Source: a virus. From it: a stretch of DNA of 64,000 nucleotides. Under the pieces are notes generated by a model. The model was given only the letters and a program-made list of their open reading frames with translations. It was not told where the DNA came from and did not search any database. The stretch spans positions 1 to 64,000 of the IMG/VR virus record IMGVR_UViG_3300037336_000025, one strand, 5' to 3'. This document shows, one piece after another, positions 1-64,000 of the stretch. The stretch's first letter is position 1, and the number at the start of each line of letters is the position of its first letter. Position numbers and translations under genes: made by a program.

Positions 1-160
1 TGCTAGCATGTTTATTACCCATGCTCCATGTTTGGACTGTGCCAAACTTATCTACCAAAGTGGTATTGGTAGCGTTTTATATCGGAACGCTTATAGGGAT
101 ACTAGTGGTATTACGTTTTTGGAAAAGTCAGGCGTAACAGTAACACAAATTAAGGAATAA
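1..160 (+). CDS. dCMP deaminase, C-terminal part (truncated by window start)
   Basis: Not in the ORF track. Frame from nt 2 reads ASMFITHAPCLDCAKLIYQSGIGSVLYRNAYRDTSGITFLEKSGVTVTQIKE*, with the PCxxC zinc motif of cytidine/dCMP deaminases; stop TAA at 158-160. Confidence 0.85.
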   Translation, partial: ASMFITHAPCLDCAKLIYQSGIGSVLYRNAYRDTSGITFLEKSGVTVTQIKE

Positions 161-162
161 TT

Positions 163-420
163 ATGTTAGAGCGTTATATGTGTGTTTACTACTATCAAAA
201 GCCTAACGGTAAGTGGGACGAAGTAACAGAGTTTAGAAATAACCTAAGAGTAAAGCAGATACAAACTGCAAAGGTTATACTTGACTTCAAAGAAAAGAAG
301 TGTATCAAAAACGGCCTCAACCCTGAAGCCGGTTTTGATGATATGCTTGAGTTTTATAAAAGGCTATTAGGGGATAAACTTACCCCCTATTTGCCCCAAG
401 ATGATCAAGAGTCTTTATAG
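163..420 (+). CDS. hypothetical protein (85 aa)
   Basis: ATG 2 nt after the deaminase stop, AAGGA upstream; no recognisable motif. Confidence 0.7.
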   Translation: MLERYMCVYYYQKPNGKWDEVTEFRNNLRVKQIQTAKVILDFKEKKCIKNGLNPEAGFDDMLEFYKRLLGDKLTPYLPQDDQESL

Positions 421-1160
421 ATTGCCAGTATCTCCTTTACAGCCTCGTGACGTTCGACATCTTCCACTCCAAAGTGGCATACGTCAACGTAACGATGGCT
501 TTTAAAGTCATTAAACAGTTTTAGGAATTCTAGCAATCCATTATTGCTAGGACGATCCGCTTGCTGTAAGTCCCCAGTTACAACCATTTTAGACTCAGTT
601 CCTAATCTGGTTAACAACATCTTCATTTGACTCGGAGTTGCATTCTGCATCTCGTCAGCGATCACTACTGCGTTCTTGAATGTACGACCTCGCATGTAAG
701 CTAATGGGCTAGTTTCAATAACTCCTTCTGCTACCATATGTTCGATCTCTTTCGAGCTAAAGTTTTCCGCTAGCACATCAAAAATAGGCCTAGTCCAAGG
801 AGCCATTTTTTCGTTTAGATCTCCTGGAAGGAAACCATGATCCTCGTCTACTGATACCGCAGGTCTAGTAATAATAATCTTGTCAGTTACTCCGTCTTTT
901 AATTGATCTACTGCCCACTGAACTGCAAGCATAGTTTTACCTGTACCAGCTGGTCCAATAGCGAATATAATCATCTTCTTGGCATCGTTTAGTTTTTCTA
1001 GATAAGTTTCCTGGCTTAAATTTTTGGGATATAGTTGAACACGTTTACGTTTAGCTTGTAATTTTCGGTCAATATTTACGACATTCGACTCGAATCGTGG
1101 ATCATACTGCTGATTTTGCTGAGTTTGCTGAGTTTGCTGTTGCGGTCTTTTTCGCTTCAT
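405..1160 (-). CDS. phoH: PhoH-family ATPase
   Basis: Walker A GPAGTGKT, IIITRPAV, GFLPGDLNEKM, LAYMRGRTF, ADEMQNATPSQMKMLLTRLG, VTGDLQQAD and DVERH are all PhoH hallmarks. Confidence 0.95.
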   Translation of the reverse strand: MKRKRPQQQTQQTQQNQQYDPRFESNVVNIDRKLQAKRKRVQLYPKNLSQETYLEKLNDAKKMIIFAIGPAGTGKTMLAVQWAVDQLKDGVTDKIIITRPAVSVDEDHGFLPGDLNEKMAPWTRPIFDVLAENFSSKEIEHMVAEGVIETSPLAYMRGRTFKNAVVIADEMQNATPSQMKMLLTRLGTESKMVVTGDLQQADRPSNNGLLEFLKLFNDFKSHRYVDVCHFGVEDVERHEAVKEILAIYKDS

Positions 1161-1283
1161 ATAAGGTTATGCCCCGGTTATATGTTAAACACGGACCTGG
1201 GAATCAGTCTATCCATGTCCAAACACAATGTTATTTAACACTTTGGAAAGAATATAATAACTTATGTTAAAGTTTTAAACGGA

Positions 1284-1290
1284 ATAAATA
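1284..1290 (+). promoter_or_regulatory. T4-like late promoter (ATAAATA)
   Basis: ATAAATA upstream of GGGAGA SD and ATG 1305; the same heptamer precedes many structural genes in this window. Confidence 0.6.
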
Positions 1291-1304
1291 CAAAGGGAGA
1301 TAAC

Positions 1305-1835
1305 ATGGCCGATATTAAAGACATTATAACTAACATAGAACAGCTTTACGGTTCTAACAATAGCTTGAGCCTACTAAAGGACTTTGAGCGTGTGATCGAC
1401 GAGCTTGACACCTACGTCTACGACAACTGGATTGACGGTGAACTAGTATCAGGTCCTGTAGAAGGGCGATACTTTGTAGAATGCACTTTTATGTGGCCGC
1501 AAGATAAAATGCCAGAGCCAAAAGGCGGAGAGCGCTTATTAGAATACGGCTGTAAAGTACAGTACGCAGAAACTACTATTTCTAAAGTAAGAAAAATTAA
1601 AGTTCCAGGTGACATCCGACCAGGCACAAAGAAAGGCAAGATTGATCGCGAGCCAATATGGATGGTAAAGATTGCAATGCCTAAAAAATTAATGAATGAT
1701 ATCACTCGAGGTTATACTGAGATGGATAGCAATAAGATAGAAGATATTATCAGTCAAGGTGGTGGAGTTAACGCATACGTTGATCCAGCAGAACAGCAAG
1801 CACAGGAGATGGCAAGTGAACAACCAGCAGCTTAA
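1305..1835 (+). CDS. conserved hypothetical phage protein (176 aa)
   Basis: Strong SD (GGGAGA), late promoter upstream, globular-looking sequence. Confidence 0.75.
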   Translation: MADIKDIITNIEQLYGSNNSLSLLKDFERVIDELDTYVYDNWIDGELVSGPVEGRYFVECTFMWPQDKMPEPKGGERLLEYGCKVQYAETTISKVRKIKVPGDIRPGTKKGKIDREPIWMVKIAMPKKLMNDITRGYTEMDSNKIEDIISQGGGVNAYVDPAEQQAQEMASEQPAA

Positions 1836-2559
1836 TGAAGGCCTACGTCCTTTAGATCTACAAGAAATGATCTATCCAACTTTTGAAGTTGATGTTCACG
1901 CTTCTAAAATGGGCGAGGATCGTGATGTGTGTGTTGTTAGTTTCCAAGTTAAAGATCGTGCTCCTGCAAATGACCTAATGGAATTTATTGAGAAGGGCTA
2001 TTACTTTGTTCTCGACAGTGATGTATCAAGTGGCGAGAACGAAGAAGGTGAGTATTCTGTATTTGTTGAACTTCCACGTACTAGCAACTTAGCTGAACAC
2101 ATTAAAGAAATTACCTACGGTGTTAAAAAGCTAACAGGCATTGACGAATTTAAATTTAAATATCACAAACAAGAAAGCATACACGAAGCTACAGAAGAAA
2201 CATTAAAGTCTGTTGTTCCTGCAACACCAGAAGCATACGATGGATTGATAACTCGTGTACGCACTGAAGGTGTCAAGCGTTTCTTTAGCAAGACACTAAT
2301 GGACGACTTAACCCTAGACGGCGATGTGATCACAATTCACAAGCCGTTTAATCAACAGGTTAAATTGCGTATGGTTAAAGAAGCCTCAACAGATTCAATC
2401 TTAGAAGGTAGTGAAGATGCTATTACTATGGACCAAGATGCAATGAGTGAAATATTTTGGCTAACTAAAGTTTTGGGCGACTACCAGATTAACAAGGTAG
2501 GCGACAAATTTATGTTTGACAATAACGGTCAAGCTATGTTATTACAAAGGATGGACTAA
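1816..2559 (+). CDS. hypothetical protein, probably late/virion-associated
   Basis: ORF track starts at 1759, but AGGAG (1804-1808) precedes GTG 1816, giving MNNQQLNEGLRP...; its stop overlaps the endolysin ATG. Confidence 0.7.
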   Translation: MNNQQLNEGLRPLDLQEMIYPTFEVDVHASKMGEDRDVCVVSFQVKDRAPANDLMEFIEKGYYFVLDSDVSSGENEEGEYSVFVELPRTSNLAEHIKEITYGVKKLTGIDEFKFKYHKQESIHEATEETLKSVVPATPEAYDGLITRVRTEGVKRFFSKTLMDDLTLDGDVITIHKPFNQQVKLRMVKEASTDSILEGSEDAITMDQDAMSEIFWLTKVLGDYQINKVGDKFMFDNNGQAMLLQRMD

Positions 2560-3194
2560 TGAGCTTTACATTTGAATTTACAAAAGAACAACTAGCAGAG
2601 ATGATTGATGGTAATCAGTATGTTGGTCAATGGTATGATGCATTGTATGCAATTTTACCAGAATACGGTATAGACACCCCACAACGTGTAGCAGCATTTG
2701 TTGCACAATGCGCTCACGAATCGGCAGGCTTTAAAATTCTCAAAGAAAATTTAAACTATCGTGCTGCTAGTTTGCGTAAGGTGTTTGGAAAGTATTTTCC
2801 AACAGATGCATTAGCTGAAGATTATGCAGGGCGTGCTAACAAACAAGAAGCAATTGCTAATCGTGTCTACGGTAGTCGTATGGGCAACGGTGATGAAGCA
2901 AGTGGCGACGGATATCGTTACTGCGGACGCGGTCTTATTCAGTTAACTGGTCGTAACAACTACGAAGCATTTGCTGAAAGTTTAGAGATGAAAGTAGAAG
3001 ATGTTCCAGAGTATCTAGGAACGTTTGAAGGTGCTGTGCAGAGTGCTTGCTGGTTCTGGGAAACCAACAACTTAAATCAATGGGCTGACGCTGGAGATAT
3101 CTTAACACTAACTAAACGTATCAACGGTGGAACGATCGGGCTTGAAGACCGAAAAAAGCATTACGAACACGCCTTGCACGTACTTGGAGCCTAA
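2559..3194 (+). CDS. glycoside hydrolase family 19 endolysin
   Basis: AAFVAQCAHESAGF, ENLNY, YRYCGRGLIQLTGRNNY, SACWFW and TKRINGGTIGLEDR are GH19 motifs; first gene of the lysis cassette. Confidence 0.92.
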   Translation: MSFTFEFTKEQLAEMIDGNQYVGQWYDALYAILPEYGIDTPQRVAAFVAQCAHESAGFKILKENLNYRAASLRKVFGKYFPTDALAEDYAGRANKQEAIANRVYGSRMGNGDEASGDGYRYCGRGLIQLTGRNNYEAFAESLEMKVEDVPEYLGTFEGAVQSACWFWETNNLNQWADAGDILTLTKRINGGTIGLEDRKKHYEHALHVLGA

Positions 3195-3196
3195 GC

Positions 3197-3694
3197 ATGT
3201 TTCCAGTCGGCTCAGTAATTAAAGCAGTAGTAGCGTTAATCATAGTTCTAGTGATTGCAAGCGGACTATGGTATGTTACTGGCCTACGTGCCGATCTAGC
3301 AGTTAGCCAAGAAAATAACCGCAAGGTGACCGAGGCAGTTACGCAACAGCAAGAAGTTATCAAACAGATACAAGTCGATCAGCAAAAGATTAAGGAGATC
3401 AATAATGAACTTAACACTACGATCAAGTTACAAAACAAAGATATGGAAAACCTCAAAGACAGGTTCACTACCACTGCATCCGGTGAAAAAAGAAATTTTG
3501 CTTCCACCGCAAGCGCAAAGCCACTAGCAGTCGAACGTGCAGTCAACCGAGGAACTGCTAATGCAATGAGGTGTTTAGAAATTGCATCAGGCGCTACGTT
3601 AACTGAAAAAGAATCAGCTGCAACTAAACCAAGCGAGATTAACAAAGAATGTCCTAGTCTAGCTAATCCTAACTACAAGGCGGTAGCACAATGA
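3197..3694 (+). CDS. inner-membrane spanin (Rz-like)
   Basis: Single N-terminal TM (VVALIIVLVIASGLWYV) then a long Q/E/K coiled coil; lies between endolysin and a lipoprotein gene. Confidence 0.75.
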   Translation: MFPVGSVIKAVVALIIVLVIASGLWYVTGLRADLAVSQENNRKVTEAVTQQQEVIKQIQVDQQKIKEINNELNTTIKLQNKDMENLKDRFTTTASGEKRNFASTASAKPLAVERAVNRGTANAMRCLEIASGATLTEKESAATKPSEINKECPSLANPNYKAVAQ

Positions 3695-4068
3695 AACGAT
3701 TATTAATCCTAATACTGCTTGCGACCTCGCTAACAGGATGTGCTAGTTTTGATCTGTTTGGTAGTAGAGTAAAACCTATTGAAGTTGTTGGCAAACCAAT
3801 TGAAAAAACAGCATTAGACATTGCTAGCCCAGATCCGTTAAAGGCACGGCCTATTGAATGGATTGTAATTACTCCTGATAATATAGAAGCAGTATTTAAG
3901 AAGATGGAAGAAAAAGGGCAGAGTCTAGTATTATTTGCTCTAACAGATGATGGGTACCAACAATTATCAATGTCAATGGGCGATATCCGCAATCTCATCA
4001 GCACGCAACGAACAATTATTATTAAATATAAAGAGTATTACGAACCTGTGAAAGCAGATAAGAAGTAA
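3691..4068 (+). CDS. outer-membrane spanin (Rz1-like lipoprotein)
   Basis: Signal peptide II with lipobox LTGC (MKRLLILILLATSLTG-C), Pro-rich segment, 4-nt overlap with the i-spanin gene. Confidence 0.75.
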   Translation: MKRLLILILLATSLTGCASFDLFGSRVKPIEVVGKPIEKTALDIASPDPLKARPIEWIVITPDNIEAVFKKMEEKGQSLVLFALTDDGYQQLSMSMGDIRNLISTQRTIIIKYKEYYEPVKADKK

Positions 4069-4087
4069 ATATTTTAGGAGCGGAGCG

Positions 4088-4450
4088 ATGACTGTTGAAG
4101 TAAAAAAAGAAGACTGGATGAATTCAAAGTGGCGGCCGATGATGGGCTGGACATATATGGGAACCTGTATATTTGACTTTATAATTGCCCCAATATTATG
4201 GAGTTTAATACAAGCACTACACGGCGGGCAAGTTACTAGTCAGTGGCAACCATTGACTCTACAAGGTGCCGGATTGTACCACATAGCAATGGGTGCAGTA
4301 CTTGGATTAGCGGCATTTGGTCGCACACAAGAAAAAATGACCGGATCAAACAATGGTGGAGCGCCTGTAACAATTCCTGCTCCAATAGCAAGACCAATTC
4401 CGGCGGCAGTATCAAAAGGTCCAGCAGCAGTTGCTGAGCCAGAACTATAA
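4088..4450 (+). CDS. putative holin (3TM, GTA-holin-like)
   Basis: WRPMMGW...FDFIIAP...W.PLTLQGAGLYHIAMGAVLG pattern of 3TM holin-like proteins; located in the lysis cassette. Confidence 0.65.
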   Translation: MTVEVKKEDWMNSKWRPMMGWTYMGTCIFDFIIAPILWSLIQALHGGQVTSQWQPLTLQGAGLYHIAMGAVLGLAAFGRTQEKMTGSNNGGAPVTIPAPIARPIPAAVSKGPAAVAEPEL

Positions 4451-4460
4451 AGGATAAGAT

Positions 4461-4808
4461 ATGAAATACATTTTAACAGCAATAGTTGCTAGTTTAATTA
4501 CACTAACAGGATGTGCTAAGTTAGAGCCGGTGAAGGTAGTTCCAGTAGTAGCGGAACTAAAAGCAGTGCCAGTAGTAGTAGAAGCCGTTAAAGTAGTGCC
4601 AATAGTAGTAGAAGCCGTTAAAGTAGTGCCAATAGTAGTAGAAGCTGTTAAAGAAGCTCCAAAGACTAAACGAATCTGTAAAGATTCTAAAGATAAGAGC
4701 GGTAAAGTTATTAAGAATAAAGATGGCAGTGCAAAGCAGGCTTGCAAAACTATTAAAATTCATAAAAAACATGAAGGAACTAAAGTTCCAGATGGCAAGA
4801 AAAAATAA
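4461..4808 (+). CDS. lipoprotein with 10-aa tandem repeats and basic C-terminus
   Basis: Lipobox LTGC; KVVPIVVEAV repeats; Lys-rich tail with two Cys. Confidence 0.7.
   Translation: MKYILTAIVASLITLTGCAKLEPVKVVPVVAELKAVPVVVEAVKVVPIVVEAVKVVPIVVEAVKEAPKTKRICKDSKDKSGKVIKNKDGSAKQACKTIKIHKKHEGTKVPDGKKK
4561..4650 (+). repeat. 3 x 30-bp tandem repeat (plus a degenerate copy just upstream)
   Basis: aagcagtgccagtagtagtagaagccgtta / aagtagtgccaatagtagtagaagccgtta / aagtagtgccaatagtagtagaagctgtta. Confidence 0.95.
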
Positions 4809-4834
4809 GCCATTGGTGAATCTACATTAAATAT

Positions 4835-4863
4835 AAAGGACTGCTTGACGTGGTCCTTTTTTT
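4835..4863 (+). terminator. intrinsic terminator after the lysis cassette
   Basis: AAAGGAC-TGC / loop TTGAC / GTG-GTCCTTT stem (two G-U pairs) running into T7. Confidence 0.7.
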
Positions 4864-4873
4864 ATTGTATAAT
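4845..4873 (+). promoter_or_regulatory. sigma70-type early promoter for dnaJ
   Basis: TTGACG-17 nt-TATAAT. Confidence 0.8.
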
Positions 4874-4878
4874 ATATT

Positions 4879-5715
4879 ATGGACTATTACTCTACACTAG
4901 GTATAAAACAAGACGCAACTGCTGACGACATTAAAAAAGCATACAGAAGTATGGCAATGAAGCATCACCCCGATCGCGGAGGCAATGAAGCTGACTTTAA
5001 ACGTATCAGCGAAGCATACAATGTACTCAGCGATCCAAGTAAAAAACAAATGGTCGATGCAGGTGTAGATCCTAACAATCAGCAGCGTGGAGGCTTTGGA
5101 GGAGGTAATCCTTTTGAGTTTCACTTTAATGCTGGTAACATGGAAGAAATGTTTTCAAATTTTGGATTTAATGGGCAGCGACGTTCCCAACCGCGAAACA
5201 AGAGCTTTAATATTAATGTTGAGATTACGCTTGGAGATGTGTTGCAAGGCAAAGTCCTTAATGCAGAAGTTGGCATACCAGGAGGTCAAAAGAAGATTAT
5301 TAATATATCTATCCCTGCAGGCATCGAACACGGGCAACAAATTCGTTATGAGGGAATGGGCGATAGTTCATTGCCTGCTGCAAGACCTGGAGATTTAATT
5401 GTTAACGTATACATTCGACCTCATACAGAATTTAAACGCGAAGGTGATTCACTAACTATCGAACGATCTATATCTGTATGGGATGCATTACTAGGCACAT
5501 CTGTAGAAATTGTAACACTCGATAACAAAACTCTTAGTATTACTATTCCAAGTGGTACTCAACCAGATACGATATTAAGTGGTCGAGGGCAAGGATTACC
5601 AAATATTCGATCAAAAGTAAGAGGTAATTTGTTGATTAAGATCAAAGTAAGTTTTCCTAAAAACTTATCAGTAGATCAACTTAAAAAAATACAAACATTA
5701 AAAGATGGCTTGTAA
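4879..5715 (+). CDS. dnaJ: DnaJ/CbpA-like co-chaperone (class B, no zinc finger)
   Basis: J-domain with HPD (KHHPDRGG), G/F-rich linker, C-terminal domain (IPAGIEHGQ, GDL, GQGLP). Confidence 0.93.
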   Translation: MDYYSTLGIKQDATADDIKKAYRSMAMKHHPDRGGNEADFKRISEAYNVLSDPSKKQMVDAGVDPNNQQRGGFGGGNPFEFHFNAGNMEEMFSNFGFNGQRRSQPRNKSFNINVEITLGDVLQGKVLNAEVGIPGGQKKIINISIPAGIEHGQQIRYEGMGDSSLPAARPGDLIVNVYIRPHTEFKREGDSLTIERSISVWDALLGTSVEIVTLDNKTLSITIPSGTQPDTILSGRGQGLPNIRSKVRGNLLIKIKVSFPKNLSVDQLKKIQTLKDGL

Positions 5716-5719
5716 CCTG

Positions 5720-5749
5720 TTGACATACTATAGCTGTCAGTGTTACAAT
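5720..5749 (+). promoter_or_regulatory. sigma70-type promoter for clpA
   Basis: TTGACA-18 nt-TACAAT with extended -10 TGn; the -35 lies in an inverted repeat (TGACA-9-TGTCA). Confidence 0.7.
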
Positions 5750-5782
5750 TAACTATAAAGAAACTAAGGAATAATTCAAAAT

Positions 5783-8155
5783 ATGATCGAACCAAGTCAA
5801 AGTCTGCAACAAATCTTTGAAAATTCTGTTAGCATTGCTACACAACATCATCACGAATACATTACTATCGAACATATTGTTCTAGGTATTATGAATGATA
5901 AAGAGTCCTACGACCTCCTTGCAAGTTTTGGTGCTGATGCTAATTTTATCAAAACTAATCTAGAGCATTATATTAATAATAATCTAAACGATATTAAGAA
6001 CTCAGATCTCACAGTTAAGCCGAAGAAAACTAACTCAGTAGAACGTGTACTTAATCGATGCTTTACGCAGGTGTTGTTTAGCGGAAGACAACGTATGGAA
6101 GTAGCTGATGTTATTATCAGTGTGCTTTCAGAAAAAAATAGCTTTGGATTCTACTTCCTTACTAAAGGCGGAGTAACTAAAGAAAAGTTTGTAAAATATT
6201 TCCAAGAAAACATTGTTTTGGAAGAAAATCAAATAGAGGAAGAACAGGAACGTCGAGTGCCAAATTCTAATAATGCAGATAAAGTGTTAAATCAGTTCTG
6301 TACAAACTTGTCATTGAAGGCTAAACAACGAACTATTGATCCTGTTATTGGACGTAACGAAGAAATTGAAAAGATTCAACTAGTACTTGCTCGTCGTAAC
6401 AAGTGTAACGTTCTGATGGTCGGTGATCCAGGTGTTGGTAAAACTGCTATTGCAGAAGGCATTGCCCGCAAGATTCACGAGAAAAAAGTTCCTAAGTTTA
6501 TTCAGGATCACCAAGTATACTCATTAGATATTTCAGCATTACTTGCCGGTTCAAAGTATCGTGGTGATTTTGAAGAACGTGTTAAGAACGTATTAGCTGC
6601 TCTTGAAAAGAAAGGCAATATTATTCTGTTTATCGATGAAGCACATATGATGAACGGCGCAGGTGCTGGCGGCGGGCAAGCTAACGATCTTGCTAACATT
6701 CTTAAACCTGTTCTGACTAAAGGTGTTATTAAATTAATTGCATCAACTACTTGGGAAGAATATCGTAAGCACTTTGAAAAGGATCGTGCTCTCATGCGTA
6801 GGTTCCAGCGTGTCACGGTTGACGAGCCTACTCCGGAAATGGCTGTTAAGATTCTTAAAGGCGTTAGGAAGTATTACGAACAACATCATAATGTTAAGAT
6901 TACAGATGCTGCTATTGAACAGGCTGTAAAACTTTCTATTAAGTATATGGCTGATAAGAAACTGCCAGACAAGGCTATTGATATATTGGACTGTGCTGCT
7001 GCACGTTATAAAGTTAAAGATGATCCTACAATGGAAGGCGTTGAGCAGTTAGTTGACATCGAACAGATCACATACGAACTTAGTAAAATGATTAACATGC
7101 CGCTGGAAAGTGTTGCACAGAAAGAAAGCAAGAATCTTGCAGATCTCGAAAAAGGCATGAAGACTGCTGTGTACGGTCAAGACACTGCTGTTGGTATATT
7201 GCTTGACAAAATCTTTGTAGCACAAGCTGGAATGAAGAGTCCTAACAAGCCTATCGGTAGTTTCTTACTGCTTGGCCCGACTGGTACTGGTAAAACAGAA
7301 ACAGCTAAAGTGCTTGCAGACAAGATGGGCATGAATCTTATTCGCTTCGATATGGGCGAGTATCAAGAGAAGCACAGTGTTGCTAAATTGATCGGAGCAC
7401 CTCCTGGTTATGTAGGTTACGAAGATAACGCAGGGCAACTTATTACCAAGTTACAAGAAACTCCTAACGCTATCTTGTTGTTAGATGAAATTGAAAAGGC
7501 ACATCCGGATGTTACGAACATTTTGCTAGCGTTTATGGATAACGGATTTGTGACTGGGTCTAACGGTAAGACTGCTGACGGTCGTAATTGTATTTTACTG
7601 TTAACCAGCAACTTGGGTGCTAGGGACAATGAGAACAACACTATCGGATTTGGCGGACTAGATCGAGTAGGTGAAGACGACAAAGCAGTTAAAAAGTTTT
7701 TTGCGCCTGAGTTCCGCAATCGTTTAGATGCAGTTATCAAGTTTAGTAAGTTGAGTCCAGAAGTTGTTGTACAGATTGTTGGCAAGTTTATTGGCGAGTT
7801 GAATACTCAACTTAAAGATAAAGGTATTGAAATCGTAGTAGACAAAGCAGCAACCAAGTGGTTAGCCACTAACGGGTATGATAGCAAGATGGGTGCTCGT
7901 CCGTTGGCTAGACTTATTGATGAAAAGATCAAAAGTCCGCTGAGCCGTAGAGTCTTGTTTGGGGACCTAGTTGACGGTGGACGTGTTACTGTTAGTGTTG
8001 AAAATAACGAGCTATCATTTACTGTTGCTCCTATTCCTAAGCCAATAACTAAGGAAGAAAGAAAAGCTCGCAAAGCTGCCGCAGCAGCACAAAAAGAAAG
8101 GGAAATAAATGCTAATGTTACCGAAAGCCAAAACAACTCGTCGGAAGTTTTATAA
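5783..8155 (+). CDS. clpA: ClpA-type Hsp100 AAA+ ATPase
   Basis: Clp N domain; NBD1 GDPGVGKT/LFIDEAH/ALMRRFQ; NBD2 GPTGTGKT/LLDEIEKAHPDV; IGF loop (NTIGFGG); no M-domain coiled coil. Confidence 0.92.
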   Translation: MIEPSQSLQQIFENSVSIATQHHHEYITIEHIVLGIMNDKESYDLLASFGADANFIKTNLEHYINNNLNDIKNSDLTVKPKKTNSVERVLNRCFTQVLFSGRQRMEVADVIISVLSEKNSFGFYFLTKGGVTKEKFVKYFQENIVLEENQIEEEQERRVPNSNNADKVLNQFCTNLSLKAKQRTIDPVIGRNEEIEKIQLVLARRNKCNVLMVGDPGVGKTAIAEGIARKIHEKKVPKFIQDHQVYSLDISALLAGSKYRGDFEERVKNVLAALEKKGNIILFIDEAHMMNGAGAGGGQANDLANILKPVLTKGVIKLIASTTWEEYRKHFEKDRALMRRFQRVTVDEPTPEMAVKILKGVRKYYEQHHNVKITDAAIEQAVKLSIKYMADKKLPDKAIDILDCAAARYKVKDDPTMEGVEQLVDIEQITYELSKMINMPLESVAQKESKNLADLEKGMKTAVYGQDTAVGILLDKIFVAQAGMKSPNKPIGSFLLLGPTGTGKTETAKVLADKMGMNLIRFDMGEYQEKHSVAKLIGAPPGYVGYEDNAGQLITKLQETPNAILLLDEIEKAHPDVTNILLAFMDNGFVTGSNGKTADGRNCILLLTSNLGARDNENNTIGFGGLDRVGEDDKAVKKFFAPEFRNRLDAVIKFSKLSPEVVVQIVGKFIGELNTQLKDKGIEIVVDKAATKWLATNGYDSKMGARPLARLIDEKIKSPLSRRVLFGDLVDGGRVTVSVENNELSFTVAPIPKPITKEERKARKAAAAAQKEREINANVTESQNNSSEVL

Positions 8156-8789
8156 CAAGTGGGTTTACAAAGTATCCCTGTACATTAATGGTGCAGGGAT
8201 GCTTAGGAATCATACGTTAAGTGAGATACAAGACTTTTATCTAAGTGAAAAACCTGCTGAGCGTATGTGGACTACTCCTGGAAGAGCCTGGGATAATCGT
8301 GCTCAACTGTTAGCAGTTGCTGAGTTTTTATTAGACTATGACAAGACATTGTGGTCACAACGTGTAGGACACGGTTGCGTGGACCTGTATACTAACGATT
8401 GCAATTTTTATTCTTCAGTATTGAAAGAGTTTGAAGCCAATGTAAGAAATCGTAGCGAGCCTTCTGAAAACTCTATTGAACTGTTAAACGATCAGCACAT
8501 TATCCTTAGTAAAAAGCTGCCGCATGATAGATATAGATATAAAGTATTCCTAAAGCCACATCAACTGGCACGCGATCCTCAAGCCAAGCAAGATTACCTA
8601 ACCTGGGTTGCAGCGCAAAATAACCGCATTACTCTTACAGATTCTGTTAGAAGTTGGTTCATCCGTACTGAATGGAACTGGGATCGTAGATATGTGCTAG
8701 TAGAAGATGAGCAAACTCTGCTTATGCTTAAACTACGCAATAGCGATGTTATGGGCAAGGTTTATAATTACGTTATAAGCGATAAATAA
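8109..8789 (+). CDS. hypothetical protein (226 aa)
   Basis: Long ORF overlapping the clpA end; Trp/Tyr-rich globular sequence. Confidence 0.7.
   Translation: MLMLPKAKTTRRKFYNKWVYKVSLYINGAGMLRNHTLSEIQDFYLSEKPAERMWTTPGRAWDNRAQLLAVAEFLLDYDKTLWSQRVGHGCVDLYTNDCNFYSSVLKEFEANVRNRSEPSENSIELLNDQHIILSKKLPHDRYRYKVFLKPHQLARDPQAKQDYLTWVAAQNNRITLTDSVRSWFIRTEWNWDRRYVLVEDEQTLLMLKLRNSDVMGKVYNYVISDK
8782..8788 (+). promoter_or_regulatory. late promoter ATAAATA
   Basis: Heptamer 5 nt before ATG 8794. Confidence 0.65.
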
Positions 8790-8793
8790 CATT

Positions 8794-9168
8794 ATGGGCT
8801 TCGAAACATTAAAATTATTAGAAAATATCACTGTATCTTCTGCATACGGTAGAGATTATCAATCTGCATCAGATGCAGATACTGTATTTTACTCTGATAA
8901 AGACAAAGGTGCGGGATATCATAAACACAGTGATGGTATACACACCGTGTTGTTTCACGCAGAAGGACTAGTTGGAACTATTACTATACAAGCTACATTG
9001 GAGCTGTATCCTGGAGATAGTGACTGGTTTGATGTTTATACAGAAACGTTTGCTGTAGATAGTTCAAATTCAAATAGAGCTGCCACAATCACTGGCAAGT
9101 TTGTGTTTTTACGTGCTGCATACCACATCGAAGACGGTGAAATCATAAACGTTCGTTATAATCTCTAA
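8794..9168 (+). CDS. hypothetical late protein (124 aa, beta-rich)
   Basis: Late promoter directly upstream; no catalytic motif. Confidence 0.7.
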   Translation: MGFETLKLLENITVSSAYGRDYQSASDADTVFYSDKDKGAGYHKHSDGIHTVLFHAEGLVGTITIQATLELYPGDSDWFDVYTETFAVDSSNSNRAATITGKFVFLRAAYHIEDGEIINVRYNL

Positions 9169-9181
9169 CTTGCATTAAACG

Positions 9182-9188
9182 ATAAATA
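9182..9188 (+). promoter_or_regulatory. late promoter ATAAATA
   Basis: Intergenic heptamer upstream of the 9217-14195 gene run. Confidence 0.65.
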
Positions 9189-9216
9189 TAGTATAAGTTC
9201 TTTGGAATCCTACTAT

Positions 9217-9555
9217 ATGTTATTAAGAGAAATGTTTAGCCCTATCGGCGCACCAAATAATGAAGATCAAGATATCGACTGGCTCGATGATCTTAAGTTT
9301 TTCATCGATAATGATGATGTCATGCTTAATAGACACTTTTTTCCTGCGGTAAAGAGACACAAAGATTATCAAGGACATCCTAATGCATACAAAGTATACA
9401 TCCGTCCTATCGAACGTTGTAAGGACGCATACTGTAGTAAGTATAACGTAGAAGAACCCGAAAATAAATTCCCCAAAGAAAAAATAATTCAACTGGCAAA
9501 AATGATTGCTGGTGAGCAAGAGCAACATTTGACCTCAGGCGATTACGACAACTAA
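9217..9555 (+). CDS. hypothetical protein, candidate head-internal protein
   Basis: Probable ATG start 9217 (MLLREMF...), rather than TTG 9202; N-terminus resembles those of its neighbours. Confidence 0.65.
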   Translation: MLLREMFSPIGAPNNEDQDIDWLDDLKFFIDNDDVMLNRHFFPAVKRHKDYQGHPNAYKVYIRPIERCKDAYCSKYNVEEPENKFPKEKIIQLAKMIAGEQEQHLTSGDYDN

Positions 9556-9556
9556 T

Positions 9557-12112
9557 ATGTTTTTAAGACAATTATTTGAAGACGGTGGCAACCACATTAC
9601 ATTCTGCTTTGGCAGGTTTAATCCTCCTACCATTGGTCATAAACAGCTCTTTGATGTAATGAGCAGGCAGGGCGGTGATGTTAAAATATTCACTAGTCAA
9701 AGTCAAGACCCTAAAAAGAATCCTCTAGACTACGCTACGAAGATTAAATTCTTAAAGTTGATTGTACCAGAATACGCAAACAATATAGTTAGTGATGCAG
9801 GACTAAACACAGTTGTTAAAGTTGCAAGTCATTTATACAATCAAGGTTATCGTGATGCTACGTTTGTGGCAGGCAGTGATCGATTAGAAGAAATGAAAAA
9901 ACTCCTAGTAGCATATAATGGAGTAGAAGGTAAGAGTCATGGCTATTACAAATTTGATGTACTTGACTTTGTGTCGAGTGGCGAAAGAGAAGACGGTGCC
10001 GAAGGCGTTGCTGGTGTTAGTGCTAGTAGCGCTAGAGCTGCTGCTGCCACAGGCGATCTAGAAAAGTTTGCAGAAGCAACAGGTGCAGGGCAATATGCCA
10101 AAGCATTATATTCCGATGTACGTAAAGGCATGGGTATTAACAACAGTATAGAAGAAAACAATATGAGATCAAAAGAATTTACTCCTGCAGAGAAGCCAAG
10201 AAACTTTGTGGCCAAGAACGCTAAAATGGGCGGTGCTGGTCAGCACACGGATAAAAAGAAAGCTGAGAAACAGGGCGATGTCAAGCACAAAGGCAAAGAG
10301 TATGCCGAAGGCATGGCGGAGGGCGGCGGCGGTGGAGTCAGACAGTGGGCCAATCAAGTTCGCAAAGATCACGGTGCCGATGTCAAGTTTAGAAATCGTC
10401 AAGAAGGCAGCGGAGCAGTAGACAGTATTATTGCTAAAAATAGTCAAGGTGATATAGTGGGCGTATTCAATCGCAAGACTAATCACCCTACAGTATTTGA
10501 GCCAAAGACGGGTGTGGCGGAGGCCACTGGTGACAAGCCTTTCGACAACATGATGAAAAAAGTCACAAAGACTCCTACCGCTAAAGCAAGAAATACAGAA
10601 CGCATAAGACAAAAAAGAGAACGTGAAGAAGAAACACGTGATCGACTTAAAGGTGGCTTCGGTCCGAGCCCTGCAAATAAGTTAAGCATACGCGAACCAA
10701 AGGAAGGTAGCAGTGGCGCTATGGCCAATGCTGCAAGTCGATTGGTTAACAAAGATGATGGCAAAGTTGCAAAACTTCGAGCAGCTGGAGACAAGCGTCG
10801 TGAAGACCAATTAAAAAGCAGAAACATTGCCAAAAAGAATGAAGATGCAGCAAGTGTAGCGGAAAGTGATCCAAGTGGGCTGATGCATGCTGCCCGCCAT
10901 CTCAACAAAGAATTTCGTATCACTGCTGAAGTAGATGGTGTAGCAAAACGTGCTCGAGTGCAAGCGCAGAGTTCTAGAACAGCACAAGAAAAATTCATGA
11001 AACGCTATCCTACTGCACAGATACACAATGTTGAAGATATAACACAACAGATGAGTGAGACGGGTGTGGCGGAGGGTGGATTTTTTGATCCAGATCGACC
11101 CAATATTGGTGATGTAGTTAAACATAAACATAGTGGCGCCATGGGTCGAGTTAAAAAGATAGGAACACAAGGTGGCACTACTACGGTGTATTTCAAAGAT
11201 GCCAAAACAGGCGCAATGAATTATGGTGAGTGGAAGAAGCACGTGTTTCCAATTAAAAAGCAAGGTGTGGCGGAAGGTTCGTTTGGTTCAGGATATGGCA
11301 GGGTGTTTACTCTATATGTCAACACCGGCGAGAAGCCACCAACCAAGACCAAGACCAAAAAGTTTAAGCGTGAAGATGATGCTGTGGCCTGGGCAGAAGA
11401 CTATGCTGACACACACGACCAATATCCAACCCTCCAGATGGAAATAAAAGATGACAACGGTGGCGTGGTATGGGAACTAGAGGAATCACAGGGTGTGGCA
11501 GAAGGTTCATTTGGTAGTGGATTCAACGGTCCGTTCACCGCAGTGGTCAACACTGGTGAGCGTCCTAAATCAAGAACCAAAACTAAAAAATTCAAACGTG
11601 AGGATGATGCCATACTCTGGAGCGAAGACTGGTTAGAAGACTTTCCGCAGTATGTGTATGCTACCATTGAAGTCAAAGACTCAAACGATAATGTAGTTTG
11701 GCAAAGCGATGACGAGCAGGGTGTGGCAGAAGGTGAATTAAACGAGCTGATAGGTATGAACCAAGGCCCGGTAAAAAGAGATGTACCCCAACGAAAGAAA
11801 CCAACATTTGCTGAACTGGTTAAAAAGTCAACTGATAAACGATCAGCACTACAACGACAAAAAGATGGTGGCAAGAAAAACTGGTTTGCGGAAGACGATC
11901 ATGAAGGCATGTATAGCCCGCAAGCAATTAAGATGGGAAACTATTTCATCAAAGAATTTAATTTAACTGATGAAATGGATAAACAATTAGCAATTGAGAT
12001 AGTCGATAATTGTTTAGAGAGTGATTTGACTGATCCGGCTGAAATTAGAAAACAAGTGATAAAATACTTAAAACAAAGTGGAACAATTGTACAAAGTCGC
12101 AAAATAGGATAA
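9557..12112 (+). CDS. modular protein: N-terminal HxGH (cytidyltransferase-like) nucleotidyltransferase domain plus an array of small modules separated by xVAE-G motifs
   Basis: [11 protein letters not shown] and VAGSDR in the first ~195 aa; GMAEG, GVAEA, SVAES, GVAEG x4 and WFAED junctions downstream. Confidence 0.8.
10310..11733 (+). repeat. dispersed in-frame direct repeats GGTGTGGCRGARGG
   Basis: Copies at 10310, 10511, 10853, 11063, 11264, 11492 and 11720. The 18-mer AGACGGGTGTGGCGGAGG is identical at 10506 and 11058; the 18-mer CAGGGTGTGGCAGAAGGT is identical at 11489 and 11717. Confidence 0.9.
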
Positions 12113-12116
12113 TATT

Positions 12117-12446
12117 ATGGACCAACTAACTATTACAGATGCAGCTTACGCCAAGATACAAGACATCTTAGCAGAGGAAAATAATCCAGCACTTAAACTG
12201 CGAACATTCGTACAAGGTGGCGGGTGCAGTGGCTTTAGCTATGGATTTACTCTAGATACTGACCAGAACGAAGATGATTTTGTTATTAGTAAAGACAACA
12301 TCGCTATGTTAGTAGATGCAATGAGTATGCAGTATCTACAAGGAGCAGTGATCGACTACAAGGATGAAATTATGGGCAGTCAGTTTGTTATTAAAAATCC
12401 AAATGCACAATCAACCTGCGGATGCGGGAGTAGTTTTTCAGCATGA
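12117..12446 (+). CDS. erpA: A-type Fe-S cluster carrier (ErpA/IscA, HesB family)
   Basis: [34 protein letters not shown] and [14 protein letters not shown] carry the three conserved Cys. Confidence 0.93.
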
Positions 12447-12640
12447 AACAATACCGTGTAACTTATAATGTCGATAAAGGCGAAGGCGATGAATGCGTAC
12501 TAGATGCAAACGATGCCTTACATAAAATGAAGGAAGGAATGTTTCTCGGAAGTGTTCCGGGTGTTGACACCTATCTAGTATATCCTGAACCTCGAAGTGT
12601 AGATTCAGATGAAAAAATTAACCCGTATAGTCAAGTATGA
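12443..12640 (+). CDS. hypothetical protein (65 aa)
   Basis: ATGA overlaps at both ends, consistent with translational coupling. Confidence 0.65.
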
Positions 12641-13179
12641 AAGCAAATGAAATTTTAACAGAAGCAGTCAAGCAACGTCTTGACGCTAAGTGCTGGAAAG
12701 GCAAACATAAAGAAGGCACCAAAATTAAAGGTGGCGTTAGAGTTAATAATTGTGTGCCTAACGAAAGTCTGCACCAAGAGTTCGACATGATTGAAAGCAT
12801 CATTGAACAGATTGCAGATTATCATGCTATCGACAGTGACCTTGTATGGGAAGATTTATCAAATCTCACAGACGACGAGCTATATGTGTTTGCTGTTACC
12901 CAACCGGTTAACGAAGATTGGCAAAAAGCCAATAAGAAAGACAAGACTGATGGTATGAGCAAGAAAGCCGTTAGTGCGTATCGTAGAGAAAATCCAGGTA
13001 GTAAATTAAAGACTGCGGTAACTACTAAGCCTGGCAAGTTAAAGAAAGGTAGCAAGGCTTCAAAGCGTCGAAGCAGCTATTGTTCTAGATCCGCTGGACA
13101 ACAGAAAATGCATAACATTAGCTGTAGTAAAACTCCGGACAAGGCAATCTGCAAAGCACGTAGGCGCTGGAACTGCTAA
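12637..13179 (+). CDS. modular basic protein, candidate head-internal protein
   Basis: [10 protein letters not shown]-terminus; CWKG..GTK.KGG.RV.NCV module; acidic module; basic Cys-containing module ending RRRWNC. Confidence 0.7.
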   Translation: MKANEILTEAVKQRLDAKCWKGKHKEGTKIKGGVRVNNCVPNESLHQEFDMIESIIEQIADYHAIDSDLVWEDLSNLTDDELYVFAVTQPVNEDWQKANKKDKTDGMSKKAVSAYRRENPGSKLKTAVTTKPGKLKKGSKASKRRSSYCSRSAGQQKMHNISCSKTPDKAICKARRRWNC

Positions 13180-14195
13180 TGAGAGCAAGTGAATTTATCA
13201 CTGAAAACTTTGCCGACGGCAAGAAGCCGGGACGTAAAGGTCTAGCAAAACGCTCAGGTGTTAACACTAAAGCTAGTGTAAGTAGTCTACGAAAGACTGC
13301 AAAGAATAGCACAGGTGAAAAAGCTCGCATGGCACATTGGATGGCTAACATGAAAGCCGGTCGTGCCAAGTCTGAAGACATTGAAGAAGGATGGAAAGAC
13401 TGGGTAGCAGGCGGTGCTATGGCACTAGGTGCTTTAGGTGCTAATGCAGGTGATATTGTGTCACAGGTTGCAGAGAAAGGTGATACGGTTTATAGTATTG
13501 CTAGAGACAACGGTATTAGTCCTGCTGTTATTATGAAACTAAACGGATTTACTAATGCTACTAAACTAACACCCGGACAAGAAGTAAAAGTTCCTGATGT
13601 TTATACAGACGAAAAACCCGCTGCTAAAAAAGCAGAAAAGAAACCAGAAGTTAAAAAAATAGAACCAAAAGCAGAGCCAAAGGCTGCATTGGCGTCAACT
13701 AATGCACACGAAAACTTTTTAATTAAAACAGCAAGAGCTGCTGGCATTAAAGGAATAGAACTTGCTGCATTCTTATCGCAGGTTGCTCATGAAAGCCACG
13801 ACTTTCAAAGCATGGTAGAGTACGGAGGCAGTTTGGACTTCCGCAAATATGATCCTAAGTATGCTCCTAAGAAAGCTAAAATATTAGGCAATACTAAAGT
13901 AGGCGACGGTGCAAAGTACAAAGGTCGTGGATACATTCAAATCACCGGCAGGTACAACTACGGTATTGCTGGTGAAGCAATTGGCATAGATTTAGTAAGT
14001 AATCCTAAGCTAGCAGAAAAACCTGCGGTTGCTGCAAAGATTGCTATTTGGTACTGGAAACTTAGAGTACAACCAAATGTCGACGACTTTAGTAATGTTA
14101 GAGCTGTTACTAAGCCTATTAATCCGGGATTGCGTGGTCTAGAAGATCGTAAGAGCAACTTTAAAGATTATAAGACAATGGTTGCTGCTTTATAA
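13179..14195 (+). CDS. LysM + GH19 peptidoglycan hydrolase, probably virion-associated
   Basis: MRASEFITE leader; LysM (VAEKGDTVYSIARDNGISPAVIMKLNG...LTPGQEVKVP); GH19 (AAFLSQVAHES, YKGRGYIQITGRYNY, TKPINPGLRGLEDR). Confidence 0.85.
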   Translation: MRASEFITENFADGKKPGRKGLAKRSGVNTKASVSSLRKTAKNSTGEKARMAHWMANMKAGRAKSEDIEEGWKDWVAGGAMALGALGANAGDIVSQVAEKGDTVYSIARDNGISPAVIMKLNGFTNATKLTPGQEVKVPDVYTDEKPAAKKAEKKPEVKKIEPKAEPKAALASTNAHENFLIKTARAAGIKGIELAAFLSQVAHESHDFQSMVEYGGSLDFRKYDPKYAPKKAKILGNTKVGDGAKYKGRGYIQITGRYNYGIAGEAIGIDLVSNPKLAEKPAVAAKIAIWYWKLRVQPNVDDFSNVRAVTKPINPGLRGLEDRKSNFKDYKTMVAAL

Positions 14196-14201
14196 TAAAT
14201 A
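14195..14201 (+). promoter_or_regulatory. late promoter ATAAATA
   Basis: Heptamer 5 nt before ATG 14207. Confidence 0.65.
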
Positions 14202-14206
14202 CATAT

Positions 14207-14452
14207 ATGAAAATACGTGAAATATTCGAGACTGCAACTGCTGGTGCGACATCTAGTGCTAATATTGCCACTGTTGTAAGCCCTCAGCTAAGTCCCGGTT
14301 CTGCACGTGGAAAAACCAGCTACACCGGAAGCCCAGGAAAAAGTGGTACTAAAGCACCGCCGCAACCTAAGCCAAAGAAACAAACCCCCACTGATAACGC
14401 ACTAGATTCCAAAACTAATATATTTGGCACTGGTACAGCAATCAAAAGATAA
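14207..14452 (+). CDS. small G/S/T/P/K-rich protein, candidate head-internal protein
   Basis: MKIREIFE N-terminus, own late promoter. Confidence 0.7.
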   Translation: MKIREIFETATAGATSSANIATVVSPQLSPGSARGKTSYTGSPGKSGTKAPPQPKPKKQTPTDNALDSKTNIFGTGTAIKR

Positions 14453-14455
14453 ATA
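14449..14455 (+). promoter_or_regulatory. late promoter ATAAATA
   Basis: Overlaps the upstream stop; AAGGA SD and ATG 14487 follow. Confidence 0.65.
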
Positions 14456-14486
14456 CATAATAGACCTTTAGGATCAAGGAAATAAA

Positions 14487-15437
14487 ATGGACTTCAAAAA
14501 ATTACTAAACACATTAGACAGCATGGACGCTCCAGTAGCTACACCTGCTGCGCCGCAAATTGCGCCGGCTGTGCAGCTTAACGAAGACGCGCAATTGCGT
14601 GTTCTAAGCGGACGTACTACCTACGTTGCTGAAGCTAAAAAGAAAGCCGAAGAAAAAGTTGCCGAAGCAATGAAAGACGGTGACAAGAAGAACGTTGCTA
14701 CTGGCACAGTTGAAAAGACTAAAACTGGTATTGTTCATAAAAGTAATAAGGCATACGGCGGTTCTGAAGAGAAAGCCGACGATGCTGATGATGCTCCTAA
14801 AGGCAAAAAGAAAACAGCTAAAGAGTCTATCAATACTGAAGCATTTAAAGGCAAATTTGCCAAAATGGTTGAAGCTAAAAAGAAAGGTGGTAAGCCAGAC
14901 TTCTTAGATCTTGACAAAGACGGTGACAAGACAGAGCCAATGAAAAAGGCAGCTAGCGATAAGAAAGCAGGTCCTAAGAAAGGTGTAAATCCTTTTGCTA
15001 AGAAAGACGAAAGTGTAAAAGAGTCCGACGACATGAAAGTGGGAGCCAAGAAAAAGTCTGCTACAGGTGGTACTATCGAAAAGACTGCTACCGGAATCAA
15101 ACACACAGCAGGAAAGAACTATAGTGGCAAGGCGGCTGAGAAAGAAGAAAAGTCTAAGAAAGACGAAAGCAAAATGATGCCAAAAGGCAAAAAGCGTCCG
15201 GTTGCAGAAAGCGTAGAGACTGCTATGACCTTCCGTGAAATGATGAAGCTAGTTGTTGAAAGTGGTGGACAACAACAAATTGATCCAATTGACTCAGCAT
15301 TGTTTGCTTGGGCTCAACGTGTTGCTGCTTCTAAGTATACAGAAAGCACCAAAGCGGAAGTGTTCGCAGGAATGTTATACGAGCGCAACGGTGGTGTATT
15401 TGAAATGTACGATGTACTAAGCGAAGACCAAAAGTAA
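14487..15437 (+). CDS. K/E/D-rich prohead core/scaffold-like protein
   Basis: Low complexity; many xxE motifs (LNE, VAE, AKE, VKE); internal repeat ATG(G)TV/IEKT.TGI.H; DFLDLDKDGDKTE motif. Confidence 0.55.
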   Translation: MDFKKLLNTLDSMDAPVATPAAPQIAPAVQLNEDAQLRVLSGRTTYVAEAKKKAEEKVAEAMKDGDKKNVATGTVEKTKTGIVHKSNKAYGGSEEKADDADDAPKGKKKTAKESINTEAFKGKFAKMVEAKKKGGKPDFLDLDKDGDKTEPMKKAASDKKAGPKKGVNPFAKKDESVKESDDMKVGAKKKSATGGTIEKTATGIKHTAGKNYSGKAAEKEEKSKKDESKMMPKGKKRPVAESVETAMTFREMMKLVVESGGQQQIDPIDSALFAWAQRVAASKYTESTKAEVFAGMLYERNGGVFEMYDVLSEDQK

Positions 15438-15454
15438 TTTAATCAATTACTAAC

Positions 15455-15487
15455 AAAGCCAGCAACTTAGGTTGACTGGCTTTTTTT
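15455..15487 (+). terminator. intrinsic terminator ending the late head-protein run
   Basis: AAAGCCAG-CAAC / TTAG / GTTG-A-CTGGCTTT followed by a T-tract. Confidence 0.85.
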
Positions 15488-15500
15488 ACGGCTGTATAAT
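15472..15500 (+). promoter_or_regulatory. sigma70-type promoter
   Basis: TTGACT-17 nt-TATAAT, embedded in the terminator. Confidence 0.8.
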
Positions 15501-15521
15501 AGTACACAAGGAGATATTATT

Positions 15522-15788
15522 ATGACTAAAATGTACGGCCCGGAAGAGAAAGCAAAATTAGAGCGTCTTATCAACGAGGGATCTAATGTATTGCGAGAAG
15601 TTGAAGACCTTACCGAGGGTCTTAAAGAAACTGTTAAAGCAGTTGCCGAAGAACTGCAAATTAAACCTAGTTGGATTAACAAAGCAATTAGAATTGCCCG
15701 TAAGGACAATTGGGCATCTCATGAAGAAGAGTGGAACGAAATTGAAATGATTCTTGGAGTTACTAAGAACTTGCCAGAACCTGAATGA
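15522..15788 (+). CDS. small dsDNA-binding protein (T4 DsbA-like)
   Basis: 88 aa helical protein; LREVEDL.EGLKETVKAVAEELQIKP..INKAIRIA resembles the phage DsbA family; AAGGAG SD. Confidence 0.55.
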   Translation: MTKMYGPEEKAKLERLINEGSNVLREVEDLTEGLKETVKAVAEELQIKPSWINKAIRIARKDNWASHEEEWNEIEMILGVTKNLPEPE

Positions 15789-16075
15789 TAGAGTTGTTTC
15801 GTGGTACATATAACTGGGCTAGGCGCGATTACAAAGAATGGCCGGTAAGGTTTGTTTTAGAAATTGTTGCTTGGTTTATGAGTGTTGGGTGTGCCGTCTG
15901 GATGGGGTTGACGTTACCTAATCCTCCATTCTTGGTTCTCTATCCATTATTCATTATTCAATGCATGATATTCGGGTGGTCTGCGTGGACCCGAAAAAGT
16001 ACTGGAATGGTTGCTAACTATTTGCTGTTAGTCACTATTGATGTAACTGCGTTAGTTCGGTTAATAAGTATATAA
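15785..16075 (+). CDS. small membrane protein (~3-4 TM)
   Basis: Hydrophobic segments throughout; ATGA overlap with the upstream gene. Confidence 0.7.
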   Translation: MIELFRGTYNWARRDYKEWPVRFVLEIVAWFMSVGCAVWMGLTLPNPPFLVLYPLFIIQCMIFGWSAWTRKSTGMVANYLLLVTIDVTALVRLISI

Positions 16076-16086
16076 GACAACGGTTC

Positions 16087-16133
16087 AATCAGCCATAAAT
16101 GATTATTTTGGTATTTGCAGGCCATAAATTGCA
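16087..16133 (+). promoter_or_regulatory. twin RNA hairpins with identical GCCAUAAA loops: putative translational operator of the DNA polymerase
   Basis: AATCA-GCCATAAA-TGATT (16087-16104) and TGCAG-GCCATAAA-TTGCA (16116-16133), abutting SD AGGAGA (16135-16140) and TTG start 16146. Confidence 0.65.
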
Positions 16134-16145
16134 TAGGAGAAAAAT

Positions 16146-18815
16146 TTGAGTTACGTAGACGCTTTCTTTGACAGAGAGCAGGATTTAATTCGCGTCGTTG
16201 AACGAAACGAAAAAGGCGAAAGACATTTTAAAGAATATCCTGCTCGTCATATATTTTATTACCCAGACCCAAAAGGCAAGTTCCTTTCAATCAAGGGCGA
16301 ACCTTTAACCAGAGTTTCAAGCAGAAGCGTTAAAGAGCATCGCAAAGAGCTTTCAATCTACAGTGGAAAGAAACTGTATGAAAGCGATATCAACCCAATC
16401 TATCGTTGTCTAGAAGACAACTATCTTAATCAAGATGCCCCTAAGCTAAATGTAGCATGGTTCGACATTGAGGTAGACTTTGATCCAGAACGTGGCTATG
16501 CTTCGCCGGAAGATGCATTCATGCCAATTACTGCTATCGCTGTCTACCTACAATGGATGGAGACAATGGTGTGTTTAGCAATTCCTCCTAAGACACTAAG
16601 TATGGAAGAAGCTAAGAAGCAGGTTGAAGAATTTCCTAACACTATACTGTTTGATAACGAAGCAGACATGTTAGACACATTCTTAGATCTAATTCAAGAC
16701 TCGGACGTACTAAGTGGATGGAACAGTGAAGGCTTCGATATTCCCTACACGGTAAATCGTGTTACTAAAGTTCTAAGCAAAGAGGACACACGTAGATTCT
16801 GCTTGTGGAATCAATTCCCCAAGAAGCGTGAATACGAAAAGTACGGTAAGGCTGCTACTACATATGACTTAATTGGGCGTGTACACTTAGACAGTTTGAA
16901 CTTGTATCGTAAATACACGTATGAAGAACGGCATACCTATCGACTAGACGCTATTGGCGAGCAGGAAATTGGCGAGAACAAAACTGTCTACGAAGGTACA
17001 TTAGATCAGTTGTATAACAATGACTTTAAACGCTTCATTGAATATAACAGACAGGATACTATGCTTCTTGAGAAACTTGACAAGAAGTTAAAGTTTATGG
17101 ATCTTGCCAATACACTAGCACATGAGTGTACTGTGTTGTTGCAGACTACTATGGGCGCAGTAGCTGTTACTGAACAGGCCATTATTAACGAAGCTCATAA
17201 GCGTGGATTCATTGTTCCTAATCGCATCAGCCGTGACACTGAAGTAGATACACAGGCTGCTGGTGCATATGTTGCGTTTCCTAAGAAAGGTATTCACGAG
17301 TGGATTGGCTCTCTGGATATTAACTCACTATATCCTTCAGCAATTCGTGCATTGAACATGGGCCCAGAAACAATTGTTGGACAATTGCGTCAAGATGGTA
17401 CTAAAGACTTTATTGCCGCAGAGATGGCAAAAGGCCGTAGCTTTGCCGGCGCGTGGGAAGGTATCTTTGGTAGCTTAGAATACACTGCTGTTATGGATCG
17501 CAACGTTGGTCGAGAAATAACTATTGACTGGGAAGACGGCGGTCACGATACCCTAAGTGCTGCACAGGTATATGATTTGATCTTTGACAGCAATCAGCCT
17601 TGGATGCTGAGTGCTAACGGCACTATCTTTACTTACGAAAAAGAAGGTATTATTCCTGGATTGCTAAAGCGTTGGTATGCTGAACGTAAAGAAATGCAGG
17701 CTAAACTTAAAGACTGTATTAAGGCAGGTAATAAGATTGAAGAAGAATACTGGGACAAGCGTCAATTAGTCAAGAAGATTAACTTGAACAGTTTGTACGG
17801 TGCTATTCTTAACGCTGGCTGTAGATTCTTTGACAACCGTATTGGACAATCAACTACACTTACAGGCCGTGCCATTGCACAACACATGGCTGGTAAAGTA
17901 AATGAAATTATCACCGGCGAGTTTAATCACACAGGTAAGGCAATTATCTATGGTGATACTGACTCCTGTTACTTCTCAGCATATGCCACGCTGAGAAAAG
18001 AGATTGACAAGGGCACACTGCCTTGGACAAGAGAGAGTGTAATTGAACTTTACGATACTATAGGAGAAACAGTAAATGACACATTCCCCAAGTTTATGCA
18101 AGACGCATTCCATGTACCTAAATCACGAGGAGAGGTCATTAAAGCAGGTCGCGAGATTGTTGCTTCCAAAGGACTATTCATTACTAAAAAACGATACGCA
18201 GTCCTCTACTATGACAAAGAAGGCAAGCGAGCAGACACGGACGGACAGGGTGGTAAGATCAAGGCCATGGGTCTTGACCTTAAGCGTTCAGATACCCCGG
18301 TTATTATCCAAGAGTTTTTAAGTCAAGTATTAACTCGAGTGCTAAATGGTGATGGTCAAGAATCTATTCTAGAGTATATCACTGAATTCCGCACTGAGTT
18401 TAAACTACGTCCAGGTTGGGAGAAAGGTTCGCCTAAACGTGCCAATAAGATCTCAGAGTATCGTGACAAAGAAAAGAAAGCAGGTAAGACTACAATGCCC
18501 GGACATGTCCGTGCTAGTTTGAATTGGAACACTTTAAAGCGTATGATGGATGACAAATATTCAGTAGCTATTACAGACGGTGCTAAAGTTATTGTGTGTA
18601 AGGTTAAAGATAATCCAATGGGCTATACTAGTGTTGCATATCCTGTAGATGAATTGCGTTTGCCGCAGTGGTTTAAAGACTTACCATTTAATGATGCAGA
18701 AATGGAAAATGCTGTCATTGATGAAAAGTTGGAGAACTTAATCGGTGTACTAGACTGGGACCTCAGTTCAACCCGCAGTGATAATAATTTTAACAAACTA
18801 TTTGACTTTGAGTAA
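16146..18815 (+). CDS. family B DNA polymerase (T4 gp43-like)
   Basis: Exo I FDIEVD, Exo II SGWNSEGFDIPY, Exo III YNRQD; Pol SLDINSLYPS, KINLNSLYG, YGDTDS, KKRYA; TTG start with SD. Confidence 0.97.
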   Translation: MSYVDAFFDREQDLIRVVERNEKGERHFKEYPARHIFYYPDPKGKFLSIKGEPLTRVSSRSVKEHRKELSIYSGKKLYESDINPIYRCLEDNYLNQDAPKLNVAWFDIEVDFDPERGYASPEDAFMPITAIAVYLQWMETMVCLAIPPKTLSMEEAKKQVEEFPNTILFDNEADMLDTFLDLIQDSDVLSGWNSEGFDIPYTVNRVTKVLSKEDTRRFCLWNQFPKKREYEKYGKAATTYDLIGRVHLDSLNLYRKYTYEERHTYRLDAIGEQEIGENKTVYEGTLDQLYNNDFKRFIEYNRQDTMLLEKLDKKLKFMDLANTLAHECTVLLQTTMGAVAVTEQAIINEAHKRGFIVPNRISRDTEVDTQAAGAYVAFPKKGIHEWIGSLDINSLYPSAIRALNMGPETIVGQLRQDGTKDFIAAEMAKGRSFAGAWEGIFGSLEYTAVMDRNVGREITIDWEDGGHDTLSAAQVYDLIFDSNQPWMLSANGTIFTYEKEGIIPGLLKRWYAERKEMQAKLKDCIKAGNKIEEEYWDKRQLVKKINLNSLYGAILNAGCRFFDNRIGQSTTLTGRAIAQHMAGKVNEIITGEFNHTGKAIIYGDTDSCYFSAYATLRKEIDKGTLPWTRESVIELYDTIGETVNDTFPKFMQDAFHVPKSRGEVIKAGREIVASKGLFITKKRYAVLYYDKEGKRADTDGQGGKIKAMGLDLKRSDTPVIIQEFLSQVLTRVLNGDGQESILEYITEFRTEFKLRPGWEKGSPKRANKISEYRDKEKKAGKTTMPGHVRASLNWNTLKRMMDDKYSVAITDGAKVIVCKVKDNPMGYTSVAYPVDELRLPQWFKDLPFNDAEMENAVIDEKLENLIGVLDWDLSSTRSDNNFNKLFDFE

Positions 18816-18822
18816 ATTGCGG

Positions 18823-18851
18823 TTGCTTTTTACTCTAACCCTAAGTATAAT
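18823..18851 (+). promoter_or_regulatory. sigma70-type promoter
   Basis: TTGCTT-17 nt-TATAAT; GGAGA SD before ATG 18876. Confidence 0.7.
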
Positions 18852-18875
18852 ATTCATATAACCGGAGAAATCTAA

Positions 18876-19613
18876 ATGAAAGACATTTTACAAGACATCG
18901 TATCACACACCCAGAATCTAGGATTTTTAACTACAGTTAAGGTCACAGGTACAGAACGTGGTACAACTATTAACTCTATGGCTGACGATCGTTCAGTTAT
19001 CATGGAAGCTACTACTGCTAGCCCGCAACCAGATATGATTGGTGTGTTTGGCATGCCACAACTTAATAAACTGAAGTATTTGCTAGACGGTGCTGAGTAC
19101 AAAGAAGATGCTAAAATTAGTATCACTACAGCAGAACGTAACGGAGAAACATTGCCAGTTGGTTTACATTTTGAAAACAAAGATGGCGACTTTAAAAACG
19201 ATTACCGTTTTATGAATTCAGAAATCATTAACGAGAAAATGAAGACTGTTAAGTTCCGCGGTGTTAAGTGGGATGTAGAGATTGAACCTAGCGTTGCCGC
19301 AGTACAGCGTTTTAACTTCCAAGCTGGTGCTAATAATGAACATCCAACATTCTTGGCAAAAACAGATGGTAGCAATCTAAAGTTTATCTTTGGTGATGCT
19401 AGCACACACGGCGGTGAGTTTATCTTTGCACAAAACGTTGCAGGTAAATTGGATCGTGGTTGGACTTGGCCTATTGTGCCAATCTTGAGTATCCTTAAGA
19501 TTGCGGATGTTAACAACACAAAGATGTCTTTGAGTAATGAAGGTGCTATCCAGATTACTTTAGACAGCGGTCTTGCTACTTACAAATATATCATTCCAGC
19601 ACAAGCGGCCTAA
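18876..19613 (+). CDS. putative DNA polymerase sliding clamp (gp45/PCNA-like)
   Basis: 245 aa with alternating beta/alpha pattern, immediately downstream of the polymerase, C-terminal YKYIIPA as in clamp folds. Inferred from size and position only. Confidence 0.5.
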   Translation: MKDILQDIVSHTQNLGFLTTVKVTGTERGTTINSMADDRSVIMEATTASPQPDMIGVFGMPQLNKLKYLLDGAEYKEDAKISITTAERNGETLPVGLHFENKDGDFKNDYRFMNSEIINEKMKTVKFRGVKWDVEIEPSVAAVQRFNFQAGANNEHPTFLAKTDGSNLKFIFGDASTHGGEFIFAQNVAGKLDRGWTWPIVPILSILKIADVNNTKMSLSNEGAIQITLDSGLATYKYIIPAQAA

Positions 19614-19615
19614 AT

Positions 19616-19984
19616 ATGATTAAGGGCTTACAAGGTTATAACGGTGTAACGGTAAATGGCGGCAACACTGTCCTGCAGTATGTTGCCCCGAACGCTGCTA
19701 ATCCAATGATGGGTATGCTGAGAATCAACGGCACTGATATAGAAGTGTTTAATGGCTCCAGTTGGCAATACTTATCCACCAGCTATGCTACTGTAGGCCT
19801 TGATCAAGATATACTAGACATAGTACAATGGGTACGTAAGAAGCGTGACGAAGAATTAAAGTTGCATAGCTTGGCAAATGACAATAAGGCTGTTAAAATA
19901 GCATTAGACAATTTAGAACAGGCAAGACAACAATTAGATATAACAGTAAAATTATCGAGAGAATATGAGCAAACAACCAGTTGA
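19616..19984 (+). CDS. hypothetical protein (122 aa)
   Basis: Coupled ORF with a C-terminal coiled coil. Confidence 0.7.
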   Translation: MIKGLQGYNGVTVNGGNTVLQYVAPNAANPMMGMLRINGTDIEVFNGSSWQYLSTSYATVGLDQDILDIVQWVRKKRDEELKLHSLANDNKAVKIALDNLEQARQQLDITVKLSREYEQTTS

Positions 19985-21503
19985 TTTAACACCCCTACAG
20001 AAAGACTACGCAGTCTATTTGCCTGCGATTAGTAGTTTCTATTCTACCTACGTGGCAAAACAACGCAAGGGAGATTTTGTACCCAAAGATCGAATTCCAG
20101 CGGGTTTTGATCGAGGCATCGAAGGTATGAACTTCTTAAACCCAGAAGAAGGATACTTCTATTACAAGTACGGATTGTATTCAGCAGGCCATGCACAACT
20201 AGATCTAGTTAAGACTATGGATCATGACTCAATGATTCAGCAACGTGATCGCAACAAAACAATGATCTTGGGCGACTCCGGTGGTTACCAGATTGGTAAA
20301 GGTATCCTTAAGTTTGATTGGCTAGACTTTGAAGGCAAAAAAGCTAACAAGACTCGTGATGATATTCTTAACTGGCTTGAACTAACTGCTGATTGGTCAA
20401 TGATGCTGGACGTTCCTACGTGGGCATGTGACCATATTCATAGTCCAAAGACAGGACTAAAGTCATTTGAAGACTGTCTAGATAAAACTCGTCACAATAA
20501 CAAGTACTTCTTGGACAATCGTTTAGGTGCTACTAAGTTCCTAAACGTTCTACAAGGTAGTAACTGGGATACTGCCGAAGCGTGGTACGAAGGTGTTAAA
20601 GAGTTTAGCGATAAGAAAGTTTGGGGCGATAAAGCCGCTGAAGGGTGGGCAATGGGCGGTGCGAATATGTGTAAGATGCATATTGCACTACGCCGCATAA
20701 TCACTATGCGGTTTGACGGTATGCTAGAAGGCAAGGATTGGATGCACTTCTTGGGCACTGCACAATTAGATTGGTCGTGCTATTTGACCAGTATTCAACG
20801 TCAGGTCCGTAAACATATTAATCCTAACTTTACAATTAGCTTTGATTGTGCGTCGCCGTTTATTGCAACTGCACACGGACTTGTTTACACTAACAGTCAG
20901 CATACAGCCAAGCGGTGGAGTGTTATTATGGACAAAGCTCCAGATAATAAAGCACTTGCGTCGCGCCCGGACATTCCGTTTCCATTCGAAAGCGAGATTG
21001 GTCGCAGACTAAATGTTTCAGATATCTGTCACTACAAGCCAGGAATGTTAAACAAGATTGGCAAAGAAGGCAAGACTTCGTGGGACAGCTTTGGTTATGC
21101 ACTGATGATGGGTCATAATGTTTATCAACATATTGTTGCTGTACAACGTGCTAACAACTTGGCAGATATTGAACAGGCTAAGATCCGACCAGACTGGAGA
21201 CAGTGGAAGAAGAACAAAGATCGTGACATGAGTGACGAGTATAGTGATTGGGTTCCCCGTAACATTCTGTACTTTGATCGTTTTGTTGAAGAGCTGTTTG
21301 ACTGTCCAGACAAAGAATCCGCATTTGCTATGATTGCTGACGCAGAGACTAGAGGCTTTATGCAGAATTTGGAAGGCTCACGCTTGCGTGGTGGCGTTAC
21401 GAATATCTCAAACGACCTGTTCTATGAAGAAGGCAGTGAAGACAAAGATTCGTGGAACGATGATCGCGAAGATGGCGAATTGGATAAACTGGTAGCAGAA
21501 TAA
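19965..21503 (+). CDS. dpdA: tRNA-guanine transglycosylase-like protein, probable DNA 7-deazaguanine transglycosylase (DpdA family)
   Basis: TGT-fold motifs GDSGGYQ, MLDVP, LNVLQG, GWAMGG, MHFLG and FDCASP; clustered with folE, queE and a queD-like gene. Confidence 0.75.
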   Translation: MSKQPVDLTPLQKDYAVYLPAISSFYSTYVAKQRKGDFVPKDRIPAGFDRGIEGMNFLNPEEGYFYYKYGLYSAGHAQLDLVKTMDHDSMIQQRDRNKTMILGDSGGYQIGKGILKFDWLDFEGKKANKTRDDILNWLELTADWSMMLDVPTWACDHIHSPKTGLKSFEDCLDKTRHNNKYFLDNRLGATKFLNVLQGSNWDTAEAWYEGVKEFSDKKVWGDKAAEGWAMGGANMCKMHIALRRIITMRFDGMLEGKDWMHFLGTAQLDWSCYLTSIQRQVRKHINPNFTISFDCASPFIATAHGLVYTNSQHTAKRWSVIMDKAPDNKALASRPDIPFPFESEIGRRLNVSDICHYKPGMLNKIGKEGKTSWDSFGYALMMGHNVYQHIVAVQRANNLADIEQAKIRPDWRQWKKNKDRDMSDEYSDWVPRNILYFDRFVEELFDCPDKESAFAMIADAETRGFMQNLEGSRLRGGVTNISNDLFYEEGSEDKDSWNDDREDGELDKLVAE

Positions 21504-21505
21504 CA

Positions 21506-21534
21506 TTGCTAACTGAGCAATTTGATGCTATAAT
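21506..21534 (+). promoter_or_regulatory. sigma70-type promoter
   Basis: TTGCTA-17 nt-TATAAT with TGn extension; -35 inside inverted repeat ATTGCT-5-AGCAAT. Confidence 0.75.
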
Positions 21535-21540
21535 TAATGT

Positions 21541-21744
21541 ATGAATACACTATCACTTAATCGTAAACAAATTGAAAAGCTCACCGAGATAGTGACCCAT
21601 TTTAAAGAAGTAGAATGGTTCACTATCAGGGTAGATCGTAGTAGTGGCATAGGGGAAGGGATTACTATTGAATTTAATCTCTTTAATGACAATGATAAAG
21701 ATGTCGATACTAAAATTGACATCACTGATTTGAGTACATGGTAA
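21541..21744 (+). CDS. hypothetical protein (67 aa)
   Basis: ATG 6 nt after the -10 box, no SD. Confidence 0.7.
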   Translation: MNTLSLNRKQIEKLTEIVTHFKEVEWFTIRVDRSSGIGEGITIEFNLFNDNDKDVDTKIDITDLSTW

Positions 21745-22184
21745 TGGGTGAAGATCAAGGACTTAACAAGTACGAAACATTTGCCAAGAATATGGAAGAA
21801 CAGTTTCCCAAGATGTTTGCAGGTGATTACGGCGGCTTTTCTGTAGGCGCTGGCTGGTATCTACTGTTAGAAACACTCTGTTCTAATATCCAGCATCACC
21901 TCAACTGGAAGAATAAAACAGCGGAAGTTGTTCCACAAGTAACTGTGGCACAGATTAAAGAAAAGTTTGGTGGACTGCGTTTCTACTACGATGGCGGCGA
22001 TGACTACATTCGCGGTCTAGTTAGCATGGCAGAATCGTGGGCAGACATTACATGCGAAGAGTGTGGTAGTGTTGGAAAGAGACGAGGCGACGGATGGATA
22101 CGTACATTGTGTGATGTCCATGAAGCAGAACTGCAAGAACGTAAACGCACACAAGAAATGAAAGATGGAGGTTTTGAAGAATGA
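21744..22184 (+). CDS. conserved phage protein with C-terminal Cys/His zinc-binding motif
   Basis: QIKEKFGGLRFY...TCEECG...GWIRTLCDVH; start probably the ATG overlapping the upstream stop (track gives 21738). Confidence 0.7.
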   Translation: MGEDQGLNKYETFAKNMEEQFPKMFAGDYGGFSVGAGWYLLLETLCSNIQHHLNWKNKTAEVVPQVTVAQIKEKFGGLRFYYDGGDDYIRGLVSMAESWADITCEECGSVGKRRGDGWIRTLCDVHEAELQERKRTQEMKDGGFEE

Positions 22185-22693
22185 AACGTGATTACGCAGA
22201 CGGCGTTGCTGACGATATTGTATTCTTTATCGGTAATGAAGTAGAACATACTCCTGCATACGGGTTAAAAACTTTGTTTGTTACAGGCGTACAACCTGTA
22301 GGAAATATTGCATTGAATTTACAGGGCTGTGAGCATATCTTCTTTGGCGCTAATCATAGTTTTAACCCTAAAGACTACGAAGAGCATAAGTGTTGGGAAG
22401 AGATGATCTTTTACTTTTTGAAGAAAGAGTATCTGTGCAGTCTAGATATTCCAATGAGCCAGGTAGAAGAGTTTCATGAAAGCGGTTACTGCGAATACAA
22501 TAACTTTATTCCGCAGATTCGTGTGCCTATTCCATATATCAAGTTATGGAATTATAATACAATGCTAAAGATTGATGATAAAGATTTTAAAGCAACCAAT
22601 CCCGGCGTATGGTCTCATAGTCTACATACGCTAATGGATCGTAGTAAGTTTGCAGACTGGTCACAATACAAAAACGATGAGATTGTAAAGTAA
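22181..22693 (+). CDS. conserved hypothetical protein in the deazaguanine locus
   Basis: FIGNEVEHTPAYGLKTLFV...HIFFGANHSF; coupled on both sides. Confidence 0.7.
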   Translation: MKRDYADGVADDIVFFIGNEVEHTPAYGLKTLFVTGVQPVGNIALNLQGCEHIFFGANHSFNPKDYEEHKCWEEMIFYFLKKEYLCSLDIPMSQVEEFHESGYCEYNNFIPQIRVPIPYIKLWNYNTMLKIDDKDFKATNPGVWSHSLHTLMDRSKFADWSQYKNDEIVK

Positions 22694-23094
22694 TGGGACC
22701 ACATGGATCAGCATACACAACTGCCTCTAGTAAAGTATCAACCCGTAATTCACGTGGAATAGGCACTAGCGGTTGCCGAGTTCAAGGCACACACACCGCA
22801 GTTAATAAAGTAAAGAGCATAAAAATGACATTGAAACAACGATTCCGCAACTGGCTCCTTAATCAAAATAACGACGCGATTGAGTACGAGAAGCCCACTA
22901 GAGAATCAGAAGAGCGTTTTCATAGCGATGGCATGAAACTACAGGTCTACAAAGGTAGTGGCGGCTTTGTAGTAGAAGTTCGTAACTATGATCGTAAACG
23001 TGATGAGGACAATAATAAAATGTACATCATTCACGATGACAAAGACCTCGGTGAGGAACTTGGTAAAATTATAACTATGGAAAGTATGAGATGA
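22693..23094 (+). CDS. hypothetical protein (133 aa)
   Basis: Coupled ORF. Confidence 0.65.
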   Translation: MGPHGSAYTTASSKVSTRNSRGIGTSGCRVQGTHTAVNKVKSIKMTLKQRFRNWLLNQNNDAIEYEKPTRESEERFHSDGMKLQVYKGSGGFVVEVRNYDRKRDEDNNKMYIIHDDKDLGEELGKIITMESMR

Positions 23095-23339
23095 ACCAAA
23101 AAATTAAACGTGCATTAGACAAGGCAACTGAAAATATTTTAGGTGTCAATGTTACCAATCAAGAGAATTTTGCTAGACTATTGCTAGAAGAATGTGTTAC
23201 AATTATTGATAATATGCAATTTACTAAAGAAGGTCCAACAGAGGCAGCACAGTATCAACGTACACTTTGTGGATCTACAATCAAAGAGCATTTCGGGTTG
23301 CAAGGCAAAGGACCTATATCATCAAAGTACATTCTATGA
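23091..23339 (+). CDS. hypothetical protein (82 aa)
   Basis: ATGA overlaps at both ends. Confidence 0.6.
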   Translation: MNQKIKRALDKATENILGVNVTNQENFARLLLEECVTIIDNMQFTKEGPTEAAQYQRTLCGSTIKEHFGLQGKGPISSKYIL

Positions 23340-23716
23340 TTATTAAACAAGACATTCGCCCAGCAACTATGACTTTTATTAAAGTTCGTACAGAATTTGA
23401 AGGGTTTCACTATTACCCAAACGCTGGATCAATTGATCCACGTATCCAGTTTCTTGAAAATGAACATCGACACATGTTCAAAGTTGAAGTAAAGATTAGT
23501 GTTACACACTTAGACCGTGAATTAGAGTTCTTCCTTGTTAAGTGGGCATTGGCAGAATTTATTAAAGACGGTAAAATGAATCACAAGAGTTGCGAAATGA
23601 TTGCAACAGACATCTTGGAAAAGCATTTGATTCCAGCATATGGATCAAATCGATACTACGAAATTGTAGTGTCAGAAGACGGTGAATCCGATGGTATCAT
23701 CGAATACAAACCATAA
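23336..23716 (+). CDS. QueD-like T-fold protein (6-carboxytetrahydropterin synthase / DpdL-like)
   Basis: FEGFH...FLENEHRHMF...SCEMIA parallels the QueD F.AAH/HxH/TAENIA pattern but has LxxxHRHxF instead of CxxxHGH; ATGA-coupled start at 23336 (track 23267). Confidence 0.7.
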   Translation: MIIKQDIRPATMTFIKVRTEFEGFHYYPNAGSIDPRIQFLENEHRHMFKVEVKISVTHLDRELEFFLVKWALAEFIKDGKMNHKSCEMIATDILEKHLIPAYGSNRYYEIVVSEDGESDGIIEYKP

Positions 23717-23749
23717 TAATAATATTATTAAGTACTAAGGAAAGCTAAC

Positions 23750-24007
23750 ATGGCTAAGAATTACCGCGACGTTGCCTATTTTGAAAATCGCCCCGACATT
23801 GTTCGGATCTTTGATGACTTGGAAGCGTTTCAAGACTTTTGTCGTATGGAACTTCGAGAGTTTGACCCTGCGGAAATTTACCGCAAAGAAGGTGCTCCTA
23901 ACTATGGTGCGTTCCTAGCAAGCAAGCGACCGCGCCGGCCTTACCTAGGCAAGAACCCACGTTGGGATAATAACGGAAAGCGCAATGAGCAGAATTTTTC
24001 TCGTTGA
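23750..24007 (+). CDS. hypothetical protein (85 aa)
   Basis: AAGGA SD; overlaps the glycosyltransferase start. Confidence 0.7.
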   Translation: MAKNYRDVAYFENRPDIVRIFDDLEAFQDFCRMELREFDPAEIYRKEGAPNYGAFLASKRPRRPYLGKNPRWDNNGKRNEQNFSR

Positions 24008-25058
24008 TTTAGAAGCAGTCGAGACAAGGTACACGGGACAATGGCAGTCCCATGTGCCTGCCTTACTACGAAAGAAAGGACACAATGTTCAAATTATATC
24101 AGGCCCTGCGGATATTCCTAGTGCAACTACTCCTGGAGCGTTTCTCAACTTTGGCGGAACTAATATATACAAGGCTAGTCAAGTTGAGCAGCTGGGCCGT
24201 TTATTTTGTAATGGAGCCGTTCGCCCAGGTGATCATTTTATATTTACTGATGCTTGGCACCCTGGTATCATCAATCTCAAGTACATGAGCGAATTACTGG
24301 GTATTCCAGTAACTACACATGGACTATGGCATGCTGGCAGTTATGACCCACAAGACTTTTTAGGACGTCTTGTTGGTAATAAGCCTTGGGTTAGACACGC
24401 TGAGAAAAGTTTCTTTCATGCGTTCGATCATAACTATTTTGCTACGAATTTTCATATCGATATGTTTCGTAACAATTTGTTAGAGGTTAACTTAGGTACA
24501 GTTTATAACTATAAAGTTTCTAAGAAGATTGTCCAGACTGGGTGGCCCATGGAGTATATGGAAGATACATTGACTATGTATAAGAACATGCCAAAGCGTG
24601 ACCTTATACTGTTCCCTCATCGCATAGCGCCAGAGAAACAAGTAGATATCTTTCGTGACTTAGCTATGCACTTGCCTCAGTATGAGTTTGTTGTATGTCA
24701 GGATCAACAGCTGACAAAGAATGAATACCATAATCTGCTAGGACAATCTAAGATTGTGTTTAGTGCAAACTTGCAAGAAACGTTAGGCATTAGTTGGTAT
24801 GAAGGTGCATTAGTGGGCGCTGTTCCAATGATGCCAGATAGACTAAGCTACAGCGAAATGGCATTTGATACTTTCAAGTATCCGAGCGAATGGACTGATA
24901 CTTGGGAGAACTATAATATCCATAGACAAGAAATCTGCTACAAGATTATACAGTACATGGAAAATTACGAAAAGTTTTTACCCAGCCTAAATAAACAAGT
25001 AGATGCATTAACTGAACATTATTTTAGTTGCAATAAACTATTAGAGATGCTAAAATAA
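23985..25058 (+). CDS. GT-B fold glycosyltransferase (GT4-like)
   Basis: C-terminal PHRIAPEK and QETLGISWYEGALVGAVPMMPDRLSYSE match the GT4 nucleotide-sugar-binding ExFG...E motif. Confidence 0.75.
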   Translation: MSRIFLVDLEAVETRYTGQWQSHVPALLRKKGHNVQIISGPADIPSATTPGAFLNFGGTNIYKASQVEQLGRLFCNGAVRPGDHFIFTDAWHPGIINLKYMSELLGIPVTTHGLWHAGSYDPQDFLGRLVGNKPWVRHAEKSFFHAFDHNYFATNFHIDMFRNNLLEVNLGTVYNYKVSKKIVQTGWPMEYMEDTLTMYKNMPKRDLILFPHRIAPEKQVDIFRDLAMHLPQYEFVVCQDQQLTKNEYHNLLGQSKIVFSANLQETLGISWYEGALVGAVPMMPDRLSYSEMAFDTFKYPSEWTDTWENYNIHRQEICYKIIQYMENYEKFLPSLNKQVDALTEHYFSCNKLLEMLK

Positions 25059-25100
25059 AACTATACAGGCAATCCACTGCTTAAACATCGGAGAAATATA

Positions 25101-25817
25101 TTGACACAATTGAATTATAGAGAAGAAGACGGAAGACCGCTAAGCCAGGTCATTCGCGAAAGACTCAAGAACGGTAACAAACGATTCTGGGCTGGCGACA
25201 ACATTAGCGAGTACATCAGCGATGTTGAAAAAAATATGCTGATCACAGAAGCTGCTACCGCATTTGAAGGTGTGCTCGATGCCTTGCTGATTGATCGAGA
25301 AACAGATCCTAACTCAAAAGGTACGGCCAAGCGATTGGCCAAAATGTACTACAACGAAATAATGGAGGGTAGATATGTTCCAGCACCGGACGCAACGGCT
25401 TTTCCAAATGATTCAGCAGACCGTTACGAAGGTATGTTGGTTGTACGTAGTGAGTTGCGTAGCATGTGTTCACATCATCACCAGCCTGTTACTGGTGTTG
25501 CTTATATTGGTATCATCGCCGCCAACAAACTTATTGGTCTTAGCAAGTATACTCGCATTGCTCAGTGGTGCGCTCGCCGTGGCACTCTACAAGAAGAACT
25601 ATGTAATGACATTGCTCGAGAAATTAGTAAAGCTACTGATTCAGAAAACGTAGGTGTATATTTAAGAATGACTCATGGATGTTGTGAGAACCGAGGCATA
25701 ATGGCACACGATAGTTCAACAACTACTTCAGTGCTTAAAGGTGCGTTTAATAAAGATCCAGGCACAAAGAAAGAGTTCTTTGATACATTGAGTCTCCAAG
25801 AATCCAATAAGCGATAA
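25101..25817 (+). CDS. folE: GTP cyclohydrolase I
   Basis: TAKRLAKMY, RSMCSHHHQP, GLSKYTRIA, LQEEL and HGCCENRG; TTG start after GGAGA. Confidence 0.95.
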   Translation: MTQLNYREEDGRPLSQVIRERLKNGNKRFWAGDNISEYISDVEKNMLITEAATAFEGVLDALLIDRETDPNSKGTAKRLAKMYYNEIMEGRYVPAPDATAFPNDSADRYEGMLVVRSELRSMCSHHHQPVTGVAYIGIIAANKLIGLSKYTRIAQWCARRGTLQEELCNDIAREISKATDSENVGVYLRMTHGCCENRGIMAHDSSTTTSVLKGAFNKDPGTKKEFFDTLSLQESNKR

Positions 25818-25853
25818 GTGTATTGCTTCTTTAGTAAATATGGAGACACGTAA

Positions 25854-26330
25854 ATGAAATGGTTTCTCGATTTTTTAGATAGGCTGGGTCGTAAACGTAT
25901 AATTATGGATCGAGTGAGCAACGAACCGTTGTTAACCCGTTATTATCTTTTTCTAAAAGATCGAAAGCATTTTCCGTTTAATGTGTTTCTACACAAGTTC
26001 CATAAAGGTGATCCAGATGATGTTCACGATCATCCATGGTGTTATTTTACTTTAATTTTAAAAGGTGGCTATTATGAATGGATTCCAGAATTTAATCCAG
26101 ATGGTACAAAAAGTTGCGAGATTCGTAAGTGGCGTGGACCCGGTCATTTTCGCGTGTCTAGCCCTACTAGTTATCACCGCATTGAATTAAAAGAAGGAAT
26201 AACTCCTTGGACATTGTTTATGCCAGGTCCCCACAACCGAGAATGGGGATTTCTAGTAAATGATGAATGGATTCAAAATGAATATTATTTAAAAACTCGT
26301 AAAGAACAAAATGAACAAACTCATAATTAA
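25854..26330 (+). CDS. cupin-fold protein
   Basis: LHKF...DDVHDHPW.YFTLILKGGYYE...YHRI metal-binding cupin pattern. Confidence 0.65.
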   Translation: MKWFLDFLDRLGRKRIIMDRVSNEPLLTRYYLFLKDRKHFPFNVFLHKFHKGDPDDVHDHPWCYFTLILKGGYYEWIPEFNPDGTKSCEIRKWRGPGHFRVSSPTSYHRIELKEGITPWTLFMPGPHNREWGFLVNDEWIQNEYYLKTRKEQNEQTHN

Positions 26331-26808
26331 TGACAGAAAATTTAAAGGTTTAGTTTCTACTATCTGTAGAGAGATTGCCGCAGATAATTGGAAGCCGGAT
26401 TTCATTGTAGGACTTACAAGAGGCGGATTATTGCCTGCTGTAATGATCAGCCATTACTTAAACGTTCCCATGCAATCGTTAGATATCAGTTTGCGTGACG
26501 GCGGAGAGTGTACTAGCAATCTAGGCATGGCCGAAGATGCGTTTTACGGAAAGAACATTCTTGTTGTTGACGACATTAATGATCAAGGCAGTACACTAAA
26601 CTGGCTGATGAATGATTGGCCAAGTGGCTGTTTTCCAGATGACCCCCATTGGCAACAGGTATGGAGTAACAACGTAAGATTTGCTGTTGTTGTTGATAAC
26701 TTATCTAGCCAATGCAGCGTAGGTATGAACTACTGTGGTATGGAAGTTAACAAAGCCGAAAACGATGTGTGGATTGAATTTCCTTATGAAGAATGGTGGA
26801 CAAAATGA
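26311..26808 (+). CDS. type I phosphoribosyltransferase (Gpt/Hpt-like)
   Basis: IVGLTRGGLLPA, PRPP motif ILVVDDINDQGSTL, C-terminal WIEFPYE. Confidence 0.85.
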   Translation: MNKLIINDRKFKGLVSTICREIAADNWKPDFIVGLTRGGLLPAVMISHYLNVPMQSLDISLRDGGECTSNLGMAEDAFYGKNILVVDDINDQGSTLNWLMNDWPSGCFPDDPHWQQVWSNNVRFAVVVDNLSSQCSVGMNYCGMEVNKAENDVWIEFPYEEWWTK

Positions 26809-27047
26809 GTGTAATAACTAGGCACGGTAACACATGTACTGTTACTCAGGTTTCCAGTAAAAGAGAGATGGAGGCTGAAGTCATGCAGTGTAACGAGGGA
26901 CGTAACCTTACTGTGGTTATGAACAAGAGTGTTAAACTATTGATGAATTGGAATGGTAGTAAGTATGAAGGTCGCATGGCGGGCATGGACTTTGAAAGCG
27001 CAGGTCCTAAGATTAGTAAGACTAGTACTAATTTAAGAGGCCGATGA
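26805..27047 (+). CDS. hypothetical protein (80 aa)
   Basis: ATGA-coupled start at 26805. Confidence 0.65.
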   Translation: MSVITRHGNTCTVTQVSSKREMEAEVMQCNEGRNLTVVMNKSVKLLMNWNGSKYEGRMAGMDFESAGPKISKTSTNLRGR

Positions 27048-27238
27048 ATACTATACTCGTTCCTTGGGATAATCAAAATAGTCATTGGTGGAATGAAACC
27101 TGCGCGATGGTTTTAGAACAGTTTGGGCTTCCTGGTGATAAGTACACATCCCATCCTACAGAAAATTCAATGTCGTTTGAGTTCAATAACGAACAAGACG
27201 CATTACTTTGTAAAATATTATTAAGTGATAGAATATGA
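27044..27238 (+). CDS. hypothetical protein (64 aa)
   Basis: ATGA-coupled at both ends. Confidence 0.6.
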   Translation: MNTILVPWDNQNSHWWNETCAMVLEQFGLPGDKYTSHPTENSMSFEFNNEQDALLCKILLSDRI

Positions 27239-27399
27239 CACACTGGACAGTTACCCTAAAAGAAGATCCCGAGAATGGCGATCTTATTATGCCAATACCG
27301 CAAGATCTGTTAGATATGCAAAATTGGAAAGAAGGAGACACATTAGAATGGCTAGATCAAGGCAACGGTTCTTGGCAATTACAGAAAAAGAGTGTATAA
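27235..27399 (+). CDS. AbrB/SpoVT/MazE-like small DNA-binding protein (54 aa)
   Basis: Missing from the ORF track. MTHWTVTLKEDPENGDLIMPIPQDLLDMQNWKEGDTLEWLDQGNGSWQLQKKSV*, showing the G.L..P.P..L....W.EGD.LEW swapped-hairpin pattern; ATGA-coupled. Confidence 0.75.
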   Translation: MTHWTVTLKEDPENGDLIMPIPQDLLDMQNWKEGDTLEWLDQGNGSWQLQKKSV

Positions 27400-27405
27400 T
27401 AAACT

Positions 27406-28251
27406 ATGAGTAAAATTAAAATCGCAGAGCTGTTTTACAGCATTCAAGGTGAAGGACGTTATATGGGCGTCCCTTCTGTATTTCTACGCACATTTGGTTG
27501 CAACTTTACGTGTAGCGGATTTGGCATGCCTAGAGGTGAACTAAGCAAGGAAGCTGAAGAAATTTCAGTAGTTGCTCATATGTTTGCAAAATACGAGGAC
27601 TTGCCACTAGTTAGTACTGGCTGTGATAGCTACGCTAGCTGGATGCCAGAGTTCAAAACTCTTAGTCCGATGCTTACAAGCGAAGCAATTGTAGATCGTA
27701 TTATGGAAATTCTCCCGCAGGATCATTGGAAGGACGAACACTTGGTTATTACAGGCGGCGAGCCGCTACTGGGCTGGCAACGTGCTTATCCGGATTTGCT
27801 TAACAACACCAAGATGCGTGACTTGAAAGAGATTACTTTTGAAACAAACGGTACTCAAAAACTGACTCCGGAGTTTAAAGGTTTCTTGGCTAAGTGGAAT
27901 AGTGAAGTAGGTAAAGAACTTACATTCAGTGTAAGTGCTAAACTGCCATGCAGTGGTGAAAAGTGGGAAGACGCTATTAAGCCAGAAGTTGTTTGTGAGT
28001 ATGAAGAAGTTGGTACAGCATATTTGAAGTTTGTTATTGCTACAGAACAAGACTTTGCCGATGCCGAACGTGCAATTGCTGCATTCCGTGCAGCAGGGTT
28101 TAAAGGACATGTCTACTTAATGCCAGTCGGCGGTGTCGAAAGTGTATATGCTATGAACAATAAGAACGTAGCAGTGCTAGCTATGAAGAACGGTTTGCGA
28201 TACAGTGACCGACTGCAAGTGCCGCTGTTTAAAAATGAGTGGGGTACATAA
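27406..28251 (+). CDS. queE: 7-carboxy-7-deazaguanine synthase (radical SAM)
   Basis: ELFYSIQGEG...VFLRTFGCNFTC...GCDS, VITGGEPLL, ITFETNGT, SVSAK, LKFV and SDRLQV. Confidence 0.92.
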   Translation: MSKIKIAELFYSIQGEGRYMGVPSVFLRTFGCNFTCSGFGMPRGELSKEAEEISVVAHMFAKYEDLPLVSTGCDSYASWMPEFKTLSPMLTSEAIVDRIMEILPQDHWKDEHLVITGGEPLLGWQRAYPDLLNNTKMRDLKEITFETNGTQKLTPEFKGFLAKWNSEVGKELTFSVSAKLPCSGEKWEDAIKPEVVCEYEEVGTAYLKFVIATEQDFADAERAIAAFRAAGFKGHVYLMPVGGVESVYAMNNKNVAVLAMKNGLRYSDRLQVPLFKNEWGT

Positions 28252-28691
28252 TGAACAAGTGGGTTGAAAAATTGTTTGGCATTGATAAGATCAAAGCCGA
28301 AACTAAACGTGCTGTAGAAGATGCAGAACGTTCTATGCAAATTGCAAAAGAAGCAACAGAACAAGCAGTGCTTGCTAAAGAAGCAGAAGAAGTAGCGAAA
28401 CTTAGCGCAAAAGATAAAGCAACTCGTTTAAAAGAACCTTGGGTAGGTGTAATCGAAACACATGTAAACAAAGACAACATCCGTAATGGGTTTTTTGAGC
28501 TTGACTGGAACGAACAGTTTGTGTTAAAATTAAAGCAAGAAGGTTACGGGTTTGATGGCGACAAAGAAGAAGAGATTGTCGATCGTTGGTTCCGTGAACT
28601 ATGCGCAGGCGTAGTGATAGATGGTGATTTCGGCGGTGCAGTAAACACTGGTGTGATCGATATTAACACAGTTAAAAAGAACAACAAATGA
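28251..28691 (+). CDS. hypothetical protein (N-terminal coiled coil)
   Basis: Start probably ATG 28251, overlapping the queE stop. Confidence 0.7.
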   Translation: MNKWVEKLFGIDKIKAETKRAVEDAERSMQIAKEATEQAVLAKEAEEVAKLSAKDKATRLKEPWVGVIETHVNKDNIRNGFFELDWNEQFVLKLKQEGYGFDGDKEEEIVDRWFRELCAGVVIDGDFGGAVNTGVIDINTVKKNNK

Positions 28692-29674
28692 ATTACATTA
28701 TAGTTGATACAGCAAATACATTCTTCCGTGCTAGACACGTTATTAACGGCGACGCTGATATTAAGCTAGGCATGGCGTTTCATATCACTCTTAACAGCGT
28801 GAAGAAGGCGTGGCAAGACTTTAACGGCAGTCACGTTATCTTCTGTTTAGAAGGTCGCAGCTGGCGCAAAGATTACTACAAGCCTTATAAAGCTCAACGT
28901 GCAGCAGCTCGTGCCGCACATACCGAAAAAGAAGCAGACGAAGAAAAAATCTTCTGGGAAGCATTTGACACGTTTAAAGACTTTATCAAAGATAAGACTA
29001 ACTGTACAGTTATGCAACATCCTCGCCTAGAAGCAGATGATCTTATTGCTGGCTGGATACAGAGTCATCCTAACGACAATCACATCATTATTAGTACTGA
29101 CACTGACTTTGTACAATTAATTGCGCCTAATGTAAAACAGTACAACGGTGTAATGGAAACTACAATTACCCATGAAGGCGTATTTGACGCAAAAGGTAAA
29201 AGAGTCATTGACAAGAAAACACAACTACCTAAAGCAATCCCAGATCCAGAGTGGTTGTTGTTTGAAAAATGTATGCGTGGCGATACTAGCGATAATGTCT
29301 TCTCAGCATATCCCGGTGTACGCACTAAAGGCACAAGCAAAAAAGTAGGCCTTACTGAAGCGTTTGAAGATCGTAAAAGCAAAGGCTTTTCGTGGAACAA
29401 CCTAATGCTACAGAGATGGACTGACCACAACGGACTAGAACATCGAGTGCTAGAAGATTACGAACGCAATCGTCGACTCATCGACCTTGCACACCAGCCC
29501 GACGATATTAAATCTATTATGGTTGAGAATATTGCAGAAGCAACTAGTGCTAATAAAAACATTAGTCAAGTTGGTCTGCGACTTATGAAGTTTTGCGGAC
29601 TGTACGATCTAAAGAAGATTTCAGATCAAGCACAAGCATATGCTGAACCTTTAAATGCGAGATACACACTATGA
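28688..29674 (+). CDS. rnh: 5'-3' exonuclease / RNase H (T4 rnh, FEN family)
   Basis: IIVDTAN, EGRSWRKDYYKPYKAQR, LEADDLIA, ISTDTDFVQL, GDTSDNV and ERNRRLIDL. Confidence 0.9.
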   Translation: MNYIIVDTANTFFRARHVINGDADIKLGMAFHITLNSVKKAWQDFNGSHVIFCLEGRSWRKDYYKPYKAQRAAARAAHTEKEADEEKIFWEAFDTFKDFIKDKTNCTVMQHPRLEADDLIAGWIQSHPNDNHIIISTDTDFVQLIAPNVKQYNGVMETTITHEGVFDAKGKRVIDKKTQLPKAIPDPEWLLFEKCMRGDTSDNVFSAYPGVRTKGTSKKVGLTEAFEDRKSKGFSWNNLMLQRWTDHNGLEHRVLEDYERNRRLIDLAHQPDDIKSIMVENIAEATSANKNISQVGLRLMKFCGLYDLKKISDQAQAYAEPLNARYTL

Positions 29675-30150
29675 CAACAGAACTACATGCTAAACCGATC
29701 ATCGACAATAAATTTTGGATTGTTGAAAAAGGCGGAGAAAAGTTTGGAACACTTAGGATGAATGATGACAACCGGTTTGTTCTAAGCAATGAACTTGGAA
29801 TTAAAATTTACGATAACAAAGAAAGTCTAACTCGAGAGTTTGGCAAAGCGTTTTTTGTTGTTAAGATTATTAAAGAAGCAACAGATGCAGAACCAAATGA
29901 AGTCCACGGATATACAACTAGTGCCACTCCGCACAACTCAATGTTTGATATTCAAAGAAAGCTTCCACTCTTTACTAAGAGCGGAGATAGCAAGAGTTTG
30001 TACTGTGCTGGATACTATGTTATTAAATTTGAAAAAGGGTGGGTCAAGAGTCACTGTCCCAAACTTATTACATTACAACGCTATGAATATCAAGGTCCGT
30101 TTAAAACAGAAATTGAAATGAAGCAGGTACTAGCAAATGTCTCAAAGTAA
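29671..30150 (+). CDS. hypothetical protein (159 aa)
   Basis: Coupled ORF. Confidence 0.7.
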   Translation: MTTELHAKPIIDNKFWIVEKGGEKFGTLRMNDDNRFVLSNELGIKIYDNKESLTREFGKAFFVVKIIKEATDAEPNEVHGYTTSATPHNSMFDIQRKLPLFTKSGDSKSLYCAGYYVIKFEKGWVKSHCPKLITLQRYEYQGPFKTEIEMKQVLANVSK

Positions 30151-30388
30151 TCTTCCTACTAATCTACCTAGTGTAGAAAAGCTAATTCAGCGGGTAGTTG
30201 CTGCCGAACGTAGTCAACAAAAAGATATTCGTATCAGTATTCAAGAAGCTAGAGATCTAACAGCAGAATTAGCTATTATGACTAGCAAATTAGGCAAGAC
30301 TGTACAAGAAATACATGCTATGTTGTCTGTAATTAAGGAATCAACTACTAATATCGATGTTAAGTTCGACGGGGGCGGCTTTAATTGA
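30137..30388 (+). CDS. hypothetical protein (83 aa, coiled coil)
   Basis: Coupled ORF. Confidence 0.7.
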   Translation: MSQSNLPTNLPSVEKLIQRVVAAERSQQKDIRISIQEARDLTAELAIMTSKLGKTVQEIHAMLSVIKESTTNIDVKFDGGGFN

Positions 30389-30424
30389 TATAAATATATA
30401 CGTGGTTAACTAGGAACACGTATA
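30389..30424 (+). promoter_or_regulatory. late promoter TATAAATA followed by an RBS-enclosing hairpin
   Basis: Exact TATAAATA (30389-30396); stem TATACGTG (30397-30404) / CACGTATA (30417-30424) enclosing AGGA. Confidence 0.7.
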
Positions 30425-30426
30425 GT

Positions 30427-30711
30427 ATGAGCAGACCAAAGCCAAAAGTATTGTTAGAACATGCAAATAAAGAAAACTTTAAGATCGAACAGATTCTTAA
30501 TAGTGAAGCTATCTGGGCGGTTTTCTATAAAGGCCAACCTTTTAATCTAAAGAGTGGTAGTCTAGTTGCTAGCTACCCCGGCCCAAAATATAAGAAAGTA
30601 AGTTTTAGCAATCCTGGTCATGCGCATAATCTTGCTAAGAAACTAAATCGTCTTTTTAAAACTGAAGACTTTGAAGTATACAAATTAACCACTGGTGAAA
30701 AGGTAGAATAA
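30427..30711 (+). CDS. conserved hypothetical protein (94 aa)
   Basis: MSRPKPKVLLE...YPGPKYKKVSFSNPGHA; SD present. Confidence 0.75.
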   Translation: MSRPKPKVLLEHANKENFKIEQILNSEAIWAVFYKGQPFNLKSGSLVASYPGPKYKKVSFSNPGHAHNLAKKLNRLFKTEDFEVYKLTTGEKVE

Positions 30712-30712
30712 T

Positions 30713-31111
30713 ATGGACATCAAGGATACCTATACTAAGGTATTCTTAGAGGCTGCAGGACAACCAGCCGACTCGGATACGCTCAAACAATATCGCAGTC
30801 TGTGGTGGTGGAACGTTCGCGATAAGGACAAAGGCGGGCAACGTTTGAGTGAACACGCATTGACGTTTATCAACGATCATGCTAAAATTAAAACATATAA
30901 AGTAGACTTTCCTAAAGACTTTGCTATTACTCCTCAAGTACTAGTTTGGTTGGATAACTTTATTGAATCTCCCTATTTTATAACAAAAAAATATATCATT
31001 GTACTACGTGAACGTGCTGCATTCGAGCTTTATCTATTTTCTGGGGATATCCGTAAGATAGGATATAACAAGGCCCTAGCAAAAAGATTTAGCCAAGAAT
31101 CAGCAACCTAA
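30713..31111 (+). CDS. hypothetical protein (132 aa)
   Basis: Coupled ORF. Confidence 0.7.
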   Translation: MDIKDTYTKVFLEAAGQPADSDTLKQYRSLWWWNVRDKDKGGQRLSEHALTFINDHAKIKTYKVDFPKDFAITPQVLVWLDNFIESPYFITKKYIIVLRERAAFELYLFSGDIRKIGYNKALAKRFSQESAT

Positions 31112-31122
31112 CAACAATAATT

Positions 31123-31130
31123 TATAAATA
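31123..31130 (+). promoter_or_regulatory. late promoter TATAAATA
   Basis: Exact T4 consensus 8 nt before ATG 31139. Confidence 0.7.
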
Positions 31131-31138
31131 TTTTCACT

Positions 31139-31411
31139 ATGTTCAATCTCAACCCTATTGCTATTTTAAAACAACGTAGAGTAAGCACATTGCCTCCACA
31201 TTTTGCCAAAACAAAAATTGGAGAGATGGTACTATTTGATAATGAGTTAATTGATTGGGTTGATGCTAGACTGAAAGGACGATATTGTGTTGTTCGATCA
31301 CCTGCAATTGATAAAGACGGAAAATTAAAATCTGCCACGTTTGTGGCGTTTGAAGACCAAAAAGAACTAACATACTTTATGTTAGCCTGTCCACATTTAA
31401 GGAGAACCTAA
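31139..31411 (+). CDS. hypothetical protein (90 aa)
   Basis: ORF after a late promoter. Confidence 0.7.
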   Translation: MFNLNPIAILKQRRVSTLPPHFAKTKIGEMVLFDNELIDWVDARLKGRYCVVRSPAIDKDGKLKSATFVAFEDQKELTYFMLACPHLRRT

Positions 31412-31412
31412 T

Positions 31413-31637
31413 ATGACAGAAGAAGTTAAAGCAATCGAAGATGTTGCAGCACAGCCAGCTCAAGGAGCACAATCTAGTACTGATCTTAATATCAGCGATC
31501 TAGTTGCACTAAAGAGTATTATAGAAGTAGCAAGTCAGCGCGGGGCGTTTAAAGCAGCAGAGCTAGAAGCGGTAGGTAAAACTTTCAATAAGTTAAACAC
31601 ATTCTTAGAATCTGTAGCAAACAAAAAGGAGGCTTAA
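31413..31637 (+). CDS. hypothetical protein (74 aa)
   Basis: AAGGAG SD. Confidence 0.75.
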   Translation: MTEEVKAIEDVAAQPAQGAQSSTDLNISDLVALKSIIEVASQRGAFKAAELEAVGKTFNKLNTFLESVANKKEA

Positions 31638-31638
31638 T

Positions 31639-32283
31639 ATGCAGTCATTAAAACACATCGGTAAAATGAAAAACAGCGGTAATAAAGTTATTGTTGTTTT
31701 CCGTACATTGCCAGGCGAATCACATATGTCATTAGTGTTGCCTACAGCAACATTGCCAGATCAATATCATAATGCTATTATGGATCTAGTCGAAACTGAG
31801 CCTGCACAAGATTCATTTGAATTTGGTGAGCAGATGTTTATCAAGTATTTCCCAGACGGTAGACCAATGTTGCAGGCTATGCAAATTGATAATCGTATGC
31901 AGAAGGTTCCATCTGATTCAGTTATTATGACTCCAACTAATCAGCATAATATGCCGTTGGATCAATTAAATGTATTGATTGCAGAGCAAAAGAATTGCAC
32001 AATCGACGAGCTATGTAACTTCGTTAAGGGATCAACTCCATCAGTTAAGTTGCGAGAGCAACCGAAGAAAGAAGTTGTACCGGCAGTTGATACTGATATT
32101 CCTGCGCCGGTACGTGCTCAAGCTGTATCAAACGAAGCATTGTCTGATAAAGATATTGCTAAAAGTTATCGTAGTCAAGCAGATGCCATGTATAAAGAAG
32201 CAGCCAAACTACGTAAAGATGCAGACGAGTTAGATCCTCCGGCTAAAAAAACAACAAAGGCTAAAGAATCAGTAGATGCCTAG
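31639..32283 (+). CDS. hypothetical protein (214 aa)
   Basis: AGGAGG SD. Confidence 0.75.
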   Translation: MQSLKHIGKMKNSGNKVIVVFRTLPGESHMSLVLPTATLPDQYHNAIMDLVETEPAQDSFEFGEQMFIKYFPDGRPMLQAMQIDNRMQKVPSDSVIMTPTNQHNMPLDQLNVLIAEQKNCTIDELCNFVKGSTPSVKLREQPKKEVVPAVDTDIPAPVRAQAVSNEALSDKDIAKSYRSQADAMYKEAAKLRKDADELDPPAKKTTKAKESVDA

Positions 32284-32581
32284 TCGGCTGTTTAAACCTC
32301 CAAGACATCTGGTCAAAGAATGGCCAGAAGTCTTTGAGGATCTTTATATGAATACAGTGCCTATAGCTTATCTAGATGTAGTTCATCTGGAGTTTGCTAA
32401 CGGCAGAGTATGGGAAATTAATATTAAAGAACAGACTATTAATTTAGACCCAGATGCAATTGCTACTAGATTAGTAGAAACGCTTCGAGAGTATAAAGAC
32501 GAGATTGTGAAAATAGAGTTTAAGGTTGATATAGTTAGACTTAAAACCGACATTAATAAATCAACTAAAACTATTTTTTAA
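32276..32581 (+). CDS. hypothetical protein (101 aa), last gene of the + strand block
   Basis: Stop overlaps the convergent - strand stop at 32578-32580. Confidence 0.7.
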   Translation: MPSRLFKPPRHLVKEWPEVFEDLYMNTVPIAYLDVVHLEFANGRVWEINIKEQTINLDPDAIATRLVETLREYKDEIVKIEFKVDIVRLKTDINKSTKTIF

Positions 32582-33363
32582 TTAATATGGTTAGCAATTA
32601 ATTCAGCCATATGTCTAGCTGAATTTCTTCCAGGGTGTACTAAGTCTCTTGCTTGATTATCAATTTCAATCCATGCACTTTCTGTGTAGTGTGCTGTTTG
32701 GTCAAAAAAACTAGCAGAATAATACTTGCACCGATTTTTCCAAAGTTCTCTACTTGCAATAGATATGTAACTAGCTTCTGTCATTGAATGATAGATGTTA
32801 GTTGCATATTCTTTGTACATAGCAGTATCATCCCACGGTCCGGCGTGCTCTATTAGTTGTTCTTTAAAAATAGTAAATCTGTCTATATTTGTCCATAAGT
32901 TGACTACAGCATACGGAGTTGGAAAATTCTTAGATAGTAATGTTGAGTTTATAAAAGAAAATTGCATAGAAGATGCACTAGCGCCCATATTAACCACTGG
33001 TCTATTTAACATTTTAGACAATTGAGCAGTAACTGTTTCATCCTCGGCTAACCCTACTCCTAGTGTGCAAGAACATCCAAATACTACAACAGCATTTTGC
33101 CAGTCAATTAAATGCCACTCGTCTGCTCTATAACCATTAAGATTGCAAGCGTATGTTACTTCTTTTGATCGGTAATGCCAGTCATCTGGCTGAGTTTGTA
33201 AATTTTTCTCAAACAGGGCAGGCGAATCATACGAAGTAAACTTATTTGAATAAATTTGGTGCCCGGGTGTTGCATCGTCTGCGTAATTTAGTATTAAGGA
33301 TTTTAAAAATTTATAATCAGTTACATAATCAGGCAACGGGCTTGCATTTAGCAACTTATACAT
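32578..33363 (-). CDS. SGNH/GDSL-like hydrolase or acyltransferase
   Basis: VFGCSCTLGVG block I, NMGASASS block II, DLVHPG block V; start ATG 33363 (track TTG 33420). Confidence 0.6.
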   Translation of the reverse strand: MYKLLNASPLPDYVTDYKFLKSLILNYADDATPGHQIYSNKFTSYDSPALFEKNLQTQPDDWHYRSKEVTYACNLNGYRADEWHLIDWQNAVVVFGCSCTLGVGLAEDETVTAQLSKMLNRPVVNMGASASSMQFSFINSTLLSKNFPTPYAVVNLWTNIDRFTIFKEQLIEHAGPWDDTAMYKEYATNIYHSMTEASYISIASRELWKNRCKYYSASFFDQTAHYTESAWIEIDNQARDLVHPGRNSARHMAELIANHIN

Positions 33364-33364
33364 A

Positions 33365-34396
33365 TTACGCCGTAATGAATTTAAAAAGTTCTTGTGCAAA
33401 TAGATCGTGCCCCTTTGCACTAGGATGGCAACACAATGTTACCCAATTGTTAGGTGTTCCTTTGCCATTATAATCCCAATATGGTGTATTTTCTAGCCCT
33501 TCTTGTTTTAAACACAAGTTCATAAAGGTATCACATCCTTGAGGGGTGAACATGTTGGCCCAAGGCCATTGGTCTACTATTGCGCTAAAAATATCGAGAA
33601 CTTCCTGAGAGCGGCGTATTTCATTTTTATTATGGGCATATTCAACATATCTTATAGTTTTCTGATTACTAGTTCTCTCTGATAGATCTTGAATAATTTC
33701 ATTAAATCTTTCTTGTTTGTACGATGTATCAAATCCAGGAGTAATTATTAATTTTGCATTTTTTAATTTGCACCAGTTTTCTAATTCAATAACATTTGAT
33801 ATTTGCTCTAGCATTGCTGACTTTTCGCTATATATTGCAGTACCGTATCCTTTCCATAGCGTTTTTCTAGGGCCTTTTTCTTGATCGTCGGACCAAGGCC
33901 ATGCACACTGAAACTGATGGTGTTCATTGAATTCGTCACTTACAAAATCAAATCGTTCAGGCCCGCTTGGAACATATAGCACTATTAATTCGTCAATGTT
34001 GTTCCAGTTTATTTGAGGATGAAAATATAAACTTTTAATGGACGCCCGATTGCCCTTTCCCCTAATACCAAAATTAATAGGAGTATACGTGCCCTTAAAA
34101 TATTTTTTACATAATACTTCAACAAATGCATTCTTGTATTCCATAAATTTCCAAATTATACGGCCAGTGTTATCTATTGATAGCTCTGGATGATCAGATA
34201 GCATTTTAGACTTTTCATTTTTTGATAAAATTGGTTCCATAGGAACTCCAATCTTAGCCATAGACCATTGATAGCTATCGCAAATTTCTTGATCGACTGC
34301 TCCTTGGCCTTCAACAAATGAACATCCTAAACTAATAATTGCTTTTCGTGTTCTTTTTAAATCTTTATTAATTTCAATAATTTGAGTATTATACAT
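33365..34396 (-). CDS. SGNH/GDSL-like protein (paralogue of the previous gene)
   Basis: SLGCSFVEGQG, NFGIRGKGN and CHPSAKGH. Confidence 0.6.
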   Translation of the reverse strand: MYNTQIIEINKDLKRTRKAIISLGCSFVEGQGAVDQEICDSYQWSMAKIGVPMEPILSKNEKSKMLSDHPELSIDNTGRIIWKFMEYKNAFVEVLCKKYFKGTYTPINFGIRGKGNRASIKSLYFHPQINWNNIDELIVLYVPSGPERFDFVSDEFNEHHQFQCAWPWSDDQEKGPRKTLWKGYGTAIYSEKSAMLEQISNVIELENWCKLKNAKLIITPGFDTSYKQERFNEIIQDLSERTSNQKTIRYVEYAHNKNEIRRSQEVLDIFSAIVDQWPWANMFTPQGCDTFMNLCLKQEGLENTPYWDYNGKGTPNNWVTLCCHPSAKGHDLFAQELFKFITA

Positions 34397-34398
34397 TT

Positions 34399-35724
34399 TT
34401 AATCCGCCATGTAGTTAGATAATAGTATTGCAGACCTTGGTGTTTTGGCCCTTGTATTTTCTTTTAAAACATTAAAGTTATAATCTAACACATCTTTCAT
34501 AGATGTAAACCATTGTATTTTTTTATCAGCATCCATTAAGTTAATGTCTTTTAATAATTTTATAATTGCATCTAATCGATCCCAGGATTCTAAATCATCA
34601 TACGACTCGTCAAAAAAATCGCTAAATGTTTTATACCCTAAATTTTTAAGATATTTTAAACTATGTTTATTGCCATACATAATAAAAGGATGACACGTTG
34701 CTATCGGCTTAAAACTTTTTTCACTTATGAAACAAGTATCTTCAGCAAACGACGCTTCGCTAATTACACTTATCCATGTATCTAACGTTGCCTGGTGATT
34801 TAAGTCTCGTTCAAACAGGCCGCCGAGCCCACCTTCAAATGCATCTTTAAATTTATCATTAAGGTCAGTTCTTGGGTATATTGGCAATATATTAATCAAG
34901 GACTTGTATAGTTCAACATTTAGTGTTTTTCCTTCGTAGTATGAATTAGAATGTCTAAATGAATTCATACTATTAATGCCAACGTCTAGTAAATTATTTT
35001 CGTATAATTTACTAAACAGCCAAATGCGGTGAGGCCTTGTTCTCTTTTGAAATGCATTGTATAATTTAATATTGTCTGTATTCTTGGTCTTATATTCAAT
35101 TTGTTGGAATGAAGTTGGCAATGTACTACCTTGTTTTTCGGCAGCATCTTGTATAAATTCTTCAAATTGAATATTTGGAATTACACACATTTTATCTTGT
35201 ATTGTGTTGATGTTGCACCAATTATTATATTGTTCAATGACTGCAAGATTTCCAGTTACATATATTATTTGTGTAGGATTTATATCGTAATGATTACAAC
35301 AATCATGAAACCATTCAAACAACCAACTAGTATGATATCCTTCGTGTGATTGGTCTAATAACAAGAAGCATTTCTTTTTGCGAATAGCCGATAGCTGCTT
35401 CTCTGATAAGTAAGCAAATATTGTTTTACGCTCAAGCATATATGTATCGTGTTTTTTGTTTAGATCAGTATATCCGCACCAGTCCCAAGGAGAATGTGTC
35501 ACGCCTGCTGAAATAATATATTTTGGATATAATTTTCGCTTATCCCAATAATTAGAATTTACAGAAATAGTATCAAGATCAACTAATGGCAATTTAATAG
35601 TCTTCCATCGAATTATCGAGGTTACTAACGGGCTTGCGGTAAATCTACGTATTCCCGAGGTATTAACATCTGGACATTGTGAAAAATTTGTGTGTGTGCG
35701 TAGATTTTCAAATATAAAATTCAT
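34399..35724 (-). CDS. putative glycosyltransferase-related protein (GT10-like C-terminus)
   Basis: C-terminal ISVISEA...ISEKSFKPI...HPFI...LGYKTF..FFDESYD; ATGA-coupled start 35724 (track 35736). Confidence 0.45.
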   Translation of the reverse strand: MNFIFENLRTHTNFSQCPDVNTSGIRRFTASPLVTSIIRWKTIKLPLVDLDTISVNSNYWDKRKLYPKYIISAGVTHSPWDWCGYTDLNKKHDTYMLERKTIFAYLSEKQLSAIRKKKCFLLLDQSHEGYHTSWLFEWFHDCCNHYDINPTQIIYVTGNLAVIEQYNNWCNINTIQDKMCVIPNIQFEEFIQDAAEKQGSTLPTSFQQIEYKTKNTDNIKLYNAFQKRTRPHRIWLFSKLYENNLLDVGINSMNSFRHSNSYYEGKTLNVELYKSLINILPIYPRTDLNDKFKDAFEGGLGGLFERDLNHQATLDTWISVISEASFAEDTCFISEKSFKPIATCHPFIMYGNKHSLKYLKNLGYKTFSDFFDESYDDLESWDRLDAIIKLLKDINLMDADKKIQWFTSMKDVLDYNFNVLKENTRAKTPRSAILLSNYMAD

Positions 35725-36509
35725 AATCGATTCCATTGTTCAACTGACGTTCCGTTAGTAACACTGCGCCGTTCTATTAAATCTAGAATATCTTGGTTAT
35801 TTTTTTGATGAGCGGTCGGGGCAAATAATGCCCGGTTTCGTTGATTGGTATCTGCAGGAGGGGATATTAAGTAATACATTGCTATACTGTTTCTTGATAT
35901 ATTTATCGGTGAAGTTACAGGCGTAGATAACCCATGCCAACAATGTTGGGTTGTATCAAAAAATATAGCTCTGTTAAATGTTGGTAATATTTCTTTAAGT
36001 AATGCTGTTGGAGATGTTCCGTCTGTATCCCATATTCCAAAATTCCCTCCCCAAGTATGTTGCCATTCGGGAGTAAGGTAAATGAGAAGATTAAATTTTC
36101 GTTGTAATCCTAACTTAGGATGAAGACTGTAATCAAGATGAGGATTAAGTTTGCCTCCTCGAGGATGCGAATGCATTCCACCACCGTGAATCCCAGGATC
36201 ACTGTATAAGTGATCAAGTCCGGTGTGACTTAATAGAACATTAATAAAATCTGTTGAGTTAAGATACGTTATTAGCTTATAAATGCTTGCTGGGAATCTA
36301 TCCCATATATTACAAGTACGCTTCAGTTCAATTTGATTATCATAGTTGCCGTTAAATAATCCAGAATCATACGCAAGAAAATCTGCTGCTATCTGGGTAG
36401 CAACATCTTCATTTAAAAAATTATCAATTACACAGTGTGAATATTTTTCTTTATGAAAATTATCAAATGCTGTTGATAAATTATTAATATTAATTAAACT
36501 ATTAGCCAT
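35721..36509 (-). CDS. 2OG-Fe(II) oxygenase (prolyl-hydroxylase-like)
   Basis: LNPHLDY (HxD)...LLIYL...GG...FNRAIFF...WHG...R.SIA. Confidence 0.8.
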   Translation of the reverse strand: MANSLININNLSTAFDNFHKEKYSHCVIDNFLNEDVATQIAADFLAYDSGLFNGNYDNQIELKRTCNIWDRFPASIYKLITYLNSTDFINVLLSHTGLDHLYSDPGIHGGGMHSHPRGGKLNPHLDYSLHPKLGLQRKFNLLIYLTPEWQHTWGGNFGIWDTDGTSPTALLKEILPTFNRAIFFDTTQHCWHGLSTPVTSPINISRNSIAMYYLISPPADTNQRNRALFAPTAHQKNNQDILDLIERRSVTNGTSVEQWNRL

Positions 36510-37519
36510 CTATTGTTTTTTAATGTCCAATGTATTACTTCTTCTAATCTTTTATATGCAGGCTGAGGTTCCCATCCTAACTGTTTCATCTTATTACCAT
36601 CTAGTGCATATCGCAAATCGTGGCCAGGGCGACTAGTATGGAAATCCGTCATTTCGTAGTTGAGCGGTTTTTCTTGGACATCTGCAATAAACTGTGCTAA
36701 TTTTAAATTGTCAATTTCTGTAGATCCTACAATATTAAATTTTTGGCATTTTGCGCCACCGTAGTCTGGTTCTAATTTACTAAGGTCGGTATGATATAAA
36801 AACATCAATGCATCTGCAACATCTCGAGCATGTATATAATGTCTTGATCCTGCAATTGTTTTTTCTGCGTTAGCATGTACTGTAATTTTTTCGTTATCTC
36901 GAACACGTTTGATACACATAGGAATATACTTTTCAGGATGTTGTCTTTCCCCAAATACATTCATAGTGTGAGTAATAATTGCCGGAAGACCGTAAGTATT
37001 CTCGTATGCAACTACCATTTCTTCTGCGGCAGCTTTGCTAGCACTGTAAGGATTGGTGCTGTTATATCTATCGTTTTCTTTGTAGCTAACTCCAACAGGT
37101 GCCGGTCCAAAAATTTCATCTGTTGAAAAGTACGCAAACAGATCTAAGCTATCTAAATTACGAGCGTAGTCCATTAAATTAACAGTGCCCACTATATTGT
37201 CTTGTACGAATTCCATAGGATAAGAAATGGATCGATCAACGTGACTTCCTGCGGCAAGGTGCGCTATTAAATCAACTTTTCCAATCATTGATCTAATTTG
37301 AGAATTTAGTTCTGCCTTTAGATCGTGATGAACTACCCTTACACGTTTGCGCTCGATTGCAGGGTGAGACATTACTACGTCGTTTAATCTATTTAAATTT
37401 CCACTGTAATCTAATCGATCAAGGGTTACGATTCTCCAATCAGTTTCGGTTAATATTTTATCAACTAAATGGTGAGCTATAAACCCGGCGCCGCCTGTAA
37501 TTAAAATTGTTTTGCTCAT
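36494..37519 (-). CDS. rfbB: NDP-sugar 4,6-dehydratase (dTDP-glucose 4,6-dehydratase-like SDR)
   Basis: ITGGAGFIA, HLAAGSHVDRS, STDE, PYSASKA, NVFGERQHPEK and RPGHDLRYALD; start ATG 37519 after AAGGA. Confidence 0.88.
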   Translation of the reverse strand: MSKTILITGGAGFIAHHLVDKILTETDWRIVTLDRLDYSGNLNRLNDVVMSHPAIERKRVRVVHHDLKAELNSQIRSMIGKVDLIAHLAAGSHVDRSISYPMEFVQDNIVGTVNLMDYARNLDSLDLFAYFSTDEIFGPAPVGVSYKENDRYNSTNPYSASKAAAEEMVVAYENTYGLPAIITHTMNVFGERQHPEKYIPMCIKRVRDNEKITVHANAEKTIAGSRHYIHARDVADALMFLYHTDLSKLEPDYGGAKCQKFNIVGSTEIDNLKLAQFIADVQEKPLNYEMTDFHTSRPGHDLRYALDGNKMKQLGWEPQPAYKRLEEVIHWTLKNNRWLIV

Positions 37520-37526
37520 AGTGTCC

Positions 37527-38894
37527 TTATTCTGTTTGTCTACACTCAAGATAGAAGTTTTCCAATTCTGGAAATGTTTCTAAGAAATTAGTACCGCGTC
37601 TGCGGTCGTATTCTGTAAACCAATTAAAGAAGTCGCGTTTGCCTTCTTTTAGTTTTTCTGGGGTATAGATAGCTGATTCCATGTATTTTACTACTCTTAG
37701 GAATTTTTCATACTCTAAGTCGTTGAATTTGCTACGGTTTTTATCGTCTAGATTGGCTAGAATGAAGTCTAGATGTCTTTGCATGTAAGGCATAAACTCA
37801 TCTTTAGGCAATAAATTCATGTCGTACTGTAATGGCTCTTTTAAGAACGGAGTGTCAAAGCGTATACGCTGCCATTTGTTCTGATCAAAACCATTATACT
37901 TAACACGCCATTCTAAGATCTTTTCTAATAAACTTTGGAAGTTTGTTACTGTTAGAATATTAAAGGTACACATAAATGTAACCGGTAACGTGGTTTTAGT
38001 TAGATATGTATCTAAGTTCTTTTCCCAAACAGTTAAATCTAGCCCTGTGCGTATGTATTCCGCTTGCGGTCCCCATGTATCCATGCTAGTAAAAATCTTA
38101 AAGTCTTTAATTGCACCTTTAGCTAAGAGAGCATTTACCTTTTCTACTAATCGATCGATAAGTATTGGCTTAACTCCGAAGTTGCTATTAATATTAAGCT
38201 CGAGATTAGGTTTAGGATTATTATCAAGCTCATCTAAGAGTCTCCAAGTTGATTTTTGTAATAGCGGTTCGCCGCCAGTAATTCGTAATATTGTTAAGGT
38301 CTTACTAACCTCGGGCCACCACTTCCACCATGCTTCTACGTAAGGATTAGTATCTTCTTCATAGACAGTGAACCAGTTAATATCATTGCGGTGATTTTTA
38401 ACCATATCATACGGTCCAAAATCTTTGATCTCTTTGTGGTATGCACTACTATGCTTAGGATGGCAATATCCGCATTTGAAATTGCATTCATTACCAAAAC
38501 TTACCTCAATGTATTGTGGATTTACAGGAGCTAGAGGATTAGCTTTTATAGCTCCGAGTCTTTCCTCAGTATAGATACTTGCGTTACGCTCCTTGCGATC
38601 GCTAATATAATCCTCCCCCATTGCTTCAATGTTCCAGCAATAATTGCAACCACTAGGCTTTTTGCCTGCAATCATTTCAGCACGTTCACTAATTTTTTCT
38701 TTAGTATTATGTAATGCGCTTGGGTCTAGTGCAATTTCAGCCAAGGGAATTTTGTGAGGCGCAGGATGGTAGCAACTGTGTGTTTCTCCCGTTTGCAAAT
38801 AGATAGTAGTGTGATGCCATTTGGCCAAACAGAAAGTTGGACTAACTTCTTTCATTATGGGAATGAATTTTTGTATGCGTTGTTTATCGTCCAT
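37527..38894 (-). CDS. radical SAM protein with an additional Cys-rich (SPASM/twitch-like) region
   Basis: FCLAKW...SCYH...CNYCW, then NECNFKCGYC (CxxxCxxC), ITGGEPLL, INSN and TSMD. Confidence 0.85.
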   Translation of the reverse strand: MDDKQRIQKFIPIMKEVSPTFCLAKWHHTTIYLQTGETHSCYHPAPHKIPLAEIALDPSALHNTKEKISERAEMIAGKKPSGCNYCWNIEAMGEDYISDRKERNASIYTEERLGAIKANPLAPVNPQYIEVSFGNECNFKCGYCHPKHSSAYHKEIKDFGPYDMVKNHRNDINWFTVYEEDTNPYVEAWWKWWPEVSKTLTILRITGGEPLLQKSTWRLLDELDNNPKPNLELNINSNFGVKPILIDRLVEKVNALLAKGAIKDFKIFTSMDTWGPQAEYIRTGLDLTVWEKNLDTYLTKTTLPVTFMCTFNILTVTNFQSLLEKILEWRVKYNGFDQNKWQRIRFDTPFLKEPLQYDMNLLPKDEFMPYMQRHLDFILANLDDKNRSKFNDLEYEKFLRVVKYMESAIYTPEKLKEGKRDFFNWFTEYDRRRGTNFLETFPELENFYLECRQTE

Positions 38895-39552
38895 AGAACT
38901 GTTCCTCTAACCATTTAAAATTGTTAATCTTTTTTAATGCTTCTACATCTAATTTATTTTCTTCACCGTACTTGCGGCCAGCAATTGCTCCTGCAAGTAC
39001 ATCGATGTCTGTGCCAACTGTACACCAGGTGTCTAATCGTTGTTGAGTTTCAGTATCGTCTTGTCTATCAATAACGCGACTAGATAATTTACAACATTCT
39101 CTAAATGCACTTTTCCAACTGTTAAAAGGATCAGTGTTAAATGCAGTAATGTTACTGATCTCTTCCATGGCCTTAAACAGCGGACTAATGCTTGTTGTCA
39201 TGTCAGGTCTAGCTAAGTCCATAGTCATAGTCAACTTCTTAGGAAGTAGTTTAACTCCGCCGTATCCGTATTCTAGTCCATTAACTGGATTTTGGCTGCG
39301 CCAAACATGTACACATTCTAGATCGTATTTGCTTACTACATAATTAAAGTTGAATGTGTCTACAATTACAGCATCGCCGTCAACTACCCAAAACATCTTA
39401 GTAAAGGCTTTCCTAGCTGCTGCAATGTGTGCCTGGTGTATTCCTGTAACTCCGCTAACTCGTTGAGCGTAGGGAAATCTTGCCTTTAGTTTATTAAAGT
39501 TTTCGTCCGCGTTAGGCTCACTGTAACTAATGAAGATTATATCGTATTTCAT
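38884..39552 (-). CDS. GT-A-like glycosyltransferase
   Basis: YDIIFISYSEPNA...FWVVDGDA (DxD)...YGYGGVKL; paralogous to the next gene. Confidence 0.55.
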   Translation of the reverse strand: MKYDIIFISYSEPNADENFNKLKARFPYAQRVSGVTGIHQAHIAAARKAFTKMFWVVDGDAVIVDTFNFNYVVSKYDLECVHVWRSQNPVNGLEYGYGGVKLLPKKLTMTMDLARPDMTTSISPLFKAMEEISNITAFNTDPFNSWKSAFRECCKLSSRVIDRQDDTETQQRLDTWCTVGTDIDVLAGAIAGRKYGEENKLDVEALKKINNFKWLEEQFYGR

Positions 39553-40430
39553 TGTCGGTAATAAGTTAAGCCTAAATTAATTGTTTCATCATAAAGCGCT
39601 AATGTGTACTTACTCTGTTCTGCATTTAACCAAGGCCACTTAAGACCTAGCTCTTGTTTAATCTTTTCACCTAGCACTTGTGCATCGGCTTCGACGTCGA
39701 TGTGGTTAACTTTTTCTTCGTAGATATCTTTTAATAGCTCGAAGTCTCTAACATCTACATAGTTCCAATCTGTACAGTTAGTCATGTATGTTCCCATACG
39801 TGTGCCAAGGATTGCATAGGCACCGTGTTCTTCGTGCATACCTACAGTCGACCACATACGCAGTCTATGAATATTATGCCACCAAATACGTTCTTGTATT
39901 TCTTGTGCTGGCACTTTTTCGCCGTCAAGCAGAGTCATTTTAACACCTTCACGAAACCCTGCTCTCCACGCTTGAAAAGGCGATCCTGTAATAATGCTGT
40001 CACTATAGATCTTTGGAAAGTTCTTGTATCCATCTTCCCAACAAAAATCAACTTGGGCACGATCGCTTTCTGCTGCTTCGTGTGTGCGCATGTTTAACAC
40101 AAACTCTTTTTTCCAAATCTTTAGGCCGCCGTTACCATAACGTAAACCGTTGATAGAATTTCTAGCACACCATCCGTAGACTTGTATCTTAGGATCGCTC
40201 ATGTCTAGTTCTAGATCAAAGAATTTAGGATCTACCATATTGTCTGCATCAACTGTAATGAACCAATCAGTATCGCTTAACTCAGCTGCTGCTTTATGAG
40301 CAGCGTCACTGCCTTTAACTCCATGTACACGTTTAGCCCATGGTGCTTTATTGCATAAATCTGCGTAATGCAAATCTGCATTAGGCTCATCATAACTTAG
40401 AAAAATAATATCAAATTCAACTATTCTCAT
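39549..40430 (-). CDS. GT-A-like glycosyltransferase
   Basis: FDIIFLSYDEPNA...WFITVDADN (DxD)...YGNGGLKI...AWRAGFRE. Confidence 0.55.
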   Translation of the reverse strand: MRIVEFDIIFLSYDEPNADLHYADLCNKAPWAKRVHGVKGSDAAHKAAAELSDTDWFITVDADNMVDPKFFDLELDMSDPKIQVYGWCARNSINGLRYGNGGLKIWKKEFVLNMRTHEAAESDRAQVDFCWEDGYKNFPKIYSDSIITGSPFQAWRAGFREGVKMTLLDGEKVPAQEIQERIWWHNIHRLRMWSTVGMHEEHGAYAILGTRMGTYMTNCTDWNYVDVRDFELLKDIYEEKVNHIDVEADAQVLGEKIKQELGLKWPWLNAEQSKYTLALYDETINLGLTYYRQ

Positions 40431-41041
40431 AATTTTTCAATCACGTAATTTTTAAAAACACGCCTAGTATATATACTAAACTTTACTGGTAAATTTGTTA
40501 CATCAACTGTATGAGATTTTGCTATAATATCAGCAAGTGTTACAACAACAGACTGATAAAGTATATTAGGATCATTGTATTCTGTTATAAAAAAATGAAG
40601 CTGCATGTCCCTATCCCATCTAACTTCTCTTTTCTTTACCGGTTGGAACTTCTTATCTAAAATATAAGTTCCATATAATTCTTCCGTTAGTTGAAAAACT
40701 ATAGTGTTATTATCGTATGTAATGTGAAGGTCTGGTTTTTCTATATTGCTCCATCGACTATCAACTATTCTATGCAGCACATCGTCCATTTTAAGCTCTG
40801 TCCTGCGTCCAGTTAGCTCTAGAGTATTTGATGTAGGGTCAACAAAACACGCATGTATTTTTGTTCTGCCTTCTATTATAGAAAGTGCAGTTTCGTCATC
40901 GAGATCTAAGGTAAACTTTTCTTCAGGAAACGCATAAGACGGTCCGACACTGGTTACTTCCCCAGTATCAGGATCAAATACTGCAACGTACTTAATTTCA
41001 GGCATTTCTATATTTGCCATCAATGTTTCTAAGTCACTCAT
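40427..41041 (-). CDS. hypothetical protein (~204 aa)
   Basis: ATGA-coupled inside the glycan cluster. Confidence 0.7.
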   Translation of the reverse strand: MSDLETLMANIEMPEIKYVAVFDPDTGEVTSVGPSYAFPEEKFTLDLDDETALSIIEGRTKIHACFVDPTSNTLELTGRRTELKMDDVLHRIVDSRWSNIEKPDLHITYDNNTIVFQLTEELYGTYILDKKFQPVKKREVRWDRDMQLHFFITEYNDPNILYQSVVVTLADIIAKSHTVDVTNLPVKFSIYTRRVFKNYVIEKL

Positions 41042-41877
41042 TTCTTCCATGCTAGTTCCTCTAAGATGTTTATCATTTCGGTTGTAATTAAATCTTTTTC
41101 AACATAGTGTACAATATCATTCTGCTGATAATTTCCTATTTTTAATTTTCCCTGTTTATTAAAATAAAATCCAACATGATCAGAACACCTGTCGGCAGGC
41201 CATGGCCAATTCTGTACTAGCGGTTTTAGATGCACTACCCTAGGAAATTCTAAATCATAGGCAATTATATCTTCTATTCCTAAAATCTTTGCACTAAGGG
41301 CAAACGCTTCATCTGTCCCTACTACTTTTGGTTTAAGTGCAGTAAGAAACAAGTTAGAAAACTCCTTGGGATTTTTAATAATATAACGTCCAAGAGTAAA
41401 GAACTCATTAACTAGTGTACTATCTTTCTTAAAGAATGTAAAGAATGAATATAAATTTGGCAGATTATTTTTGGTAAAAGTTTTACGATAGTCGTCGCTA
41501 GTTACTATCTCACCTCGATATGTGTAGCTTTTATTTGGAATATATAACTTATTATTTTCAATGAAATAATCAATCCAGTAACTATAATCTTTTAGAAACA
41601 ACATATCAACATCTAAACAGACAGTGTACTCAAACGGGGTTAGCTTATCCATCCAACTACGACCGTTCCAAAAAGTTTCTTGATCCCACGGAATAATGTG
41701 ATCAAATACCCATTTAGATTCAAATCTATCTAAGTCGGCAGGATTGTCAATTACTATTGCAACCTTATCGTACCCTTCTTTTTGTGTATTCTTAATACTT
41801 AATGCTAATGCATACGCTAGTTTAGCATAGTCAACTGTTTCGTGCTTGGCTACAAATATTAGATATCCAAAGTTCAT
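41038..41877 (-). CDS. GT-A glycosyltransferase (GT8-like)
   Basis: LTPFEYTVCLDVDMLF (DxD), TDEAFA, VHLKP and HYVEK. Confidence 0.6.
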   Translation of the reverse strand: MNFGYLIFVAKHETVDYAKLAYALALSIKNTQKEGYDKVAIVIDNPADLDRFESKWVFDHIIPWDQETFWNGRSWMDKLTPFEYTVCLDVDMLFLKDYSYWIDYFIENNKLYIPNKSYTYRGEIVTSDDYRKTFTKNNLPNLYSFFTFFKKDSTLVNEFFTLGRYIIKNPKEFSNLFLTALKPKVVGTDEAFALSAKILGIEDIIAYDLEFPRVVHLKPLVQNWPWPADRCSDHVGFYFNKQGKLKIGNYQQNDIVHYVEKDLITTEMINILEELAWKK

Positions 41878-42737
41878 ATTAACCTCAATAGAGATTTTGC
41901 ATTTCTCACAATGCTTTCTTTGTTCATAACATGCACATCGATATCTTTAATTGCTGCTGCGCAAAATTTATCGTTTAAATTTGCATTGATTAGAAAAATT
42001 AATTTTCCAGAGTCGTCTACGCTGTGTAATATGTCTTTGTCAATAGCAGTTAATAACTTTGGCAGGCTAATGCGTTTATCAGTTTTAAACCCAAAAAGTA
42101 TGTGATTAGCAACACTAAATGCAATATCATTTCGATATTGTTTTGTATCAAATCTAAACAGATCTCCGTAGTATTGATAGTTTTCTCTAACGAAATTTAC
42201 TAGGTCAAAAAATCTTTTTCCGTTTTTATTTTTAGTAAACATCACAGTGGTAGCCCAAAACATGTGTACTCCAGTATCAGAAATATACTTGTCATGATAA
42301 CCCATGCGTGATTGGCTGTAAAAATCTAACATTGATTCTGCTATTAGGACATCTTCATCTACTTCCCAATATTCATTTAATCTATCTGAAAATATTAAAA
42401 AATCACTATCAAGCAGTAATGTCCTATCATACGGTGTTAGGTCGTAGGCGCTGGCACGATTAGAATTTACAAAAGGCACGATTTTCTTACTTGTACCATC
42501 ATGTAGATTGCGATAGTTATTAGTAACAGGTTTTTCTACTTGGATAATTTGATCAAATACTTCTACAGCTCTACTATAAATGTTAGAAGTTTTCATCCAC
42601 TCAATAGTAGATTCATCACTAACTAGAGATACTGGGACTTGTAAATTCTTTTTAACTAGCCCTGCAGATATTACAGACAGTAAAGCGTAATCAACCTCTC
42701 TGTTATTATGTGCAAATATTAGTGCGCCGCATTTCAT
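41874..42737 (-). CDS. GT-A glycosyltransferase (GT8-like), paralogue of the previous gene
   Basis: LTPYDRTLLLDSDFLIF (DxD), RNDIAFS and HVMNK. Confidence 0.6.
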   Translation of the reverse strand: MKCGALIFAHNNREVDYALLSVISAGLVKKNLQVPVSLVSDESTIEWMKTSNIYSRAVEVFDQIIQVEKPVTNNYRNLHDGTSKKIVPFVNSNRASAYDLTPYDRTLLLDSDFLIFSDRLNEYWEVDEDVLIAESMLDFYSQSRMGYHDKYISDTGVHMFWATTVMFTKNKNGKRFFDLVNFVRENYQYYGDLFRFDTKQYRNDIAFSVANHILFGFKTDKRISLPKLLTAIDKDILHSVDDSGKLIFLINANLNDKFCAAAIKDIDVHVMNKESIVRNAKSLLRLI

Positions 42738-43084
42738 AGATCTAACAATTTTTCTACTGATCTACTTTTTTTTAACTCTTGGTATTGATCGTAGTACTCA
42801 AAAGTAGTAGTATAGTATCTGTCTAAGATTTTATCGCGGAAATCTTCGAGATTAGTAATAAGAATAGGATTATCGTTTGAATCAATTAACGGCACGCCTC
42901 CAGTGCGCCCTCTATCTACTAACATTTGCACATAGGCAATTAGAGATTTATCAATTTTAAAGATGCCTCCGCTAACGCCGTAAGTTAGTTTGGCTTCAAT
43001 TTTTTCTTTAAGTGTTTGTCGTTGGATTGAAAATGTCTGGCGATAATTGGCAAAGTCCAGAGCTTGTTTGAGTTGATCGTCCAT
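42734..43084 (-). CDS. hypothetical protein (116 aa)
   Basis: AGGAGA SD and late promoter; first gene of the glycan cluster. Confidence 0.75.
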   Translation of the reverse strand: MDDQLKQALDFANYRQTFSIQRQTLKEKIEAKLTYGVSGGIFKIDKSLIAYVQMLVDRGRTGGVPLIDSNDNPILITNLEDFRDKILDRYYTTTFEYYDQYQELKKSRSVEKLLDL

Positions 43085-43110
43085 TGTTTCTCCTAATTAA
43101 CATAGCAGTT

Positions 43111-43117
43111 TATTTAT
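43111..43117 (-). promoter_or_regulatory. late promoter ATAAATA driving the glycan cluster
   Basis: + strand TATTTAT in the 43085-43143 intergenic gap. Confidence 0.6.
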
Positions 43118-43143
43118 TTGCGATGCTGCTAGAGAGAAATATT

Positions 43144-44100
43144 TTAAGCGCTAATTGCACCCAATGTTACAGTAGGATCTTCTACTACAAAACTACCAGC
43201 GCTTGCTGGAACAAGTGTTCCTGTAGCATACAATGTAGAAACTGCAAGGGTTAATGTTCCGTCTACGCTATCGCCGGGTGCAGGTGCGCCTGGATCAACA
43301 TAGTTATCCTGCCAATAGACTAAAAGTTCAATTTGAGAAGCGGTGCCGTTGCTATTATCGGCAACACTTGGACTTCTGGCAAATATGCTAAAAGTGTTTG
43401 CGCCGTATGGACTAGAAGCAGAAGCTGCATACCATGCTGCGTAAGTATTAGATAATCGGTAAAAGTTAGTTCCATTGTTTGGTTCTGTACCAGTTCCAGG
43501 GGCATTCCCGCCAAATATAGGACCTGCACCACCGTTGATAGAACTAACTGTGTTTAACAAATTTGTCCAGCCTGTATTTTGTCCAGATGACGTTCCACCT
43601 GTCCTAGTTGAATTAAATCTTATCTGGCCGCCTGAATTGAAAAAATACCTAGCTTGTGCCGGCGAAGTAAATGTTACAGTAACAACAGCCTGCGCTAATG
43701 TATTCCAACTGTTTCCGTACGGTCCAGGCCATGCGGTGCTCGTACTGCCTTTAGATCGTGTTGCACTTTGACCTGCTGCAATATTAAATTTGTTAGCAAC
43801 GATTGTATTAGCAATTGTATCGTATTGAAAATTTGGCTTGGCTGCGTTGTATCGAACTATTTCGTTTTCTGCAATTGATCCTAAAGACGGTGCGCTACCT
43901 GTTTGATGATAATAGGCATTGTATATATCGAAAAACAAATTCGTCCAATCATTTACTCCTACTTTAGTTGATTGTGAAAGTGCAGAACTTTTAATCAGTT
44001 GTCCGTAGCCTGAATTACCAGATCCTGTGCCTAATATCTCGATAACTTTGTTTCTAATATCGTTATAATCTGCGAATTTAATTTTATCATTTACAGCCAT
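43144..44100 (-). CDS. virion structural protein (tail/baseplate-associated, G/S/T/N-rich)
   Basis: Shares ARYFFNSGG.I.F.S.R..G.S..QN..WT.LL with the next ORF; located in the tail module. Confidence 0.6.
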   Translation of the reverse strand: MAVNDKIKFADYNDIRNKVIEILGTGSGNSGYGQLIKSSALSQSTKVGVNDWTNLFFDIYNAYYHQTGSAPSLGSIAENEIVRYNAAKPNFQYDTIANTIVANKFNIAAGQSATRSKGSTSTAWPGPYGNSWNTLAQAVVTVTFTSPAQARYFFNSGGQIRFNSTRTGGTSSGQNTGWTNLLNTVSSINGGAGPIFGGNAPGTGTEPNNGTNFYRLSNTYAAWYAASASSPYGANTFSIFARSPSVADNSNGTASQIELLVYWQDNYVDPGAPAPGDSVDGTLTLAVSTLYATGTLVPASAGSFVVEDPTVTLGAISA

Positions 44101-44132
44101 GTATTAACTTTCCTCTACTCTATTTAACAATG

Positions 44133-45029
44133 TTAACTTGCGGTAATGCTAGATAGTGAATAGCTAGGACTAGTTATTGTAAACGGTGAACCACTAGGTA
44201 TTAGTGTTCCGGTAGCTTTTAATTCACTAATTGCAATTGATAGTGTTCCATTAACTAGATCTGCTGTATTAGCGTAGTTATCTTGCCAAGTTATTTTAAA
44301 AGTAACCGATGTAGCTGTTCCAGTTGAGTTATTAGCAACATTGCATAATGCAGCTAATTGACAAAAATTATTAGAATAAGGAGTACTTTGAGCAAGTTGA
44401 TAAAATGGTTGGTAGCTTGATGTTAGTGTATAAAAATTAGCAAGACTAGGAGTGGCGCCACCGAACGCTTGTGTGCCAACTGCTGCTAATAATTCTGTCC
44501 AAGCATTGTTTTGTGGCGTACTTGATCCTGCAGATCGGCTGCTAAAAAATTGAATTTTGCCACCGCTGTTAAAAAAATATCTAGCTTCGTTTGCTGTGCC
44601 AAATACAATTGTTAAGGTGCATGATGCTTGCGTACTCCAACTGCTACTGTAGGAGGTATTAGCTTTTGATGAAATAATTAATTGGTTAGCTCCGATATTA
44701 AATCTTGCTAGATCTGCTTGAGCAGCAATTGTTTCATAGTTAGTGTTTGGGTTGCTAGCACCGTATCGAATGACATCACCTGGTTGTAAAGTAACAATAG
44801 GAGGTTCAATTCCGTCCTGGTGTGTCTTTACATTTATTAAATCGTATCTAAGTAAATCCCAATGAGATTTAAGGATAGTATTCCCAGACGTCACAGCTGA
44901 GCTACTTGTTGCTTGTCCGTAGCCTCTACTACCAAGACCAGGACCTAATAATGTAACCGCTTTGTTGCGGATTGCATTATAGTCAAGATTTGAAATTCTT
45001 GCAGGAGTCTGTGAATCTAACTTTGCCAT
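44133..45029 (-). CDS. virion structural protein, paralogue of the previous gene
   Basis: Same core motif; DYNAIRNK N-terminus parallels DYNDIRNK. Confidence 0.6.
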   Translation of the reverse strand: MAKLDSQTPARISNLDYNAIRNKAVTLLGPGLGSRGYGQATSSSAVTSGNTILKSHWDLLRYDLINVKTHQDGIEPPIVTLQPGDVIRYGASNPNTNYETIAAQADLARFNIGANQLIISSKANTSYSSSWSTQASCTLTIVFGTANEARYFFNSGGKIQFFSSRSAGSSTPQNNAWTELLAAVGTQAFGGATPSLANFYTLTSSYQPFYQLAQSTPYSNNFCQLAALCNVANNSTGTATSVTFKITWQDNYANTADLVNGTLSIAISELKATGTLIPSGSPFTITSPSYSLSSITAS

Positions 45030-45030
45030 A

Positions 45031-46803
45031 TTATAGTACCAATACTTCGATTACTTTTGCACCTTCGTCATCACTGCTTTCTAGTGCAACAGCAAATACT
45101 CCGCTTGCATGTGGCGCTGCTATTATAGCACATCCATCATTTGATGCTACTAGCTCGTCACCTTTCTTAATACAACCAACTACTTTACAAGGAACACGCC
45201 CTTTAAGTGCAACATACACACCGCCTTCTAGATCTTTGTTCATCATATAGGCAGGATTGGTACTAATTACTCCAATAGCACGGTTACCTAACATGCTAGC
45301 AGTAACTTCTGCGTTACCGCCAATGCACATAACAGTGCCAGGAGCATATTCTGCATCTGGTAAATATTTTTCTGCCAAGTCAGCGTACCTAGCTGCTGCT
45401 GCTGTTCCTTGAAATATCGATCCATAAATATCGCCTGCACTATCTCTAACTGCAATAGTATTGATATCAGCTGATGTAGAAGAAGATCGATATATTGCTC
45501 CAACTAATAGTTGGTCAGCACTGTTTGATGTTCCTATAAATTTTCTAGCTGTGATATCACCGTCTGTACTTCTAACAGGAATTGAACTTTTATCAGCGGT
45601 ACTAGGCAATGTTACTGATGGGCTGTTCTCTCCTAACTTGCTAGCATTGTCTGAGTTACCAGTTAAGTTTCCTTGCACGTTTCCAAATAATGTTCCTCTG
45701 AGTATTGCACCAGCATAGCCAATTTCTTTTGAGCTACCATTAATCATCACTGTAGAATCAGTTGCTATTAGATTGCCAATATGATTTCCAGTGGAATTTC
45801 CAGTAATGTTACCAACTAAGTTAGCTGTTACTGTAGTTGCATATATGTTACGCCATATTGAACTAGTAGTTCCTAGATCGTATGTGCTAGTCTGTGACGG
45901 CGTTATACCAGTGTCGCTAAACACTGCAACATCTTTAGCAATTGACCCGATTGGGTTCGTGATCCGTACAGTAATTGTTTCGCCAATTTGATTTTCAATA
46001 AGAGCACCTGCGGTTGGATCAATCCAAAGGCGTATGTCGCTATCTACACCGATAGTTATTCCAGCGTCAGTTGCAAAACTAACTCCAGACGTAAACGAAT
46101 TTTCGCCGCGTTGTAAGAACTGGGTTGCCAACACTCCTCCTAATCTTAAAGAGTTAGATGCTGTTCCCCATACTAATTCATCGCTTGACCCTACTCCGGA
46201 GCTATTTGTATTAATTAATGTAATACCTTTCTTGATTACTGTAAATCCAGTAATAGGATTCACTCCGCTGTTAAGCGTAAATTCGTCTTGGCTTACAATT
46301 GCTATAGTTTTGGTTGTCGTGCCGCCGGCGATAAATTTAAGAATAGTATGACTAGTGTTTAACGTATCTTTAACTACTTGGGCAATTACTGAACTTGTAC
46401 CTAAATCTGGACTAGCTGCTGGACCAACTAGTATAAAGTCGGTTCCGGTATATGCATACAACTGTTTAGCAGAGCTATCCCACCAAAATTCACCTATTGC
46501 TAATCCGCTAGGTGCAGTAGCTGCTACTTCGGCGCCGCCGGCAACTTTCCACTTTGCATCTGTCTCATTATAAAACTTTAATTTTTTGTTTGCACTATCG
46601 TACCAAATTTGACCGGTAACTGCTTTAGGAGGTTGAGTAGTATTAGCAAAATGCTCCATTAAATGTAGATAGTTTTCATTTTGCACTTCGCCGTAACCTG
46701 CGTAGTTCTTACCAACGAAACGTAAATCTGTAGTGGAATCGATGGTTCCGTCTGCTACAGATGTTAAAAACGTTCCGTTAAAATTATTTACTTGATATGC
46801 CAT
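45031..46803 (-). CDS. tail fibre/spike with C-terminal autoprocessed-chaperone-like domain
   Basis: Shared N-terminal domain (DGTID..TDL.FVGKNY.GYGE..NEN); C-terminal ARYADLAEKY...GVISTNP...VALKGRVPCKV. Confidence 0.7.
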   Translation of the reverse strand: MAYQVNNFNGTFLTSVADGTIDSTTDLRFVGKNYAGYGEVQNENYLHLMEHFANTTQPPKAVTGQIWYDSANKKLKFYNETDAKWKVAGGAEVAATAPSGLAIGEFWWDSSAKQLYAYTGTDFILVGPAASPDLGTSSVIAQVVKDTLNTSHTILKFIAGGTTTKTIAIVSQDEFTLNSGVNPITGFTVIKKGITLINTNSSGVGSSDELVWGTASNSLRLGGVLATQFLQRGENSFTSGVSFATDAGITIGVDSDIRLWIDPTAGALIENQIGETITVRITNPIGSIAKDVAVFSDTGITPSQTSTYDLGTTSSIWRNIYATTVTANLVGNITGNSTGNHIGNLIATDSTVMINGSSKEIGYAGAILRGTLFGNVQGNLTGNSDNASKLGENSPSVTLPSTADKSSIPVRSTDGDITARKFIGTSNSADQLLVGAIYRSSSTSADINTIAVRDSAGDIYGSIFQGTAAAARYADLAEKYLPDAEYAPGTVMCIGGNAEVTASMLGNRAIGVISTNPAYMMNKDLEGGVYVALKGRVPCKVVGCIKKGDELVASNDGCAIIAAPHASGVFAVALESSDDEGAKVIEVLVL

Positions 46804-46829
46804 GATTCAATAGTCCCAAAGTGTAGTTG

Positions 46830-46836
46830 TATTTAT
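46830..46836 (-). promoter_or_regulatory. late promoter ATAAATA
   Basis: + strand TATTTAT in the gap before the 590-aa fibre gene. Confidence 0.6.
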
Positions 46837-46846
46837 TCGAAGCCAA

Positions 46847-47203
46847 TTAAACGATTCTGCTGGCTGCTGTTTCTCGTTGTGACTCTAGTGTTAAGTATTG
46901 TTCTTCTGTTAAACTAGTTGTAATACCTAGTGCTTTTTGTCTAATATGGCGCAACACTTTCCAGTCTGTACTATTAAGGAATTCTCTTTCTTGACCGTTT
47001 GTAATCTCTATTTCTTTTTGCGTAATTACTTCTGCAGAAACAGATAATACATTAGCCGACTCAACATTAAAATAGTGTGTTTGTGACATTATTTGAGCAT
47101 ACTGCTCGTCAGTAATTAAGGTAATACTGACTGTGCTCGGTACTGCTGGCTCGTAGGACATAATACTTGTTACTGCTGCGTTCTCTATACATACATAATA
47201 CAT
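46847..47203 (-). CDS. putative tail fibre assembly chaperone
   Basis: 118 aa directly after the fibre gene; EREFLNSTDWKVLRH resembles Tfa-type L..TDW motifs. Confidence 0.55.
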   Translation of the reverse strand: MYYVCIENAAVTSIMSYEPAVPSTVSITLITDEQYAQIMSQTHYFNVESANVLSVSAEVITQKEIEITNGQEREFLNSTDWKVLRHIRQKALGITTSLTEEQYLTLESQRETAASRIV

Positions 47204-47204
47204 A

Positions 47205-49511
47205 TTATTGACTCCAAATTACTAGGTAGTTTGCTGCTGGTGTAGATCGCTGTTCTGTATTTTGTACATAAACTCGAACTCTATCGCTAAGGTATGAGTA
47301 TGTGCATCGTAAACTGTCGTCTCCGTTCACGCCGCCTGCAAAGTGAATCATGCGGATTGATGGTATAAATGCCACTAGATTAGCCATTGTTTTTCCACTC
47401 GGTGGATATAAATCAAAGTAGTTAGCACCATCATTGAACGATCCAACTTGATTAGTAAACCCTGAGGTACTAAAAGAGGAACCTGAAATAATTTGATACT
47501 GTGGTATCCTGCTGTCAACATATGCTTTTGTAGCAGCATGGTTAGTGGCTACTGGAGTTCCAACCAAAGTTAAATACCCAGTCATTGCGCCGCCTGCTAA
47601 CGGAACTTTTGTAGTGTCTGGAGCCGAGATAGTAATATTCGATGTACCGTTAAACAGCGTACCGTTGATTGTTCTTGCTGTTTGCAGTTGAGTTGCAGTA
47701 GTTGAATTTCCAGTTACGTTACCAGTAACATTACCAGACACTGTAGCAGTTATAGTACCTGCACTAAAATTACCACTGCTATCTCTAGCAACTACTGTAC
47801 CGGCAGTATTAGACGATGTTGCATCAATTGACAGCGTTGTCGGAGTTGATAGACTGTAGGACAATACTGGCGAACCGCTCACTGTGTTAATAAAACTTAA
47901 ATGTGTTCCACTTGATAGAGCCTCTTGACCAATTGCTAGCCAAGATAATGTACCTGCTGCACCGGCAGTTAACACTGTTCCAGCTATCCCGACAGGCAAT
48001 AAATTTGTTGTGCTAGCTGCTGTCTGGTAAGGGATAGATCCTGCTGCGCCGGCTGCTATGTTTGTTGCAGTAGCTGCTAAGGTTGCAGTATCTGCATTTC
48101 CAACTAGGTTGCTAGCATACACTTGATTCCAAACAGCAGTAGGGTGTCCTAAATTAGTAATAGTTCCAGTAGTAGGTATAAGAGCCGGACTATCTTGGCC
48201 GCCTAACGCTAGAGAATCAGCAGATGGAATAAACCTAATGTCTGTGATATTTCCTTGACGGGTATCTACTATGTCAAATTTAATTTGTTTATTACTTGCC
48301 AATCCTCTAATCGTAGGAATTCCGCCTGTGTCGGTAAACATTTTAATACTACTATCAACTTCAACTCCGGTTGCTGCGGTTTTAAGAGATGTTAAAATTC
48401 CAACACTAGTAAGACTTGATGTAGTTACTGCACCATTTAATGTTGTGCCGGTCAATGTGCCTGCGGCAGCGGTAACTGTAACATCTGAAGATCCGTCAAA
48501 ATAAGTTCCGTTAATATTCCTGCCTGTCTGTAACCTTGTTGCTGAAGACGAATTTCCTCTTAATACCGGTCCAATAATTTGAGTAGCTTGTATTATATCA
48601 AATACGCTAGTTCCAGTAGTTGCAGTCACATTACCCACAACGTTGCCAACTAGGTCAGCAGTGATAGTCCCAGCAGCAAATCCGCCTTGGCTATTTCTTG
48701 CTACAACTTTTCCAATAACATTTGCAGAGCTTGCATCAACGCTCCATGTAATCGGCATAGATCCGTTAAAATTAGAACCAGTTAAATAATCACCTCTAAT
48801 TAAATTATTAGAGGTGCTGGCCTGCACTATAATGTCAGATGTGCCGTTGAATCCTATACCGTTAATTGTTCTTAATTCTTCTAATTGACTTGCACTAGAA
48901 GCATTGCCTATAATATCGCCTTTAAATGTTCGAAGTGTTGACATTGTAATGCCTGCTACTACATCTAAAAATCCTTCAATTGTTTCAGATAGTGAAATTG
49001 TAAATGCACTTGTAGAACAGATAGCTGTTACTGTGCCGTCAATAGTCAATAGTATGACGGGATGCCGATTACCATCAATACCTAATACAGTAGTAGACTT
49101 TGCTCGAGTAGTGTCAAATCCTTCAGCAACTTCGGGTCCGATAAATTCCCATGCAGTACCATTCCAGATGTTTAATGTATTGATATCGCTGTCTAACCAC
49201 AATGCACCGTTAGCTGGCTGTTCTGGCGCAGTAGCTGATAATATTGCTGCGCCGACTACAGCCCATGCAGTTCCGTTATACACGTATAGTAAACTGTTGG
49301 TAGAGTTAAACCACGTTTGCCCTTGGATCGGCCTCGATGGCGCCGAATCATTAGAAAAGTTTTCTAATAAGAATACAAAATTTTCATTCTGAGTTTCTCC
49401 ATAGCCAACATAATTTCTGCCAACCAACCCAATGCTAGTAGACGTATCAATTGTCCCGTCTTCAAGGACAACTAACTGCGGTCCACTAAATTTATTAATT
49501 ATATACGACAT
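47205..49511 (-). CDS. long tail fibre
   Basis: Shared N-terminal domain; repeated GNS.SA.(R/Q)L.T.R.ING..F.G and DA.S.N..G.VVAR.S.G.F.AGTITA fibre repeats; distinct C-terminal tip. Confidence 0.8.
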   Translation of the reverse strand: MSYIINKFSGPQLVVLEDGTIDTSTSIGLVGRNYVGYGETQNENFVFLLENFSNDSAPSRPIQGQTWFNSTNSLLYVYNGTAWAVVGAAILSATAPEQPANGALWLDSDINTLNIWNGTAWEFIGPEVAEGFDTTRAKSTTVLGIDGNRHPVILLTIDGTVTAICSTSAFTISLSETIEGFLDVVAGITMSTLRTFKGDIIGNASSASQLEELRTINGIGFNGTSDIIVQASTSNNLIRGDYLTGSNFNGSMPITWSVDASSANVIGKVVARNSQGGFAAGTITADLVGNVVGNVTATTGTSVFDIIQATQIIGPVLRGNSSSATRLQTGRNINGTYFDGSSDVTVTAAAGTLTGTTLNGAVTTSSLTSVGILTSLKTAATGVEVDSSIKMFTDTGGIPTIRGLASNKQIKFDIVDTRQGNITDIRFIPSADSLALGGQDSPALIPTTGTITNLGHPTAVWNQVYASNLVGNADTATLAATATNIAAGAAGSIPYQTAASTTNLLPVGIAGTVLTAGAAGTLSWLAIGQEALSSGTHLSFINTVSGSPVLSYSLSTPTTLSIDATSSNTAGTVVARDSSGNFSAGTITATVSGNVTGNVTGNSTTATQLQTARTINGTLFNGTSNITISAPDTTKVPLAGGAMTGYLTLVGTPVATNHAATKAYVDSRIPQYQIISGSSFSTSGFTNQVGSFNDGANYFDLYPPSGKTMANLVAFIPSIRMIHFAGGVNGDDSLRCTYSYLSDRVRVYVQNTEQRSTPAANYLVIWSQ

Positions 49512-49532
49512 CTAAGGCGCTCCTGGTTCTCA

Positions 49533-51362
49533 TTACGGTGGAAGGATCGTGTCGGATACCCATACCCAACCGCCTACTCCCAAATAAAATTGTTTAATAA
49601 TTCTTGTTGTAGTGATCGACGGCGATGGCACCGTAGCCGTACCGATTGAATAATTTGTTACTGCCGGTGCAGTTCCTGTCGGGGTATTAAAAGTTGCTGT
49701 CGATTTACCTGCTGCTAACAATGTATTTAAATCTAATGACACAGTGTTGTTAGTTAGCGTAGTACATAAAATTCTTGCAATTGTTCCTACTCTGTAATAG
49801 GCAGTCGGGGCAAGATTATTTAAAATGTTGGTAATAATGTAACTATTTGGCTTACCGTCTGATAAGTCCATGCTGAACAATAAGTTTCGTAGTTCTATAG
49901 TATTATCAACATATTCTTTTGTAGCAGCGTCTTGCTGATCAACAGGATCAGCTAGACCAATAATTCTAGGATCACCAATTAACGCAACATTACCTACGCC
50001 GTCTGGTGCTAACTCAAGATTAAGATCAGAAGGTACTGTTGATATCCTATTATTTTCTAACAGCAGTTGCGGGTCAGCAACTCCTAACGGATACGGTCCA
50101 ACAGTAATTGATAATTGCGTACCAAGCTGATTAACGTTAGGAAAGTTTGTTACAAAAACTGTATCAGTATTAAGTACTGTTACACCATTAATTTTGTATT
50201 CCGGAGCGGGAACTGAATCTGATGTAACTAAATTTATGTGTTCGGAACTGTTCCATGCACGAGATGCATCAGTCCAAGTTAAGGTGTGATCAGTAGTACC
50301 TTTTAGTGTGATTCCACCTCCGTCAGCATTAGCGTTAGATGGACTGTTAGATGCTGCTAATTCAATATTTTTATCATCAACTGTTAATGTTGTAGAGTTA
50401 ACTGTAGTTGTTGTTCCTTCAACTGTAAAGTTTCCAGCAATTGTTAAATTTCCGCCAACATTGACTTGACTATCAGTAGCGCCTTCATATAAGTTAATAA
50501 CCCTAGTCGATGATGATATTACTATGGCTGCATCTGAAGTTGTATCATCTTTATTAACTTGAAATGTTATATTTTTGTTTGATGAAGAATTTGCGATTAA
50601 TACGTTTCCGTTGGATACTTGTAAAATAAGCTCGTTAGCTAATCCAATAACAACTCCAAGATCGTCTTGAATAGTTAGAGAACCGTTTAATTGATTGTTA
50701 GTATCTGTTCTTACATAGGTAGTAGACGGCACGCCACCTAAACTATCTGAATTAGTTGCAGTAACATTAAACTTTAATCCCGATAAGCTGCCAGCATTAA
50801 ATCCTGGACTGATGTTTCCACTAAATCCAATAATTGCATTTTTTGGAGTAAATGCATCTTTAGCAAATATGCCTAATAAAATTCCGTTATTATATAAACT
50901 TGTGATAACACGAGTTTGGTTTAACGTGTCTAAAATACTATCAACTTTTAATCCACTCAACGATTGACTAGCAGAATAAGCCGGTCCTAATAAAATTGGT
51001 GTCGTTCCATCAAAGAAATATAATTGAGCATCTGTACTACTAAACCAAAGATCGCCAATTCCTAATGTACCGGGTTGTGTGCTTGCAATTGTAGCAGAAC
51101 TAACTGGTATAAATGTAGTACCATTATAAACTTTTAATTTATTTTCTGCCGTATCAAACCACAGTTGCCCGGTAATAGGGTGCACCGGACTAGCAGTACT
51201 TGAAAAATGTTCGAGAAGTTTAATAAAGTTTTCGTTAAGAGCTTCTCCAAATCCGCTATAGTTTTTACCGATAAGAGTTATATCTGTTGATAGAGTATCT
51301 ATTTGTCCATCTGCTACTGTAGCAACAATAGTGCCGTCTGTTTTGTTAACTTGATATGCCAT
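49533..51362 (-). CDS. tail fibre/baseplate-attached protein
   Basis: Shared N-terminal domain; GNFTVEGTTTTVNSTTLTVDDKNIEL and DAATKEYVD fibre motifs. Confidence 0.7.
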   Translation of the reverse strand: MAYQVNKTDGTIVATVADGQIDTLSTDITLIGKNYSGFGEALNENFIKLLEHFSSTASPVHPITGQLWFDTAENKLKVYNGTTFIPVSSATIASTQPGTLGIGDLWFSSTDAQLYFFDGTTPILLGPAYSASQSLSGLKVDSILDTLNQTRVITSLYNNGILLGIFAKDAFTPKNAIIGFSGNISPGFNAGSLSGLKFNVTATNSDSLGGVPSTTYVRTDTNNQLNGSLTIQDDLGVVIGLANELILQVSNGNVLIANSSSNKNITFQVNKDDTTSDAAIVISSSTRVINLYEGATDSQVNVGGNLTIAGNFTVEGTTTTVNSTTLTVDDKNIELAASNSPSNANADGGGITLKGTTDHTLTWTDASRAWNSSEHINLVTSDSVPAPEYKINGVTVLNTDTVFVTNFPNVNQLGTQLSITVGPYPLGVADPQLLLENNRISTVPSDLNLELAPDGVGNVALIGDPRIIGLADPVDQQDAATKEYVDNTIELRNLLFSMDLSDGKPNSYIITNILNNLAPTAYYRVGTIARILCTTLTNNTVSLDLNTLLAAGKSTATFNTPTGTAPAVTNYSIGTATVPSPSITTTRIIKQFYLGVGGWVWVSDTILPP

Positions 51363-51375
51363 ATTTTCTACCTAA

Positions 51376-53523
51376 TTATACCGCCGTAGTAAATGCAGGA
51401 GGACCTGATCTAATAATGTAATTTAATGTTTGATACGGATTCATTATACCAACTGCTGTACTAAATGTAAAATCGGAACTTGGCTTCTTAATAGGTCCAG
51501 AAGTATTTAGGAACTGTGCTTGTCCAGGTGCTGTTGGGCCAAACCCAGTTGTTGCAGGTGGATTAATTGCGGTATCAACTCGGATTGCAGAATACTGTGT
51601 GCCTGCATTTTGTAAACTGTGTTCGTGATCTGGAAGATTTCCTAAGGATAATGTCACTGAACTTGCACCAGCATCGGCACCTAACTGCTGTGCTTTAGTG
51701 TCTGGAACCCGACTAGCGGTTCCACCGCCTGCGTCAACATACCCGCCGATACTGTTAGGAACTGTACCAGCATTATCCATATTGTCTCTACCTAACGGAA
51801 ATCGTCCTCGTAAGTCTGGCAATCTATATGTATTTACGCCACTGAGAGCTGCTGTACCATTGTATGTTGTAGAAATAATGTCGAATAGTTCAGGATATTT
51901 AATGCGTTCAATTTCGCTGCCATCACAAAATAAGAATCCATAAGGTACAGACCCTCCTGCATACGGAAGGATAGCACCAATTGGTATACCTAAATCGCCT
52001 ACAAACGTATCTCTAGTTTGTTTTAATAATCCACTTGATACACTAGCTGCTTCAGATTCTCTGTAGGTTAATATAAAATCTGTTTTCTTAGATACGTTAG
52101 GAAAAGGATTACTTTTTGCTGAAATAATATTTGCAGTTAGTGAAGTAGCAAATGTTTTAGTATAACTGCCAACTTGTCCATCGAACTGGATAGCCGGAGA
52201 TACTACGTCTCCAGTTAACTGAAAGGTAGTTACATTTTTTAAACTAATAGCTCTGTTTGCATCTCCACTAATGTTGCCGTCTAATACACCTCGGATAGTG
52301 TCTGCAATAACGGTTTTTGCTCTTACAGTGTTCCAGCGTTTTAGTGATGTTCCGTTATCATAGGTATCAGTAGTTGCAGGTTGCAAGTCATTAAGTTGAG
52401 TAGTCCCGGTAACGTTTAGACCTTCTCCAATTAATACGTTTTTAGTAACTGCTAATCCGCCTAGTGTGCGGATGCTGCCGTTGCCAAAGTTAGTGCTAGC
52501 GGTTGCGTTTGTTACTATTAAATTTCCGTTTAGTGTAATGTTTCCATCAACATCTAATGCTTCTTCAGGAACTGCTTTGTTGATGCCTATCTTATTATCA
52601 AGCACACGCAAAATTGTAGTAGGTACACCGTTTCGGTTAACTTGCAAATCTACAGAACTACCTGCGGCTGAATTATAAATTCGAGCAGAAGTGGCGCTAG
52701 TTGAGATATTAAAGTTTCCATCAAGTCCAAGTGTTACTCCCGAATTGTTTTTAACAACAATTCCAAAATCAGTAGTATTAGTAATATCTGATCTTAAAAA
52801 TTTACTAGCTGAAATAATTGAAGTGTCAGTAGGAGTGTAAGTTGAATCAACTTTTAATGCGTTAGCAATTAATGAGGTCCCATAATACTTAGGTAGGAAT
52901 CCACCTTCGAAGCTTGTAATTTCTTCACTAGTTGCAGGTATATTAATATTAATACCACTCTTGATTAGCGGGTATCCAGAGATAGTAACTTTTGGGGTGA
53001 AACTATCTTTACTAATAATAATTACCGGAATGTCAGCGATATAAAATGCTAATACAGATCTAGTTGCGTTATCTGAGTCAATAATAGATTCCACAGAAGG
53101 TCCGTATCGTAGACCGTCTAACGAACTTTCGCTTGGTCCAACTAAAATCCATCGCGTTCCTGTATAGATACGTAACTGCTGATTAGTAGTATCGACCCAT
53201 AGTTCTCCAACTTTAGAAGTTTCTACGCTCGGTTCATTTGGACTCTTTTGAATGTTACTAGCTGCTTTCCAATTAGTTCCGTCAAATAATTGTAAAAATC
53301 CGTTACCACTATCATACCAAAGTTGTCCTTCAGTTGGATTAATTGGTTGGTCGGCACTAGCAAAGTTTTCTAATACGTGTAGGAAATTTTCTGCAATAAT
53401 CTGCCCGTACCCGGTAACATTCCTGCCTGGAAATGTTAAACTAGTGTCTGTGCTAGAAGTATTGTCAAACACCGTTAATGGTGTTTTATTGTCGCTGTCG
53501 GTAAATTTAACTGTATATGGCAT
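51376..53523 (-). CDS. short tail fibre-like protein with tail-collar domain
   Basis: Shared N-terminal domain; PIGAILPYAG...GFLFCDG....YPELF...YRLPDLRGRFPLG collar motif; C-terminal MNPYQTLNYIIR. Confidence 0.8.
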   Translation of the reverse strand: MPYTVKFTDSDNKTPLTVFDNTSSTDTSLTFPGRNVTGYGQIIAENFLHVLENFASADQPINPTEGQLWYDSGNGFLQLFDGTNWKAASNIQKSPNEPSVETSKVGELWVDTTNQQLRIYTGTRWILVGPSESSLDGLRYGPSVESIIDSDNATRSVLAFYIADIPVIIISKDSFTPKVTISGYPLIKSGININIPATSEEITSFEGGFLPKYYGTSLIANALKVDSTYTPTDTSIISASKFLRSDITNTTDFGIVVKNNSGVTLGLDGNFNISTSATSARIYNSAAGSSVDLQVNRNGVPTTILRVLDNKIGINKAVPEEALDVDGNITLNGNLIVTNATASTNFGNGSIRTLGGLAVTKNVLIGEGLNVTGTTQLNDLQPATTDTYDNGTSLKRWNTVRAKTVIADTIRGVLDGNISGDANRAISLKNVTTFQLTGDVVSPAIQFDGQVGSYTKTFATSLTANIISAKSNPFPNVSKKTDFILTYRESEAASVSSGLLKQTRDTFVGDLGIPIGAILPYAGGSVPYGFLFCDGSEIERIKYPELFDIISTTYNGTAALSGVNTYRLPDLRGRFPLGRDNMDNAGTVPNSIGGYVDAGGGTASRVPDTKAQQLGADAGASSVTLSLGNLPDHEHSLQNAGTQYSAIRVDTAINPPATTGFGPTAPGQAQFLNTSGPIKKPSSDFTFSTAVGIMNPYQTLNYIIRSGPPAFTTAV

Positions 53524-53526
53524 TTA

Positions 53527-54189
53527 TTATACCTCTGTAAAGCCGGTTAAGCTCTGTACACGAATTGTATAATCAACTTGTAAGAGTCTGTTTAAAGATT
53601 TTTGTACTGGATGAAAAACTACATGAGTTAATAATTTTCCGATACCGTCTGGGTTGTAAGATTTAAGTCCTAATTCGTCAAACACAAAATTTCCGCTTAG
53701 ACTAATTGAGTTATCAAATGCTTCTTGATCAATTGGCTCACCATAGTCTAACAAACAACTAATAATGATATCGCTATAAGTAGCACCGCTAATATGGCGA
53801 ACTTCCATTTTATTTCTTATAGGATCAACATTATTAGTTGAATTTTGATCAACTACTTTTGTATATGTTTGATTATAAAGACTAGAGTTAACTCCAACAG
53901 TATTAGGTGTCAGATATGTAATAAGTCCTGTAGGATCTACAGTAGTTCCGCCTGTGCCAAATGACATTTCATATACTGTTCCTTGCCCTTGGTTTGATAA
54001 ACTTTGTACCATAGCCACTGACATGTTTTCATAATGAATAGCATTTCGCTTATCTTGAAAAACTTCTCCAGTTTCAGGGTCAAATATTTTAATGTGACCT
54101 TCAAAGTGAAAGCCTCCCGTTTCATTAGGGCGAGTTTGTTTAGTATTTTGATCTGTATTTTCTGGCATTTTAGTCTCTTGTGTTTCCAT
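53527..54189 (-). CDS. baseplate-associated structural protein
   Basis: GHIKIFDP...NAIHYENMS...FDELGL...LLTHVVFHPVQKS; late promoter 5 nt upstream. Confidence 0.6.
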   Translation of the reverse strand: METQETKMPENTDQNTKQTRPNETGGFHFEGHIKIFDPETGEVFQDKRNAIHYENMSVAMVQSLSNQGQGTVYEMSFGTGGTTVDPTGLITYLTPNTVGVNSSLYNQTYTKVVDQNSTNNVDPIRNKMEVRHISGATYSDIIISCLLDYGEPIDQEAFDNSISLSGNFVFDELGLKSYNPDGIGKLLTHVVFHPVQKSLNRLLQVDYTIRVQSLTGFTEV

Positions 54190-54194
54190 ATATG

Positions 54195-54201
54195 TATTTA
54201 T
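54195..54201 (-). promoter_or_regulatory. late promoter ATAAATA
   Basis: + strand TATTTAT, 5 nt before ATG 54189. Confidence 0.65.
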
Positions 54202-57200
54202 TCAGGCAATTTCGTTGTGCGTTTAGCTATGAAATTAGCAATAGGAGTTGCGTTTTCTAGCAATGTAATCCCGCTAGTAGCGGTATCTTCACCTCGATCA
54301 TACCATGAATTTCCTGTTCGTTTAATAATAGATATACGAGTTCCTGCAGAAACGGCTTCAGTAAGTCGTATAATTACTGCAGATCCATCTACTGAAAATT
54401 CTGCTTCTAATGTAATGTCTGCACCTGGGCTACTTGCACCGTTAATTTCATTATATACAGCTAACGGATCTTTACGTAATCGTCTTCCGCCTACAAACAC
54501 TTCTATTTCGTCGCATGGTCCATAAGTTGTAGGAATTGTAGTACGTACCCAGTTATTTCTAGAAGACTTAGCTGGTACATAGTTTAGGGGTCCAATTAAG
54601 ATAGTATTTCCGTCGCTAATAAAGTCTTCTCTAATTTGACTTTCGTTATACGGAATAACTTCTCGAGATCCTTGATCAACTACCGGTGTCCCAATAGCAT
54701 ATAAATTGCCAATTGATGTTCCGTGACTACCTCTCCTTAGTTGAGACAATACATTACCTGCTTTCCGTGTATACTCTATGCGCTCGCCATTAATTTCAAC
54801 AACACCTGGAATATTTCTAGATGCTATAGGAGCTGTTAATTCAGTAGCGTCGGTAACTGTGATAGTTTGATCATAATAGTTTAATGCTACAGCTAGTGTT
54901 ACAGAATTAATTGAATATCTAGTAAAACGGTAGATGTTTAACATATCTTTGTGTATTTCATAAGCACTTGGCAATTTATAAATATCAGTCCCAAACATTA
55001 CGACTTTGATTAAATCATTAGTAGTACTGTTATCTGTTAGGTAGATAGATCCTCTTGGCAACGTGATGAAATAATCAATATCTTTAGTTAATCGTATTCC
55101 GTTCTTGTACACCCATACATAATTAATTGACAACGGAGTTCGTTGTAGGAAATAATTTACTTTTCCTCCAGTGAACTCATCTGATATAATACGCATAGTT
55201 GGATATTCGCTAAACCAAGTAACATCAATGATATCATTGTCTGTTTCATTAGTTGATGTAAGTTCAACTCCAGCAGCAATAACAATGTTGTTATTTTCTA
55301 CATAGTATTCAGATCGTAGATTATTTTCAATTCTAATAGTATTGCCATTACTTAAAATTGCAGGTGTAATAGTAATTATTTTATTAGTGCCGTCATACAC
55401 ATAGTCTCGGATAACTGTGCGTTCTACATTATTCACAAACAATTTAATATTGCTTGTTAAAATTGCACCAGCACTCTCTACCGGGTCAAGGCCTAGCACA
55501 AACTTATTAGTAATACCGTCGTAGACATAATAGCTAGTATCTGGTCCACGTAGCGCAACTCCATTAACTTCTACTATCATCGACGATGCAGCTGATGCAG
55601 ATGGTAAATTAACAAATTCTGCAAGGTCAAAATTTCTAGTACTTCCTTCAAATTCAAATGACTGTTTGTGAACTTGTACTAGCGAAACTCCTGAAGAATC
55701 AGTAACCGTTGACGATCCTAAACAAATAATCTTAACAACATCTCTAAACTCTGGATTTGTTCCAAATTGGATTAATGTTTTATTAGTCGTAGATGTTAGC
55801 GCAGAACTATTGGTAAATCCAATATCCTCTCGCTGACCGTTTATTGTTACAAATACTGAACTTGTATCTGCAAAATTTGCTGCTGTTAAGAATAAACTAG
55901 TTTCGCCATCTGCCACAAATTCTTGATAATCTAGCAATACAATTCCACCAATGCCTACAGATATTATTTCGATTATTGATTCTGCGGTAGGTGCCACTAT
56001 AAACTCAATTTGGTTAGATACAAAATCAATTGTATAACTATCTTCTTGATTAATCTTGTTAACATAAACTAATACAGACGTTGTTTCTAATACATTCAAA
56101 TCAATAGTGTATAACTTAGTAGTACCGTCAGCTATGATAGTTTTAGACTGTAAAGGTGCAGCTCCAGTTGATGTGTTGTTAAACACTTTGATGCTTACAC
56201 TATCTAGGACCTGACCTGGTACGTTTTCTTCAGTAGCAGGCACTTGATCAGGACTAATAAATTTGTCACCGTCTATTGAAATTTCGTCTGCTGTGATACC
56301 GGTAGCTGTAGAATATGCGCCGGTCATACTTGCTAGTGTACCACCGCTTAAATTAGTGTCTAATAAATTACCATCGTTGATTGATACAGATCCATCACTT
56401 TCGATTGGGCGGAATATTAAAATGTCGCCGGCAGCAGTTTCAACGTAAGGAAAGTCAGTTAGTTGATTTACAAAATCAACTGTTGCAGTAACTCCGTCGC
56501 CGATAAAGGTTGGCATTTCTGCATTAGGATTTGATGAAGTTGACGAATCTACTTGATTGTTAAATGCCGGATCGTCAATTCTAATAGATCTTTGATCGCC
56601 TACTCTTTTAATGTAGATGTTAATCTCTTGACCTGTGGCCGGAACAAACGGTAATGTAATATTAACAGTACTGCCGTCGCATACAACATAATAATCTGCA
56701 CTCGACTCAACACTATCCCAATTATCAGTAAACCATGGTAGTGCATCCCAGCCGCCAGTGACATCGAATGTTGTACCTTGTATTTGCACACCGCCGAAGT
56801 CAATACCTGTCATTAACTGGGTTAACTCGTTGCCTTTCATTCCTGCTGTAGGTGCATAGTATTTTTGTATTCTATTAACACTGTCCAGTAAAGAATCATT
56901 CTTTTCGTAGTTAACTACAATACTATCTCCTCTAGCTGGAATTTCTGCAAAGCTAATCTTTCCTTTTAGTAAACTATAAGTATCAGTAGTAGAGGTGAAC
57001 AAGCTAATAAAATATTGATTGTTTAACAAAACTTGTCCATTCTTAACAACTGAAATTTTACTTTTATCTCTAGTTGGAGCATAGTTTAAATTGAACACGG
57101 AAACATTTCCAGTTCCAACAAGTGTCTGAGACTGTGAAAATGTTGTGAACAGGCCTGTCTTGCTAATCCTATCAAATTTCATAGTTAGATCGAAAGTTCG

Positions 57201-60200
57201 AACTTTCGAGTCTCCAATGAATGCTACCGCTTTTGCTTGCTCTGAACTTGCTGGATTGCCTCCGACTAATGTAACAGTTGGCGCTGATGTATATCCTGTT
57301 CCCGGATTTGTTACTTTAATTCCAGAGACTGCACCGTTTGAGATGTATGCCTGCGCTGTTGCACCCGTACCTGTTCCGGTAATTAATACTGCAGGAGCTG
57401 AAATATAATCTGCACCTGATTTATATGTAGTAATTGCTGTTATAGAATATCCGTTAGTATCCGTCCACCATTTCCACGGATACGATTGCAATTCGATACT
57501 GTATTGATTCACTGGAACAATTTTTCCTGCTTCAACTGAGTAAGTTGGAGGTAAATCAAAATCTGAAATTGCAGACGGTGCCGCTTCTATTGTGTCGTAT
57601 CTGCTGATATATTCTCTTACCGTTGTTCTATATGGCTTAACTTCGTTAATATATTCTTGGAAACTTTCAATGTTATCATTTTTGTAATTAAGTTTTTGCG
57701 TTAGCGGACCTACATTATGAGTAGCCGTTAAGAAACTAGTTTTAAACGCCCAGTCAATATATGTCTGTTCAGCAAATGCATATCTTACAGAATTAAAGAA
57801 TAGTCGGTTCCATTCGATTGCATAGTCGCCAATAAATATGTTTTCTTTGATTGCCGCAAAAATATTTCTTAATTCGGTAGAATTTCCTATATCATAGTAA
57901 GTAGCATCAAATGTTTGGGCAGTATCATACCCAATCCCAGATGATGTAATATCATACAAACTGCTAGATAATTCCACAGTACCTTTTTCTCTACCTACTA
58001 GTTGATGGTTATCTAAAAATGTATTAATGCTAGTATTTTGCAAATTAGTTAGTTCTTCAAAGACTGCCCATCCGCCAGCGCCGTATTCTTTAATACGGAC
58101 TAGATCTCCTGCCTCAAGATTTGTTATCGCAGGATACTCTGAAAGATTTGTAATTTCCTTAACAATGCGGTCTGTTGGAGTATATCCTTCTTTCCACCAA
58201 TCTGATAGACTCCAATAACGTGTTGTGTCATACGATTGCGATATACTTCTAAAGAACACTTTTCTTACATCATCCCATGCATATATACTCCAGAAATTAT
58301 TAGAAGTAGCATCACTATTAACTAAAACCGAGAACTGTCTTACTGTTGCAGATGCTGAACTATATTTCTTACCTTTTGAAGTTATTACAACTGCAATAAC
58401 TCTGCCCTGGCCATCAATGCGGCATGCTGCTGTGGCTCCTGTACCTGTACCTGTTATACTAATCGTTGGACCAACATACACTCCAGGAATTGATTGATTA
58501 ACTAATTCTGTTGGCTTGTAACCAAATCCCGGACTAACAATATCAATAGTATCGATTAATCCGTCTACAATGTTAACTGATAAAGTCGCTTGACGAGTTT
58601 TAGCTGTACCCACTAATAATAAGTCTGCGTATGTATCTACTGCAACATCATAGCGATTTAATACAGCATTAGGTGCTTGGTCAATTAAATTTAAGTTATT
58701 AAAATTGATAATATCTGCAAACGATTCCTGTTGCAACACAGTATTAACTCGTTGTATAGCTGCTTTCAGTGCTGCTATATTATTAACAAACATTGACTGC
58801 CTTGGTCTAAAACTTATTCCGTATTTTTGTTTGTCAGATAATGTAGAATCTGGAACTCGGTCACCTGTTAAATTTATACCAATTAAACTATCAATCCATT
58901 TTGTTTCTAACTGTTTTGTAGGTACGCTATCTGCTACACCTTCAGTTAACAATTGATATTCGTTGTGTATTGCATTTAAACTATCAGTGGTTTTACGATA
59001 TTCAATATTCAACAATGCTGTATCAGACGAGATAACCGAGGTAAAGTTATACGTTAATATTTTGTCTGTATCTAGTAGTGCAACAAATGCTGTTCCGGTT
59101 CCTGCTGGGCTACTGATATATGATGCAACTGATGCAGCTGATATTCTTCTGCTTGGCATATTTTCAGGTACTGTTACTTTGCTCTTGACCCAATAATAGT
59201 ATAAGGTTGAGGTTGCTAGCCCAGTATTAGAATTAAACAGTTCTTTAACTGAATACACATTATCATTAGGATATAATGGCTGTCCGGAAATACCTTCGGC
59301 TATACCTTCGTTAGTATCTGCAACTCCGCTCCATTCTGACGGTAGCAGTAAACTTTCTACCCATTCGTAAATGTCAATACTTGCGCCTGCTGCAAGAGTA
59401 TTCCAGTTGCCTACTCGATAAGCAATATCGCCTTGCTGATAGTCTATCCACTTAGCTTGTGACAAATCCCACCAAAGTTCACCTACATGTTTAGTAGTCC
59501 ATGACTGTGTTGGTTCAACAACTTGATCATCAGTTCCTAGTGTGTACACTGCCGGATCAAACGGAGTTTTGAATGCAAGTTCCTGTTCTGCAGAATTTAA
59601 TATTTTTAAATTAGCATGGTCAACATAGTCTATGTCTTGAATTTTTGTGTTTTTAACATTGTCATATAACCCAATGCTTCGAATTTTTGCAAGGTCAACA
59701 ATTTTTTGCTTAGTTGATAACACTTCCCATGATTCGATAGTTTCATCTTTTCTAAACAATCTAACTGTGCCTATCTTTTGTCCAGGGTATGTAAATGCTG
59801 ATCCAGACAATACCGGCGCAACAAATCTGGGAGATCCTACAGCTATTGCAGATCTAGTACAATCTATGCTATTACCAAAAGATTCAAACGGCGATAACTC
59901 TGCTTCTAATTTTTCAGTTAGGAAATAGCTATCTGCTTTTCTTTCAAATACATATACTGCGCCTGCATATCCCTTTGCATCGATAAATCGTGTTAGCGAC
60001 TGATCAAACGATGTACCATCTAGAGTATCAAACATTGTGACATTAACAAACGGAGTATTCTTTGCGCCGATGGCAATTCTTTCTGTACCAGAGCTAATAG
60101 AGATACTTTGGCCGAACCATTCATCAGCATACTGTTCAAAACTTTCTAGTTTTTGCTTCAATCTAAATTCGAGGGCTGCAAGTCCTGCAGTTTCGAACAC

Positions 60201-63200
60201 ATAAGCAGAGCCTTGATTTATAAGATTTAAGTCTGCCCTAGGACTTGTTATTACTAGTGTAGTTCCTGAATAATCAACATCAATAGCAAATCCAAATTGG
60301 TCGCCTGCATTAATTTCTGTATTGCCGGTAGTAATATCATTTAACCCTACCATCGATCCAGCATTGATTGTCTGCTTGAGATCATATGTTCCCAATGTAG
60401 ACCGTTGGTAAATGTAAACTTTGCCAGATGATACTGTGGTACTATCGCCCACATTAATCCAAGGCAGTCCACTGCCTGACGGGTCGTCGTTAATGCTTGT
60501 TGCATCTGTTAATTTATAATATTGTGTTTCAGACTTCACTACATCATTTTCAGCATACTCTACATCTGCTCTCCATTGTCCTCTGTAGTTTGCAAAATAT
60601 TGGCCGTCGCTGTTTGGTGCACCGATAACAAGAATGCCACCGTCTCGGCTCATAGTCATCGAAGTACCGAACTCGTCTCCTACTTTAATTAATTCTGCTA
60701 ATTGCGTGTTGCCTAATATACCAATAGTAGCTTCTTCTGTAAGATTTATAAGCGCTAATGTTGATCCATCATCGTCAATGGAGATATTTGATGGTAGTGA
60801 GGTATGTGTAGATCCTGGATCTAGTTGTGTCCACTGTTGTGAGTCTACAGTAATAGAGCTGCCGTCACCTAGTTGGTCTTCTAGAGACTGCCACAAAGAT
60901 TCGTTAAACCAAACAATTGTTCCTGCTGGGTAACTAGTTGCTCCTGTTGGATCATAGATTCCAGCATAGCTAGAATTTTCTTTGTGTGTCCACTCTACGC
61001 CGTCGTATTCAAATAGGTAAACTCTTCCTCGATTTTCTAGTGAACCGATTGCAGAGACTGCCATGTAATATTCTGTGCCGCTTACTCCAATTGCAACTTC
61101 TGAGCCAAAGAATTCATATTCTTGTGGACGCGGGCTAACAAATGAAGAATGTATATTCCATTGTTGGTTACTCCATTCGTAAATAGAAATCATACCTTGC
61201 TGAGTAAATCCAGGAGCTCTTCCGGACGATAGTGCAGGAATAGAGTTAGCTTGTTCCCAATTTTCTGAATCAAGATCAATCGTGCTGTAATCGCTAGTGT
61301 TTATATCCTTGTTTGCTTTCCATAAACTACCAGCATATAGAACAATATCATCCTCTATGTATGATGCTGATGAAAAACCACCCTGGTAATTACTCTTGAT
61401 TCCGCTGGCCAATGGTGATGACACGATTAACCAACGACTGTCTGGACTTATCGCCATCTTGCTACCAAACGATCCAACAACATTTGACTCGAACCCGCTT
61501 AGAGGAGCAATAATTTGTTTTAGTGTTAGACCATTATGTGATTCAATATAACTCATTACATATCCGGATCCTGGAATACTAGATATAGTCTGTTTTAAAT
61601 TGTCATCATAGATAACTTTAGTTCCTGCATTAATAGGAGTTGTAATGCCATACTCAGTTAATTCTTTGTTTACAAATTGTTTATTTTTTCTAATAACTTC
61701 CCAAAGGTCACTGCCGTTGTTGTCAACCCACAGTTTAGCGCCATTAACTAATAATGCGGCTGCTTCTGGATCCAATGTGTCGTAGGATGCAGTACGAGCA
61801 GTAGTCAACGTGTACAATGTTGTAAGTGTGCTAGCATCAAATTCAGGTGCAGTAGTTGAGGTTGCTTCAACTACTAATGTATAATCTCCAACTTCAACAA
61901 TCTTAAAAAATCCTGTAAGATTAGGAATTTCCTTAACCCCAACAATGTCGTCAACTATAAGACTATGACGGCGTGACAGTGTAATTGTTACTTGCCCATC
62001 TGCTAGAGATACGTCAATAATATTAAGTTGTGGTGCTTGGTTATATCGTAAAACTGTCCAGGTGTATGAATCAAATGTGATCCAGATATGATCATTTTCT
62101 ACAACACTATTAATATCAAGATCTAAAATGTCGTCTCTAGATTTCAATATAAAATCTATTTGATCATTTTTTACATATCCAGCCGTTTTTTCTAATCCAT
62201 TGCTGTATGCTACAGGAGTTACATTAAAAGTAAAGTCTATAGGAGATACTGTAAAATTTGATTGTGCGATTCTATAATATTGATCAGTGATAGCTGTATC
62301 AATATTAGCTGTTAATAAAAACGGTTGGGGATCAATTTTAAATTTATTCTTTGAAAATTCAAACTCAATTTCTCTTAATTGATCTGTTCCGCCGACGCGG
62401 CCAACTCTAAATGCCCATTCCTCATTGAGTACAATACTGTCTCCTGTTGAACGACTTAGTTTATTAAACACTTTAGAAATTGCATTTGCTGTGCCCTTTT
62501 CTCTAACAAATCCCTGATATAATTGGAACTGTGTTACTGGATCTTCAGCTAGAGTTTGTAAATATTCTCTAGTCTGGTAACCAACTGCGTGACGTGCTAG
62601 AGCACGTTGGCTTTCACCTGTACCTTCAGCATCTACATTATAGTAATCTTCAAATTGATTGATCTTATAATCAAAGTTTGCAACTAGTTGTTTTTCCGGG
62701 GTTGAATCTAGTTTTGTCCAGCTAGTATTGTTAAATGTTTCTGACCCTAATTGGTTTACAAGGCTAGTCCAATTGTAACTTCTATAAGAAACAATGTCTC
62801 CTAACTTATAATCATTAAAAGGAGCCCAGGCAGTAATGTTAACGTTATCAAACAAAAAGCCAGGGCTAGTGTAATCCCCGTCCCAATCAACTGTGCGGAA
62901 TCCTTGTGTCTTTAGCCTATCCTGGCGATACCCAGTTGACTTGTCATAGATAATATCATTGAATACTGTACGATCAGAGAAAATAGCAACGTGTTCTTTA
63001 AGCACATAGTATACTGTTAGGTAATGGATACCTTCTGTAGTATTAGTAGTCGCTACTGTGATATTTTGAAAACTTCTGTTAACGTTAATAAAATTAGGAG
63101 CTAACGGTTTTCCGTCGGCTTTTAATAACTGGTAACTGTAGAATCCATCTAGAATATTATCAGCAACTCCTACTGGAATTGTAATATCTAATTTTTCTGC

Positions 63201-64000
63201 GCCTGGGCTTAATGTAATTAGAGACCCTACTGCCCAATTCTGTCTGGTCCAGAACATGTATTCTTTGCAGCTTGTTGTCCAGTCTTGAGAAACTTGATTT
63301 GCTGGATCGTATCTATTAAAGGTAAACCCAACAGATTTTAGATATGCTTCATACCCTAGCAGAAAGTTAACTACTTCTTGCACAGTATCTAATCTAGCAC
63401 CATAGCTGAGTCTAGAAAGATTCAAAGTATTAAAAGTTCTACGACGTTGTGCTTCCACTGCGCCAACTAGTGGCAACTGTGGTAATTTTTTCCACTGGGC
63501 TGTATCAAAGACCGTACTGCTACTATGAGTTCTTAATGCTCTATAAAATGTATTATTCCGACGTACTATCTGTCCATTGTTATAGGTTTTATTTGTTGTC
63601 CAGTCAGTAAATGTTTCACTAACTCCGCCTACTGAGATTGTAGGATCGGCTTGATTAGCTACAGCTGGATAGTAGTTAAAATACGGGTGAATATTATCGT
63701 AGCCACTTATAACCCATCCGCCTTCAGATTTTTCTAATATCACTCCGCTATAGGAAACACTTGCGATCGGAGAACTAACATTAAAAATAATGTCGTAGTT
63801 TTCTGCAGGAATGTAAATGTTACTAGAAGTTGCACTTGGATTCTTGCTGTCTAAAATATACTTTTGTTGAGCTTTGTCAACAAAGCCTGACAATCTAGTA
63901 GATAAATTAACATCAAGATTTCGTAGCTTTGTATTAACTTCTGAAATATCTGCACCAATAGATCTAATATAACTTGAGACATATTTCACTAGCCCAGATG
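54198..64000 (-). CDS. giant (>3,260 aa) baseplate wedge-like structural protein, N-terminus beyond the window
   Basis: Frame stays open to the window edge (the track 'start' is an internal GTG: ...SGLVKYVSSY). Contains baseplate-type KPYRTTVRE and GSGY/GADY..AP.V.I.G.G.GATA.A motifs, FG-GAP-like repeats and W...Y..G.IV repeats. Confidence 0.75.
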   Translation of the reverse strand, partial: SGLVKYVSSYIRSIGADISEVNTKLRNLDVNLSTRLSGFVDKAQQKYILDSKNPSATSSNIYIPAENYDIIFNVSSPIASVSYSGVILEKSEGGWVISGYDNIHPYFNYYPAVANQADPTISVGGVSETFTDWTTNKTYNNGQIVRRNNTFYRALRTHSSSTVFDTAQWKKLPQLPLVGAVEAQRRRTFNTLNLSRLSYGARLDTVQEVVNFLLGYEAYLKSVGFTFNRYDPANQVSQDWTTSCKEYMFWTRQNWAVGSLITLSPGAEKLDITIPVGVADNILDGFYSYQLLKADGKPLAPNFINVNRSFQNITVATTNTTEGIHYLTVYYVLKEHVAIFSDRTVFNDIIYDKSTGYRQDRLKTQGFRTVDWDGDYTSPGFLFDNVNITAWAPFNDYKLGDIVSYRSYNWTSLVNQLGSETFNNTSWTKLDSTPEKQLVANFDYKINQFEDYYNVDAEGTGESQRALARHAVGYQTREYLQTLAEDPVTQFQLYQGFVREKGTANAISKVFNKLSRSTGDSIVLNEEWAFRVGRVGGTDQLREIEFEFSKNKFKIDPQPFLLTANIDTAITDQYYRIAQSNFTVSPIDFTFNVTPVAYSNGLEKTAGYVKNDQIDFILKSRDDILDLDINSVVENDHIWITFDSYTWTVLRYNQAPQLNIIDVSLADGQVTITLSRRHSLIVDDIVGVKEIPNLTGFFKIVEVGDYTLVVEATSTTAPEFDASTLTTLYTLTTARTASYDTLDPEAAALLVNGAKLWVDNNGSDLWEVIRKNKQFVNKELTEYGITTPINAGTKVIYDDNLKQTISSIPGSGYVMSYIESHNGLTLKQIIAPLSGFESNVVGSFGSKMAISPDSRWLIVSSPLASGIKSNYQGGFSSASYIEDDIVLYAGSLWKANKDINTSDYSTIDLDSENWEQANSIPALSSGRAPGFTQQGMISIYEWSNQQWNIHSSFVSPRPQEYEFFGSEVAIGVSGTEYYMAVSAIGSLENRGRVYLFEYDGVEWTHKENSSYAGIYDPTGATSYPAGTIVWFNESLWQSLEDQLGDGSSITVDSQQWTQLDPGSTHTSLPSNISIDDDGSTLALINLTEEATIGILGNTQLAELIKVGDEFGTSMTMSRDGGILVIGAPNSDGQYFANYRGQWRADVEYAENDVVKSETQYYKLTDATSINDDPSGSGLPWINVGDSTTVSSGKVYIYQRSTLGTYDLKQTINAGSMVGLNDITTGNTEINAGDQFGFAIDVDYSGTTLVITSPRADLNLINQGSAYVFETAGLAALEFRLKQKLESFEQYADEWFGQSISISSGTERIAIGAKNTPFVNVTMFDTLDGTSFDQSLTRFIDAKGYAGAVYVFERKADSYFLTEKLEAELSPFESFGNSIDCTRSAIAVGSPRFVAPVLSGSAFTYPGQKIGTVRLFRKDETIESWEVLSTKQKIVDLAKIRSIGLYDNVKNTKIQDIDYVDHANLKILNSAEQELAFKTPFDPAVYTLGTDDQVVEPTQSWTTKHVGELWWDLSQAKWIDYQQGDIAYRVGNWNTLAAGASIDIYEWVESLLLPSEWSGVADTNEGIAEGISGQPLYPNDNVYSVKELFNSNTGLATSTLYYYWVKSKVTVPENMPSRRISAASVASYISSPAGTGTAFVALLDTDKILTYNFTSVISSDTALLNIEYRKTTDSLNAIHNEYQLLTEGVADSVPTKQLETKWIDSLIGINLTGDRVPDSTLSDKQKYGISFRPRQSMFVNNIAALKAAIQRVNTVLQQESFADIINFNNLNLIDQAPNAVLNRYDVAVDTYADLLLVGTAKTRQATLSVNIVDGLIDTIDIVSPGFGYKPTELVNQSIPGVYVGPTISITGTGTGATAACRIDGQGRVIAVVITSKGKKYSSASATVRQFSVLVNSDATSNNFWSIYAWDDVRKVFFRSISQSYDTTRYWSLSDWWKEGYTPTDRIVKEITNLSEYPAITNLEAGDLVRIKEYGAGGWAVFEELTNLQNTSINTFLDNHQLVGREKGTVELSSSLYDITSSGIGYDTAQTFDATYYDIGNSTELRNIFAAIKENIFIGDYAIEWNRLFFNSVRYAFAEQTYIDWAFKTSFLTATHNVGPLTQKLNYKNDNIESFQEYINEVKPYRTTVREYISRYDTIEAAPSAISDFDLPPTYSVEAGKIVPVNQYSIELQSYPWKWWTDTNGYSITAITTYKSGADYISAPAVLITGTGTGATAQAYISNGAVSGIKVTNPGTGYTSAPTVTLVGGNPASSEQAKAVAFIGDSKVRTFDLTMKFDRISKTGLFTTFSQSQTLVGTGNVSVFNLNYAPTRDKSKISVVKNGQVLLNNQYFISLFTSTTDTYSLLKGKISFAEIPARGDSIVVNYEKNDSLLDSVNRIQKYYAPTAGMKGNELTQLMTGIDFGGVQIQGTTFDVTGGWDALPWFTDNWDSVESSADYYVVCDGSTVNITLPFVPATGQEINIYIKRVGDQRSIRIDDPAFNNQVDSSTSSNPNAEMPTFIGDGVTATVDFVNQLTDFPYVETAAGDILIFRPIESDGSVSINDGNLLDTNLSGGTLASMTGAYSTATGITADEISIDGDKFISPDQVPATEENVPGQVLDSVSIKVFNNTSTGAAPLQSKTIIADGTTKLYTIDLNVLETTSVLVYVNKINQEDSYTIDFVSNQIEFIVAPTAESIIEIISVGIGGIVLLDYQEFVADGETSLFLTAANFADTSSVFVTINGQREDIGFTNSSALTSTTNKTLIQFGTNPEFRDVVKIICLGSSTVTDSSGVSLVQVHKQSFEFEGSTRNFDLAEFVNLPSASAASSMIVEVNGVALRGPDTSYYVYDGITNKFVLGLDPVESAGAILTSNIKLFVNNVERTVIRDYVYDGTNKIITITPAILSNGNTIRIENNLRSEYYVENNNIVIAAGVELTSTNETDNDIIDVTWFSEYPTMRIISDEFTGGKVNYFLQRTPLSINYVWVYKNGIRLTKDIDYFITLPRGSIYLTDNSTTNDLIKVVMFGTDIYKLPSAYEIHKDMLNIYRFTRYSINSVTLAVALNYYDQTITVTDATELTAPIASRNIPGVVEINGERIEYTRKAGNVLSQLRRGSHGTSIGNLYAIGTPVVDQGSREVIPYNESQIREDFISDGNTILIGPLNYVPAKSSRNNWVRTTIPTTYGPCDEIEVFVGGRRLRKDPLAVYNEINGASSPGADITLEAEFSVDGSAVIIRLTEAVSAGTRISIIKRTGNSWYDRGEDTATSGITLLENATPIANFIAKRTTKLPE

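Follow-up and report, generated by a model that had tools for sequence, protein, structure and literature searches.

The DNA analysed here (the window, 64,000 nt) derives from an uncultured giant T4-like phage of a salt lake. An 851-aa ORF in it comprises an enzyme domain, a leader-type module and a series of cassettes, separated by eight junctions that read G-V-A-E or a variant of it (Table 1). Upstream of the array lie ORFs for a ClpA-like protein and small proteins. The enzyme domain (M0) is 38–41% identical to the cytidyltransferases of cyanophages and of Melnitz. Its N-terminus, MFLRQLFE, bears a loose resemblance to the T4 capsid-targeting sequence (CTS), for which the N-termini of T4 IPII and IPIII (MKTYQEFIAE) served as reference, and the leader starting at ATG 10163 (MRSKEF...) is a loose match too. 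In most relatives this ATG opens the array gene, which is a separate ORF, and many M1 homologues start with MKAKEFIPAEKPRN. The enzyme gene and the ATG-10163 leader are two ORFs in 31 of 34 distinct relatives and, judged from these, the fusion seen in the 851-aa ORF is specific to its lineage.

Table 1. Modules (M) and junctions (J) of the array gene, in window coordinates
Feature	Coordinates	Strand	Basis or comment
Enzyme domain + cassette array fused, 851-aa ORF	9557–12112	+	ORF reading; fusion status from relatives
M0, cytidylyltransferase-like HxGH nucleotidyltransferase domain	9557–10171	+	PF01467, E=7e-7
M1, DUF7230-type leader	10163–10321	+	PF23876 below cut-off; phrog_1359
J1, G-M-A-E	10310–10323	+	Breakpoint in L007 and runs X2, X5, X23
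M2, cassette, 67 aa	10322–10522	+	Unrelated 171-nt cassette instead in L007 and X23
J2, G-V-A-E	10511–10524	+	Word search; breakpoint comparisons
M3, cassette, 114 aa	10523–10864	+	Composite M3a + M3b, decayed junction near 10700–10719
J3, S-V-A-E (GTA GCG)	10853–10866	+	X3 and X5 contigs diverge past 10864
M4, cassette, 70 aa	10865–11074	+	Different cassette next in L013
J4, G-V-A-E, exact word	11063–11076	+	Word search; breakpoint comparisons
M5, cassette, 67 aa, small beta-barrel	11075–11275	+	Homologues; predicted structure
J5, exact word	11264–11277	+	Word search; breakpoint comparisons
M6, cassette, 76 aa, beta-beta-alpha-beta-beta	11276–11503	+	Homologues; predicted structure
J6, exact word	11492–11505	+	Word search; breakpoint comparisons
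M7, cassette, 76 aa	11504–11731	+	M6 homologue, 57% aa identity
J7, exact word	11720–11733	+	Word search; breakpoint comparisons
M8, cassette, 54 aa	11732–11893	+	9 nt in its place in L007 and contigs of three other runs
J8, degenerate W-F-A-E, GCG GAA retained	11882–11895	+	Codon reading; breakpoint comparisons
M9, C-terminal module, 72 aa	11894–12109	+	L007: 100% aa identity

An earlier note, made from the sequence alone, had divided the gene in this manner. Its eight junction positions (the starts of J1 to J8 in Table 1) were all right, as were the spacings of 201, 342, 210, 201, 228, 228 and 162 nt and two pairs of exact 18-mers (10506–10523 = 11058–11075; 11489–11506 = 11717–11734). That the spacings are multiples of 3, which had been offered as evidence, adds nothing, because the junctions share one reading frame. 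The modules are in general unrelated to each other, as proposed, with the exception of the homologous pair M6 and M7. M3, taken for a single module, proved to be two cassettes fused across a decayed junction, and its parts were found apart in L025, L076 and L079. The GC counts given for two spots, 28/60 in the modules and 21/60 in the enzyme domain, were accurate, but the contrast drawn from them is weak. At third codon positions the GC content (GC3) of the cassettes is 0.376, where the genome averages 0.319 (sd 0.078). The region is thus no outlier (z = 0.7), and the GC argument was dropped.

The junctions are marked by a short DNA word. Within the 64 kb, GGTGTGGCRGARGG occurs four times exactly and twice as a near match, compared with 0.39 occurrences expected, and none of 100 shuffled controls reached six. 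The consensus of the junction word is CAA GGT GTG GCG GAA GG. Particular synonymous codons had been said to be kept at the junctions, and this holds: all five GVAE motifs use GTG, against 13% of Val codons genome-wide, and six of the seven GCG codons of the gene lie within x-A-E motifs, GCG making up 6.5% of Ala codons genome-wide. The gene at 14487, cited for contrast, indeed writes its three VAE as GTT-GCT, GTT-GCC and GTT-GCA. The same pattern was observed for 81 unique junctions from 28 array genes that were gathered via protein homology and not via the word. GGT was found in 77 of 81 (95%), GTG in 68 of 74 (92%) and GCG in 71 of 81 (88%), against background usage of 43%, 13.7% and 6.6%, respectively, and the choice between GAA and GAG was at background level. 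The silent sites of the repeat are thus much more conserved than codon usage predicts, and shared ancestry does not predict it either: between homologous cassettes at 30%–70% aa identity, four-fold sites were 91% identical in the junction and 41% inside the cassette.

At least 120 viral contigs contain the exact 17-mer. Of its 162 copies, 161 fall within long ORFs in the QGVAEG frame. Exact copies number two to four per genome and are direct, in frame and all on one strand. Near-words with up to two mismatches in array ORFs were in frame in 89 of 89 cases. Their departures from the consensus were synonymous in 41 cases and nonsynonymous in 16 (72% synonymous against 28% expected, P=6e-12), and the junction peptide is therefore under selection too. 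A cause in translation or RNA might be considered, with GTG and GCG retained because their rarity makes translation pause where domains meet, or because they belong to an RNA signal, the shuffling being an incidental feature. Both codons are rare in these genomes, and the junctions are predicted to lie between folding units. However, hardly any use is made of further rare synonymous codons (GTC 0/74, GCC 2/81), the common GGT rather than the rare GGG is fixed, and the preceding CAA is mostly constant. It is codon identity and not rarity that is conserved, and the breakpoints described below coincide with the word; this explanation is highly improbable.

Cassettes are exchanged between related genes, with breakpoints at the word. 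The closest comparison is with L007, in which the flanks are 99.5%–99.6% identical to those of the window while M2 is swapped and M6 and M8 are missing, with breaks at 10324, 10511, 11287/11489 and 11730/11893. The cassettes common to both show 2.6%–7% divergence, against 0.4% in the flanks. Similarly, L009 and L010 have flanks that are 98%–99% identical and differ by an exchange of M2 plus M6 for M5. L009, L010 and L014 have only single cassettes in common with the window, at 95%–97% nucleotide identity. L010 and L014 carry M5 at 96%–97% nucleotide identity, yet their enzyme domains share only 41% and 28% identity with M0. M2 sits in a different gene in L009, at 95% nucleotide identity. The variation in module number, order and identity that the earlier note had predicted is thus seen among relatives, and the same modules do recur in other junction-bearing genes. 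Stand-alone forms were found for M2 (P0035), M6 (P0021) and M7 (P0054 and P0070); a word-indexed search for a stand-alone M5 of 36–118 aa gave none. Array genes occur in varied gene contexts. At E<=1e-3 the array was matched by 892 cluster representatives; in the best 150 of these, the best-matching stretch is about the length of one module, and its position in the protein is variable.

Variants in which a deletion or replacement is joined at the repeat, also foreseen, are present in other metagenomes. In contigs of four other salt-lake runs (X2, X3, X5 and X23), the joints match those of the relatives: 10324 to 10511 with 171 nt between, 10509 to 11263, 11281 to 11510 and, in three of the runs, 11730 to 11893. 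The third of these skips M6, which is absent from L007 and from one X5 contig by exactly 228 nt. Run X2 holds both the M2 form and its replacement. Every junction of the window is a breakpoint in some relative or run. Since the data are all metagenomic and contigs do break at junctions, the shuffled arrangements could in principle be chimeric contigs joined via shared sequence. The word measures 14–21 nt, less than the 31-letter words on which the Logan run index is built (those of the assemblers may differ in size), and the same joints appear both in assemblies of IMG and among Logan contigs, from different samples and years. The M8 replacement recurs in L007, X3, X5 and X23, and the joint from M2 to M6 in L009, X3 and X23. 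A chimera formed via a shared cassette would still require that cassette to be common to both genomes, and an artefact of assembly is barely conceivable.

Whether the word is a substrate for dedicated machinery, such as a phage site-specific recombinase, nickase or homing-type endonuclease, bears on the description of the array as integron-like in the earlier note. Three silent positions are fixed in a word of 14–17 nt, which is beyond the known need of general recombination, and the one-strand arrangement of its exact copies also fits a recognised site. On inspection, dyad symmetry is lacking in the word, which is not its own reverse complement, and no integrase, recombinase or endonuclease family came up when eight proteins near the array were scanned with Pfam. 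The gene contexts of the arrays are varied, which does not favour such a system. No circle junction was seen in contigs of the four runs, although contigs drop rare forms and could miss one; a single joint that goes back, 11899 to 10719, reads as another gene arrangement, with M8 followed by M3b. A true integron-like system is very unlikely, and the term stands as an analogy only.

The components for head processing are encoded in the genome, which holds a Peptidase_S77 gene, a scaffold gene and the major capsid protein (MCP) gene. The prohead protease is of the gp21 family (PF03420, 79.4 bits; genome positions 90036–90671) and adjoins the scaffold and MCP genes. In T4, gp21 cuts after L/I-x-E (PMC9026906). 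The MCP reads L-A-E|S at aa 40–42, at the end of the propeptide, and the corresponding position reads L-K-E|N and L-A-E|N in two related genomes. Enrichment of [LIVMF]-A-E among long proteins is highest in the scaffold and array proteins (P=1e-3 and 2e-5). The leaders of arrays copy the cut region of the MCP, and leaders that match T4 closely were found in single-cassette relatives (MKTLREYINLIE), in gene 135978 (MKTFKEYLAE) and in the neighbours 12637 and 13179. The single-cassette genes have the order leader MKTLREYINLIE, QGVAE, cassette, QGVAE and tail. In a predicted structure of M5–M7, of modest confidence (mean pLDDT 59.7), the junctions fall in linkers with pLDDT<50 that separate three folded units. 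On these likenesses, it is plausible that the junction is a cut site of the head protease. Against this, gp23 and gp21 gave no match, by family or by protein, in the word-bearing 343-kb genome G002, which is 99% complete by CheckV, or in G004 and G005; the word copies of G002 are nevertheless in array genes of the CTS type.

The word may instead serve recombination only, providing a frame-preserving crossover and a flexible linker that stays uncut, the product being one multi-domain (polyvalent) protein of the head or cytoplasm. Exchange at the word is shown by the comparisons above, and cleavage is inferred. Some junctions of L009 read G-V-A-K or G-V-V-G and lack the Glu, so cutting at every joint is not obligatory, and some array genes, L009 among them, begin without a targeting-like leader. 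Delivery without cutting is possible for polyvalent phage proteins (PMC5512222). On the other side, the peptide itself is under purifying selection, seen in the 72% of word changes that are synonymous, and it is a hydrophobic-x-Glu motif followed by a small residue, like the MCP site. In distant M5 relatives the DNA word is lost and [VL]-x-E|G is kept. The single-cassette genes, moreover, place a junction right behind the leader that resembles the T4 targeting sequence, at the position of the cut in T4. Recombination without cleavage seems unlikely.

No function could be assigned by Pfam, PHROGs or fold searches to the modules, which the earlier note had proposed as putative injected anti-defence or host-takeover effectors. 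Pfam and PHROGs gave only DUFs for 24 arrays, besides occasional matches to ParB_N, cytidyltransferase, nuclease and endolysin families. A Foldseek search of the M5–M7 model against the PDB yielded nothing at E<=1e-3, the best local matches of M5 being KOW/Tudor/SH3-like barrels, and a BFVD search retrieved two phage proteins, both uncharacterised, with E values near 6e-4. Searched against deposited phage genomes, the full protein matches through its enzyme domain only, and tblastn of aa 201–851 against 50,697 deposited phage records gave no match. The T4 late promoter TATAAATA is absent near the gene, and the Logan run index lists no RNA run that holds the array. In the phage literature, GVAEG, QGVAE and DUF7230 were not found in any paper, and we found no description of this cassette system or of a polyprotein of internal head proteins.

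The interpretation that we favour, with a probability of roughly 0.6, is that the array encodes a capsid-internal cargo polyprotein of a giant T4-like phage, with exchange mediated by the word and cleavage at G-V-A-E. A leader resembling the T4 CTS would carry the polyprotein into the prohead core, and the gp21-type head protease would cleave behind the Glu of each G-V-A-E. The released modules, of ~6–13 kDa, would remain in the head and pass into the host along with the DNA. One fixed DNA word would supply otherwise unrelated cassettes, and likewise divergent phages in a co-infection, with 14–21 nt of identity that is always in frame. Crossover at the word, probably by the general recombination machinery of the phage, would allow cassettes to be swapped, lost, duplicated and shifted between genes with the frame and the cut sites intact.

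A stretch of 14–21 nt is short for ordinary homologous recombination. Recombination alone also gives no obvious reason for fixed silent sites, unless turnover is fast or there is second-order selection on the word. A possible, though doubtful, extension is that the word evolved as a frame-preserving recombination signal, which a phage factor perhaps recognises. In that case, CTS-led arrays would form the coding-sequence counterpart of integrons, with a pool of hundreds of small injected proteins across the community that divergent giant phages could add to their polyproteins and drop again. Since the same few codons would serve for recombination and for cutting, the 'unpacker' would be the head protease.

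If the cargo polyprotein reading is correct, phages possess a mechanism for a fast-changing arsenal of virion-delivered proteins, in which one short sequence secures both the frame of a new module and its release in the head. It would explain the spread of unrelated small proteins at 95%–100% identity among phages whose core genes are 30%–40% identical, and would define the cut specificity across a large clade of T4-like jumbo phages that are uncultured. The module borders would mark hundreds of candidate injected effectors (892 cluster representatives) and provide a natural design rule for packing several cargo proteins in T4-type heads.

The nearest known counterparts are the internal cargo proteins of T4, IPI, IPII, IPIII and Alt, which are diverse, small and fast-changing and are processed by gp21 (PMC3012670, PMC9026906). 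The T4 leader pattern (MKTYQEFIAE; ~10 residues with a hydrophobic-x-Glu end) recurs here in gene 135978 (MKTFKEYLAE) and in single-cassette relatives (MKTLREYINLIE), whereas the window ORF resembles it loosely; both systems have a gp21-family protease and a hydrophobic-x-Glu motif, the cut site in T4 and a candidate cut site here. In T4, however, each protein has one gene and one leader, whereas here up to eight cargo modules share a frame, with repeated cut-site-like junctions and fixed junction DNA. In phiKZ, 201phi2-1 and SPN3US, a gp21-related protease cleaves inner-body and ejection proteins within the head behind the Glu of short motifs, in many cases more than once per protein (PMC9026906, PMC10052503). 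Multiple Glu motifs per candidate head-internal protein, which would be cut in the same way, are found here also, but neither shuffled cassette arrays nor conservation of junctions at the DNA level has been described in those phages.

Polyvalent proteins combine many unrelated domains (2–15), are predicted to be packaged and delivered with DNA, and have been proposed to be released by proteolysis; 36% have a peptidase domain of their own (zincin-like MPTase, assemblin-like and others), which is thus frequent and not obligatory (PMC5512222). The present protein similarly has an enzyme domain and at least eight modules, mutually unrelated except M6 and M7, and some arrays include ParB-like and nucleotidyltransferase domains. 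Peptidase domains were found neither in the 851-aa protein nor in the 24 arrays, the protease being a separate gene, and one junction word recurs, whereas no fixed junction is described for polyvalent proteins (PMC5512222).

Shuffling at short conserved motifs is known from the PeSLs of T4-type phages, which surround ORFan cassettes. Through recombination at PeSLs, cassettes are inserted, deleted or replaced among close relatives; these motifs are intergenic promoter/stem-loop elements, move whole genes, and their mini-circles have been demonstrated (PMC2839356, PMC4122927). Here, too, short motifs flank the cassettes as recombination points, but the motif is coding, in frame and far shorter, protein modules are moved inside genes, no circles were seen, and the setting is not intergenic (161/162 copies inside long ORFs). 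In T-even tail-fibre adhesins, gp37 and gp38 recombine at conserved glycine-rich motifs (PMC3157838). The chimeric proteins likewise arise by in-frame exchange in or near conserved motifs. Those motifs are structural parts of one fold, between variable loops, whereas here the junctions lie between domains that are independent of and unrelated to each other, and fit a protease site.

In polymorphic toxins, the VENN motif of CdiA and the PxxxxDPxGL motif of Rhs mark the border of exchanged variable modules, and in Rhs this border is a cleavage site as well. These toxins are bacterial and secreted, with one variable C-terminal module and an immunity gene. A conserved motif at the border of module exchange is common to both, but here multi-cassette arrays occur in a candidate phage head protein. 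The integron differs in its integrase and attI, neither of which was found here, in the dyad symmetry of attC, which the word by inspection lacks, and in cassettes that are genes and not in-frame protein modules. The likeness lies in the architecture: behind a platform, short cassettes from a community-wide pool, each bounded by a recurring site, form an array of variable content.

Cassettes are exchanged at the junction word (consensus CAA GGT GTG GCG GAA GG, encoding Q-G-V-A-E). The related virus locus L007 has the same phage backbone as the window, with 99.6% identity over 2.3 kb upstream and 99.5% over 2.6 kb downstream, and the differences between the two are confined to the array. In L007, an unrelated 171-nt cassette was observed in place of M2 (10325-10510), M6 (228 nt) is absent and 9 nt stand in place of M8 (162 nt); identity breaks at 10324, 10511, 11287/11489 and 11730/11893. 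The cassettes common to both are 2.6-7% diverged, mostly at silent sites, versus 0.4% in the flanks, which indicates that they were imported from other lineages and not inherited with the backbone. In a second near-identical pair of loci, L009 and L010 (flanks 98-99%), M2 and M6 are swapped for M5, and identity stops within about 2-15 nt of the cassette edges. At the DNA level these two loci and L014 have only single cassettes in common with the window gene (95-97% identity), and their enzyme domains show only 28-41% protein identity to that of the window.

The same joints were recovered in contigs of four other salt-lake metagenome runs from 2017-2021 (table), and run X2 contained M2-bearing as well as replacement forms. 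With all comparisons pooled, all eight junctions act as breakpoints in one relative or another. The sole recurrent joint off the junctions, at 10719, is a decayed junction within M3, across which two cassettes have fused. One low-support joint in run X3, 9581>10061 (side 26), lies outside any junction. It is very unlikely that the joints are assembly chimeras, because the same ones recur over assemblers, samples and years.

Junctions of the array gene, genes of the head and probable cargo clusters, and joints recovered in other salt-lake runs
Feature	Position	Remark
Junction G-M-A-E	10310	in frame, after enzyme domain
Junctions G-V-A-E	10511, 11063, 11264, 11492, 11720	in frame
Junction S-V-A-E	10853	in frame
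Junction W-F-A-E	11882	in frame
Genes with T4 capsid-targeting-like N-termini	9202-9555, 12637-13179, 13179-14195, 14207-14452	around the array
Prohead protease PF03420	genome 90036-90671	T4-type head module
Scaffold gene	genome 90685-91779	T4-type head module
gp23-type capsid protein	genome 91791-92960	T4-type head module
Joint	10324>10511	171 nt between
Joints	10509>11263, 10523>11257	
Joint	11281>11510	skip of 228
Joint	11730>11893	9 nt between; in three runs
Joint	11502>12307	723 other letters
Loose ends	10864, 11066, 11724	

The ORF at 9557-12112 encodes 851 aa, of which residues 17-113 match PF01467 (cytidylyltransferase-like). A DUF7230-type leader starts at ATG 10163 (MRSKEF...). In 31 of 34 distinct relatives, the enzyme gene is followed by a separate gene that begins with this leader; the single 851-aa ORF is therefore a fusion specific to its lineage. 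The 14-nt word occurs in four exact and two near copies against 0.39 expected; a search for further copies across the 186-kb contig found none beyond the array gene. Both exactly repeated 18-mers reported in the earlier note were confirmed, and the retention of GTG and GCG that it described holds: GTG is used in 5/5 GVAE motifs versus 13% of Val codons genome-wide, and 6/7 GCG codons of the array gene lie in junction motifs, GCG being 6.5% of Ala codons. The junction spacings are indeed multiples of 3, as it stated, but this is merely equivalent to one shared frame, and the GC contrast that it drew between modules and enzyme domain is weak (GC3 z = 0.7).

Silent-site conservation was assessed in relatives gathered by protein homology, a selection blind to junction codons. 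Among 81 unique G-[VM]-A-E junctions in 28 distinct array ORFs, Gly is GGT in 77/81 (background 43%), Val is GTG in 68/74 (13.7%), Ala is GCG in 71/81 (6.6%) and Glu is GAA in 59/81 (81%). A nucleotide search allowing up to 2 mismatches to the 12-nt core gave 89 unique words in array ORFs, all in frame and 76 encoding GVAE. Departures from the consensus were synonymous in 41 cases and nonsynonymous in 16 (28% synonymous expected, P=6e-12); therefore, conservation extends to the peptide as well as to the specific codons that encode it. An ancestry control used homologous cassettes that had drifted to 30-70% amino acid identity; here, in small numbers, four-fold sites were identical in 38/92 cases (41%) within the cassette versus 20/22 (91%) in the adjoining junction. 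A rare-codon or RNA effect is a very improbable source of this conservation and fits poorly, since it is codon identity, not rarity, that is conserved. The exact 17-mer CAAGGTGTGGCGGAAGG was found in at least 120 viral contigs; among the matches listed, all but one of the 162 copies are read as Q-G-V-A-E-G within the longest ORF, and modules have a median length of 76 aa. An exhaustive phmmer search with aa 201-851 against 1.84 billion representatives gave 892 matches at E<=1e-3. In the best 150 of the 892, proteins of 59-1220 aa, the best-matching stretch was usually about one module, at varying positions, and G-[VMIL]-A-E was present in 117/150.

Several lines of evidence from sequence and modeling point the same way, tying the junction, as a putative cut site, to the head protease. 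A T4-type head module is present on the contig (table). T4 IPII and IPIII begin MKTYQEFIAE, and one gene in the window's genome starts MRLTEILTE. Residues 38-47 of the phage's capsid protein, just before the region matched by the Gp23 model, read K-Y-L-A-E|S-A-T-A-G, and two related giant genomes have L-K-E|N and L-A-E|N at the corresponding place. The capsid protein's presumed cut region is copied at the start of many array genes (Y-T-L-E|S-A-T-S-G-G-T-S), and an opening like the T4 leader is visible in most Met-starting homologues (20/143 by a strict automated pattern). Among long proteins, [LIVMF]-A-E is most enriched in two, the scaffold and the array gene. The clearest case is that of single-cassette relatives, which consist of a leader (e.g., MKTLREYINLIE), Q-G-V-A-E, one cassette (M2, M6 or M7), Q-G-V-A-E and a short tail. 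In distant M5 relatives, [VL]-x-E|G is retained ahead of the domain although the DNA word is lost. An AlphaFold model of M5-M6-M7, of modest confidence because its mean pLDDT is 59.7, comprises a small beta-barrel and a pair of beta-beta-alpha-beta-beta domains as its three folded units, with the junctions within stretches of pLDDT<50 (61-78, 136-152 and 213-219). That the junction is only a linker, left uncut, is a minority possibility. In the related genome G002 (343 kb, rated 99% complete), searches with the gp23/gp21 families and with the window phage's capsid protein and protease found nothing; the genome carries four exact junction words (locus L210), in array genes of the capsid-targeting type. 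Either its head genes were missed by the search or the junction system also occurs in phages with other head genes.

The array is located in a cluster of probable head-internal cargo genes. Among its neighbors with capsid-targeting-like N-termini (table), one encodes LysM plus GH19 hydrolase (PF01476, PF00182) and another has DUF6321. In the last of them, the leader is followed by E|T-A-T-A-G-A-T-S-S-A-N-I-A-T-V, a near copy of the capsid protein's predicted mature N-terminus, E|S-A-T-A-G-A-T-S-A-G-N-V-A-T. Similar copies are found in the array leaders of many relatives (L025, L033, L049, L059, L064), and the stretch may imitate the segment through which the capsid protein is recognized by the protease or binds the core. 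After the last junction, the single-cassette proteins P0021, P0054, P0042, P0081 and P0080 end in a conserved acidic-then-amphipathic tail, P-D-A-I-x-K-I-x-x-L-x-R-K. The C-terminal module M9 of the window protein contains a similar stretch (12040-12109). The tail is a possible additional element for head targeting, or one that is removed, at the C-terminal end. In many cases the targeting leader is followed by, or the array ends in, a short Cys motif, C-W-x-G-[YH]-[KR]...N-C-V-P (window 12688-12760; L009 C-terminus; P0018, P0020, P0039, P0046, P0077). This motif recurs in the cytidyltransferase extensions of phages Melnitz and C48C1 and could represent a mini zinc-binding module common to the cargo family. 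Immediately upstream of the cargo cluster, 5783-8155 encodes a 790-aa ClpA/ClpB-like double AAA+ protein, unusual in phage. Elsewhere on the contig, the gene for a 268-aa protein (L003:4066-4872, genome 136565-137371) with three near-identical acidic repeats, D-G-D-G-D-H-D-M-D-D-H, and the C-terminus R-L-A-E|A-K-G adjoins a gene with the start MKTFKEYLAE.

The IMG/VR virus contig from which the window forms the first 64 kb is 186 kb long, with 39.8% GC and a CheckV completeness of 53%; word-bearing relatives reach 300-343 kb. Among deposited sequences, the enzyme domain is closest to those of Kyanoviridae (cyanophages, Methylophilales phage Melnitz and phage C48C1), and the public runs containing the array gene are salt-lake metagenomes in every case. 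After the structural genes, a minus-strand ORF extends from window 54198-63989 on to genome 67985 (4595 aa in the whole contig). At L003:5370-8300 (genome about 137870-140800), the terminase large-subunit frame is apparently split into 212-aa and 467-aa ORFs by a 304-aa ORF, which resembles a free-standing endonuclease-type gene.

We favor, with a probability of about 60%, a reading in which one short sequence is at once the protease site and the stretch of in-frame microhomology used in general recombination by the phage. The word would be kept uniform by rapid turnover or second-order selection. Recognition of the word by a dedicated enzyme is improbable: no such gene was found among eight proteins scanned around the array, inspection of the word revealed no dyad symmetry, and the contigs showed no circles. 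In the literature on phages, no paper with the junction motif and none on a polyprotein of internal head proteins was found, and none of the deposited phage genomes searched has these cassettes. Each underlying principle has precedent. In T4-type phages ORFans are shuffled at intergenic PeSL motifs (PMC2839356), and tail-fiber adhesins undergo exchange inside conserved motifs (PMC3157838). On a stronger reading, the array may represent an integron-like system for protein modules.

Follow-up and report, generated by a model that had tools for sequence, protein, structure and literature searches.

An uncultured giant phage from a salt lake carries a locus that we believe, on balance, to be a guanine hypermodification module within the replication gene block of a PA5oct-related genome. 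The route that we propose for it is our best explanation of the locus as a whole, probable rather than established. In this route, FolE would convert GTP to dihydroneopterin triphosphate, a canonical QueD encoded outside the available record would make CPH4, and QueE would make 7-carboxy-7-deazaguanine (CDG). A T-fold protein of the DpdL type would then remove the carboxyl group to give 7-deazaguanine (DG), a step that has been proposed in the literature but never reconstituted. A divergent TGT-fold enzyme would swap guanine already present in the phage DNA for DG, and the glycosyltransferase encoded beside this transglycosylase may glycosylate the base or its precursor. A purine phosphoribosyltransferase (PRTase) could return the released guanine to GMP and hence to GTP. 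The resulting DNA would be uncuttable by restriction enzymes that depend on G. The modified base is most likely a non-cyano 7-deazaguanine, and the product either dDG or a sugar-decorated 7-deazaguanine. That the DNA of this phage contains modified G cannot be shown from sequence.

The record of the salt-lake phage is 186,312 bp long and about 53% complete, or about half of a genome that we estimate at ~350 kb. Our analysis centred on its first 64,000 nucleotides (hereafter, the window), on which an earlier note had been written. The genes named in that note all proved to be real open reading frames on the + strand, lying in one run behind a DNA polymerase gene, and the fold or family of each protein is directly supported. 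The polymerase belongs to family B (16146..18815, + strand; PHROG 262, 2.7e-198) and is 50% identical to that of PA5oct. It is followed by a conserved 245-aa protein (18876..19613, + strand). The note had labelled this protein a clamp, a label that we could not confirm: its sole match is PHROG 12062, which has no assigned function, and the homologous PA5oct protein (0314) carries the annotation of a virion structural protein. A 5'-3' exonuclease/RNase H (28688..29674, + strand; Pfam PF02739, 4.5e-19; 51% identity to the PA5oct RNase H) forms the downstream boundary. There is no tRNA gene in the window.

The gene neighbourhood is conserved. The genes for the TGT-like protein, a 170-aa protein, DpdL, the glycosyltransferase, FolE and a cupin were found in all 34 related loci, and QueE in 33 of them. 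In PA5oct, the gene order from polymerase to RNase H is the same across an uncharacterised locus (EST35_0316-0322), whose products are 45% (TGT-like, 0316), 43% (glycosyltransferase), 31% (DpdL), 30% (PRTase) and 30% (QueE) identical to the salt-lake proteins. PA5oct differs in that FolE sits with QueD far upstream, the cupin and the 170-aa homologue are absent from the locus, DpdL reads HFH instead of HRH, and an epimerase-like gene is present. The clusters of Acidovorax phage ACP17, Xanthomonas phage X1 and cyanophage BUCT-ZZ01 share the core of DpdL, glycosyltransferase, TGT-like protein and QueE, together with FolE and QueD.

Two enzymes of CDG synthesis are encoded in the locus, as the earlier note had claimed. 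GTP cyclohydrolase I (FolE; 25101..25817, + strand) matched Pfam PF01227 at 1.5e-37 and the NCBIfam FolE models. CDG synthase is of a divergent phage type (QueE; 27406..28251, + strand); it matched the QueE-like PHROG 2076 at 1e-50 and is 49% identical to the QueE of BUCT-ZZ01. Its five best NCBIfam matches were all QueE models (3e-16 to 2e-10), far below their cut-offs. The note had also reported that queC and queF were lacking from the window. This stands and extends further, as neither QueC, QueF, a canonical QueD nor a canonical TGT was found in the window or in the whole record, which is only half a genome. The prediction of a true QueD encoded elsewhere is supported by synteny. In two close relatives and in Pseudomonas phage PA5oct, QueD is found 49-54 kb upstream of the TGT-like gene (53 kb in G008 and PA5oct), and a relative that is colinear with positions 400-24300 of the window has a Pfam-positive QueD ~27-29 kb beyond the start of the salt-lake record. 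These off-record genes are observed directly. The salt-lake record begins only 20 kb upstream of the TGT-like gene, and this explains why QueD is missing from it. In a 97% complete relative (G006), FolE and QueD lie inside the cluster itself.

The protein at 23336..23716 (+ strand) had been described as QueD-like. It has no match to Pfam PTPS and reads FLENEHRHMF, which fits LxxxHRHxF in place of the CxxxHGH of QueD; we thus classify it as a DpdL-type T-fold protein, a QueD paralogue without the catalytic cysteine and a putative CDG decarboxylase. The earlier note had suggested LxxxHRHxF as the DpdL signature, and this is indeed the published one (PMC10516641). The protein is homologous to the founding DpdL, CGPG_00067 of phage phiST (blastp, 2e-13), and to ACP17 gp125 (blastp, 6e-19), and its family profile matches the phiST DpdL at 7.7e-39. 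Of 17 aligned homologues, 16 retain the signature, PA5oct being the exception. Of the expected partners of DpdL, a DpdA-like protein, FolE and QueE are encoded in the record. The substrate of every step after CDG is inferred. No enzyme activity has been demonstrated even for the founding DpdL, whose decarboxylase role is only predicted, and expression of dpdL and dpdA from phiST or ACP17 in Escherichia coli yielded no dDG; the authors suggest that further, unknown enzymes may be needed (PMC10516641).

The closest characterised system is that of phiST, in which dDG fully replaces the normal nucleotide and which encodes FolE, QueD, QueE, DpdL and DpdA3 (Cui, Hutinet et al., NAR 2023, PMC10516641). 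Both phages have FolE, QueE, a DpdL with the LxxxHRHxF signature, no QueC (for the salt-lake phage, within its half-genome record), and a TGT-superfamily enzyme beside replication genes, and the true QueD of phiST lies elsewhere in the genome, as we infer from relatives for the salt-lake phage. However, the salt-lake transglycosylase has 512 aa and is only remotely like the 259-aa DpdA3 of phiST. In addition, the salt-lake locus contains a glycosyltransferase, a purine PRTase, a cupin and the 170-aa protein, and lacks the kinase-like and MazG-like genes of phiST.

The transglycosylase (19965..21503, + strand) had no sequence match in Pfam, PHROGs, NCBIfam or the PDB, and no curated TGT or DpdA model recognised it. 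Its predicted structure nevertheless bears out the TGT/DpdA-like assignment of the earlier note. The AlphaFold2 model is confident (pLDDT 91, pTM 0.90), all of the top 50 Foldseek matches were tRNA-guanine transglycosylases (E about 1e-8), and VIA-align superposed the model on TGT over 305 residues with a Z of 18.5 and an rmsd of 4.5. The family keeps the motifs GDSGGYQ (D104), LDVP (D149) and SFDCAS (D294). In an alignment of 67 diverse members, D104 and D294 are invariant and D149 is nearly so; the conservation of these catalytic aspartates is directly observed. D104 and D149 align to D102 and D156 of the Zymomonas mobilis TGT, with Q203 also aligned, and from its motif alone D294 is the putative counterpart of the nucleophile D280.

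The protein fits none of the DpdA subfamilies that could be tested. DpdA1, DpdA2 and bacterial DpdA, which we take to be recognisable by the Pfam TGT model PF01702, are not indicated, since that model matched neither the protein (E <= 0.01) nor any six-frame translation of the record (E <= 1). Comparison with DpdA3 (phiST CGPG_00065) gave an hhalign probability of 70% (E 4e-5) over only 83 columns. DpdA4, the archaeal virus type, corresponds to DUF6610 (PF20314), and the protein has no Pfam family at E <= 0.01. A PDB profile search with the family matched only tRNA TGTs and no DpdA chain. The family is large and unannotated, with 899 clusters at 50% identity and thousands of metagenomic proteins. 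The TGT-like proteins of ACP17, X1 and BUCT-ZZ01 form a sister group (416-446 aa, DSGGLQ and SYDSTT) that is related only at the profile level (hhalign 98%; 97-98% for ACP17 gp123 and its group). TGT-like genes are encoded together with 7-deazaguanine synthesis genes in the salt-lake locus, PA5oct, G006, L184, L185, L186 and a bacterial island (L095), and distant members accompany radical-SAM and PTPS genes in integrase islands of bacteria. The bacterial Dpd system, in which DpdA and DpdB insert preQ0 into DNA, likewise ties a TGT-fold enzyme to 7-deazaguanine synthesis genes, but no recognised DpdB or DpdC homologue and no QueC is present in the salt-lake record. That the enzyme acts on DNA and not tRNA, inserting 7-deazaguanine, is our inference.

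The gene beside DpdL (23985..25058, + strand) encodes a group-1 (GT-B) glycosyltransferase in which ETLGISWYE supplies the E-x7-E motif. The protein itself has no Pfam match, but PF00534 is present in its family profile and in relatives (its homologues in X1 and Burkholderia phage BCSR5 score 45.5 and 42 bits), and the family profile matches the glucosyltransferase 8xsg at 2.5e-6, in the C-terminal domain only. In at least nine phage lineages and one bacterial island it recurs alongside the TGT-like enzyme, adjoining the TGT-like gene or DpdL in PA5oct, ACP17, X1, BCSR5, BUCT-ZZ01, G006, L184, L097 and the bacterial island. Four relatives have added sugar-handling genes to the same cluster: an NDP-sugar dehydratase with an aminotransferase, a GHMP kinase with a nucleotidyltransferase, a PIG-L deacetylase, and an epimerase-like gene. 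The earlier note had listed a further-decorated base among the possible products, and the conserved glycosyltransferase gives this option more weight. Precedents exist, since the alpha- and beta-glucosyltransferases of T4 act on hydroxymethylcytosine and queuosine is glycosylated in eukaryotic tRNA. In these cases, as proposed here, a GT-B enzyme decorates a base that is already modified, although the base and the acceptor differ. The sugar step itself is inferred.

We must ask whether the DNA contains only plain dDG, as in phiST, with the glycosyltransferase, the cupin and the 170-aa protein serving other roles (for example, glycosylating some protein or a different base) and being kept only through the shared ancestry of the replication block. 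We think this rather unlikely, but it is a serious possibility. Among DpdL phages, dDG has been measured only in phiST, which reaches full substitution with no glycosyltransferase within 7 kb of dpdL, and DG has no obvious hydroxyl to accept a sugar. Nor was a glycosyltransferase found in the flanks available around the TGT-like genes of L185 and L186. The cupin (25854..26330, + strand; HDH...H metal motif; PHROG 4786 'cysteine dioxygenase', 1e-32) is core in the salt-lake lineage, but in unrelated phages its homologues are scattered away from deazaguanine genes. Against plain dDG, the lineages in which the glycosyltransferase directly adjoins the TGT-like gene or DpdL are far apart (a T4-like cyanophage, Busanvirus ACP17, Xanthomonas X1, Burkholderia BCSR5, PA5oct and a bacterial integrase island; 24-43% identity), and the same clusters also contain genes for sugar activation and tailoring.

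Taken further, the DNA of the salt-lake phage, PA5oct, ACP17, X1, BCSR5 and their relatives might carry a sugar-decorated 7-deazaguanine, made by a core common to phages and bacterial genomic islands and consisting of a QueD-like T-fold protein without the Cys, a dedicated glycosyltransferase of group 1 and a new subfamily of DpdA. We put this forward only tentatively, as a hypothesis that may well fail. In the literature searched we found no report of a sugar on a DNA purine of the 7-deazaguanine kind; if the hypothesis is true, no glycosylated purine hypermodification would have been known in DNA before. A sugar-bearing 7-deazaguanine, hinted at by a glycosyltransferase kept adjacent in many phages, may thus be a DNA base of an undescribed kind.

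The PRTase (26311..26808, + strand) matched Pfam PF00156 at 3.5e-12 and an NCBIfam xanthine PRTase model at 2.9e-9, and is nearest to xanthine/hypoxanthine-guanine PRTases. Its salvage role is inferred. The enzyme could equally act on a deazapurine. Modification might then precede replication: DG or CDG and PRPP would give a 7-deazapurine nucleotide, which would enter the dNTP pool and be incorporated by the phage polymerase, leaving the TGT-like protein an auxiliary, repair or tRNA role. TubC performs a comparable PRTase step in tubercidin biosynthesis. The clusters of the salt-lake phage, BUCT-ZZ01, PA5oct and L186 retain a purine-type PRTase, next to dpdL phiST encodes a kinase-like P-loop protein and a MazG-like pyrophosphatase, and HIT-domain nucleotide hydrolases occur in the G006 and L184 clusters. 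Nevertheless, we consider entry through the nucleotide pool doubtful, because the TGT-like family retains the aspartates of base exchange and no other gene of the module is as well conserved (median 83% identity over the 34 related loci), whereas the PRTase is found in only 24 of them. In addition, all known 7-deazaguanine DNA modifications are held in the published view to be post-replicative.

A QueC-like gene in the missing half of the genome, with a step to ADG or preQ0, cannot be excluded because, far upstream, two relatives carry a gene for a weak member of the QueC family that only just exceeds the Pfam QueC cut-off: in G008, whose TGT-like protein is 80% identical, a 278-aa PP-loop protein with SGGADS and CxxCxxC (24.1 bits), and in G007 a divergent PP-loop protein with CxxCxxC (39.5 bits). 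Still, it is very improbable that such an enzyme leads to insertion of ADG, preQ0 or a derivative, with DpdL having another role, as the similarity of both proteins to the QueC model is confined to its C-terminal zinc part, G001, with 82 kb of sequence ahead of the TGT-like gene, has only two PP-loop proteins, neither with the cysteine cluster, no QueC occurs in the complete genomes of PA5oct, BUCT-ZZ01, ACP17 and BCSR5 or in the 97%-complete G006, and DpdL is universal among the related loci.

The proposed route, with base exchange in DNA by the TGT-like enzyme, bears on phage defence, since 7-deazaguanine DNA modifications shield phages against both restriction enzymes and CRISPR. The known derivatives number only eight, and the DpdL branch is the least understood. 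The salt-lake locus and its relatives also expose a very large unannotated transglycosylase family. The DNA of PA5oct, a phage studied for therapeutic use, withstands five G-containing restriction enzymes, and nucleases that recognise modified G specifically do attack it (PMC12191111); its modified G is still unidentified. As PA5oct is cultured, the chemistry can be tested.

Candidates for the parts missing from the DpdL pathway are the glycosyltransferase that travels with the transglycosylase, the purine PRTase and the conserved 170-aa protein. The last is an alpha/beta protein of unknown function (22181..22693, + strand); a fold search with its model (pLDDT 84.5) gave nothing above background, and homologues are present in ACP17 (gp122), G006 and L184.

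The deazaguanine genes belong to a tight gene run, all on the plus strand, between a family-B DNA polymerase (16146–18815; PHROG, 2.7e-198) and, at the downstream end, a 5'-3' exonuclease/RNase H (28688–29674). The viral record, of 186,312 bp with the window as its first 64 kb, is 53% complete by CheckV and is found repeatedly in salt-lake metagenomes of 2017–2020. Megablast retrieved no match to the locus from 50,697 phage records, and promoter-like and terminator-like sites were not in excess (42, versus 39.4 in shuffled sequence). Curated libraries name only part of the run's genes. They recognize FolE (25101–25817; Pfam, 1.5e-37), a phosphoribosyltransferase (PRTase, 26311–26808; Pfam, 3.5e-12) closest to xanthine and hypoxanthine-guanine PRTases, and QueE (27406–28251; PHROG, 1e-50), whose top five NCBIfam matches were all QueE models, below cut-off. 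A cupin (25854–26330) is labelled 'cysteine dioxygenase' in PHROGs (1e-32). When 34 related loci with sufficient flank were compared, the TGT-like protein, a 170-aa protein (22181–22693), the T-fold protein, the glycosyltransferase (GT), FolE and the cupin were each present in all 34, and QueE in 33.

The 512-aa TGT-like protein (19965–21503) had no sequence match in Pfam, PHROGs, NCBIfam or PDB, and a single-sequence PDB search returned only noise. The family is nonetheless very large, with 899 relatives at E ≤ 0.001 among 1.84 billion cluster representatives searched. Across 67 diverse aligned members, S73, D104, S105, G107, P151, H261 and D294 are invariant, and they fall within the motifs GDSGGYQ and SFDCAS. 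The top matches of the family profile in PDB were all Zymomonas TGT; these were weak (E about 0.2) and aligned DSGGYQ with D102, LDVP with D156 and LQG with Q203. A confident AlphaFold2 model (pLDDT 91, pTM 0.90) retrieved only TGTs among the top 50 Foldseek matches (E about 1e-8), and VIA-align gave Z 18.5 over 305 residues (rmsd 4.5). Because the motifs are conserved and the model matches TGTs alone, the 'TGT/DpdA-like' label that the earlier note gave this gene is correct for the fold and active site. Among the named DpdA subfamilies that could be tested, the protein fits none: PF01702 and PF20314 were unmatched, and its likeness to DpdA3 of phage phiST is remote (hhalign 70%). The closest named relative is EST35_0316 of the Pseudomonas jumbo phage PA5oct (45% identical). 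A sister group at profile level comprises ACP17 gp123, BUCT-ZZ01 UTS52034 and the X1 'queuine tRNA-ribosyltransferase' (hhalign 97–98%); BCSR5 QRE00062 is assigned to it solely from its neighbourhood and a DSGGFQ motif; blastp links it to UTS52034 only marginally (E 0.007). We found no description of this distinct family in the literature searched.

The T-fold protein (23336–23716) had no Pfam PTPS match, and a single-sequence PDB search gave only noise. Its homologues include the founding DpdL (phiST CGPG_00067) and ACP17 gp125. In DpdL, the CxxxHGH of QueD is replaced by LxxxHRHxF (PMC10516641), which bears out the signature given in the earlier note; the window protein has FLENEHRHMF at this site. 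The motif is kept in 16 of 17 aligned homologues, PA5oct having HFH. In the form in which the earlier note described it, the locus is a member of the DpdL class. There are two DpdL alleles within the lineage: the window DpdL is 67% identical to that of the T4-like cyanophage BUCT-ZZ01 and only about 40% identical in phages whose TGT-like protein is 96–97% identical. The 170-aa protein is likewise only about 53% identical in such phages, and the stretch from the TGT-like gene to the GT (22181–24007) is mosaic relative to six other loci (L007, L012, L015, L022, L023 and L025). As far as sequence comparison can tell, this suggests allele replacement by recombination.

If this protein is DpdL, then, as had been anticipated, a true QueD must come from elsewhere. 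HMM and tblastn searches found no QueD, QueC or QueF anywhere in the 186-kb, 53% complete record, so that the absence of queC and queF from the window extends to all of it. The lack of QueD is explained by its position in relatives. The related genome G001 is colinear with the window from 400 to 24300, and its Pfam-positive QueD precedes its TGT-like gene by 49 kb, a position 27–29 kb upstream of where this record starts. QueD is 53 kb upstream in the related genome G008, as are FolE and QueD in PA5oct; the region syntenic with this part of PA5oct is absent from our record. Within the cluster of G006 (349 kb, 97% complete), FolE is the neighbour of QueD.

We propose that 7-carboxy-7-deazaguanine (CDG) would be made by FolE, an off-record QueD and QueE, and that DpdL would convert it to 7-deazaguanine (DG), a step that has been proposed in the literature but never shown; published attempts to obtain dDG, which failed, relied on dpdL and dpdA alone. 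The TGT-like enzyme would then exchange G in DNA for the product of DpdL. Sugar addition, at a position or stage that we leave unspecified, would fall to the GT, and recovery of the released guanine to the PRTase. We consider DpdA-type insertion of a non-cyano 7-deazaguanine to be reasonably probable; that the inserted base is glycosylated is a tentative idea, and we would not expect it to be the likelier outcome. PA5oct, a living relative, lends support to this route: its DNA withstands five restriction enzymes with G in their sites and is cut by nucleases that act on modified G (PMC12191111). That paper gives no chemistry for the modified base.

Judged by its sequence, the 357-aa protein (23985–25058) is a group-1 GT-B glycosyltransferase: it has an E-x7-E motif, PF00534 is found in its relatives, and the family profile matches the solved glucosyltransferase 8xsg (2.5e-6). 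It could be that the DNA carries plain dDG and that the GT is unrelated to the base. The GT is not universal, being absent from the flanks examined of phiST, RHph_I1_18, Ahp1 and two further loci (L185 and L186). Against this, PA5oct, ACP17, X1, BCSR5, BUCT-ZZ01, G006 and the loci L184 and L097, as well as a bacterial integrase island, each have a GT of the same family next to DpdL or the TGT-like gene. Several of these clusters contain genes for sugar handling as well: G006 has an NDP-sugar 4,6-dehydratase together with a DegT-type aminotransferase, L184 a GHMP sugar kinase together with a nucleotidyltransferase, BCSR5 a PIG-L-type deacetylase and PA5oct an epimerase-like gene. Neither this recurrent partnership nor the sugar-handling genes were described in the literature searched. 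The record contains no gene of the thymidylate-synthase/dCMP-hydroxymethylase family, and therefore a hydroxymethyl-pyrimidine acceptor for the GT is unsupported here.

A second alternative is a nucleotide route that acts before replication, via the PRTase. The PRTase is present in 24 of the 34 related loci, and the TGT-like protein in every one. Among phages, dDG has been measured only in phiST. Its DpdA3 and DpdL genes have between them one for a P-loop kinase-like protein (AAA_18; 7338–7817 of L003), adjoined by a MazG-like pyrophosphatase (6436–7023); these genes hint at nucleotide-level steps in that phage. Least well supported is a hidden QueC-like step, as QueC is absent from the complete genomes of PA5oct, BUCT-ZZ01, ACP17 and BCSR5 and from G006 (97% complete), with the caveat that G008 (G008:C1:243294-244100, L188:974-1810, minus strand, 76 kb upstream of the TGT-like gene) and G007 (L189:404-1255) each code for a protein some 280 aa long, with a CxxCxxC zinc motif and in G008 also a PP-loop SGGADS, that barely passes the Pfam QueC threshold, through its C-terminal part only. 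Two paralogous 310-aa PP-loop proteins of G001 (G001:C1:72553-78700; L087, L088), with SGGLDS and SGGIDS, weakly match the N-terminus of the QueC model; they were rejected as QueC, having neither the cysteine cluster nor a PDB match.

The 170-aa protein gave a good model (pLDDT 84.5) with no fold match (best Foldseek E 0.03 and best wide VIA-align Z 6.3, both background), and the ESM Atlas returned only unnamed viral clusters. The cupin profile found only Cupin_2 matches in PDB (E 0.5–1). The homologues in phages BcepNazgul and MiCath lie away from deazaguanine genes, and for this reason the cupin was rejected as a general pathway partner.

Several other observations were made. For the product of 18876–19613, called a clamp in the earlier note, the sole match is a PHROG of unknown function; mass spectrometry detected the PA5oct homologue in virions. 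A minus-strand block of low GC (32–36%, versus about 40%) at 32578–42737 encodes a 2OG-Fe(II) oxygenase (35721–36509), an NDP-sugar 4,6-dehydratase/epimerase (36494–37549) and a radical-SAM protein (37527–38894). This block could be a source of sugar donor for the GT; orthology with the G006 sugar genes was rejected. The G006 cluster (L132) includes a 665-aa B12-binding radical-SAM protein (11368–13365), and HIT-domain proteins occur in the clusters of G006 (L132, 9522–9917) and L184 (14758–15138). Lastly, distant members of the TGT-like family (31–39% identical) adjoin phage integrases in islands on bacterial contigs (L092, L093, L094 and L095), beside partners of 553–614 aa of unknown function. 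Such islands may serve in bacterial DNA modification or defence, and one of them also encodes a radical-SAM protein, a PTPS whose YGRLHGH motif lacks the cysteine, and a GT of the same family.
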